Assembly: GCA_040752695.1 (NCBI GenBank)
Contig: JBFMGO010000077.1
Coordinates: 1 to 30,749, forward strand
DNA from: a bacterium
GTDB taxonomy: Bacteria > SZUA-182 > DTGQ01
Length of the DNA stretch: 30,749 nucleotides
Reading direction: 5' to 3'
Shown here: piece by piece, positions 1-30,749 of the stretch
Position numbering within the stretch: the stretch's first letter is position 1
Layout of the letters: every line of letters begins with the position of its first letter
The notes under the pieces: model-generated
Told to the model about the DNA's origin: nothing
Seen by the model: the letters and a program-made list of their open reading frames with translations, nothing else
The model's database searches: none
Translations under genes and position numbers: made by a program

Positions 1-258
1 GCGAATTTTCCCACCGATCATTCAGAACGTAAAGAACGATACAAACTTTGATTGCTAAAAATCAGTTCTTATAGATTCTCAATTTCTCTTTCTATAATTC
101 ATGATACCCTATTTCCTCATTCAAAAAGGAGGTGTATCCACCTGATTTCGTAATAATTCCCTCTTAACAAATGAATACTGATGTGGAAAATCGAAAACGC
201 CTGATGAAAACATGGACCATACGCTGACCCTACGAATTCATAAAGGAGAAATCGTATC

Positions 259-1548
259 ATGACAAAGAAATGTGCCTATCTTCTTATTTGTTCACTGACA
301 GCTTTCATACTCATTTTGGGAGGATGTAGTGGTGAAGAGGGGGGGAAAAACGACCAGCCCCAAGCTAATAATAACACCGATAATAATCCAACGCTCCTCA
401 TCGGCCAATGGATTCTCGAAGATGCCCCTGCCGGGGAGGATGTTCCAAAGGCGCTTTTGTCTATCGAGGCAGATTCAACCTGGAAATACTGGGATAATGC
501 TGATGCCGCTCAGTTTATTGAGCCTGATCGTACGGGGACGTGGGCTATTGCAAATGGTGTTTTAACCTATGTTGATATTGAGAATGAAGAATCTGAGTCT
601 GCTACTTTCAGCGTTACTGAAGAGCAGTTAGTTCTTGATTTCCTTGGATCAGAAGACGATCACTGGGAATATGGCCGGTACAGTGAAGAGTCCGCCTCCG
701 AAAACACCGAGGAAATCAGCCAGGAATCACTCGACGCGATGATTAACGCAGCCCTGAAAGCTTTGCAGGATTCCGATTCGCCTGAAGATTTAGAGGCTGT
801 CGAGGAATCCATGGCCTATGTAACGGAAGATGAGGGAAACCCCTCTGTCAGCAGGTCTCTCAAATTGGAAATGGAAAGCCAGACAGAAAGAAAAAGGTAC
901 CTGGCCGTTCCAATCGACTTTGAATGCGGGACAATGTTTATGAGTGGATTAACGTATAATTTTGAATTTACCGGTGATTCAACCTGTGTGTTTCATTCAG
1001 GAAATGTGATTCTCGAAGTTTTGGGAAATGGGAATATCACCGTTACGTATGAAGACTTGACGAGTGATTACTGTACCCTTAACGGTGTAGTACTGGTTGA
1101 AAAAACAGATGATACGGCTACTACTACTTATACCTTCGAAAGCTTTAATTCCTGCGGACATACCCTCGATGGAACCTATACCGTTATCAAGGATAAAGAT
1201 ACCGGTGAGATCGTGTATGCCTATGGTCAACATAGTGGGGTCTATTCGATAGGGAATCACAGCGCCACAGTTACGACGAATCTCAGTTCGGATGATCAGG
1301 GAAATTATGATGGCACCGCTGCCGTCAGCCTGGGTAATTATGGAACCTATACATTCAATTTAAGCAATGTCTATCTTGACGCAAATTGCAGCCTCCCGAC
1401 CTCTGGAACCATGACCATGACGGGCCAAAGAGGCAAAACTCTCCAGGTGTCTTTTGAAGGTTCCAGTTGCGATAATCCGGCGGCCACATTAAGCTCAGGG
1501 AGTTGGCAGCATACCGTTAATCTGAACGCGCTGGTGAGTGGTGAGTAA
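259..1548 (+). CDS. Acidic lipoprotein of unknown function (N-terminal lipocalin-like barrel, C-terminal beta-rich region)
   Basis: 429-aa ORF; SD AAAGGAGA at 242-249; basic N-terminus, hydrophobic stretch and lipobox ILGG-C23; LLIGQW motif like lipocalin-type domains; Asp/Glu/Thr/Ser-rich with several Cys. Confidence 0.8.
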   Translation: MTKKCAYLLICSLTAFILILGGCSGEEGGKNDQPQANNNTDNNPTLLIGQWILEDAPAGEDVPKALLSIEADSTWKYWDNADAAQFIEPDRTGTWAIANGVLTYVDIENEESESATFSVTEEQLVLDFLGSEDDHWEYGRYSEESASENTEEISQESLDAMINAALKALQDSDSPEDLEAVEESMAYVTEDEGNPSVSRSLKLEMESQTERKRYLAVPIDFECGTMFMSGLTYNFEFTGDSTCVFHSGNVILEVLGNGNITVTYEDLTSDYCTLNGVVLVEKTDDTATTTYTFESFNSCGHTLDGTYTVIKDKDTGEIVYAYGQHSGVYSIGNHSATVTTNLSSDDQGNYDGTAAVSLGNYGTYTFNLSNVYLDANCSLPTSGTMTMTGQRGKTLQVSFEGSSCDNPAATLSSGSWQHTVNLNALVSGE

Positions 1549-1570
1549 CGAACTCAGGGCAAGGAGTTCG
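1549..1570 (+). terminator. Short stem-loop directly after the lipoprotein stop
   Basis: CGAACTC-8 nt-GAGTTCG; no U-tract on the + strand, so its function is uncertain. Confidence 0.3.
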
Positions 1571-1592
1571 CAAAACAGGCTCTCTTTAAAAG

Positions 1593-1656
1593 GAAGCCTA
1601 TCCGAAAATTCGCGAAGGATTATTTATCTCCAGGCAAAAGTTTTCGGATAGGCTTC
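1593..1656. repeat. Perfect 16-bp inverted repeat (bidirectional terminator or MITE/IS-end remnant)
   Basis: GAAGCCTATCCGAAAA (1593-1608) and TTTTCGGATAGGCTTC (1641-1656), 32-nt spacer, between convergent genes. Confidence 0.7.
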
Positions 1657-1708
1657 AAGCCTTTCGATTTTTTCACTTCAATGGTTTTCTGTTGACTGGA
1701 CTACTGTC

Positions 1709-1740
1709 TCCCTCTGCGGCAGCGGGAAACGGCAGAGGGA
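1709..1740 (-). terminator. GC-rich stem-loop just after the DUF3782 gene stop
   Basis: TCCCTCTGC (1709-1717) / GCAGAGGGA (1732-1740); no clear U-tract. Confidence 0.35.
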
Positions 1741-1746
1741 AAATGT

Positions 1747-2562
1747 TCAGTCTTTTTTTACGTCTTCAGCATACGAGTAAACTTCAATCCCCAAATGATC
1801 GGCCACAATTTTTGCCTTATCGTCTGCCATGGGAGAAATGACAATTTTCCGGTTAGCCTTGCAGTCGTGCAGCCTTTCATAAAATTTGACTTTTCTGTCA
1901 AATATATACATATCGCCCTTGCTCATGGAGGACTTGATTTCACAAATAATCAGGAGCCCGTTTTTAATAAGAAGATCCATCTCCACTTGATCCGGATGAC
2001 CAAATACCTCTCCTGTATCGTCAAACTCATGAATATGTAATACCTTCACCTGAAAGAATTCCCCTAAGATACCGGCCAGTGCGTTACGGAATGAAGCTTC
2101 GGAGTGCAGCCCCCATCTCGCTCCAAGCGCTTCGATCGTTTGGTCATGTTTACGGTTCATGGCCTTGATCTCCTGAAACGTCTGCTGAAATCGCTCTTCA
2201 ATGGCTTTCTGATTCTCCCACCACTTCCGCTCCTGCTCCTCCCACTTTTGGTCTTGTGCTTTTTTTTCTTCCGCCCACTTTTCCTCCCACTTGCGGGATT
2301 GCTCTTCAAGGGCTTTTTGGTTCTCCCACCACTTTTGGTTTTGCTCCTCCCACTTGCGGTCCTGCTCCTTCCGCGTACGGCTTTGTTCCTCTCTGTCCCT
2401 CTTAAGCTCGTTGAGCATACGGTCGAAACGATCTTCGGTTTCTTGTTTTCCAGCATAATACTGAGAGGAAAGCCGCAGGATAAATCGCGCTATTTCCTCA
2501 TCAGTCTGCATTATCTTAGGCAGTTCCTCCCTGATTATTTCCTTGATTTTATTCAGTTCCAT
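1747..2562 (-). CDS. DUF3782-type coiled-coil protein with C-terminal PD-(D/E)XK nuclease-like domain
   Basis: EEQxRKW heptad repeats, then ALGARWG..SEASFRNAL, VFGHPDQVEMDLLI and CEIKSS motifs; ATG at 2562 preferred over the TTG at 2610. Confidence 0.8.
   Translation of the reverse strand: MELNKIKEIIREELPKIMQTDEEIARFILRLSSQYYAGKQETEDRFDRMLNELKRDREEQSRTRKEQDRKWEEQNQKWWENQKALEEQSRKWEEKWAEEKKAQDQKWEEQERKWWENQKAIEERFQQTFQEIKAMNRKHDQTIEALGARWGLHSEASFRNALAGILGEFFQVKVLHIHEFDDTGEVFGHPDQVEMDLLIKNGLLIICEIKSSMSKGDMYIFDRKVKFYERLHDCKANRKIVISPMADDKAKIVADHLGIEVYSYAEDVKKD
2194..2391 (-). repeat. In-frame heptad (21-nt) repeats in the coiled coil
   Basis: QDRKWEEQNQKWWENQKALEE and QDQKWEEQERKWWENQKAIEE recur 36 codons apart. 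Confidence 0.8.
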
Positions 2563-2757
2563 CAGTGTATCGTCTCTATCGATTATGGCAGATCTCCCCC
2601 TGCTTACCAATAGTTATATTCTTATTATACTCTGAATTTTTCGGCAGCGAAAAATTTTTTCATCGTTCAAGAGCGAATTCATCAAAGACCAGCGGATATT
2701 TTAGGCCAGTGGGGATGGCTTAGCTGTCCAAATGCGAGAGCGAAACCAGCTTTACCT

Positions 2758-4083
2758 TTATGGGGTATCCTCTACCATCTGAATTCCCGGCGTGACTCCG
2801 GGGACGGCGCCCATTTTTACATAGAGCGGGTAGATCATAGTACTGAGGGCTGGAAGTTTTATGGCGAATATAACAGAACCTGCGATGCAGCAGATCCCTC
2901 CGATCATGAGGGTATTGGGTGCTCCGATCATACTGGCCAGGCCGCCTGCCAGCAGGCTGCCAAGGGGTTCCATGCCGATGAAGGACATGGTAAAAAAACT
3001 CATTACCCGGCCGCGCTTATCTTCCTCCACAATGGTTTGCAGAAGCGTGTTACTGGAAGCTATCTGAACCATTATTCCAAATCCGACCAGCAAAAGGAGG
3101 AACAGAGAGAGAAAAAGGGCACGTGATTGGGAAAAAGCAACAATTCCCACCCCAAAAATACCTGCCGATATGGCAATCATCTTCCCCAGCCCTAGAACAC
3201 TTCTTTGCGCTGCAAGGTAAATGGCGCCCAAAAGCGCGCCCACGCCTGATGCCGCTATCAGAAACCCCAGAGTATCAGGGCCTCCGTGCAGGACATTTTT
3301 TGCAAAAATTGGCATTAATACGGCATAAGGCATGCCCATGAAACTGATGAGCGCAAGGAGCTGTAAGACTGACCTGATAGGAGCAGATCCGAAGGTATAA
3401 GTAAACCCGTCTTGCAGCTCATGTATTATATAGGATGACTTTGACGCATCTTTGGGCTTTTGGTTTATCTTCATTGCCAAAAGGGCCGCAATAACAGCGA
3501 GGAAGGTTATCCCGTTGAGAAGGAAGCATATGCCCTCTCCGACAAGGGCAATTGTTATGCCGGCTATGGATGGCCCTATCAGCCTGGCTCCGTTAAACAT
3601 TGAGGAGTTGAGGGCGATGGCATTGCCCAGATCCTCCTTTTTGTCAATCATATCAACGAAAAATGCCTGCCTGGCTGGAATATCGAAGCCATTCACCAGG
3701 CCGATAAATATACTCAACGATATGATATGCCAGGTTGCGATTTGGCCCGTCAGGGCGAGGGCCGCAAGAATAAATGCTTGAACCATGGCCAGTGTCTGCG
3801 TGATGATCAGAAGACGGCGGCGGTTCCACCTGTCGATCATCACACCGGCCAGAGGGCCGAAAAGGAAGGCAGGGATCTGACTTGCAAACTCTACAGCGCC
3901 GAGCAGGAACATCGAACGGGTCAGATTAAATACCAGCCACCCCATGGCAACGATCTGCATCCATGTACCGACCAGGGAGATACTTTGACCAAAGAAAAAA
4001 AGACGGAAATTTTTATGTCTCAGGGAACGCAGGATCAGCTTCAATCCTTTTACTTCATGAGAATTCGTTGGCGCAGATTCCAT
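2758..4083 (-). CDS. MFS transporter (MFS_3/DUF894-like exporter family)
   Basis: 441 aa, about 12 hydrophobic segments, motif A-like GVMIDRWNRRR, N-terminal LRHKNFRLFFFGQSISLVGTWMQ. Confidence 0.9.
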   Translation of the reverse strand: MESAPTNSHEVKGLKLILRSLRHKNFRLFFFGQSISLVGTWMQIVAMGWLVFNLTRSMFLLGAVEFASQIPAFLFGPLAGVMIDRWNRRRLLIITQTLAMVQAFILAALALTGQIATWHIISLSIFIGLVNGFDIPARQAFFVDMIDKKEDLGNAIALNSSMFNGARLIGPSIAGITIALVGEGICFLLNGITFLAVIAALLAMKINQKPKDASKSSYIIHELQDGFTYTFGSAPIRSVLQLLALISFMGMPYAVLMPIFAKNVLHGGPDTLGFLIAASGVGALLGAIYLAAQRSVLGLGKMIAISAGIFGVGIVAFSQSRALFLSLFLLLLVGFGIMVQIASSNTLLQTIVEEDKRGRVMSFFTMSFIGMEPLGSLLAGGLASMIGAPNTLMIGGICCIAGSVIFAIKLPALSTMIYPLYVKMGAVPGVTPGIQMVEDTP

Positions 4084-4187
4084 ATGTTTTCGTTTATTTC
4101 CTCACTCTATAATAAGCACTCCTTTTTCCTGTAGGCCATAGTAATTATGAATACGCGACATGTTCTCCAGTACTCTTTTAACCGTTC

Positions 4188-4216
4188 ATTATACAACCTA
4201 TAACTTTAAATGACAA
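4188..4216 (-). promoter_or_regulatory. sigma70-type promoter for the MFS gene
   Basis: TTGTCA-N17-TATAAT on the minus strand, about 100 nt upstream of the start. Confidence 0.7.
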
Positions 4217-4284
4217 CGAAAAGATGCAAGTGAGGATCATCGCCAGAAAAAATCCCATAAAGGCCGATTGATTATCTGAATGAA

Positions 4285-4316
4285 TATGCTACTTATATTA
4301 TTTTAGAAATAGCATA
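4285..4316. promoter_or_regulatory. Inverted repeat, possible operator in the divergent intergenic region
   Basis: TATGCTACTT...AAATAGCATA (9/10 complementary arms). Confidence 0.35.
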
Positions 4317-4384
4317 ACTACTAAAACCGACACAAGGAGAGCTTGGAAGTGGACTTTATTCTTTTAAGAAAGGACCGATGAGAG

Positions 4385-5380
4385 ATGAAAAGAATTATCC
4401 TTTTTGCTTTAGCAGGATTAGTGGTACTCAGTTTCATGACTGACTCTGGATTTGCCTGGGGACCTGCTACCCATATCTACATTACCAGAAGGCTGGATAG
4501 AAGGCTTGGAGCAATGAATTTTCAAAAGATATACGGTGGCATAGCTCCTGACATCTTTAGTTACATATACCGGGTACCATCCCGAAAGTACCTTGAGACG
4601 CAAATGCATACTGAGGTCATGGGATTATTGGCCGCAGCCGATAAAAAGGAGCTGAAAGCATTTGCCCTTGGATTTATGGGTCATAATGAGGTTTGGGGAG
4701 CGGATTACATTGCCCGCCATGAGCCGGACTATATAGGCAGGAAGTCTGATCAGCTCATAGCCAGGATACAACAAAATCCAACTCAGTTTTCTGAAGAACT
4801 GAGAAACACCATGGATGCTCTGTTCGAGATTGAGGGTGAGTACATGCACGGGCTCTGCTGCATTGCCGTAGAATACAGCGTGGACCTGTTGATAAAACGA
4901 AATGAAGATCCTGAAATCGGCGCACGGATAATCCTCGCAACTACGCTTCGGGATCCCAATATTCCCTCTTTACTGACCAGTGTTTATGGCCGCAATCAAG
5001 AGGAGATCCAAACCATTCTGAGTAGTGAAATGGAATTCAGAAAGGCGATGCTGGCCTACGGAAACAATCTTTTGCTGGATGAAAGATCAGCGGTTAAGGC
5101 GGTTGCCGGAATGATTGCCGAGATTGCCCCGGATGCGATCTGCATAGACCTCCCCAACCAGGATAAGCTGACCTCCATGGGGATTGAGCTCTTAAATGCA
5201 GCTCTCGTCATTTGCAGGTCCGATTATTCTCAATACGTATCAATAGCAATCGAGACGGTAAAGAGAAAGATAAATACCGGCTATCTCAATACCGATTTAG
5301 ATCCTGTGGAGGAGGAAGTCTCTCCTTGGGAGGATATAATCTCTCCTCCTCAAACAGGCATATATCCTTTCGTACGATAG
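4385..5380 (+). CDS. Secreted Zn-dependent phospholipase C / P1 nuclease superfamily-like protein
   Basis: Sec signal ending GFA, followed by mature N-terminal WGPATH (W-x4-H), GGIAPD and GFMGHN...AD motifs. Confidence 0.65.
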   Translation: MKRIILFALAGLVVLSFMTDSGFAWGPATHIYITRRLDRRLGAMNFQKIYGGIAPDIFSYIYRVPSRKYLETQMHTEVMGLLAAADKKELKAFALGFMGHNEVWGADYIARHEPDYIGRKSDQLIARIQQNPTQFSEELRNTMDALFEIEGEYMHGLCCIAVEYSVDLLIKRNEDPEIGARIILATTLRDPNIPSLLTSVYGRNQEEIQTILSSEMEFRKAMLAYGNNLLLDERSAVKAVAGMIAEIAPDAICIDLPNQDKLTSMGIELLNAALVICRSDYSQYVSIAIETVKRKINTGYLNTDLDPVEEEVSPWEDIISPPQTGIYPFVR

Positions 5381-5395
5381 ACTGAAAAGACGTGG

Positions 5396-5442
5396 TCCCC
5401 TCCCGCTTAAGGCCCCCGGAAAAGGATGGTCAAGGGAGGGGA
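5396..5442. terminator. Stem-loop between convergent genes
   Basis: TCCCCTCCC (5396-5404) / GGGAGGGGA (5434-5442); long loop. Confidence 0.35.
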
Positions 5443-5488
5443 GACCGAAAAACCTGTGCCCGCTTGAAGTTACACTTCATCTTGCTCC

Positions 5489-6604
5489 TCACAGGGATAA
5501 GGCGAAGTTCAGATAGAGCTGAGCCGTTTGCACTACCTGGAAAAAAGTCAACGATTCTTCAGGAGTATGGGCCGATTCGAGCCGTCCAGGCCCCAGGATA
5601 ATGGGGTCCGCGCCTGCTGCCCATAACACGTTTCCGTCCGAATGACTTCTAAAGACCTGAGGCTCCCAGGGGAGCGACATGGATTGATACACTTCTTTCA
5701 ACTTCTTCACCAAAAGTCTTTCCTGGGAAATCCGGTATCCTGAATGAGTATTTTCAAATCTGATATAAGCATCCAGGCCGGGGATATTCTGCACCGCTGA
5801 TTCCACGATCTGCTCCAGTTCCGCCTTGAGCACATCTATCCTCGAATCAGGTGGAGCATGGAGGTCGAGCCACGCTTCGCAGGTATCCGGCACCACAAAC
5901 CCGCCGGGAAACCCCAAAAGCTGTCTGATGTTATACACCAATCCATGGGGCACGGAAGTCGTGTACTCGGTGACCTGTAAAAGTAACCTGAGCATGGTTT
6001 CAATAGCATTCTGCCCAAGCTCCGGTAAAGAGGAATGAGCTCTCTTGCCGCGGGTTCTCAGAAGAACTTCCAGATACCCATAATGCCCAAGACAGGGGAT
6101 CATATTGGAGGGCTCACCCACTACTGCCCAGGGGAAACTGTATTCCCTGACCAGCGTTTTGGCACCATCGCTCTCTTCCTCCTCGCCCACTACCAGAGCA
6201 AGGCCCACCGGAGGAAGGGCATCGCCTCTTTCAGTCAGAGCGATGAAGGCTTCTATCATAGCTGCACAGCCAGCCTTCATGTCCGTAACTCCCAGACCGA
6301 AGGCAAGGTCACCCTCTTCATAAAAGCCGTAATTTTCCAGATCAAATGCGGTAATCGTATCCAGGTGCCCTACAAAGCACAGTTCCACTTCGTCCGCCCC
6401 TTCAGGCAGCACTACAATATTGTAGCGGTTCTCGTCAACCGGCTGCCTGGTCATGGATACACCATGATTATTCAGATATTCTTCTACATATTTTAGAATT
6501 TCTTCTTCTTTGCCTGAAGGGCTGTATATGTTCACCAGATCCTTAAGGAGTTCTTTCAGCCTTTCAGGTTGTATACCCGTTGACGTGGTTTCGGTTGTTT
6601 CCAT
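5489..6604 (-). CDS. M20/M25/M40 family metallohydrolase (ArgE/DapE-like)
   Basis: GHLDT, GLGVTDMKAG, GEEE, VVGEPS, GKRAHSS and C-terminal AHTPEE motifs; SD GAGG upstream. Confidence 0.9.
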   Translation of the reverse strand: METTETTSTGIQPERLKELLKDLVNIYSPSGKEEEILKYVEEYLNNHGVSMTRQPVDENRYNIVVLPEGADEVELCFVGHLDTITAFDLENYGFYEEGDLAFGLGVTDMKAGCAAMIEAFIALTERGDALPPVGLALVVGEEEESDGAKTLVREYSFPWAVVGEPSNMIPCLGHYGYLEVLLRTRGKRAHSSLPELGQNAIETMLRLLLQVTEYTTSVPHGLVYNIRQLLGFPGGFVVPDTCEAWLDLHAPPDSRIDVLKAELEQIVESAVQNIPGLDAYIRFENTHSGYRISQERLLVKKLKEVYQSMSLPWEPQVFRSHSDGNVLWAAGADPIILGPGRLESAHTPEESLTFFQVVQTAQLYLNFALSL

Positions 6605-7199
6605 TCCTCTGCCTCTTCCCGGAATTTCCCGTTTTCTTTTGCAGCTTTTGATAGGTACTCAGATTCAAAGTTAGATATATGTGTTTCTGGGGGTTGCGAA
6701 AACCCTTTTTCTTGAAAAGCTGAAGAGCCGCAAAATCATTTGCCCCTGTATCCACCAGAAACATATTCACTCCATCATCGATCATCTTCTCGGCAAGTTT
6801 ATCGAACAGCCGGCTGGCGATCCCCTGTCTTTGACAGGCGGGGACGATGCCCAGCCAGACAAGGTACCCATACTTCCATGATGATCTTTTTTTGGAGACC
6901 GTTGTCCCTAAAGCAAATCCCACTATCTTTTTATCGCACTCCGCCACCAGGCAGTATTCGCTATCCGAATTAAAGAGAGAAGTTACCTCGTATTCATCCC
7001 AGGTACGGTAAAGCGTCGGCACTTCCTGGGCAGTAAAAATCATCTCACCGATATGAAAAACTTCAGGAAGATCACCTATCTCCATCTCCCTGATGTTAAC
7101 CTCAAGTCTCTTTTTTTTACAACTGATTTCCGCGTTTCTTTCCTCGTCCTTTTTATTTTCTTTCGGTTTGTTCTGGTCAACTGGTTCACCAGCGTCCAT
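6564..7199 (-). CDS. GNAT family N-acetyltransferase
   Basis: IREM..DL start of fold, CLVAE..KIVGF, acetyl-CoA motif QRQGIA, LFKKKGF; SD GGAGG upstream; 41-bp overlap with the M20 gene. Confidence 0.9.
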   Translation of the reverse strand: MDAGEPVDQNKPKENKKDEERNAEISCKKKRLEVNIREMEIGDLPEVFHIGEMIFTAQEVPTLYRTWDEYEVTSLFNSDSEYCLVAECDKKIVGFALGTTVSKKRSSWKYGYLVWLGIVPACQRQGIASRLFDKLAEKMIDDGVNMFLVDTGANDFAALQLFKKKGFRNPQKHIYLTLNLSTYQKLQKKTGNSGKRQRNGNNRNHVNGYTT

Positions 7200-7323
7200 A
7201 AAAATAAAAACCTCCTTGCATCTTATATATGGGTTGTGAGTTCATGAGCCAAACTTCAGAACGTGGAAAAAGGTGCGTTTACTCCCAAAGGCTTACTCCT
7301 GACTTCTTTCCACTCAATAAGTA

Positions 7324-7352
7324 AGTATAACAGCATCTTAATGCCATGTCAA
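7324..7352 (-). promoter_or_regulatory. sigma70-type promoter for GNAT-M20
   Basis: TTGACA-N17-TATACT with extended -10 TG. Confidence 0.8.
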
Positions 7353-7465
7353 AGCTCACTCCACAGTCAAAAACCAAAAAAACCGAAAAAGAGCTCTTGG
7401 CGGGTATGAAGGCTTAAGGGCAGGTCTCTAAGATATATGCCAAAAGGTTGACCTATGCTAAAAGA

Positions 7466-9556
<2,091 letters not shown>

Positions 9557-9591
9557 TCAGCAATCTCCTCGGTCCAAAGTGCCTTATTTCT

Positions 9592-11715
9592 TTAGTTTGC
9601 CGTAGTTCCAGCCGGCTTTACCGTCACTGATGGGTGGTCTCTTTTATCTATCTTCTCGGTAAGGTTCTTGAGCCGCTCCTGGAACTGTTTCGTGAGTGAC
9701 CTTCCCTCACCCTCACTATTGACAATATGCGGGGTAATCAAGATAATCAGCTCAGTTTTATTGACCGTGTCTTTGGTACGCGAGAATAGATAGCCCAGAA
9801 TGGGGATATCCCCGAAGAACGGAATACCGGTTCGTGACTTGCTTTTTTGCTCCTTGATCAGACCACCGATGACCAGAGTTTCTCCATTGTGGACAACCAC
9901 CGAGGTTTCGGCCTTTCGAGTACTGAAAATGTATTTAGTATCGCTGGAACCCGGAGCCAGTTGGCTTACCTCCTGCTTTAACTTCAAAGAGACCATCCCC
10001 TTTTCGTTGATGTTGGGAGTAAAGTTCAACTTTATTCCGGCAGTTTTGTAATCATAAGTGATAGTGGTCCGCTGCGAGTTAGCGTCGTAAGACTCTCTGG
10101 CAACAGGATAATCCTGTGTAATTTCAATCGTCGCTTCCTGATTATCGGAAGCAAGAACGTGAGGACTGGAAAGAACATTCAGTTTATTTTCATCCGCTTT
10201 GGTATTGATAAGAGAGAGAAACCGGTCCTGCCTGTTGATCATATAGCTGATCCCATCCGGAAGTGCATCAAGATCGCTCGTGTTTCCAGAAAGCCTGTCT
10301 CCAATCTTCTGACCTATTCGATAGCTGGTTCCTCCGGAGGCCGGGCCGCCGGACAGCGTCCAGTCGAGGCCGAAATCTTTTATATCATCAATGCTGATTT
10401 CAGCTACCAGAACTTCGATCAGTGCCTGTTTCGGCTGTATATCCAATTTTTTGATGGTTTCCAGAACCGCCAGCCAGTTCCGGGGAGAGGTAGTGACAAC
10501 CAGACCGTTGATGTCTTCGGCTGCCACGATGGTCACATCACCCTGAACATCCCCTCCATCGGAGCCGCCAAAAGGAGGAAATCCGAAAGGAGAATTCGGC
10601 ACCGGCTGATTCGGCACCTTGGGAGCTCCAGCGGGTTGCTGAATGGGAGATCTCCAATCATCTTTTTTGGCAGTGCCTTTTTTATAAATGGAAGTGAGGG
10701 TAGTCGCTAACTTTTTAGCGTCTCCATTTTCGACATAATACACAAAAACCTTTTCTTTGGGCTGATAGAGGGGCTTATCAAGCTCCTGGACAAACTTCAA
10801 AAGCCTCTTCATGTTATTGGCCGTGTCGTTAATAATCATAAGATTCAGATCGTCGTGCTGAATGGGCCGGGGCGCCGACTTGGAAAGGAAAGGCTGCAAT
10901 ATCGCGATCATATCTTTTACCGGAATGTATTCCAGAGAAATAATCTGGGTAATGTACGTCTCTTCCTGAGGAAGATTATCGCCCCCTTTTCCGGCCATTA
11001 CTTCGATAGGATACTGCGACGCCTCTTTTGCGTAAATTACCTTAAAATATCGACCCGATGGGATCATGGTCAGTCCGTTGACTTCCAAAACGGATTGCAA
11101 AATGGGAAAAAGTTCACTGATAGGAACAGGCTTGGAGGTTTGCATGGAGATTTGCCCCTTGACTCCAGTTCCCATAATGTAATTCAAGCCAATGTATTCG
11201 CTCACCGTATTGATGATGTCATCAATAGCAGCGTTCTCAAAATTCAACGTCACATACTCTTCCCCAGAGGTATCCGCTCCGGAAGAGAGGATTTTCTGCT
11301 TGATTTCAGAAGGCATCATGGAAGGCGGTGTCTTTTGGCTCTGCGCCTTATCTTCGGGATTGTAGGGTGTAAACAGAGCGCGATCCTTTTCTTCCCCTTT
11401 CCCTTCCTCGTGCACCTGTCCTTCTTCTGCCTCCTTGTCCGATAATTCTTTCTGACCCCCATGTCCCCTGCGAAGATTACTCTTTTCCTCTTTCCCTTCC
11501 TCAGACTGACTCTGGCTCCTTCGCCTTCCTTCTTGTTCATCCTCTACCTTGTCTATTTTCGTTTTATAGGAACCCCTCCTGTCGGAGGTAAGAGCATCCT
11601 GTGAGGCCACAGAGTTATTCCCCCGGTTAGCAGCGCAGGAGCAAAGGAGCATTATCAAAGCAGCAGTTAGAAAGAACCCCTTCAATGGTTGCTGATGGAA
11701 AACATTATATCTCAT
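9592..11715 (-). CDS. gspD: Type II secretion secretin (predicted lipoprotein)
   Basis: N0 VTLNFENAAI, two Secretin_N-type repeats, LDIQPKQALIEVLVAE, GETLVIGGLI, GIPFFGDIPILGYLF, ELIILITPHIV; lipobox LCS-C27. Confidence 0.95.
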   Translation of the reverse strand: MRYNVFHQQPLKGFFLTAALIMLLCSCAANRGNNSVASQDALTSDRRGSYKTKIDKVEDEQEGRRRSQSQSEEGKEEKSNLRRGHGGQKELSDKEAEEGQVHEEGKGEEKDRALFTPYNPEDKAQSQKTPPSMMPSEIKQKILSSGADTSGEEYVTLNFENAAIDDIINTVSEYIGLNYIMGTGVKGQISMQTSKPVPISELFPILQSVLEVNGLTMIPSGRYFKVIYAKEASQYPIEVMAGKGGDNLPQEETYITQIISLEYIPVKDMIAILQPFLSKSAPRPIQHDDLNLMIINDTANNMKRLLKFVQELDKPLYQPKEKVFVYYVENGDAKKLATTLTSIYKKGTAKKDDWRSPIQQPAGAPKVPNQPVPNSPFGFPPFGGSDGGDVQGDVTIVAAEDINGLVVTTSPRNWLAVLETIKKLDIQPKQALIEVLVAEISIDDIKDFGLDWTLSGGPASGGTSYRIGQKIGDRLSGNTSDLDALPDGISYMINRQDRFLSLINTKADENKLNVLSSPHVLASDNQEATIEITQDYPVARESYDANSQRTTITYDYKTAGIKLNFTPNINEKGMVSLKLKQEVSQLAPGSSDTKYIFSTRKAETSVVVHNGETLVIGGLIKEQKSKSRTGIPFFGDIPILGYLFSRTKDTVNKTELIILITPHIVNSEGEGRSLTKQFQERLKNLTEKIDKRDHPSVTVKPAGTTAN

Positions 11716-11785
11716 ATATTGACCTCCGGATACTTAAACAGTAGATTCTGTAATCTTCATCATAATCATGCACTATATTTCTTTA

Positions 11786-12811
11786 TCAAGATGGCCCGCC
11801 ACCCTGCCGAAAGGGATTCAAAAACGGGGCGCCCTGTCTTCCGCGAGGAGGAGCTTGAAAAGCGCCGGGAGGCGGTGCATAGATAGGTCGCTGTATTGGA
11901 AACCGATATGGTGCTCCTGGGGGAACTCCCGGTGATCCAGGAGGTGTTAAAGGCGGATAAAATCCCGGTTGCCCCGGCTGTCCTTGAGGAGGCTGAAACG
12001 CAGGGAACCCCGGAGGCGGCTGATAAGCCGGATAGCCTGGTGGAGGGTTCGGAACTGGATAGCCTGGGGGAGGAGTAAAGCGCGGGGGCGCCTGCGGTTC
12101 CGATTGCGGATTTCGCACTCTTGGACCTCCCTGCACGTTTTGCGGAGGTTCTGGTTCCTGACCTGGAATCTGGGCATTCGCTGGCGCAGAGGGCTCCCGA
12201 AGGAGGAGCTCGTATTCTTCTCCATTTTTACTCAAAACGACCCGATCTGGCAAAATATCGACTATTTGGGATTCGGAAACTTCATCTCCGATCCGATAGA
12301 CTCTGGTCTTATCATCCGTAACCCTGCCAGGGATCGGAGGAAGAGGAACATCGCGAACTTCTCCATTCCCCAGCCTCACCTTCCTGGACCGCTTTTGAGG
12401 CTCCTCCCGGATCGATCCTTTCATAATTGCGGATTTTTTATCTCTGATAATCACTATCCCATACAGCGTTGGCTTTTTCATACCAGGCTGATTGCGTTCC
12501 GCCGGATATTGAGGGATTTCCATCCGCGGCTGATCGGTTGCATCCGTCGGAGGAGGAGGAGGTAGCCACTCCGTTCTTTCAGGCCGGAACAAATCCTTGT
12601 CCGCAATGACATCATAGGTATATAAGGCAGGTTTGGAGTCATCCTCGTCCTGGGGAATTACTTCCTTCGCGGAAATATTCCTTTTGGAAACCGGCAGAGA
12701 TCCTTTCCATGTTCCATTTACAATCGGAAGCCAGATCTGGTAAGCATTAAAACTCAATAAAGATACGATGACAAAAAGTCCAAGATTTATCCAGAAAATA
12801 CGTTTAAACAA
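11786..12811 (-). CDS. gspC: GspC-like (XpsN/XcpP-position) inner-membrane protein with Pro-rich tail
   Basis: TTG start with SD AGGAG; single N-terminal TM; DLFRPER; HR-domain-like LYGIVI...YRIGDEV...IVDILPDRVVL; lies just before gspD. Confidence 0.65.
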   Translation of the reverse strand: MFKRIFWINLGLFVIVSLLSFNAYQIWLPIVNGTWKGSLPVSKRNISAKEVIPQDEDDSKPALYTYDVIADKDLFRPERTEWLPPPPPTDATDQPRMEIPQYPAERNQPGMKKPTLYGIVIIRDKKSAIMKGSIREEPQKRSRKVRLGNGEVRDVPLPPIPGRVTDDKTRVYRIGDEVSESQIVDILPDRVVLSKNGEEYELLLREPSAPANAQIPGQEPEPPQNVQGGPRVRNPQSEPQAPPRFTPPPGYPVPNPPPGYPAYQPPPGFPAFQPPQGQPGQPGFYPPLTPPGSPGVPPGAPYRFPIQRPIYAPPPGAFQAPPRGRQGAPFLNPFRQGGGPS

Positions 12812-12855
12812 GAGGTTCTCCTGTATCGATATCTCTTTGACGGTCGCTCATGGTT

Positions 12856-13437
12856 TTAGGTGGTACCTTTACCAGTGCTGCCCTTGCTGTTTAAGATAAA
12901 GCCGGAAACATCAATTCTCGCTTCAACGTCTTTAGGGTCGCGTATCCTATAGACTCTGATATTGAGGTCAGAAATACTCAAAAACTTGGGGTATGATTCA
13001 ATCTGGAAAAGCAACTCCTTGAGTTTGGTAATGGTGCACTGCGTAGTGATCTGAACAGGCACTTCCAGGAGGATACCCCTCTCTTTTGGGTTGATGATTC
13101 TCTGGCTGTTAATCGTAAGCTCGTGTTCGGATGCCATATCATTCAGTATCGTCTGCAATTCCGCGGCAGCCACGGCTGGCGTATCTCCGGACAAGAGCCG
13201 CTCATCAAACGCAGCCCGCTTGCTCTTTAGGTACTCCAGGCGGGCTTGAATACTCCCCTTTTTTTCAGCGATCGAGGAATAACTTTCGATCCTACGCTTT
13301 TTTTCTTCAATCTCTTCTTTCGTTTTCGTATTTCTGACTATAATCGGATAGACAATGCCGAAAGCGAAAAGTAAAAATCCGACAATGCTGCCAATGAGCA
13401 GGACCGGCTCTTTATTTTTTTCACTAATCCTTTTCAC
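12856..13437 (-). CDS. gspM: T2SS protein M (GspM/PilO-like)
   Basis: N-terminal TM, coiled coil, LLSGDTPAVAAAELQ, LKELLFQIES..KFLSISDLNI; GTGA overlap with gspL. Confidence 0.8.
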   Translation of the reverse strand: MKRISEKNKEPVLLIGSIVGFLLFAFGIVYPIIVRNTKTKEEIEEKKRRIESYSSIAEKKGSIQARLEYLKSKRAAFDERLLSGDTPAVAAAELQTILNDMASEHELTINSQRIINPKERGILLEVPVQITTQCTITKLKELLFQIESYPKFLSISDLNIRVYRIRDPKDVEARIDVSGFILNSKGSTGKGTT

Positions 13438-15314
13438 GGCTTCTCCTCCCCCTGCTCGGCATTCTCGCCGGTTTCTTTCTCCTTCTCAGGGGCTTTCTCT
13501 TTACTGCCCGCTTTCTCTTTTCCCGAAGGAACTAAAGAATCCGCAGCATCCTTTCCCCTTTCGACATTCGCTTTAATCTTGAAGCGCTCCTTGCCCGGAC
13601 CCATCTTAGTGATACTGGAGGCAAATTGAACATTTTCAAGCAGAGGGGAAATCTCCAGCATGGGGATTAAATTTGATGGAGATTCAGAATAGCCGCCAAT
13701 TTCCAATTTTTCATTTGAAACATCCATATTATCCAGCCAGGTATCTGCCGGAAGAGTGGTAGTCAGCTCCTTTAAAATTTCCATTTTACTGACCTCTGTA
13801 CCAACAACCTTATCAATATTGGAGAGTTCCTTATCGATTTTCTCGATATCCAGGGAGATGTTCTTTACCTCGGTAACATCGGGCTGCAGGGATTTAAGCC
13901 GCCGCGTCATCTCAGAAGATATCAGACTGCTCTGGTAGCTTAAGCCAATAACCCAGGCCAGGCTCATGACTACGATCAAGACCATAAAAACGACCGTAGC
14001 CACAAAGTGATTTCTCTTTCTTTTGATTTTCTTTCCAGAGGCCAGGAAATTCAACATGAGCGGCTGATCTTCCAGCCCACGCAGAGCCAGCCCCGTAGCC
14101 GCCGATAAACTGGAAGTAATCTTGCCCGGGATACTCCTAGTCGTGATATTTTTGAGCGGATTCAGTATCCTGGGCTGAACACCTGCCCGGGCATGAATGT
14201 ATTCGGGTAAAAGGCCGCTGTACGCATCAGTCCCGGTAAGGATAATGTTATCGAGCACCCTTTGATCCTGGAAATCGGAGAAGACGTGCATGGCTATTTC
14301 CAGTTCCCGGATAATGTCCTGCCCCAGAGCGGATACACTCTCATCAACGGGCTGGAAAAGGGTTGACGATTCTGGCTGATGCGCCCCGGGTACGTCACCG
14401 GATAGGTCATTTCCCTTAAAATTCTCCTCATCCTGATTCTGCCCCTCTTCCACTATGGGAAATGGAGCAGTGATGGAGGATGGAGTCATTGTAGAGGATT
14501 GAGGCGTAGTTGAGGGTTGAGGCACAGTAGAGGGTTGAGGCATGGTAGATGGTTGAGTCACGGTGGAGGACTGATACACCGATGCTTCGTCCCTGGTCCA
14601 TGCCTGGCCTGACTCTTCGCCCGTCTCACTGGTGAAGGACTCTTCCAGGTATGCATCTTCCAGGCGACTTTCAATCCGCCTGAAGCTCCTGGTTATCCTG
14701 ATTTCCTTTCCGGCCAGAAGGCCCAGATCCACCCTGTTTTCCCCGATATCTACCAGTGCTGTGGTTGCATCTTCGCCCAGGTCATTCTGAGCAATCAGCC
14801 AGTTCACTCCGGCAACTGAAGTGATGTCTACCACCACCGGCTTTGCCTGCTCCAGGTCCAGCATGGTGAGTATCTTTTGCAAATCATCTTTTTTGACGAC
14901 ACCCAAAAGAACCCTCAACGAATTCTCTTCCCTGCTCAGGATCTGATAATCAAAGGCAACGTTCTGAACCGCAAAAGGAATGTGTCTCTCAACCTCATAC
15001 TCCAGCATCTCCTGCAACTGCTTTTCTTCAACCTTTGGCAAGAGAATCTCCTTGAGGATCACCTGTTCCTTTGGGAGCCCGACAACGATCTGGTCCGGCT
15101 TGACCCCCCGCTCCCGGACGTAATTGCGCAGATCAAGAGCCAAAGGATCGGGTTCACCTTCCACTGCCGCCTTACCCTGGGGGGAGGGCGCCGGCGGGTA
15201 CTTTTTGATGAAATAGTCGATAAGGACAATTCCCTTCAAAGTCCGCCCCAGGTGAACGATCCGAAGAATACGATCCCGAAAATCAATACCTAGGCTTTGT
15301 TGTAGATATAGCAA
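13434..15314 (-). CDS. gspL: T2SS protein L (PilM-like actin fold + TM + PilN-like domain)
   Basis: SLGID, EVERHIPF, ALVDIG, IILTG, ATGLALRG, one TM, ILKELTTTLPADTWL..LEIGGYS; TTG start. Confidence 0.85.
   Translation of the reverse strand: MLYLQQSLGIDFRDRILRIVHLGRTLKGIVLIDYFIKKYPPAPSPQGKAAVEGEPDPLALDLRNYVRERGVKPDQIVVGLPKEQVILKEILLPKVEEKQLQEMLEYEVERHIPFAVQNVAFDYQILSREENSLRVLLGVVKKDDLQKILTMLDLEQAKPVVVDITSVAGVNWLIAQNDLGEDATTALVDIGENRVDLGLLAGKEIRITRSFRRIESRLEDAYLEESFTSETGEESGQAWTRDEASVYQSSTVTQPSTMPQPSTVPQPSTTPQSSTMTPSSITAPFPIVEEGQNQDEENFKGNDLSGDVPGAHQPESSTLFQPVDESVSALGQDIIRELEIAMHVFSDFQDQRVLDNIILTGTDAYSGLLPEYIHARAGVQPRILNPLKNITTRSIPGKITSSLSAATGLALRGLEDQPLMLNFLASGKKIKRKRNHFVATVVFMVLIVVMSLAWVIGLSYQSSLISSEMTRRLKSLQPDVTEVKNISLDIEKIDKELSNIDKVVGTEVSKMEILKELTTTLPADTWLDNMDVSNEKLEIGGYSESPSNLIPMLEISPLLENVQFASSITKMGPGKERFKIKANVERGKDAADSLVPSGKEKAGSKEKAPEKEKETGENAEQGEEKP
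14469..14576 (-). repeat. Six 18-bp in-frame tandem repeats within gspL
   Basis: YQSSTV TQPSTM PQPSTV PQPSTT PQSSTM TPSSIT. Confidence 0.9.
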
Positions 15315-15438
15315 CGTAAAGCTCCATCTATAAGCTGTTTTCTGTTTCTTCGCCGGTTCTTCATTCTTCCGCTTGTTCTCATTCCTTCACAGCCGGGTGC
15401 CTGCTTCTTCGTTAATCCCTGTTTCTTTTCGCTTTTTC

Positions 15439-16536
15439 TCATTGTTTCTCTTCATCAGGCTGATCCAAAACATCTGTTTTAATTTCTTCATCGTACTTGG
15501 GAATATAATTATCATTCCAGGACAGGGGCTTCCAGTAATCCCGGTTCTGGACCAAAAAGGAAGCCATGACATGCCGCTGGACCGGAGAATTTTTTATAAT
15601 TCCAGTTGAGATAATTTGATAATAGCCGGCAGCAAACGCCTTATCATAAATACCGCCATTTAACTCCTTCTGACGTTCAACTTCTTCAGGGGATAGACTT
15701 CTGGGCCATCCGATGTCGTATGCATTCTTAATGACCTCTGGCCTGGCAGTATTGTAAAAAATATCAGCCTGAGGATTTCTGCCCTCATTATCAAGGTCAT
15801 TATTCACCTTATAATTCCTTTTAAAAGCGGACACTATCTCCTTTTTTCTGGCGGCCTCTTCTTCATTGTCGTCATCTTCAATGCGAAGTCCCCGAATCAG
15901 GCTCAGTTCCCCCTCGCTATCAAAGGGAGCATCCTTGCATTCATAACCCCTATCGTGAGATTTATACCAGTCATCCTCCGCTCCGATCCCGGGTGATCCG
16001 CCGGTTTGAGTTGATCCACCGATTACGTGATCATCATCTACCCAATCCATAATGGAACGGCTGATATTACTACTTTCCTCTGAAAAAGGGTCAATCTTGC
16101 AACTGCTCTCTAAAAACTTTTTAATCATTTCTACGCTTTTTGAATAATTCGCAGGATCAGCTAGCTTATTTAACGGTAACTTATTACCGGCATCTTTAAA
16201 TTTATAGTGGTATTTTCCACCGCCCAATTCATTGCTCCGGCAGGAAAATGGCATTCTGACCTCACCATCATCTCCCAGGCCAAAGACCTGCTCTTCGGAC
16301 TCAGGATAACTGTAGTGACCCTTTTCCTGACCGCAGATAGCCAGTTCATAGCGGCCGATCTCTATGCCGGCCCTGGCCAGATAATAGGCCTGGATTTCAT
16401 CACGAAAGGTTTTAGTCACTTCCACTTCCGTTCTCATGGAATGAGCAAACTCAAGAGCGATAAATCCAAGAAGAATCATAACCCATAACACCATCATCAA
16501 AGCGACACCTCTTTCACCTTTGTGCAACGGCGGCAT
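15439..16536 (-). CDS. gspK: T2SS minor pseudopilin K
   Basis: ERG|VALMMVLW (no E5, as usual for GspK), QAYYLARAGI, IMDWVDDD, GAED, ELSLIRG. Confidence 0.92.
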   Translation of the reverse strand: MPPLHKGERGVALMMVLWVMILLGFIALEFAHSMRTEVEVTKTFRDEIQAYYLARAGIEIGRYELAICGQEKGHYSYPESEEQVFGLGDDGEVRMPFSCRSNELGGGKYHYKFKDAGNKLPLNKLADPANYSKSVEMIKKFLESSCKIDPFSEESSNISRSIMDWVDDDHVIGGSTQTGGSPGIGAEDDWYKSHDRGYECKDAPFDSEGELSLIRGLRIEDDDNEEEAARKKEIVSAFKRNYKVNNDLDNEGRNPQADIFYNTARPEVIKNAYDIGWPRSLSPEEVERQKELNGGIYDKAFAAGYYQIISTGIIKNSPVQRHVMASFLVQNRDYWKPLSWNDNYIPKYDEEIKTDVLDQPDEEKQ

Positions 16537-17371
16537 TCTCCCTCCGCTCTACCAGAGGTAGTGGAATTTCAAAGCTCATGCTCATTTCCTGCCCTTCTCC
16601 ATCGTCCTTTCCTTCCGGCTTTCTGCGAATGGTCACTCGCAATTTTTCCGGCAATTCTTTCAGGTACTTCTCTCCGCTCTGAACATCCTCCAGAAGATTC
16701 CAGTCGTCATACCACTTCGGTTCGGCATCATTTCCATCTAACGTTATCGCTTCACCGTGGGGCTTTTTTACTCCATAATACTGAAATGTAATATCAACAA
16801 CATCCGGATAAGCTGAATACACATACGGCTTCGGATCCAGAGCGTCATCTTCGGCCTTATCTTCTTCTTTTTTGAATAGATACTGACCCAGCCAGAGGCT
16901 TTCTTCCATGACAAGACCCGGCTTATCCTCTTCCTGCCCCAGGTAGTATGATACCCGACGTAAGCTTCCTTCTTTCAACTGAGGGTTGATGCCGGAAGCT
17001 TTCGTAATAAATGTCACCTTTTTGGGTCCTCCCAAAAACACGACTGCCCAATTCAGGCGGTTCTGATCAAATTTTTTCTCTCCTGTGACATCAATCGTAT
17101 AGGTAGCCGGCTTCTTTATGCCGATGCAGGATTTGATATCCTGGATCAAGATATCAAAAGTACAACGTATTCTTTGAAGCTCTTCCATCCTTTTCTCTCC
17201 CGTCTCCCACGAGCGGATTCCCAGCCGAAACCCTCCCATGGTCACGGCCATGATCATACTCAGAATGGTCAGAGCGATCAGTACCTCAATAAGGGTAAAA
17301 CCCTTTTTCCAGTTCGCCTGCACAATGCTGTTCCACATCGAAGTGATGGTATATACCTTAAAAGAAATCAT
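16514..17371 (-). CDS. gspJ: T2SS minor pseudopilin J
   Basis: KKG|FTLIEVLIAL prepilin motif, RRVSYYL, LPEKLRVTI, operon position; true start could be the downstream Met12. Confidence 0.85.
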   Translation of the reverse strand: MISFKVYTITSMWNSIVQANWKKGFTLIEVLIALTILSMIMAVTMGGFRLGIRSWETGEKRMEELQRIRCTFDILIQDIKSCIGIKKPATYTIDVTGEKKFDQNRLNWAVVFLGGPKKVTFITKASGINPQLKEGSLRRVSYYLGQEEDKPGLVMEESLWLGQYLFKKEEDKAEDDALDPKPYVYSAYPDVVDITFQYYGVKKPHGEAITLDGNDAEPKWYDDWNLLEDVQSGEKYLKELPEKLRVTIRRKPEGKDDGEGQEMSMSFEIPLPLVERRENAAVAQR

Positions 17372-17380
17372 ACTCTTTTT

Positions 17381-17857
17381 TTATAAATCATTCTCTTTTT
17401 TATAAAACATCTTCACACTGACCAGTTCCACGCTTTTATCATTCTCTCCGCTTTTCCAGGAGACTCGAATCGTGATCTTGCGAAGCTGATATTTTTTCTC
17501 TAGCGAACCATTGTGCTTGGACCATTCTTCCTCAAGATCGGGAATTATATACTCCTCATCTCTTACCTGCCAGCGGTAACCTTCGAGAAAACTATTTTCT
17601 TCGCCGGTGCCGAACTCGCCCTGTTTCTCCATCGACTCCTCATAATCTTCCAGGTACACGTAGCCTAAGGCCTCATCCATCTTCATTCTCGCCCCCATCA
17701 CTGCCTTGCTGTAATCTGCCGATATCTTGGTCGAGCGCAGTGATCCGGAAAACAGGCGAAATAACGTGACCAAACCTACCGCCAGAATGGCTACCGCAAT
17801 CATTACTTCCAGTAATGTAAATCCTTGCGTCCTCCGGCATGCGGACTCTTTATTCAT
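17381..17857 (-). CDS. gspI: T2SS minor pseudopilin I
   Basis: QG|FTLLEVMIAVAI, GYRWQV, ITIRVSW, operon position. Confidence 0.85.
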   Translation of the reverse strand: MNKESACRRTQGFTLLEVMIAVAILAVGLVTLFRLFSGSLRSTKISADYSKAVMGARMKMDEALGYVYLEDYEESMEKQGEFGTGEENSFLEGYRWQVRDEEYIIPDLEEEWSKHNGSLEKKYQLRKITIRVSWKSGENDKSVELVSVKMFYKKENDL

Positions 17858-18458
17858 TTTCAGTTTTTCTCTTGACCGAAACCCTTCCCGTAATAGGATC
17901 TACCTCAATCTGAAAAGCCAGATTACGGTCTTTTAGAGCCAAAGTGACTTTTCCCCCGCTCGATTCACCCTTGGGATAGAAAAGAATCGCTCCTCTTTTA
18001 TCGGGCTCGTTCTGTAAGTCTTCCTCCTCACCCTCTTTATGAAAGGAGACGGTTACTTCCTCGGTCCTCAATTCTTTTTGTAAATCGACCTGGATTTGTA
18101 GCTCCTTAATATCTTCTTCACCCAAGGCATCTTTATTCGCTTCGGCAGCCTGCTCCTCCTCCGAAATATCCCCTCCATCGGACTCGGAATCCCCGCCTTT
18201 TTTCCTTGTCACGTTTACATACGTGTAGGAATGACCGTCAAACGTCACAGCGTATTCCTTTTTCCTGGAGATAGCTGTCTGTCTGGTATACCGCAAAACA
18301 GCGGCAAGCTTGCGGCTGGCGGATCGTAACCTCATCTTTTGCAGGGACTTGCCGATCTTCGGTACAGCCAGGGCCATCATGGAACCAATGATGACGATAA
18401 CGATCATCAGTTCGATGAGGGTGAAGCCTTTTTCCCTCAACAAATCATGATGCCTCAT
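17850..18458 (-). CDS. gspH: T2SS minor pseudopilin H
   Basis: KG|FTLIELMIV, LRYTRQTAI, ILFYPKGESSGG, EVDPITGRV; ATGA overlap with gspG. Confidence 0.88.
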   Translation of the reverse strand: MRHHDLLREKGFTLIELMIVIVIIGSMMALAVPKIGKSLQKMRLRSASRKLAAVLRYTRQTAISRKKEYAVTFDGHSYTYVNVTRKKGGDSESDGGDISEEEQAAEANKDALGEEDIKELQIQVDLQKELRTEEVTVSFHKEGEEEDLQNEPDKRGAILFYPKGESSGGKVTLALKDRNLAFQIEVDPITGRVSVKRKTENE

Positions 18459-18994
18459 TCTTCCCCTGGCCCATAAACCGGGCCTCTATGACCATCAGAA
18501 GCACTTGCCCCGGTACCCATGTTGGAAATGTCGTCATCGGTGTTCTCCTGGCCATCCGGCCCGGCTGAGGCGATTGTATATGAATCGGAGCCGTCGCATG
18601 TATAATAATAGTCATGTCCCCACGGATCCTTGGGCAGTTTTTTCACATAAGGACCATCCCAGGTACCTCCGCTTCCTTCCGGATTCGTTACGAGATCTTC
18701 CAGATTTGAAGGATAGCGCATGTTATCCAACCGGTAGGTGTCCAGGGCAGTTTCAAACAGGGCTATCTGACCCTGCGCGGCCTGGATCCTGGCTTTATCA
18801 ACTTTGCCGAACATTTTCGGCCCGACCAGAGCAGCCAAAAGGCCGATGATAATCATGACGATGAGCAATTCGATCAGGGTAAAACCTCTTCGATCGACAA
18901 TAATGTCGACAAGAAGATGCCGTCCGATTCCAGCCTGCGTGTTGGAGTGCCCTTCGTGTATTAATTTACCTAAAATTCCTCCATCATTTTTCAT
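18455..18994 (-). CDS. gspG: T2SS major pseudopilin G
   Basis: RRG|FTLIELLIV, ALDTYRLD, WDGPY, PKDPWG and Ca-binding-type SAGPDGQENTDDDI; 37-aa leader if the annotated start is right. Confidence 0.95.
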   Translation of the reverse strand: MKNDGGILGKLIHEGHSNTQAGIGRHLLVDIIVDRRGFTLIELLIVMIIIGLLAALVGPKMFGKVDKARIQAAQGQIALFETALDTYRLDNMRYPSNLEDLVTNPEGSGGTWDGPYVKKLPKDPWGHDYYYTCDGSDSYTIASAGPDGQENTDDDISNMGTGASASDGHRGPVYGPGEE

Positions 18995-19187
18995 GTTCTA
19001 CCCCCATAAATAATTTCTTTTGTTTCTCCTTGCAGGATATCCTTCCCATCCTCTATTGCCCGCAAGGGCACCCCTCTTTATTCTCAAAGAGGCATCCCTT
19101 TCCTTGAAGAACATCCCTGCACCCTTTTTAAAGGGGAGCGGAGAAATTTTTATTATGAACGGAAAATATGCATTTTTCAGGCCAAGC

Positions 19188-20405
19188 CTACATCGGAATA
19201 TCATTAATTCCAAAAATTGCCATCAGCATGGAGACAACGATAAAACCTACTACCAGACCCATGACCAATATCATTGCAGGCTCCAGCATGGATACCATAC
19301 GCTTGATTGAAGTGCGTGTTTCCCGGTCATAGGCATCGGCAATCTTAAACAGCATCGTTTCCAACTGCCCGGTCTCCTCTCCGACATCAATCATATGAAT
19401 GGCCATGGGAGGGAAGAGATGACATTGCATCAAGGGCTCGGAAATTTTCTCCCCTTCTTTGATCCTGCCCTGAATCTCTCTGATGGCCTTGGCCAGAACG
19501 GAATTTCCCATGATATCCTTGACAATGGCCAATGCCTGAAGAATGGGCACGCCGCTTTGAACCAGCGTTCCCAGGGTTCTGCTGAACCTGGAAACCTCGA
19601 TCTTCTGAGTTAAACTTCCCCAGACGGGAAAACGAAGTTTCAAAGAATCCCAGAACCACTTGCCTCCTTCTGTCTGCAAATATTGTCGAAGAGCCAAAAA
19701 CAGCACCAGGACCACTCCTATGATCAACCACCAGTAGTGGACCAGCCCATTGCTGATTCCCAGTAAAAACCGCGTGGACAGAGGCAAGACCTGACCCATG
19801 TCCGCAAAGATCTGGGTAAATTTCGGGACCACAAAGGTCAGCAGTATGGCCACCGCACCTCCGCCAACCAGGGTCAGGAGCACCGGATAAACCAGGGCCG
19901 AAGTGATACTTTCTTTAAATTCCTGAGAGCTCTCCAAAAACTCGGCCAATCTGCTCAAGACACCTTCCAGAACGCCGCCCGACTCCCCTGCCTTGACCAT
20001 GCTTACGTAAAGCCTTGAAAAAACCCTCGGATGGCGGGCCAGAGCATCGGTAAAATGACTTCCGCCGTGGACACTTTTCTGTACATCGGCAATGACCTGC
20101 TTCAGCTTTTTATTGTCGGTCAGTTCGGTCAGTATGGTTAAGCTTCTGTCCAGGGGGACCCCCGAAGAGGTGAGTGTCGCTAATTGGCCGGTAAAGATCA
20201 GAACATCCTTTTTCTTAATCCTCTGGCTAAAAGAGAAGGAGAGCTTTCGCTCGGTCGGAGATGATTTTCCTTTTTCCTCAACCTTGATCGGAAAAAAATT
20301 CGATTCCTGCAGCCGGGTTATTACAGCTTTCTTATCTTTTGCTTCAATGCTTCCGGTAACGAGCTTGCCAAGCCGATCCGTTGCTTTGTAGGTAAAAACC
20401 GCCAT
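19188..20405 (-). CDS. gspF: T2SS inner-membrane platform protein F
   Basis: MAVFTYKA, FTGQLATL..SGVPL, MVKAGESGG, SALVYP, VGEETGQL, LEPAMI. Confidence 0.95.
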   Translation of the reverse strand: MAVFTYKATDRLGKLVTGSIEAKDKKAVITRLQESNFFPIKVEEKGKSSPTERKLSFSFSQRIKKKDVLIFTGQLATLTSSGVPLDRSLTILTELTDNKKLKQVIADVQKSVHGGSHFTDALARHPRVFSRLYVSMVKAGESGGVLEGVLSRLAEFLESSQEFKESITSALVYPVLLTLVGGGAVAILLTFVVPKFTQIFADMGQVLPLSTRFLLGISNGLVHYWWLIIGVVLVLFLALRQYLQTEGGKWFWDSLKLRFPVWGSLTQKIEVSRFSRTLGTLVQSGVPILQALAIVKDIMGNSVLAKAIREIQGRIKEGEKISEPLMQCHLFPPMAIHMIDVGEETGQLETMLFKIADAYDRETRTSIKRMVSMLEPAMILVMGLVVGFIVVSMLMAIFGINDIPM

Positions 20406-20470
20406 GAAAAATTCTCATCCTTATCAGAATCTAAACGCATTCGAAGGTAGCTGATTTGAAGGAGGAAGGT

Positions 20471-22201
20471 CTATATCCCGATAGCATCCAGAACCTCAGT
20501 TTCATCCTCCTGGGTGACTCTCAGGACCTCCTCGATCGTAGTCATTCCTTTTTTCACCTTTTCCCAGCCATCTTCACGCAAAGTTTTCAGTCCGCCCTGA
20601 ATAGCCTTTTGTCGGATAATACTGGCGCCCGTTTTCTCGATAATCAACCTTCGGATTCCTTCATTGATGATCAATAGTTCATATAAACCGGTTCTCCCCT
20701 TATAGCCTGTATTTTTACATTCCTCGCACCCCTTGCCCCGATAGACGATAGCATTCTCCTTGTGCGGCAGATTCATGCGGGCCAGGGCCTTTTTATCCGG
20801 AATTACCGGCTGCCTGCATCGCCTGCAAATGGTCCGGACCAGCCTTTGAGCCAAAACTCCCTCCAGACAGGAAGCCACGAGAAACCCCTCGACTCCCATG
20901 TCCAGAAGCCGTGTCACTGCACCGCAGGAATCGTTGGTGTGCAGGGTGGAAAATACCAGGTGCCCGGTCAAAGCGGATTGAATCGCAATCTCCGCTGTTT
21001 CCAGATCCCGGATTTCTCCTATCATCATGACATCAGGGTCCTGCCGGACGATAGACCGCAATCCGCTGGCAAAGGTCAAACCAATCTTGGCATTCACCTG
21101 GATCTGATTTACCCCGCTTAACTGATATTCCACCGGGTCTTCGACCGTAATAATTTTTTTATCCGGAGAATTGATTTTGTCCAGACCAGCATAGAGAGTA
21201 GTGGTTTTACCACTTCCCGTAGGCCCGGTAACCAGAACAATCCCGTGCGGTTTTCGGATCAGGCCCTCGAAAAGAGGCAGCTTGTCTTCAGGAAACCCGA
21301 GTTCCTCCAGGGTCAATAAAATGCTGCTGCGATCCAGGATACGCATGACCACGCTCTCCCCGTACAGGGTGGGAACTGTGGACACACGAAGATCCACCTT
21401 CTTGCCCGCGACGCGAAGCCTGACCCTTCCGTCCTGCGGCAGACGCCTTTCGGCAATATTGAGATTAGCCATAATCTTTACCCTCGAAGTGATCGCAGCC
21501 TGAAGGCGCTTCGGAGGAGATTCGATATCATGCAAAATCCCGTCAACTCTCAAACGAACCAGGACCTTATCTTCGAAGGGCTCGATATGAATGTCACTCG
21601 CCCCATCATCGATCCCCCTCGTAATGATCAGGTTAACCAGCTTAATGATCGGGGCCTCGGATGCCATATCGCGCAATTGATTGATATCTTCATCCTCACT
21701 GGTGCTCACCAGTTGCATTTCATCTTCATTCATATCCCCGATAATCCGCTCCATGGTTGTTGCCGCACCGCCATATTGCCTCTCGATGGCAGCCATAATG
21801 TCAGTTTCCTTGGAAATATACAGCTTTACTTTACAATTGGCAAAAAGGGCAATCTCATCAATGGTGGAAAAATCCATGGGAGAGGCCGTGGCCATGGACA
21901 GGGTATTCGCTTTCATCTCCAGCGGGAAAAATTTATACTGTTTCATAAACTGTGGCGAGAAATCAACGCCCAGAAACGGTGTCTCCGGATATGCCGATGC
22001 AGGCAAATAAGGCAGATGCAAATAAGTACTGAGAACCTTGTATACATTCTCTTCCGAAACCAGGCCAAGATCCACCAAAACCTTTTCCAAAGGCTGCCCG
22101 GTACTTTTATGCTCCTCAAGAGCTCTGTTGAGATCCTCCTGATCAATCAACTTCTGATTCAACAAAAGCTCACATATCCTGTTTTTATCAAAGCCAATCA
22201 T
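20471..22201 (-). CDS. gspE: T2SS ATPase E with N-terminal MshEN-like domain
   Basis: ASDIHIEP, Walker A GPTGSGKTTT, TVEDPVE, RQDPDVMMIGEIRD, LTGHLVFSTLHTND, tetra-Cys motif. Confidence 0.96.
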   Translation of the reverse strand: MIGFDKNRICELLLNQKLIDQEDLNRALEEHKSTGQPLEKVLVDLGLVSEENVYKVLSTYLHLPYLPASAYPETPFLGVDFSPQFMKQYKFFPLEMKANTLSMATASPMDFSTIDEIALFANCKVKLYISKETDIMAAIERQYGGAATTMERIIGDMNEDEMQLVSTSEDEDINQLRDMASEAPIIKLVNLIITRGIDDGASDIHIEPFEDKVLVRLRVDGILHDIESPPKRLQAAITSRVKIMANLNIAERRLPQDGRVRLRVAGKKVDLRVSTVPTLYGESVVMRILDRSSILLTLEELGFPEDKLPLFEGLIRKPHGIVLVTGPTGSGKTTTLYAGLDKINSPDKKIITVEDPVEYQLSGVNQIQVNAKIGLTFASGLRSIVRQDPDVMMIGEIRDLETAEIAIQSALTGHLVFSTLHTNDSCGAVTRLLDMGVEGFLVASCLEGVLAQRLVRTICRRCRQPVIPDKKALARMNLPHKENAIVYRGKGCEECKNTGYKGRTGLYELLIINEGIRRLIIEKTGASIIRQKAIQGGLKTLREDGWEKVKKGMTTIEEVLRVTQEDETEVLDAIGI

Positions 22202-22262
22202 TGGGGCCTCAAAATCAAATTAAATGTAAACAAAAAGCTTTGTTTTTCAAAATAATATTTAC

Positions 22263-22291
22263 AGTATAACTGATCTAAAGGGTTAAGTCAA
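22263..22291 (-). promoter_or_regulatory. sigma70-type promoter of the T2SS operon
   Basis: TTGACT-N17-TATACT, about 60 nt upstream of gspE. Confidence 0.75.
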
Positions 22292-22388
22292 CAGTAAACA
22301 CTTTCTCCTCAGCCACCTCACAAAATCTGCCACTGCGGTCCTTCGATCGGAAGGCAATTCCATATATACTACAACTATCATCATGCAA

Positions 22389-22401
22389 AATCAATAAATT
22401 A
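22389..22401 (+). promoter_or_regulatory. IHF consensus match
   Basis: AATCAATAAATTA fits WATCAANNNNTTR, about 100 bp upstream of the T2SS promoter; AT-rich context makes a chance match possible. Confidence 0.35.
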
Positions 22402-22456
22402 ATACATTCAGGTCTCTATTTTGTGACCCTTTTTCGGAGAATCATGAAAAACATGC

Positions 22457-22523
22457 CTGAATGATGAAACAACTGGATAATAAAACAACCTGGACGATAA
22501 AATAAGCTGGACGATATAATAAC
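22457..22523. repeat. Four degenerate 16-17-bp tandem repeats
   Basis: CTGAATGATGAAACAA / CTGGATAATAAAACAAC / CTGGACGATAAAATAAG / CTGGACGATATAATAAC. Confidence 0.85.
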
Positions 22524-22577
22524 CTGAGCTGTAGAACGGCCGGCCTGGGCGACAAATAATCCGCGTGTAAATAATGT

Positions 22578-22617
22578 GTCCCTTTTCTCCCGGGCAGGAG
22601 ACCGGGAGAAAAGGGAC
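22578..22617 (-). terminator. Strong hairpin downstream of the repeat-protein gene
   Basis: Perfect 16-bp stem GTCCCTTTTCTCCCGG / CCGGGAGAAAAGGGAC, 8-nt loop, 32 nt after the stop; weak U-tail (ACATTATTT). Confidence 0.7.
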
Positions 22618-22649
22618 GGCAAAACCATTCCATTATCAAAACATGACAA

Positions 22650-23501
22650 TTAAATTACCGCTGGTGCCAGTGAAGCTATAAAGGAACCTGTCCCGATAAT
22701 TGAGGTACTGTTGATCTGAGTATAAGTACCGGTCATATCAGTGGGAGAGGTAAGTGAGCAAACGATATCGATCTGGATCGTTTGACTGCCAATTCCAAGA
22801 CCGGCGCCAGAGAGAATAATCTGATTATTCAGTATTTCACCAGTAACGTCTACGATAACTCCAAGCACAGGGTTACCTACCAACTGGACATAACCGGAAA
22901 CTGCTGTCGGTAGTACAGGATCCAGGACAAGGTTCAAGGTTATAGGCCCTGTGGCATACACTACGCTCTTGGTCGTTGTCGTACTCCAGGTACCTGTCCA
23001 TGTTCCAGCCTGTTCAGCAAGACCATATCTCAGTCCGCCGTAGAGACTGCTGCCATACAGGCCGCCGTACAGTCCACCGTAGAGGCTGCTGCCATACAAG
23101 CCGCCGTACAGTCCGCCGTAGAGACTGCTGCCATACAGGCCGCCGTACAGTCCACCGTAGAGGCTGCTGCCATACAGCCCGCCGTACAGTCCGCCGTAGA
23201 GACTGCTGCCATACAGGCCGCCGTACAGTCCACCGTAGAGGCTGCTGCCATACAGGCCGCCGTACAGTCCACCGTAGAGGCTGCTGCCATACAAACCGCC
23301 GTACAGACCGCCATAAAGGCTGCTGCCATACAGGCCGCCGTACAGTCCGCCGTAGAGGCTGCTGCCATACAGCCCGCCATAGAGACTGCTGCCATAACCA
23401 TAACTATAATATGCTTGAACATTTCCCTGAGGAATTACGGCTAATACGAATAATAAAATAGAAGAAATGATTAAAAGTTTGCCCTTAGAAGAATAATTCA
23501 T
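22650..23501 (-). CDS. Exported Gly/Tyr/Leu/Ser tandem-repeat protein with C-terminal beta-rich domain
   Basis: SD AGGAGAGGAG 9 nt before ATG 23501 (283 aa); Sec signal ending VQA; 121-aa repeat array whose nucleotide variation is all synonymous; ~120-aa beta-strand-patterned C-terminus. Confidence 0.9.
23031..23393 (-). repeat. 39-bp coding tandem repeat ([13 protein letters not shown])
   Basis: CTGCTGCCATA recurs on + at 23047, 23086, 23125, 23164, 23203, 23242, 23281, 23320, 23359, 23386 (eight 39-nt steps, one 27-nt step). Confidence 0.98.
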
Positions 23502-23940
23502 GATGATAATCTCCTCTCCTATCCACAAAAAAATCTTGAAAAATTATTCCCTTCTAAAACTCCCCTAAAAACACCCCTAAAATCTCCCCTTTTTCCCATA
23601 CGCTTTTTTGCAAGTACCTCCCTTGCTTTATGAAGGAAAAATGAGAATAACTTCTCCTTTTTTTGGCATGCACCTCCCTTCCTGAGTAGAGCGCAGTGAT
23701 GATAGATTAGCTGGCCCTACTGGCTGTTCTCATCCTCTACGAAGGAGAAATGAATCATACATAAAAAGCAAGCTTACCCATAAAACAAGTTCACTTACGG
23801 AGCAGGACATTGCACGTGCCCCGGAATGATAAAAACGGGCATCCAGATTACGCATTTGTTGCCCAGTATACTCGTGCTCTGATAAATTTTTACCACACGG
23901 CATTTGGCTAATGCCCACTTCGAGCTACCACCGCACTATC

Positions 23941-23956
23941 AGCAATATTGATACCA
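23941..23956 (-). promoter_or_regulatory. sigma54 (-24/-12) promoter facing the repeat-protein gene
   Basis: TGGTATCAATATTGCT = TGG-N8-TTGC, exact GG-N10-GC spacing. Confidence 0.7.
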
Positions 23957-24189
23957 GGTAAGACAGGTAAAGATGAAAGACCGGCGGGAAGAAACACTTT
24001 TACCTCAACGCCGGGATTAAGGTGTAGAGTGCGCCTTTTGGCCCTCGTGGACAAAAGAGCTCATACGGCTGGCGGGGATGAAAAGGATTTTTTTAATAAC
24101 GAATAAGGAGGAATTTTTATACATCCGGCAAATGTCCGAAGCTAAACTGGATGAAAATGAAAGGAATGGACTTGGGTTGAGCCTGTCAT

Positions 24190-24205
24190 AAAAACTATAG
24201 TTTTT
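24190..24205. promoter_or_regulatory. Perfect 16-bp palindrome, possible regulator site
   Basis: AAAAACTATAGTTTTT. Confidence 0.4.
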
Positions 24206-24299
24206 CTGTATTCAAGTTACCCACCTGAATCTGACACAACAGGGTGTCCTTGCGGCAGTGCTCTCTGCCAGCCCTCACTCTTGTGGGGTAATGTTATTC

Positions 24300-24328
24300 A
24301 TTTAAGGGGGGTAATGTAACATTGTCAA
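24300..24328 (-). promoter_or_regulatory. Candidate sigma70 promoter overlapped by a direct repeat
   Basis: TTGACA-N17-TTAAAT (weak -10); ACATTACCCC occurs twice, 23 bp apart (24285-24294, 24308-24317). Confidence 0.4.
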
Positions 24329-24375
24329 GTTAGTGTCACGCTGGCTGAATCAGAGGTCTGGTCCCAAATTCCCGC

Positions 24376-24741
24376 TTACGGGCGGCGAATCCGGATTCCT
24401 TCCTCTATCAGGGTAATGATCATGCCCTCTTGAAATTTTATCTTTTCAGTTAATTTTCCCAGCAATCTCATGATATTGGCAGGGTTCAAATTACCCGGAC
24501 GGATAAAAATGATCCCATAGTGTGGTTTCAACCCGTATACGGCCAAGGTGCCAAAGTCTTTGTCACAAGTCAAGATAACTCTCTTCTCTGCCTGAGCTCT
24601 CTCCAGAATTTCATGATCAGTCTTCCCTTGCCAGCCAAGCTCTTTTATATCCAGCACATCTGCGCCACGCTCTCGAAGGTAAGCCACCACTTTAGGAGAA
24701 ATATTCTCATCAGCCAAGAATCTTATTAAGCCCAGTTCCAT
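24376..24741 (-). CDS. DUF5615 family PIN-like protein (VapC45-like toxin)
   Basis: RFLADENIS, G..DHEIL, RVILTCDKDFG, GIIFIR; TGATG overlap with the upstream DUF433 gene. Confidence 0.9.
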   Translation of the reverse strand: MELGLIRFLADENISPKVVAYLRERGADVLDIKELGWQGKTDHEILERAQAEKRVILTCDKDFGTLAVYGLKPHYGIIFIRPGNLNPANIMRLLGKLTEKIKFQEGMIITLIEEGIRIRRP

Positions 24742-24971
24742 CAGACTTTCCCAAGAGGAATATAAATATCGTTTTTAAGCGCGTGGGCCGCATATTCTAA
24801 AACTGCATGTATGTCTTCCTCGGTGATATGGGGATAATCTTCCAAAATTTCTGCCTGGGTCATTCCGGAAGCTAACAACTCAAGGATAAATTCTACGCTG
24901 AGCCTTGTGCCTTTGATAATTGGTTTTCCCCCCAGTATTTCAGGGTTTATTACGATTCGCTCTCTATACAT
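24741..24971 (-). CDS. DUF433 domain protein (VapB45-like antitoxin)
   Basis: RIVINPEILGGKPIIKGTRLSVEFILELLASG..EILEDYPHI..EDIHAVLEYA. Confidence 0.93.
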   Translation of the reverse strand: MYRERIVINPEILGGKPIIKGTRLSVEFILELLASGMTQAEILEDYPHITEEDIHAVLEYAAHALKNDIYIPLGKV

Positions 24972-25182
24972 AGGATAAACTTTACACCTCTCTTAAGGGT
25001 TTTAGAAAATAGCTATAGCCTGTTCGGTCTTTTTTGCTCTCTTTGCTTCCTTGCGGCGAATGAAGACTACATGTATGTCTACCCTGTCCCGAGTCCCGAG
25101 TTTTGTCAAATGAATGCCCAGCCGTTGTAATGATCCACTGCATCGGCAAGAGCAGAATCTTCACCTGATCTCACACCTGAAC

Positions 25183-26487
25183 TCACATCCTGCGCTTGTC
25201 TATGACTCTTTTGGCTTTGCCTGCTGTACGTTCCAGGGAGCGGGGTTCCACCAGGGTAACTTTTATGCTGAGGCCGAGGAGTGAGGAGATTTTCTTTTGA
25301 ATGCGCCGCACGAATTCCTGCTGAAGTTTCATCTCGTCGTAGAAAATCTTATCGGAAACTTCAATCTGAACTTCCAGGGTATCGAGAGCCCCGTCACGGT
25401 CCACGATCAGTTGATAATGAGGTTCAGCGCCCTCCTCTTCCAAAAGGACATATTCGATCTGGGAGGGAAAGACATTCACTCCCCGGATGATCAGCATATC
25501 ATCGGTACGGCCGGTGACCCTTTCCATGCGCATCAAGGTTCGGCCGCACTGGCAGGGCGATGCAATCAGGCGGGTGACATCGCCTGTCCGGTAGCGGATC
25601 ATGGGCAGGGCTTCCTTGGTAATGGCGGTGAGCACCAGTTCCCCCACCTCACCCATTGGCAGACGCTCGCCGGTCTCAGGGTTGATGATTTCCGGGATAA
25701 AGTGGTCTTCCTGAATATGCAGGCCGCACTTATACTGGCACTCTCCGGCCACACCAGGGCCGATGATCTCGCTCAGGCCGTAATTATCGGTTGCACTGAT
25801 ATAGAGGGATTCCTCAATCTTCTTCCTGATGCCTTCCGACCATGTTTCTGCGCCAAAGCAGCCGATCTTCAAGGAAAGCTCATTGGGATGGATATTCATT
25901 TCCTTCATAATCTCGGCAATATGGAGGGCATAGGAGGGCGTGCACACCAGGGTTGTGGTCTTATAATCTTTCATTATCATGATCTGCTTTTCCGTATTTC
26001 CACTGGATACGGGGATAACCGATGCACCCAGCCTCTCTGCTCCGTAGTGGAGGCCGAAGCCGCCGGTGAAAAGGCCGTAGCCGAAGGCGATCTGAATAAC
26101 ATCCTCTGAACTGACCCCTGCCGCAACCAAAACGCGGGCCACCAGGTTACTCCAATTCAGAAGATCGCTTCTGGTATAGCCTACGACTGTGGGTTTGCCC
26201 GAAGTGCCGGAAGAAGAATGGATGCGCACCACTTCTTTTAAGGGTACAGCAAACATGCCATACGGATAATTGTCCCGCAGGGCCGATTTTCGCGTAAAGG
26301 GGATTACAGCCAGATCCTCCATGGTTTTTATTTCCTCAGGGATAATACCCGCATCATCAAAGAGGCGGTTGTAAAAGCGTACACTCCGGTAAGCCCGATT
26401 CAAGGTTGCCTGGAGTCTTTCCAGTTGCAGTTGTTCCAAATCACCCCGGTCCATGGATTCAAATTCTTTTTCCCACATAGGCGACAT
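25183..26487 (-). CDS. paaK: Phenylacetate-CoA ligase family protein
   Basis: [71 protein letters not shown]; actual aryl-acid substrate unknown. Confidence 0.92.
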
Positions 26488-26505
26488 CGGTATGCTCCTT
26501 CTTTT

Positions 26506-26610
26506 CTATCCCCGGCTATTCCCAATTATTCCCCAATTATTCTTGGATTATTCTCTTATCCTTGTCTTATCCTTGCATTATTTCCAACTATTTCTCCTTG
26601 CCTATTCCCA
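26506..26610. repeat. Ten degenerate ~11-bp tandem units filling the livF-paaK spacer
   Basis: + strand YTATY core at 26507, 26517, 26527, 26538, 26549, 26557, 26568, 26579, 26589, 26603. Confidence 0.8.
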
Positions 26611-27336
26611 GACTTCTTTCCTGGACTTGCCCAGATATGCCCGGACAATTTCCTGATTTCCCAGGACAGTATCCGCCTTTTCCTGCAGCACAACCTTACC
26701 AGTCTCCAGCACATAAGCCCGGTCAGCAATTTTAAGGGCCTTGGTGGCATTTTGCTCTACCAAAAGGATCGTGGTTCCCCGCTGGCGCAATTTTGCCACT
26801 ACCTGCATGATTTCATTGACGATCTTTGGTGCCAGACCCATCGATGGCTCATCCAGAAGCAGCAGCCTGGGGGATGACATCAGGGCCCGGCCGATAGCCA
26901 GCATCTGGGCCTCGCCTCCGCTTAAATTGCCGGCTGGCAGGTGCCTGCGCGCGAGCAGGGGTGGGAAAAGCGAGAAAACATCATCGAGGTCCTGCTCGAT
27001 GGTTCTCTTCCTTACCTTGCCAAACCGGTGGTAGGCCCCCAGTTTTAAATTATCTACGACGCTTAAGGGATTAAATACCTGCCTCCCTTCAGGAACATGA
27101 CTGATTCCGCATTGAACGATTTTGTGAGGACGAACACGGGTAATATTCCGCTTCTCAAAAATGACTTCGCCTTCCATATTCTTCATAAGGCCGCAAATCA
27201 GGTTCAGCAGTGTGGTCTTGCCTGCGCCGTTGGCGCCAAGGAGGGTGACGATCTCTCCCGGAGAAACATGGAGGGAGACGTTTTTCAAAACGTGCACCTG
27301 ATCATAATAAGCATTAATACTCGTGAGCTTCAGCAT
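26602..27336 (-). CDS. livF: HAAT (Liv-type) ABC transporter ATP-binding protein
   Basis: GANGAGKTT, HVPEGRQVF, LSGGEAQML, LLLLDEPSMGLAP, LLVEQN. Confidence 0.93.
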   Translation of the reverse strand: MLKLTSINAYYDQVHVLKNVSLHVSPGEIVTLLGANGAGKTTLLNLICGLMKNMEGEVIFEKRNITRVRPHKIVQCGISHVPEGRQVFNPLSVVDNLKLGAYHRFGKVRKRTIEQDLDDVFSLFPPLLARRHLPAGNLSGGEAQMLAIGRALMSSPRLLLLDEPSMGLAPKIVNEIMQVVAKLRQRGTTILLVEQNATKALKIADRAYVLETGKVVLQEKADTVLGNQEIVRAYLGKSRKEVWE

Positions 27337-28106
27337 GCTTCGAGATCTTCCATTTCGCCCAGGTAGGCGGCAATTACTTTCGGATTAGCCTGAATATTCC
27401 GTGGGACATCCTCGGCAATCTTCTGACCGTATTCCAGGACGAGAATCTCGTCCGAGATCTCCATGACCAGTTCCATGTCGTGCTCTACCACCATCATGGC
27501 TATCCCCCGCTTCCGGATTTGAAAAATCAACTCCGCCAACTGACCGGTTTCTTTGGTATTGAGACCCGCGGCGGGCTCATCCAGAAGCATGAGCCTGGGG
27601 TCTGTGGCCAGGGCCCGTGCAATCTCAAGAAGCCGCTGATGCCCGAAGGGGAGATTGACTGCCGCTGTATGGGCCTTGTCCTTTAGTCCCACGAAGGCGA
27701 GGGTCTCCATGGCCTGCTCACGGATCTTTTTCTCCTCGGCCCGCATACCGGGAAATCGAAGGGCAGAGGCCAAAAAGCCACTGTGGGACCGGACATGCCG
27801 ACCCATCATGACATGTTCAAGAACCGTCATGGTGTGAAACAACTGGATGTTCTGAAAGGTCCGCACCAGTCCCATTTCAGCGATGCGGTAGGGGCTTTGG
27901 CCCGTAATCCTCTTTCCCCCAAACGTGATCTCGCCTGAGGAGGAAGGAATAATTCCGCTGATGACATTATAGACGGTGGTCTTGCCTGCACCATTAGGGC
28001 CGATGAACCCCTTAATACTCATTGGCTTGACCGTAAAACTTAAATTTTGAATGGCATGTACGCCGCCAAAATCCTTTCCGAGGTTTTTTACTTCAAGTAG
28101 TGACAT
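27330..28106 (-). CDS. livG: HAAT (Liv-type) ABC transporter ATP-binding protein
   Basis: GPNGAGKTT, RTFQNIQLF, LPFGHQRLLEIARAL, LDEPAAG, VEHDM, VIAAYLG. Confidence 0.93.
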   Translation of the reverse strand: MSLLEVKNLGKDFGGVHAIQNLSFTVKPMSIKGFIGPNGAGKTTVYNVISGIIPSSSGEITFGGKRITGQSPYRIAEMGLVRTFQNIQLFHTMTVLEHVMMGRHVRSHSGFLASALRFPGMRAEEKKIREQAMETLAFVGLKDKAHTAAVNLPFGHQRLLEIARALATDPRLMLLDEPAAGLNTKETGQLAELIFQIRKRGIAMMVVEHDMELVMEISDEILVLEYGQKIAEDVPRNIQANPKVIAAYLGEMEDLEAC

Positions 28107-28204
28107 AGCGTTAATCCACGTTGTTTTTTCATCTATTTTGGCCCGCTCCCTAACCTTGTGCCTCTTTGAATCACCAGTGCCTTTATGCCCCTTGAATCAC
28201 CGGG

Positions 28205-29191
28205 TTATCGAATCACCGGGCCTTGCCGAATCTTCTTCCAGCATCCGCCTATTGCCTTGCTTATGCCCTGAGGCATAAAGATAATAGCCAGAATCAGAAC
28301 CAGCCCATAAATCAGGATATCGCATTCGGCAAATATATCCAGAAACTGGGGCAGCATACTCAGAATGGAAGCACCCAAAAGCCCGCCCCAGATACTGCTC
28401 ATTCCGCCGATAACGCCCATGGTCACCAGCCGGATCGAATAGTTCAGCCCGAAATCAGGCGGGCATAGAAAAGTTGAATAATGGGCAAAAATGCTGCCTC
28501 CGATTCCGGCATAAATAGCGCTGAGAACAAAAACCTGCGTTTTATAGTGTGCAATATTTACACCAATGGAATGAGCAGCCACTTCGCTGGAATGGATAGC
28601 CCGCAAGGCCCTGCCCACCCGCGAATCAACCAGATTGAGGGCCAGATAAACCAGCACCAGGGTCACTATCCAGGTGAAATAATAATAATTGATTTCTTTC
28701 AGGTCACGGCTGTTCATGACATAGCCCAGAAGATGCAGTTTGGCAACACTGATGCCCTCTGAGCCTCCGGTAATCGGCAGGTTGCTGAAAAGGGCTGAAA
28801 AAATCATCCCCATGCCAAGAGTGGCCATGGCCAGATAATGGCCCTTTAATTTTAAAATGGGCTCAGCCAGAAAATAGGCTATCACGGCATTCAGACCGAT
28901 GGACAGGGCAAACCCGAGTAAGGGAGAAAGGCCAAAGTTCGTGGTGACAATAGCGGAAGAGTAGGCACCCACGCCGAAAAAGGCGGCGTGCCCCAGGGAA
29001 ATCTGCCCTGCGTAGCCCATGAGCAGATTCAGGCCAACCACCACTATGCTGTTGATTCCGGCCAGCACCAGCACACTGATGTAGTAATCGCCAGCATCAA
29101 ACCGGCCGAGAACCAGAGGGAGAGCCAGTATCAGCAAGGCGAAAAGGAGAAAGTGAATCCGCTCGATCTTTTCCAGAATTCTACCGATCAT
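28205..29191 (-). CDS. livM: HAAT ABC transporter permease
   Basis: GLNLLMGYAGQISLGHAAFFGVGAY, LKGHYLAMATLG, SRVGRALRAI; ATG 29191 overlaps the livH stop (TAATG). Confidence 0.92.
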   Translation of the reverse strand: MIGRILEKIERIHFLLFALLILALPLVLGRFDAGDYYISVLVLAGINSIVVVGLNLLMGYAGQISLGHAAFFGVGAYSSAIVTTNFGLSPLLGFALSIGLNAVIAYFLAEPILKLKGHYLAMATLGMGMIFSALFSNLPITGGSEGISVAKLHLLGYVMNSRDLKEINYYYFTWIVTLVLVYLALNLVDSRVGRALRAIHSSEVAAHSIGVNIAHYKTQVFVLSAIYAGIGGSIFAHYSTFLCPPDFGLNYSIRLVTMGVIGGMSSIWGGLLGASILSMLPQFLDIFAECDILIYGLVLILAIIFMPQGISKAIGGCWKKIRQGPVIR

Positions 29192-30072
29192 TAAACTCTC
29201 TCCCCGCTTCTGATAAAGAGTATCCCCTGCGGCCGCATCAAGAGCACAGCCAAAAGAATGCAAAAAGAAATGGCATTTTTATAGCTGGAGGAGATCAAGC
29301 CGGCTCCAAGCTCCTCGACCACACCCAGAACGAAGCCGCCGACTATGGCCCCTACATTGTTGCCGAGCCCTCCGACAATAGCTGCGCAAAATCCTTTGAG
29401 CCCGTACGTGACACCGGTATCGTATTTCATCCCGAAAGGAGCCAGCGCCCCGCCCGCTATGGCGCCCAGTGCAGCACTGAATCCGAATGAGAGAACGACC
29501 ATGGTCTGAACATTAATACCTACCAGACTGGAGGCCTTTTTATTGGCTGCACAGGCAGTCATGGCCTTTCCGTAGAGGGTCTTTTCATAGAACAGGTGCA
29601 GACCTCCCATCGCCAGCAGGGCAAGAGCCAGAATCCACACATACTGCCGGTCGAGAATTGCGCTGAAGAACCGGTAAGGCTCACCGGGTGAGAAAAATGG
29701 AACGAATTGATCATGCCGCCCCCAGATGACCATGACTGTCCCCCGGAAAAAGATCGATGCCCCGATCGTAGCCATGATCTGGGTGACTACACTGCTTTCC
29801 TGAAGAGGACGAATCATGAGCACTTCCATCAGGATGCCGATTATAGCCACCGTCAGTACGGCCAATCCGAAAGAAACTGCCAGGTTCATGTGTGCATGCT
29901 GGTAAAAAGTTGACATAAAAACCGCACCCAGCATCACAAACTCACCCTGAGCGAAATTAATGATGTCTGTTGATTTGTAAATGATGGTAAACCCTAAAGC
30001 GATAAGGGCGTAAATCCCTCCATTGGTAATGCCGTTAACCAGATACTGAAGGAGTTGATCAGCAAAATTCAT
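29191..30072 (-). CDS. livH: HAAT ABC transporter permease
   Basis: NGITNGGIYALIALGFTIIY..INFAQGEF, KTLYGKAM, LKGFCAAIVGGLG, LMRPQGI; ATG 30072 preferred because the longer N-terminus merely translates a hairpin. Confidence 0.92.
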   Translation of the reverse strand: MNFADQLLQYLVNGITNGGIYALIALGFTIIYKSTDIINFAQGEFVMLGAVFMSTFYQHAHMNLAVSFGLAVLTVAIIGILMEVLMIRPLQESSVVTQIMATIGASIFFRGTVMVIWGRHDQFVPFFSPGEPYRFFSAILDRQYVWILALALLAMGGLHLFYEKTLYGKAMTACAANKKASSLVGINVQTMVVLSFGFSAALGAIAGGALAPFGMKYDTGVTYGLKGFCAAIVGGLGNNVGAIVGGFVLGVVEELGAGLISSSYKNAISFCILLAVLLMRPQGILFIRSGERV

Positions 30073-30105
30073 GAGTTTTGAGCTTTCATTCGATGAGCCT
30101 ATCTG

Positions 30106-30152
30106 AAAAATACCTCCTCCCCCTTTTCCAAAAAAGGATGGAGGTTTTTTTA
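30106..30152 (-). terminator. Terminator-like or REP-like hairpin after the Rpn-like gene
   Basis: Minus strand ACCTCC ATCCTTTT TTGG AAAAGGGGGA GGAGGT followed by ATTTTT; T-run also on the + side. Confidence 0.55.
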
Positions 30153-30180
30153 ACATAGGATCCTATCTTGGGATAGACGC

Positions 30181-30749
30181 TTAGCCGATAAGTAATTCTT
30201 CTATCTCTTTTACGGTAGTGGCTATTCTTATTGCCTCTTTAATGGCATCAAGTCTGGTTATATCCTTTTCTTTTTCTATCCTCGGTAACAGCTTTAATCC
30301 CTCTAAGCCGAATTTCAATTCCATCCCCAATTTGATAGCTTCGATAAGCCCTTCCAGCCTTCCTTTCTCAATGCCTTTCTCTATGCCCTTCTCTATGCCT
30401 TCCAGCCTCCCTTTCTCAATGCCTTTCTCTATGCCCTTCTCTATGCCTTCCAGCCTCCCTTTCTCAATGCCTTTTTCTATGCCTTCCAGCCTTCCCCTCT
30501 CTATGCCCTTCTCAATCCCTTTTTCCATGCCTTCCTGAAAGATTTCCTGTCCTGCCCTGGTCTTGGCCAGATCAAAGTCTAACATTTGTATTACCTCCTC
30601 TCGTGATAGATCCCGAAATCGATTCAGAAGAAACAAAGCCAGAACGTTGAGAACGTCCTGGTGATGATGCTTCGGATAGACCCTATAGGCTGTATCCACC
30701 CATATACGGCTTCGATCCATGAGCTCATCTTTGGCAACTCCCTTTTGAA
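30181..30749 (-). CDS. Rpn/DUF2887-like protein, C-terminal part (5' end outside the window)
   Basis: Frame stays open to the window edge; RF.DLSREEVIQML.....TR..QEIFQEG followed by G(I/R)(E/L)(K/E) tetrad repeats and LELKFG-type tail (MELKFG). Confidence 0.75.
   Translation of the reverse strand, partial: QKGVAKDELMDRSRIWVDTAYRVYPKHHHQDVLNVLALFLLNRFRDLSREEVIQMLDFDLAKTRAGQEIFQEGMEKGIEKGIERGRLEGIEKGIEKGRLEGIEKGIEKGIEKGRLEGIEKGIEKGIEKGRLEGLIEAIKLGMELKFGLEGLKLLPRIEKEKDITRLDAIKEAIRIATTVKEIEELLIG
30352..30531 (-). repeat. Fifteen 12-bp in-frame repeats (GIEK/GRLE)
   Basis: GMEK GIEK GIER GRLE GIEK GIEK GRLE GIEK GIEK GIEK GRLE GIEK GIEK GIEK GRLE. Confidence 0.95.

Follow-up and report, generated by a model that had tools for sequence, protein, structure and literature searches.

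A gene for a GGLY-repeat protein with a C-terminal beta-barrel, which lies next to a type II secretion system (T2SS) operon in the genome analyzed here, is no partner of that operon. The gene is real, the operon is an ordinary Xps-type T2SS operon, and the two are found side by side in this genome only, where the repeat gene landed. From their sequences, the members of its barrel family are predicted to be exported, nearly uncharged proteins of an undescribed kind, encoded by scattered copies throughout one order of uncultured bacteria. The conserved neighbor of the family is a subtilase gene elsewhere in the genome, making this a clear case of misleading adjacency to a secretion operon. Features of the window (i.e., the whole stretch of 30,749 nucleotides that was analyzed) are listed in Table 1.

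Table 1. Features of the repeat gene and the neighboring T2SS cluster in the window
Feature	Positions	Strand	Evidence or remark
gspD secretin	9592..11715	-	TIGR02517, 400.7 bits (cutoff, 351)
gspC: HR region, Pro-rich tail, no PDZ match	11786..12811	-	Profile matches
gspM, XpsM type	12856..13437	-	NF040576, 102 bits (cutoff, 60)
gspL: PilM-like and PilN domains, low-complexity insert	13434..15314	-	Profile matches
Pseudopilins gspG, H, I, J, and K	15439..18994	-	Profile matches
gspF	19188..20405	-	TIGR02120, above cutoff
gspE ATPase, MshE-type c-di-GMP motif	20471..22201	-	TIGR02533, 691 bits; NF053729, 56.7 bits (cutoff, 38)
gspE sigma-70-type promoter, TTGACT-17-TATACT	22263..22291	-	10/12
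16-bp hairpin 3' of the repeat gene (terminator or stabilizer)	22578..22617	-	z -5.0
GGLY-repeat/barrel gene, 283 aa	22650..23501	-	ATG at 23501; 1 of 26 barrel paralogs in the genome
C-terminal 8-stranded antiparallel beta-barrel	22653..23030	-	AlphaFold2, pLDDT 88.5, pTM 0.81
G/S/L/Y-only stretch, 127 aa (residues 31-157)	23031..23411	-	13-aa period
Sec-type signal peptide (predicted), aa 1-30	23412..23501	-	Read by eye
Doubled Shine-Dalgarno, AGGAG twice	23511..23520	-	Sequence
Putative sigma-54 -24/-12 type site, 440 nt ahead of the start codon	23941..23957	-	Motif

The neighboring T2SS cluster is of the Xps type

GspD, GspE, and GspF all exceeded the curated cutoffs of their models, as did GspG and GspM; the remaining pseudopilins, GspC, and GspL scored below theirs, yet they were in place with matching domains. 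The gene order (E-F-G-H-I-J-K-L-M-C-D) and the GspC without a PDZ domain are those of an Xps-type T2SS. An earlier note on this DNA had called the system atypical, a description contradicted by the Xanthomonas cluster (xpsEFGHIJKLMCD), which has the same gene order and likewise a GspC without PDZ. The GspM of the window additionally matches the XpsM model, and excerpts of a report on Xanthomonas describe a promoter of its own for xpsE, as for gspE here (PMC11981180). Differences from Xanthomonas are the long Pro-rich tail that GspC carries in place of one helix of XpsC and the host, which belongs to an anaerobic phylum. By RpoB, the named groups closest to the host are Rokubacteria and Schekmanbacteria, at about 70%. 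A second T2SS (gspCDEF) is encoded in this genome and in all nine relatives fetched, without barrel genes or genes of the PPYN family (see below) as neighbors. A further difference from Xanthomonas is ligA, which comes after the Xps-type cluster in five of the nine relatives with that region visible.

The repeat gene is not linked to the T2SS

The repeat gene and gspE are co-oriented and 448 bp apart, as the earlier note stated. The repeat gene does not head the operon as had been proposed, since its 3' hairpin and a separate promoter of gspE lie between the two; this promoter was kept in six of six aligned genomes of the taxonomic family, whichever gene stands upstream. Of the 12 relatives from the order, 11 have orthologous gspE (G012, 63% complete, lacks the ortholog and was left out), and none of these 11 had a barrel gene upstream of it. 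For two of them (G001 and G003), only about 1.0 to 1.1 kb was visible upstream of gspE, which suffices to reveal a barrel gene at the spacing of the window. No gsp cluster was present within up to 10 kb of the 35 barrel loci from other genomes, a set that leaves out L066 (a 25-aa match without a barrel HMM match), and no gsp match was found at the 30 metagenome barrel loci, of which 15 extend for at least 2 kb downstream; as the locus sets share proteins with the genomes examined, these counts are not independent. Within this genome, a gsp cluster adjoins 1 of the 26 barrel paralogs. The five closest homologs examined (75 to 86% identical) occupied four different neighborhoods, none with gsp genes. 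The pulA-like pattern, in which a cargo gene stays next to its gsp cluster from one relative to another, was thus seen in none of the three comparisons (0/11, 0/35, and 0/30).

The earlier note had proposed that the T2SS is dedicated to the repeat protein and forms one system with it. Co-orientation, the spacing, the frequency of orthologous gspE in the order, and the unusual Pro-rich tail of GspC, located where excerpts of PMC11981180 place substrate-docking regions, are consistent with that model. It is contradicted by the missing adjacency in relatives and at homologous loci, by the conserved promoter of gspE, by the second T2SS without barrel or PPYN neighbors, and by a genome outside the order (G013, 85% complete) with a gspE-M cluster and without the barrel family; co-occurrence of barrel and T2SS within the order was near-complete but uninformative. 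Homologs unlinked to this T2SS, named in the note beforehand as the finding that would count against it, are what we observed. As a linked system, the dedicated T2SS is already largely refuted, and we regard it as improbable.

Anatomy and expression signals of the repeat gene

The repeat/barrel protein had no match to any Pfam or NCBIfam family. Its N terminus, as judged by eye, has the make-up of a Sec signal (a basic start, a hydrophobic core, and V-Q-A ahead of the cut), and the paralogs share this layout. The repeat consists purely of G, S, L, and Y, as previously described, although it spans 127 rather than 121 aa (47 Gly, 31 Tyr, 28 Leu, and 21 Ser); it contains 17 GGLY and 27 LYG motifs. 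Among eight identical 13-aa units, all 74 pairwise base differences (62 in the third codon position and 12 in the first) were silent, which indicates that the GGLY frame is under protein-level selection. On the same grounds, a Met/Ala/Cys frame and an opposite-strand frame over the repeat were ruled out. A single Arg precedes the barrel domain, and His is absent from the mature protein.

The Sec signal, the beta-rich C-terminal domain, here modeled as a barrel, and the three expression signals listed in the earlier note (a sigma-54-type promoter, a doubled Shine-Dalgarno, and a 16-bp 3' hairpin) were all borne out. The upstream site, which we take to be of the sigma-54 -24/-12 type from its consensus, has counterparts upstream of all four close homologs with upstream DNA, and RpoN is encoded in this genome. 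Many barrel paralogs are also followed by long 3' hairpins. The 799 nt upstream of the repeat gene had no second copy elsewhere in the genome, and Rfam yielded no match in the window. A tiny ORF within the long 5' leader was rejected because its start codon was not kept in homologs. Among the 28 LYG-barrel genes that have an upstream gap of their own, 11 were preceded by a sigma-54 site, compared with 15 of 283 other ORFs at the same loci; within this genome, the count was 10 of 42 (versus 6.5%). However, such sites are common genome-wide (136 in total, many ahead of other secreted proteins) and are therefore not the mark of a dedicated regulon.

Barrel, LYG, and PPYN proteins and their subtilase neighbor

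The barrel family was present in all 13 genomes of the order (3 to 41 copies each) and in none of 7 genomes from elsewhere in the phylum or 21 genomes from other phyla. The 26 paralogs of this genome diverge to 20 to 66% identity, and eight of them lack LYG repeats. A second family, PPYN, likewise occurred in every one of the 13 genomes from the order (11 to 68 copies) and in none of 23 other genomes; in relatives, PPYN domains are fused with one to five barrels in single chains. The PPYN model was confident, and its best fold match among 48,161 chains reached a Z score of 2.4. Foldseek returned no PPYN match at an E value of 0.001, although the lack of a match is no proof that the fold is new. 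Searches of the 26 barrels and 29 PPYN members against Pfam and NCBIfam gave scattered subthreshold matches only, and the ESM Atlas gave no usable feature match for either family; the barrel structurally resembles small unnamed clusters there.

These families belong to a larger set of about 110 ORFs that have a signal peptide and <8% charged residues (26 barrel, 28 PPYN, 12 LYG-only, and 44 other), selected with a crude signal-peptide script that admits a few false positives; the median charge content of ORFs of at least 300 aa is 23%. An Arg motif, devised after inspection of the sequences, occurred in 22 of the 110 low-charge proteins versus a mean of 5.8 in shuffled sequences (maximum, 15). 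Tyr-rich stretches are also found on proteins of 1,000 to 2,000 aa. In the literature searched, which did not extend to subscription papers and preprint supplements, we found no description of bacterial secreted glycine-rich GGLY proteins or of Tyr-rich low-complexity secreted paralogs in assembled genomes; the source on GGLY self-assembly in suckerin was a cephalopod review.

All 12 relatives from the order had the subtilase subfamily (4 to 10 copies), and none of 7 genomes outside it did at an E value of 1e-60. In eight of nine relatives from three families, an LYG or barrel gene was located no more than 1.5 kb from an ortholog (at least 55% identity) with an intact catalytic triad, against a background for such proximity of 45/2,692 in this genome. 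The nine do not include G003, G011, and G012 (63 to 76% complete), in which the best match was a 48 to 50% paralog. The subtilase adjoins the main array of the family and itself has an uncharged tail; it was in view at only 1 of the 30 metagenome barrel loci. Because the relatives are kin, the link may reflect one inherited event.

A candidate protein coat or matrix

We lean toward a protein coat or matrix that assembles itself, is controlled by sigma-54, and is trimmed by a protease; assembly, location, and export route are the conjectural parts of this reading. The exported structural material put forward in the earlier note gains support from family size, composition, and co-regulation, and we infer it in that form, without the dedicated T2SS. 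The repeat gene would be a self-contained cassette with its sigma-54 promoter, strong ribosome site, and 3' hairpin, and its product would be one subunit of the order-wide exported, near-uncharged set, most likely forming a hydrophobic coat, sheath, or biofilm matrix. Subunits would enter the periplasm through Sec, with the folded barrel keeping the chain tractable and perhaps holding an export or assembly signal, and a general route, which may be either of the two T2SSs, would take them across the outer membrane. By analogy with squid suckerins and beak proteins, the Tyr/Leu-Gly repeats may cohere through aromatic stacking and hydrophobic contacts. The subtilase may trim or remodel subunits, with the single Arg ahead of the barrel as a possible site, and enzymes and giant surface proteins could be tied into the material by their Tyr-rich tails.

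More tentatively, the set may amount to a modular protein-material toolkit of one anaerobic order, unlike any described envelope system: about 100 sigma-54-controlled secreted subunits would be built by mixing GGLY stickers akin to suckerin, a small barrel, and a new-fold PPYN domain and matured by the co-expanded subtilase, while Tyr-rich tails would draw giant adhesins, cytochromes, and enzymes into a sheath or matrix that derives from a coacervate and may be the scaffold for the many multiheme cytochromes of the order. This extended version is possible but doubtful.

Sulfur globule proteins are Gly/Tyr-rich and carry signal peptides. The proteins studied here might similarly stay periplasmic and form an inclusion envelope, and no dedicated outer membrane exporter was found beside family genes. 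In excerpts of PMC11267869, SgpA-C of purple sulfur bacteria are envelope proteins of periplasmic globules. However, none of 20 genomes from the phylum had dsrA above cutoff, the neighborhoods read showed no clustering with sulfur or storage genes, and Tyr-rich stretches on proteins of 1,000 to 2,000 aa fit a surface location; we consider a periplasmic envelope unlikely. The Pfam SGP profile matched nothing, controls included.

Slightly less probable still is that the barrel is an avidin- or lipocalin-like ligand-binding domain tethered to the surface by the repeat, the divergent paralogs being diversified binders rather than bulk material. Fold matches of the barrel model reached Z scores of 11 to 14; avidins (10.5 to 12.0), NHBA, and Cap15 were among the matches, as were the small transmembrane barrels OmpA, OmpW, and PagL (11 to 12.7). 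Avidin/streptavidin and the type 11 secretion system (T11SS) cargo barrels share the overall fold (Z, 8.4 to 12.0; root mean square deviation, 2.3 to 3.9) but differ in sequence (7 to 17% identity). Solved chains, including avidins, had no sequence match to the barrel at E values up to 10, and avidin profiles had none in the 26 members at E values up to 1. The conserved columns follow an alternating pattern and consist of large hydrophobic residues and Gly, presumably facing inward, a pattern suggestive of a filled core; alternate columns hold T/S/N/Q/D/E, the facing being read from alignment columns rather than coordinates, and the chains mostly end in P-V-I. Small transmembrane barrels have an outer face that is hydrophobic and an aromatic residue at the C terminus. 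Moreover, 12 LYG and 28 PPYN proteins of this genome lack the barrel entirely. A predicted barrel homodimer scored 0.00, a value that carries no weight here.

Two further readings are very improbable. Splicease-type radical-SAM enzymes recognize an XYG motif, so the LYG repeats could be substrate sites of a modified-peptide precursor, but the Sec signal occupies the leader position, no radical-SAM match was found in the 15 neighbors scanned (none was evident by eye beside paralogs), and eight barrel proteins lack the repeats. Equally remote is a barrel serving as a T11SS (Slam) signal: according to excerpts of PMC12282271, T11SS cargo proteins have variable or disordered N-terminal regions and, in common, an 8-stranded barrel at the C terminus, and here the likeness is one of fold only (NHBA, fHbp, TbpB, and HpuA; Z, 8.4 to 11.0), whereas PF04575 (DUF560/SlipAM) was above cutoff in 2 of 14 genomes, with 17.5 bits here (cutoff, 22) for a local match that better fits a PEP-CTERM-associated barrel family, no TbpB-type Pfam match was found in the 26 members at E values up to 1, and a pedestal region was not evident; a Slam of strongly divergent sequence may nonetheless be present.

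Comparison with known material proteins

A coat or matrix of this kind would be a bacterial counterpart to squid GGLY materials, with about 100 genes per genome, and the first physical trait for a phylum known solely from assembled genomes. It would come with two domain families that lack annotation (one of them without any match by fold) and with natural building blocks of diverse sequence, producible in a laboratory strain, from which protein materials could be made.

GGY and GGLY occur in the M2 modules of suckerins, the proteins of squid sucker teeth, and GHGLY occurs in beak proteins, with self-assembly through Tyr (excerpts of PMC11931252). The 17 GGLY motifs place the window protein close to these modules, and like suckerins and the histidine-rich beak proteins it is probably exported and may assemble through Tyr. 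It differs in being bacterial, in lacking the Pro-flanked Ala/His-rich M1 modules, and in carrying a folded barrel; homology is not claimed, and the likeness, which is compositional, could be convergent without shared function. Streptomyces chaplins are multicopy secreted hydrophobic proteins with short and long modular forms that co-assemble into a surface layer (excerpts of PMC5618241). The proteins described here are likewise multicopy, hydrophobic, modular, and predicted to be secreted, but they have a diderm host, about 110 candidates rather than 8, other modules, and sigma-54 instead of BldN control; the chaplin domain DUF320 had no Pfam match in the window protein, the 26 barrels, or the 29 PPYN members. 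With SgpA-C they share predicted export, hydrophobicity, and several interchangeable paralogs, and they differ from them in a phylum without Dsr in the genomes searched, in their barrel and PPYN modules, and in a tenfold gene number.

A large, order-restricted barrel family

The 283-aa protein encoded near gspE begins with a Sec-type signal peptide, recognized by eye, followed by 127 residues consisting only of G, S, L, and Y; the pure stretch reported earlier is therefore present, and its claimed length of 121 residues was slightly short. Charged residues constitute 3% of the mature protein. All 74 pairwise base differences among eight identical 13-aa repeat units of the gene are silent, and the GGLY reading frame is therefore real and under selection. 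The beta-rich C-terminal domain predicted by the earlier note was modeled as an 8-stranded barrel (pLDDT, 88.5), and no named family for the protein or the barrel was found in the family libraries searched. Also found were the claimed doubled Shine-Dalgarno sequence, sigma-54 site, 16-bp hairpin (z, -5.0), and 448-bp interval between the end of the ORF and the start of gspE. The long 5' leader contains a AGAAGGGAGGT-like motif, possibly an RNA-level control site, which recurs in close homologues without conservation of its start codon.

The genome containing the window (G000) carries 26 barrel genes, scattered as singles or arrays. The five closest homologues examined (75 to 86% identical to the window protein) occupy four different neighborhoods, and CTGGTAT-N5-TTGCT lies upstream of all four close homologues with upstream DNA. 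The window gene is thus a mobile cassette within a large family. A sigma-54 site precedes 11 of 28 genes encoding barrels with the LYG repeat motif, versus 15 of 283 other ORFs of the same loci. RpoN is encoded in G000, and the 136 sigma-54 sites across this genome count against a dedicated regulon. The family was detected in all 13 genomes of the order (3 to 41 copies each), in none of 7 genomes from elsewhere in the phylum, and in none of 21 genomes of other phyla. A search of 1.84 billion representatives yielded 94 matches at an E value of 1e-10; matches weaker than these are short signal-peptide or lipoprotein barrels that lack the repeats.

Some variants were also observed. An array of about nine genes in a relative encodes PPYN (see below) or Pro-rich leaders fused to 1 to 5 tandem barrels. 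A third small module of about 40 aa, LQN[ML]Y...PF[LM]QIAP, recurs in about six LYG proteins, some of which also have a barrel; one of these proteins has a CxxCH motif at its end (L018; C1:142128). In another relative (G001, L088), the unannotated window ORF at 4385 has a 32% homologue beside a close barrel homologue.

Relationship to the T2SS

The eleven window genes are arranged in the order gspE-F-G-H-I-J-K-L-M-C-D. The cluster had been called atypical. However, its gene order and its GspC without a PDZ domain match those of the Xanthomonas xps cluster (PMC11981180), and its oddities are minor, namely a GspC tail rich in Pro and a GspL with a repeat insert; it belongs to a known type. A DNA ligase gene begins 41 bp after gspD, a link seen in 5 of the 9 relatives where the region is visible. 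G000 encodes seven secretins, including one from a second T2SS whose GspC has a PDZ domain. The gspE of this second T2SS is a single ORF in nine relatives but two overlapping ORFs in G000, owing to a frameshift or an assembly error.

A single export system formed by the window protein and the adjoining T2SS had been proposed, with homologues near this T2SS as the test set beforehand. No barrel gene was found upstream of the orthologous gspE in the 11 same-order relatives having it; by eye, the genes there resemble two-component pairs, a small Cys-rich protein, or a transposase. The gsp cluster was absent from all 35 barrel loci of other genomes (one has a 63-aa pilin-like match), and no gsp match occurred in 30 metagenome barrel loci, 15 of which extend at least 2 kb downstream. 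Additionally, gspE has its own promoter (TTGACT-17-TATACT), conserved in all six aligned genomes from the host's family. The second T2SS had no barrel or PPYN neighbor in 9 relatives read, and G013, from outside the order (85% complete), has a gspE-M cluster and lacks the barrel family. Every linkage comparison points away from conserved adjacency, although the relative, locus, and metagenome sets overlap, come from kin, and are not independent tests. The proposed dedicated system falls.

A subtilase is the conserved neighbor

The largest barrel array, five genes on contig C94 of G000, lies after a co-oriented subtilase gene and before an M4/M36-like protease gene, with a sigma-54 activator nearby. 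At an E value of 1e-60, the subtilase subfamily was present in all 12 relatives of the order (4 to 10 copies) and in none of 7 genomes outside it. With three incomplete genomes left out, 8 of 9 relatives, spanning three families, have an orthologue of the C94 subtilase no more than 1.5 kb from an LYG or barrel gene, against a background of 45 of 2,692 genes in G000; in the ninth, the contig stops 0.7 kb downstream. The conserved neighbor of the barrel family is thus a protease. The link may represent one ancestral event. A subtilase occurred in only 1 of 30 metagenome barrel loci, and most barrel genes are far from one. The subtilases retain an intact catalytic triad, and charged residues make up 5 to 12% of their C-terminal tails. 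In this subfamily a Cys follows the catalytic Ser, and a His close to the S1 pocket is conserved. The array is flanked by two ICMT/PEMT-like methyltransferases and a membrane protein without annotation; these are possible modifiers and are kept in two relatives (G001 and G002).

Uncharged exported proteins

A crude filter identified about 110 signal-peptide ORFs with <8% charged residues in G000: 18 with barrel and LYG, 8 with barrel only, 12 with LYG only, 28 with PPYN, and a remainder of 44 that includes a few membrane proteins. The final residue is I, L, or V in 74 of the 110. PPYN, a secreted, Pro/Trp-rich domain without a Pfam match (alignment A4), was found in all 13 genomes of the order (11 to 68 copies; 28 to 34 genes in G000) and in none of 23 genomes outside it. 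Its model was confident (pLDDT, 87.6) and had no fold match (best Z, 2.4 among 48,161 chains). Relatives encode fusions of PPYN with one to five barrels, which tie both families to one compartment. Uncharged stretches rich in Tyr are found, too, in far larger exported proteins (81 ORFs altogether).

Coordinates of features in the window and related loci
Feature	Location	Strand
Unannotated ORF, lipocalin-like match	window 259-1548	plus
DUF3782/PD-(D/E)XK protein	window 1747-2610	minus
Unannotated ORF	window 4385-5380	plus
NAD-dependent DNA ligase	window 7466-9550	minus
GGLY-repeat/barrel ORF, 283 aa	window, ATG 23501 to 22650	minus
AGAAGGGAGGT-like leader motif	window 23610-23690	minus
DUF5615/PIN gene and 76-aa partner	window 24376-24971	minus
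ORF with 12-nt tandem repeat, Yae1_N match, at contig end	window 30181-30720	minus
C94 subtilase	L126:14700-16556 (G000:C94)	minus
Methyltransferases and membrane protein	L126:16858-19386, L127:5863-6699	
Second-T2SS gspE, split	L106:6645-8335 (G000:C5)	
PPYN gene (example)	L115:99-632	plus
Leader-barrel fusion array	L092 (G007:C12:70000-89999)	
Third-module LYG proteins	L002, L005, L018, L019, L020	

Host context

The host belongs to a deep lineage with an outer membrane; its acetyl-CoA synthase and NiFe hydrogenases were recognized by motif only. By motif, 49 G000 ORFs carry three or more CxxCH (up to 28 per chain), and by analogy with Geobacter and Shewanella the T2SSs could plausibly export these as ordinary cargo. 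The DUF5615/PIN gene and its partner (DUF433-like by eye), located immediately upstream of the cassette, are a probable toxin-antitoxin pair.

Proposed function and comparison with known systems

We lean toward a secreted, self-assembling coat or matrix. From export onward, we infer that the proteins would be transported by Sec, that the folded barrel would serve as a handle or export signal, and that the outer membrane would be crossed by a general route, perhaps either of the two T2SSs. The repeats could then associate through Tyr/Leu, for which suckerin M2 modules (PMC11931252) and beak proteins (PMC6884462) serve as models. The subtilase may trim the subunits.

The family is less likely to form the envelope of a periplasmic inclusion; composition is part of its likeness to sulfur globule proteins, and dsrA was not found in the host. 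By fold, the barrel is closest to designed soluble barrels (Z, 14.3; rmsd, 2.3; 109 aligned; second Z, 13.8); Cap15, OmpA-type porins, avidins, and Slam-cargo barrels come next (Z, 8 to 13; identity, 4 to 17%). Tethered ligand binders, which the avidin matches might suggest, are a somewhat more doubtful reading. Dedicated cargo of the window T2SS, favored by position and opposed by the linkage counts, is improbable, and a splicease precursor or, despite the fold matches, Slam cargo is very improbable.

No comparable bacterial family was found described in the open-access literature, and the order-wide protein set that we read as a coat or matrix is unusual and directly testable. Although membership fails or is doubtful in each case, the exported family would work similarly to suckerins, chaplins (PMC5618241), and sulfur globule proteins (PMC11267869).

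Follow-up and report, generated by a model that had tools for sequence, protein, structure and literature searches.

The window, a stretch of 30,749 nucleotides from contig JBFMGO010000077.1, carries on its minus strand a gene of 283 codons plus stop (22650..23501, with the ATG at 23501 and the stop at 22650), whose protein is already on record as called. The product opens with a predicted Sec signal peptide of 30 residues (23412..23501, minus strand; sequence read by eye) that ends in V-Q-A and is followed by a mature YY, and comparison with the paralogues finds a hydrophobic stretch, then a small residue and YY, in most of them. Next comes a Gly/Leu/Tyr/Ser low-complexity array of 127 residues (protein residues 31-157; 23031..23411, minus strand), defined from the translation and with Tandem Repeats Finder, in which YYSYGY precedes a unit of 9 residues, then 13-residue units in eight identical copies, and finally a partial unit of 8 residues. 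The array consists of 47 Gly, 31 Tyr, 28 Leu and 21 Ser, with no charged residue and, by composition count, no Pro, His, Asn or Gln; 27 Tyr fall in the 121 residues past YYSYGY. A preliminary description of this DNA had given the unit order, the count of 27 Tyr in 121 residues and the absence of charge, all of which are exact. The C-terminal barrel, the dozens of paralogues and the common upstream signals described below had been missed. The mature chain as a whole holds 35 Tyr and 8 charged residues in 253, and no His. At the DNA level, Tandem Repeats Finder reports a period of 39, 8.9 copies, 91% matches and a score of 591. The eight 39-nt units comprise five distinct DNA sequences, and their pairwise codon differences are 74 synonymous and 0 non-synonymous. 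Because the differences between units are all synonymous, the frame of the array is the coding frame and the repeat peptide is under selection, which shows that purifying selection acts on it.

The C-terminal part of the protein (22653..23030, minus strand) is modelled by AlphaFold2 over 123 residues (23021-22653) as an eight-stranded antiparallel beta-barrel of an unannotated family. With a 126-row alignment the model reached a pLDDT of 92.0 and a pTM of 0.85, while the single sequence gave a pLDDT of only 43. Neither the barrel nor the whole protein matched Pfam, NCBIfam or, by sequence, the PDB; for the whole protein, 0 Pfam families were returned at E 0.01 and at E 0.1, and the PDB sequence search with the barrel gave weak GFP stretches or nothing, and no avidin. 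The Avidin family matched 0 of 25 barrel members at E 1, and the sole Avidin/lipocalin-type Pfam row among these 25 is weak (E 0.087). Fold searches returned designed barrels (Z 14.6 and 13.9), Cap15 (13.2), OmpA (12.9), zebavidin (11.9) and NHBA (11.3), with BFA1 and DUF3598 at the top Foldseek ranks; the matches span many kinds of eight-stranded barrel, and no single family stands out. Read off the strands and the sequence, Trp, Ile, Leu, Val and Phe alternate with Thr, Ser, Asn, Gln and Asp, and this alternation, read by eye on a model, suggests a barrel of the soluble type in which the conserved Trp/Gly/Tyr set would form an inward hydrophobic core. The soluble up-down barrels (avidin/streptavidin, the Cap15 C-domain, NHBA/fHbp/TbpB and designed proteins) share the fold (Z 11-14.6, rmsd 1.6-3.1 Å over about 96-108 residues) and the G-x-W start, but identity is 9-17%, and the membrane barrels OmpA, OmpW and PagL score alike. 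Avidin and streptavidin likewise are eight-stranded antiparallel barrels, but no sequence-profile match joins them to this domain. Distant free-standing relatives of the barrel occur without a repeat in unrelated proteins, among weak hits in the tail of a profile search and leads from the Atlas, and because of these the barrel may have a function of its own.

The preliminary description had called for a genome scan for paralogues, and when run on the source genome this returned 33 ORFs with a Gly/Tyr module, spread over 25 loci; the barrel accompanies the module in 18 of these ORFs and is missing from the other 15. Because 15 of the 33 lack the barrel, the Gly/Tyr module stands on its own. The scan also found 26 barrel ORFs, eight of which are free of the Gly/Tyr module. 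The mature Gly/Tyr chains mostly start with YY, and across the family Gly follows Tyr in 643 of 754 cases, with Leu, Gly or Met mostly preceding it. Unit length and register differ freely from one paralogue or orthologue to the next, yet the composition is preserved (40% Gly, 22% Tyr, 19% Leu and 10% Ser), as expected if bulk composition matters. The arrays are fused to the barrel, to a QNMY module, to a domain bearing CxxCH or to Pro/Thr/Val tails; the barrel in turn joins various low-charge modules (in one genome, G007, a Trp/Pro module), with up to five barrels per chain. By a simple heuristic for secretion and low charge, which like the background gene starts used below is approximate, about 95 of 931 secreted-looking genes are near-uncharged, with less than 7.5% charged residues in the mature part. 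The Trp/Pro module (LPPYNTLWPLW...) itself marks a second unannotated secreted family of 25 ORFs (for example C7:87623-88186, C45:33894-38839 and C63:21820-24672). The domain with a single CxxCH motif, a possible c-type haem site, ends some Gly/Tyr proteins (C1:142119-142880, P0156, P0157, P0169 and P0170). At C18:35894-37663 lies the gene of a secreted, protease-like protein whose N-terminal region is low in charge.

Several signals lie upstream of the array-barrel gene, and such signals are overrepresented across the family. About 440 nt 5′ of the start, a sigma-54-type -24/-12 motif, TGGTATCAATATTGC, occurs on the minus strand (23942..23956) as a consensus match only, and RpoN is encoded in the source genome. 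The upstream motif patterns were picked after a k-mer scan had shown enrichment; as counted, the sigma-54-type motif precedes 13 of 33 family genes versus 99 of 2122 others that have long intergenic regions, and in a held-out set it precedes 13 of 53 other low-charge secreted genes versus 41 of 502 (p 7e-4). It is also found upstream of four of nine relatives checked, and these are the four closest. Nearer the gene are two Shine-Dalgarno-like motifs on the minus strand, one at -177 (23672..23678), behind which lies a 13-codon ORF (23669-23628) which two orthologous leaders do not conserve, and one at -121 (23616..23622) with no ATG behind it. Such motifs, placed 40-300 nt 5′ of the start, occur before 15 of 33 family genes versus 74 of 712 secreted-looking genes (the opposite strand gives 0 of 33) and, in the held-out set, before 17 of 53 versus 48 of 502; the majority are not followed by a start codon. 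The possibility of a stronger Shine-Dalgarno right at the start was considered and rejected (14/37 versus 881/3626, p 0.08); the enrichment sits farther upstream. Folding of the 433-nt leader is no better than that of shuffled sequence (z 0.02), the leader has no Rfam match, and a weak test found no CsrA-like pattern. The STAB-SD of Bacillus thuringiensis cry3A is described as likewise Shine-Dalgarno-like, non-initiating and about 100-200 nt 5′ of the start, where it blocks RNase J1 (PMC4113751). As RNase J was not found in the source genome, that mechanism cannot carry over as described.

Downstream, a perfect 16-bp hairpin just 3′ of the stop (22578..22617, minus strand), between the gene and a type II secretion system (T2SS) operon, is a likely terminator or 3′ stabiliser, with a weak U-tail and from a scan that returns equally many sites in shuffled sequence. 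The T2SS operon is complete (gspE, F, G, H, I, J, K, L, M, C and D; 9592-22201). Within it, GspL has a short Pro/Gln/Ser/Thr repeat (14483-14574) and GspC a long Pro-rich tail, and a 17-bp direct repeat of 3.8 copies lies in the intergenic region 5′ of gspE (22463-22526). A link to the T2SS by adjacency was tried and rejected, with no family gene in the flanks (up to 1.5 kb) of five out of five gspE orthologues. The closest orthologues of the array-barrel gene have other neighbours than the T2SS, and the adjacency looks incidental, a statement that concerns adjacency alone and not export by the T2SS. Elsewhere in the window are an ORF for a lipoprotein-like protein with a weak lipocalin-like domain (259-1548) and, directly upstream of the promoter region of the gene, a DUF433/DUF5615 (PIN-like) pair that is likely a toxin-antitoxin system (24376-24971).

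The barrel turned up in all 13 genomes examined from the order, in none of 7 from the rest of the phylum and in none of 11 more distant ones. The LYGGLYG and Trp/Pro patterns show the same split, each being present in 13 of 13 genomes inside the order and 0 of 7 outside (reversed controls 0), the genomes compared being kin and not independent draws. Among the genomes compared, the Gly/Tyr and barrel family is confined to this one order of uncultured bacteria. One relative, Zod_Metabat.896, is described as assigned to phylum SZUA-182 in a novel class and order (PMC9040765). Against 1.84 billion representatives, the barrel profile had 201 matches at E 0.001 and 88 at 1e-10, and no relative was found in viral contigs. 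Metagenomes gave 38 loci that carry LYGG four times in tandem; by reading, 21 have the signal-plus-array layout and nine have the barrel, while the rest are one unrelated lipoprotein-like protein and 16 fragments or loci without the layout. A search with the repeat only gave 23 matches among 8000 candidates scored, three of which (P0159, P0161 and P0167) are an unrelated family with an internal LYG/NSLYG repeat and no signal peptide. Because the repeat search also returns this unrelated family, Gly/Tyr repeats as such are not unique to the order.

On balance, we think that the gene product is probably a subunit of a non-covalent, Tyr-stacking material of the envelope or matrix, convergent with the modules of suckerins and beta-keratins and outside those families. 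We read the protein in this way because of the selection on composition, the shuffling of modules, the size of the family, its common range, its common upstream signals and the analogy to suckerin M2 modules and corneous beta-proteins. In this scheme, the sigma-54 promoter would transcribe the gene along with many of its siblings, leading to bulk production under some condition, and the product would be exported by Sec and then cleaved to leave a YY N-terminus. The charge-free Gly/Leu/Tyr arrays of many paralogues would stick to one another through stacked Tyr rings, hydrogen bonds and hydrophobic contacts, forming a coacervate or gel, which may mature to local beta structure, while the soluble barrel, or another C-terminal module swapped in for it, would be the folded unit brought into the material. 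The outcome would be a multi-component protein material beyond the cytoplasmic membrane, such as a periplasmic layer, a sheath, a cyst-like coat or a biofilm matrix. Genome searches identified no route across the outer membrane; the Slam translocon (PF04575) appeared in 2 of 20 genomes and was absent from the matches of the source genome, in a search whose controls were silent. The self-assembling structural role put forward in the preliminary description is kept here as the most likely interpretation, minus its covalent part, the dityrosine or DOPA cross-links. A bolder reading, which we hold to be possible yet rather doubtful, is that the order makes an envelope resembling keratin or chorion out of some 100 near-uncharged secreted proteins of one co-regulated family, independently of the animal materials. 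Such an envelope would be made up of Gly/Tyr arrays, the new barrel, the Trp/Pro module and Pro/Thr tails, and be neither an S-layer, a pilus nor a curli-type amyloid.

Cohesive Gly/Tyr/Leu modules are known from animal hard tissues and serve as templates for engineered materials. If the material reading is right, a bacterial lineage exporting dozens of such modules by Sec, together with a folded partner domain of natural origin, would mean that Gly/Tyr/Leu chemistry arose independently; it would also supply naturally occurring sequence variants and offer a testable way into the envelope of a phylum-level lineage that is still unstudied. The one protein could be produced and assayed with no need to grow the organism. 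A literature search, with subscription papers mostly outside its coverage and supplements unsearched, returned no description of such bacterial proteins.

The evidence for a cohesive array has to be weighed against the barrel as the working part of the protein, for instance as a carrier of, or receptor for, a small hydrophobic ligand in the manner of avidin- or lipocalin-type barrels, with the array reduced to an envelope tether or a pro-region that is cut off. The barrel has the fold of barrels that bind ligands (Z 13.2 for Cap15, 11.9 for zebavidin) and in 8 of 26 ORFs has no Gly/Tyr module, but 15 of 33 Gly/Tyr proteins have no barrel, and the exact keeping of eight units exceeds what a disposable linker needs. 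For a pro-region, there is a single Arg at the array-barrel junction, and a motif picked after inspection, R-x-[AP]-[AQH]-[AVQ], which is a possible processing site on sequence grounds, occurs in 21 of 95 low-charge secreted proteins versus 0.5 in shuffles. However, the junction itself does not match this motif, and its Arg is replaced in several close paralogues. Taken together, we regard a ligand-binding role with a subordinate array as unlikely. An ordered functional amyloid fibre of the curli or Fap type, formed by the array and displaying the barrel, is less probable again and has in our view only a slim chance of being correct. Eight exact 13-residue units would suit it, but the paralogues have no common unit length, and the array is devoid of Asn and Gln, which form the ladders of curli. 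None of the CsgG matches listed for the genome extends past the first half of the profile, and they are not order-specific. A Gly/Leu/Tyr peptide derived from suckerin M2 is reported to form beta-sheet (PMC11931252), a point in favour of the fibre.

Covalent chemistry on the tyrosines was also considered. The 35 Tyr among 253 mature residues, in a flexible Gly context, would lend themselves to oxidative cross-linking through dityrosine or DOPA, as in chorion or byssus. The preliminary description had proposed this outcome, but multicopper oxidase/laccase, di-haem peroxidase, KatG, DyP and haem-copper oxidase (COX1) were not found in the 96.6%-complete genome, with positive controls, and no enzyme family was found to recur beside the 25 Gly/Tyr loci. 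Searches of the genome for tyrosinase and animal peroxidase were blank, and their controls were silent as well. We accordingly rate cross-linking as very improbable, though abiotic or unfamiliar chemistry might still bring it about. A radical SAM splicease could instead act on the LYG and MYG sites, or the array could be a multi-core RiPP precursor. Spliceases are described as acting at XYG motifs, MYG included (PMC11414181), and the array provides XYG sites, as the residues flanking Tyr throughout the family show. The genome has two splicease-like loci (TIGR03913 at 253 and 237 bits, below the cut-off of 592), an orthologue of the enzyme at 71% identity or more is found in 9 of the 12 further genomes from the order versus 0 of 7 outside, and one Gly/Tyr paralogue lies 2.4 kb from the splicease-like enzyme. 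Against this, the enzyme has its own leader-tagged YG substrate next to it in 8 of 9 orthologous loci examined, and Gly/Tyr proteins have a signal peptide where a splicease substrate has its leader. Moreover, one genome (G001, 96% complete) has no close splicease orthologue yet 121 LYGGLYG matches, and a CxxxCxxC protein lies within 4 kb at only 2 of the 25 loci, close to the rate of 38 in 4112 across the genome. Because the splicease-like enzyme has its own substrate, a RiPP is unlikely, and we place it fractionally below even cross-linking. The preliminary description had also ranked a RiPP as the weaker alternative, and that ranking holds for another reason: it had cited the lack of a modifying enzyme in the window, but the genome encodes splicease-like radical SAM enzymes with a leader-tagged substrate of their own. 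Of the loci concerned, a radical SAM pair at L077:8701-12594 (C15) is followed by a 234-residue leader-tagged YG substrate, and the splicease-like copy at L078 (C18) has no leader-tagged YG substrate in the ORF list.

If the material reading is right, the protein acts in the manner of the cohesive Gly/Tyr modules of animals, yet comparison with known systems places it in none of the suckerins, keratins, avidins, curli proteins or spliceotides. Curli CsgA and FapC are similar in Sec export, in repeats and as candidate matrix proteins, but their Asn/Gln repeats, fixed unit and dedicated operon are absent here, and no full-length CsgG is among the matches listed. Spliceotide precursors share the XYG sites, but the combination of a leader/Y protein and a linked splicease gene is not found for the array. 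The chicken scale beta-keratin may have a similar 13-residue repeat, although the literature search did not return this repeat. No Pfam match to corneous beta-protein, keratin-associated or chorion families was obtained for the protein at E 0.01 or 0.1. In layout, and by analogy only, bird and reptile corneous beta-proteins (beta-keratins) and high-Gly/Tyr keratin-associated proteins likewise combine a folded beta unit with Gly/Tyr-rich repeats of variable length (PMC8072682). Their Gly/Tyr regions are thought to cohere via ring stacking and hydrogen bonds, with paralogues mixed to tune the material (PMC8072682), and YGGLYG itself is reported from turtle peptides (PMC8074788). In contrast to the eight-stranded barrel seen here, the corneous proteins are intracellular and Cys-cross-linked, and are built on a 34-residue filament-forming sheet. 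Gly/Tyr-rich modules are described as the cohesive matrix in both suckerins and corneous beta-proteins (PMC11931252; PMC8072682; PMC8074788). Squid suckerins and the bacterial family are each multigene families of modular secreted proteins, and the M2 modules of the former abound in Gly, Leu and Tyr as GGLY, GGY and GYG (PMC11931252), which are also found in the array. The suckerin M1 module, abounding in Ala, Val, Thr and Ser as well as His, and its Pro flanks are absent here, as is His as a pH trigger, while the bacterial protein adds a globular barrel at its end, comes from a bacterial host and has no sequence homology shown to suckerins. The likeness to animal proteins is purely compositional, and four-letter low-complexity sequence converges easily. 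The resemblance to suckerins noted in the preliminary description is thus borne out in the composition of the modules, and it is convergence, not homology, that the comparison supports.
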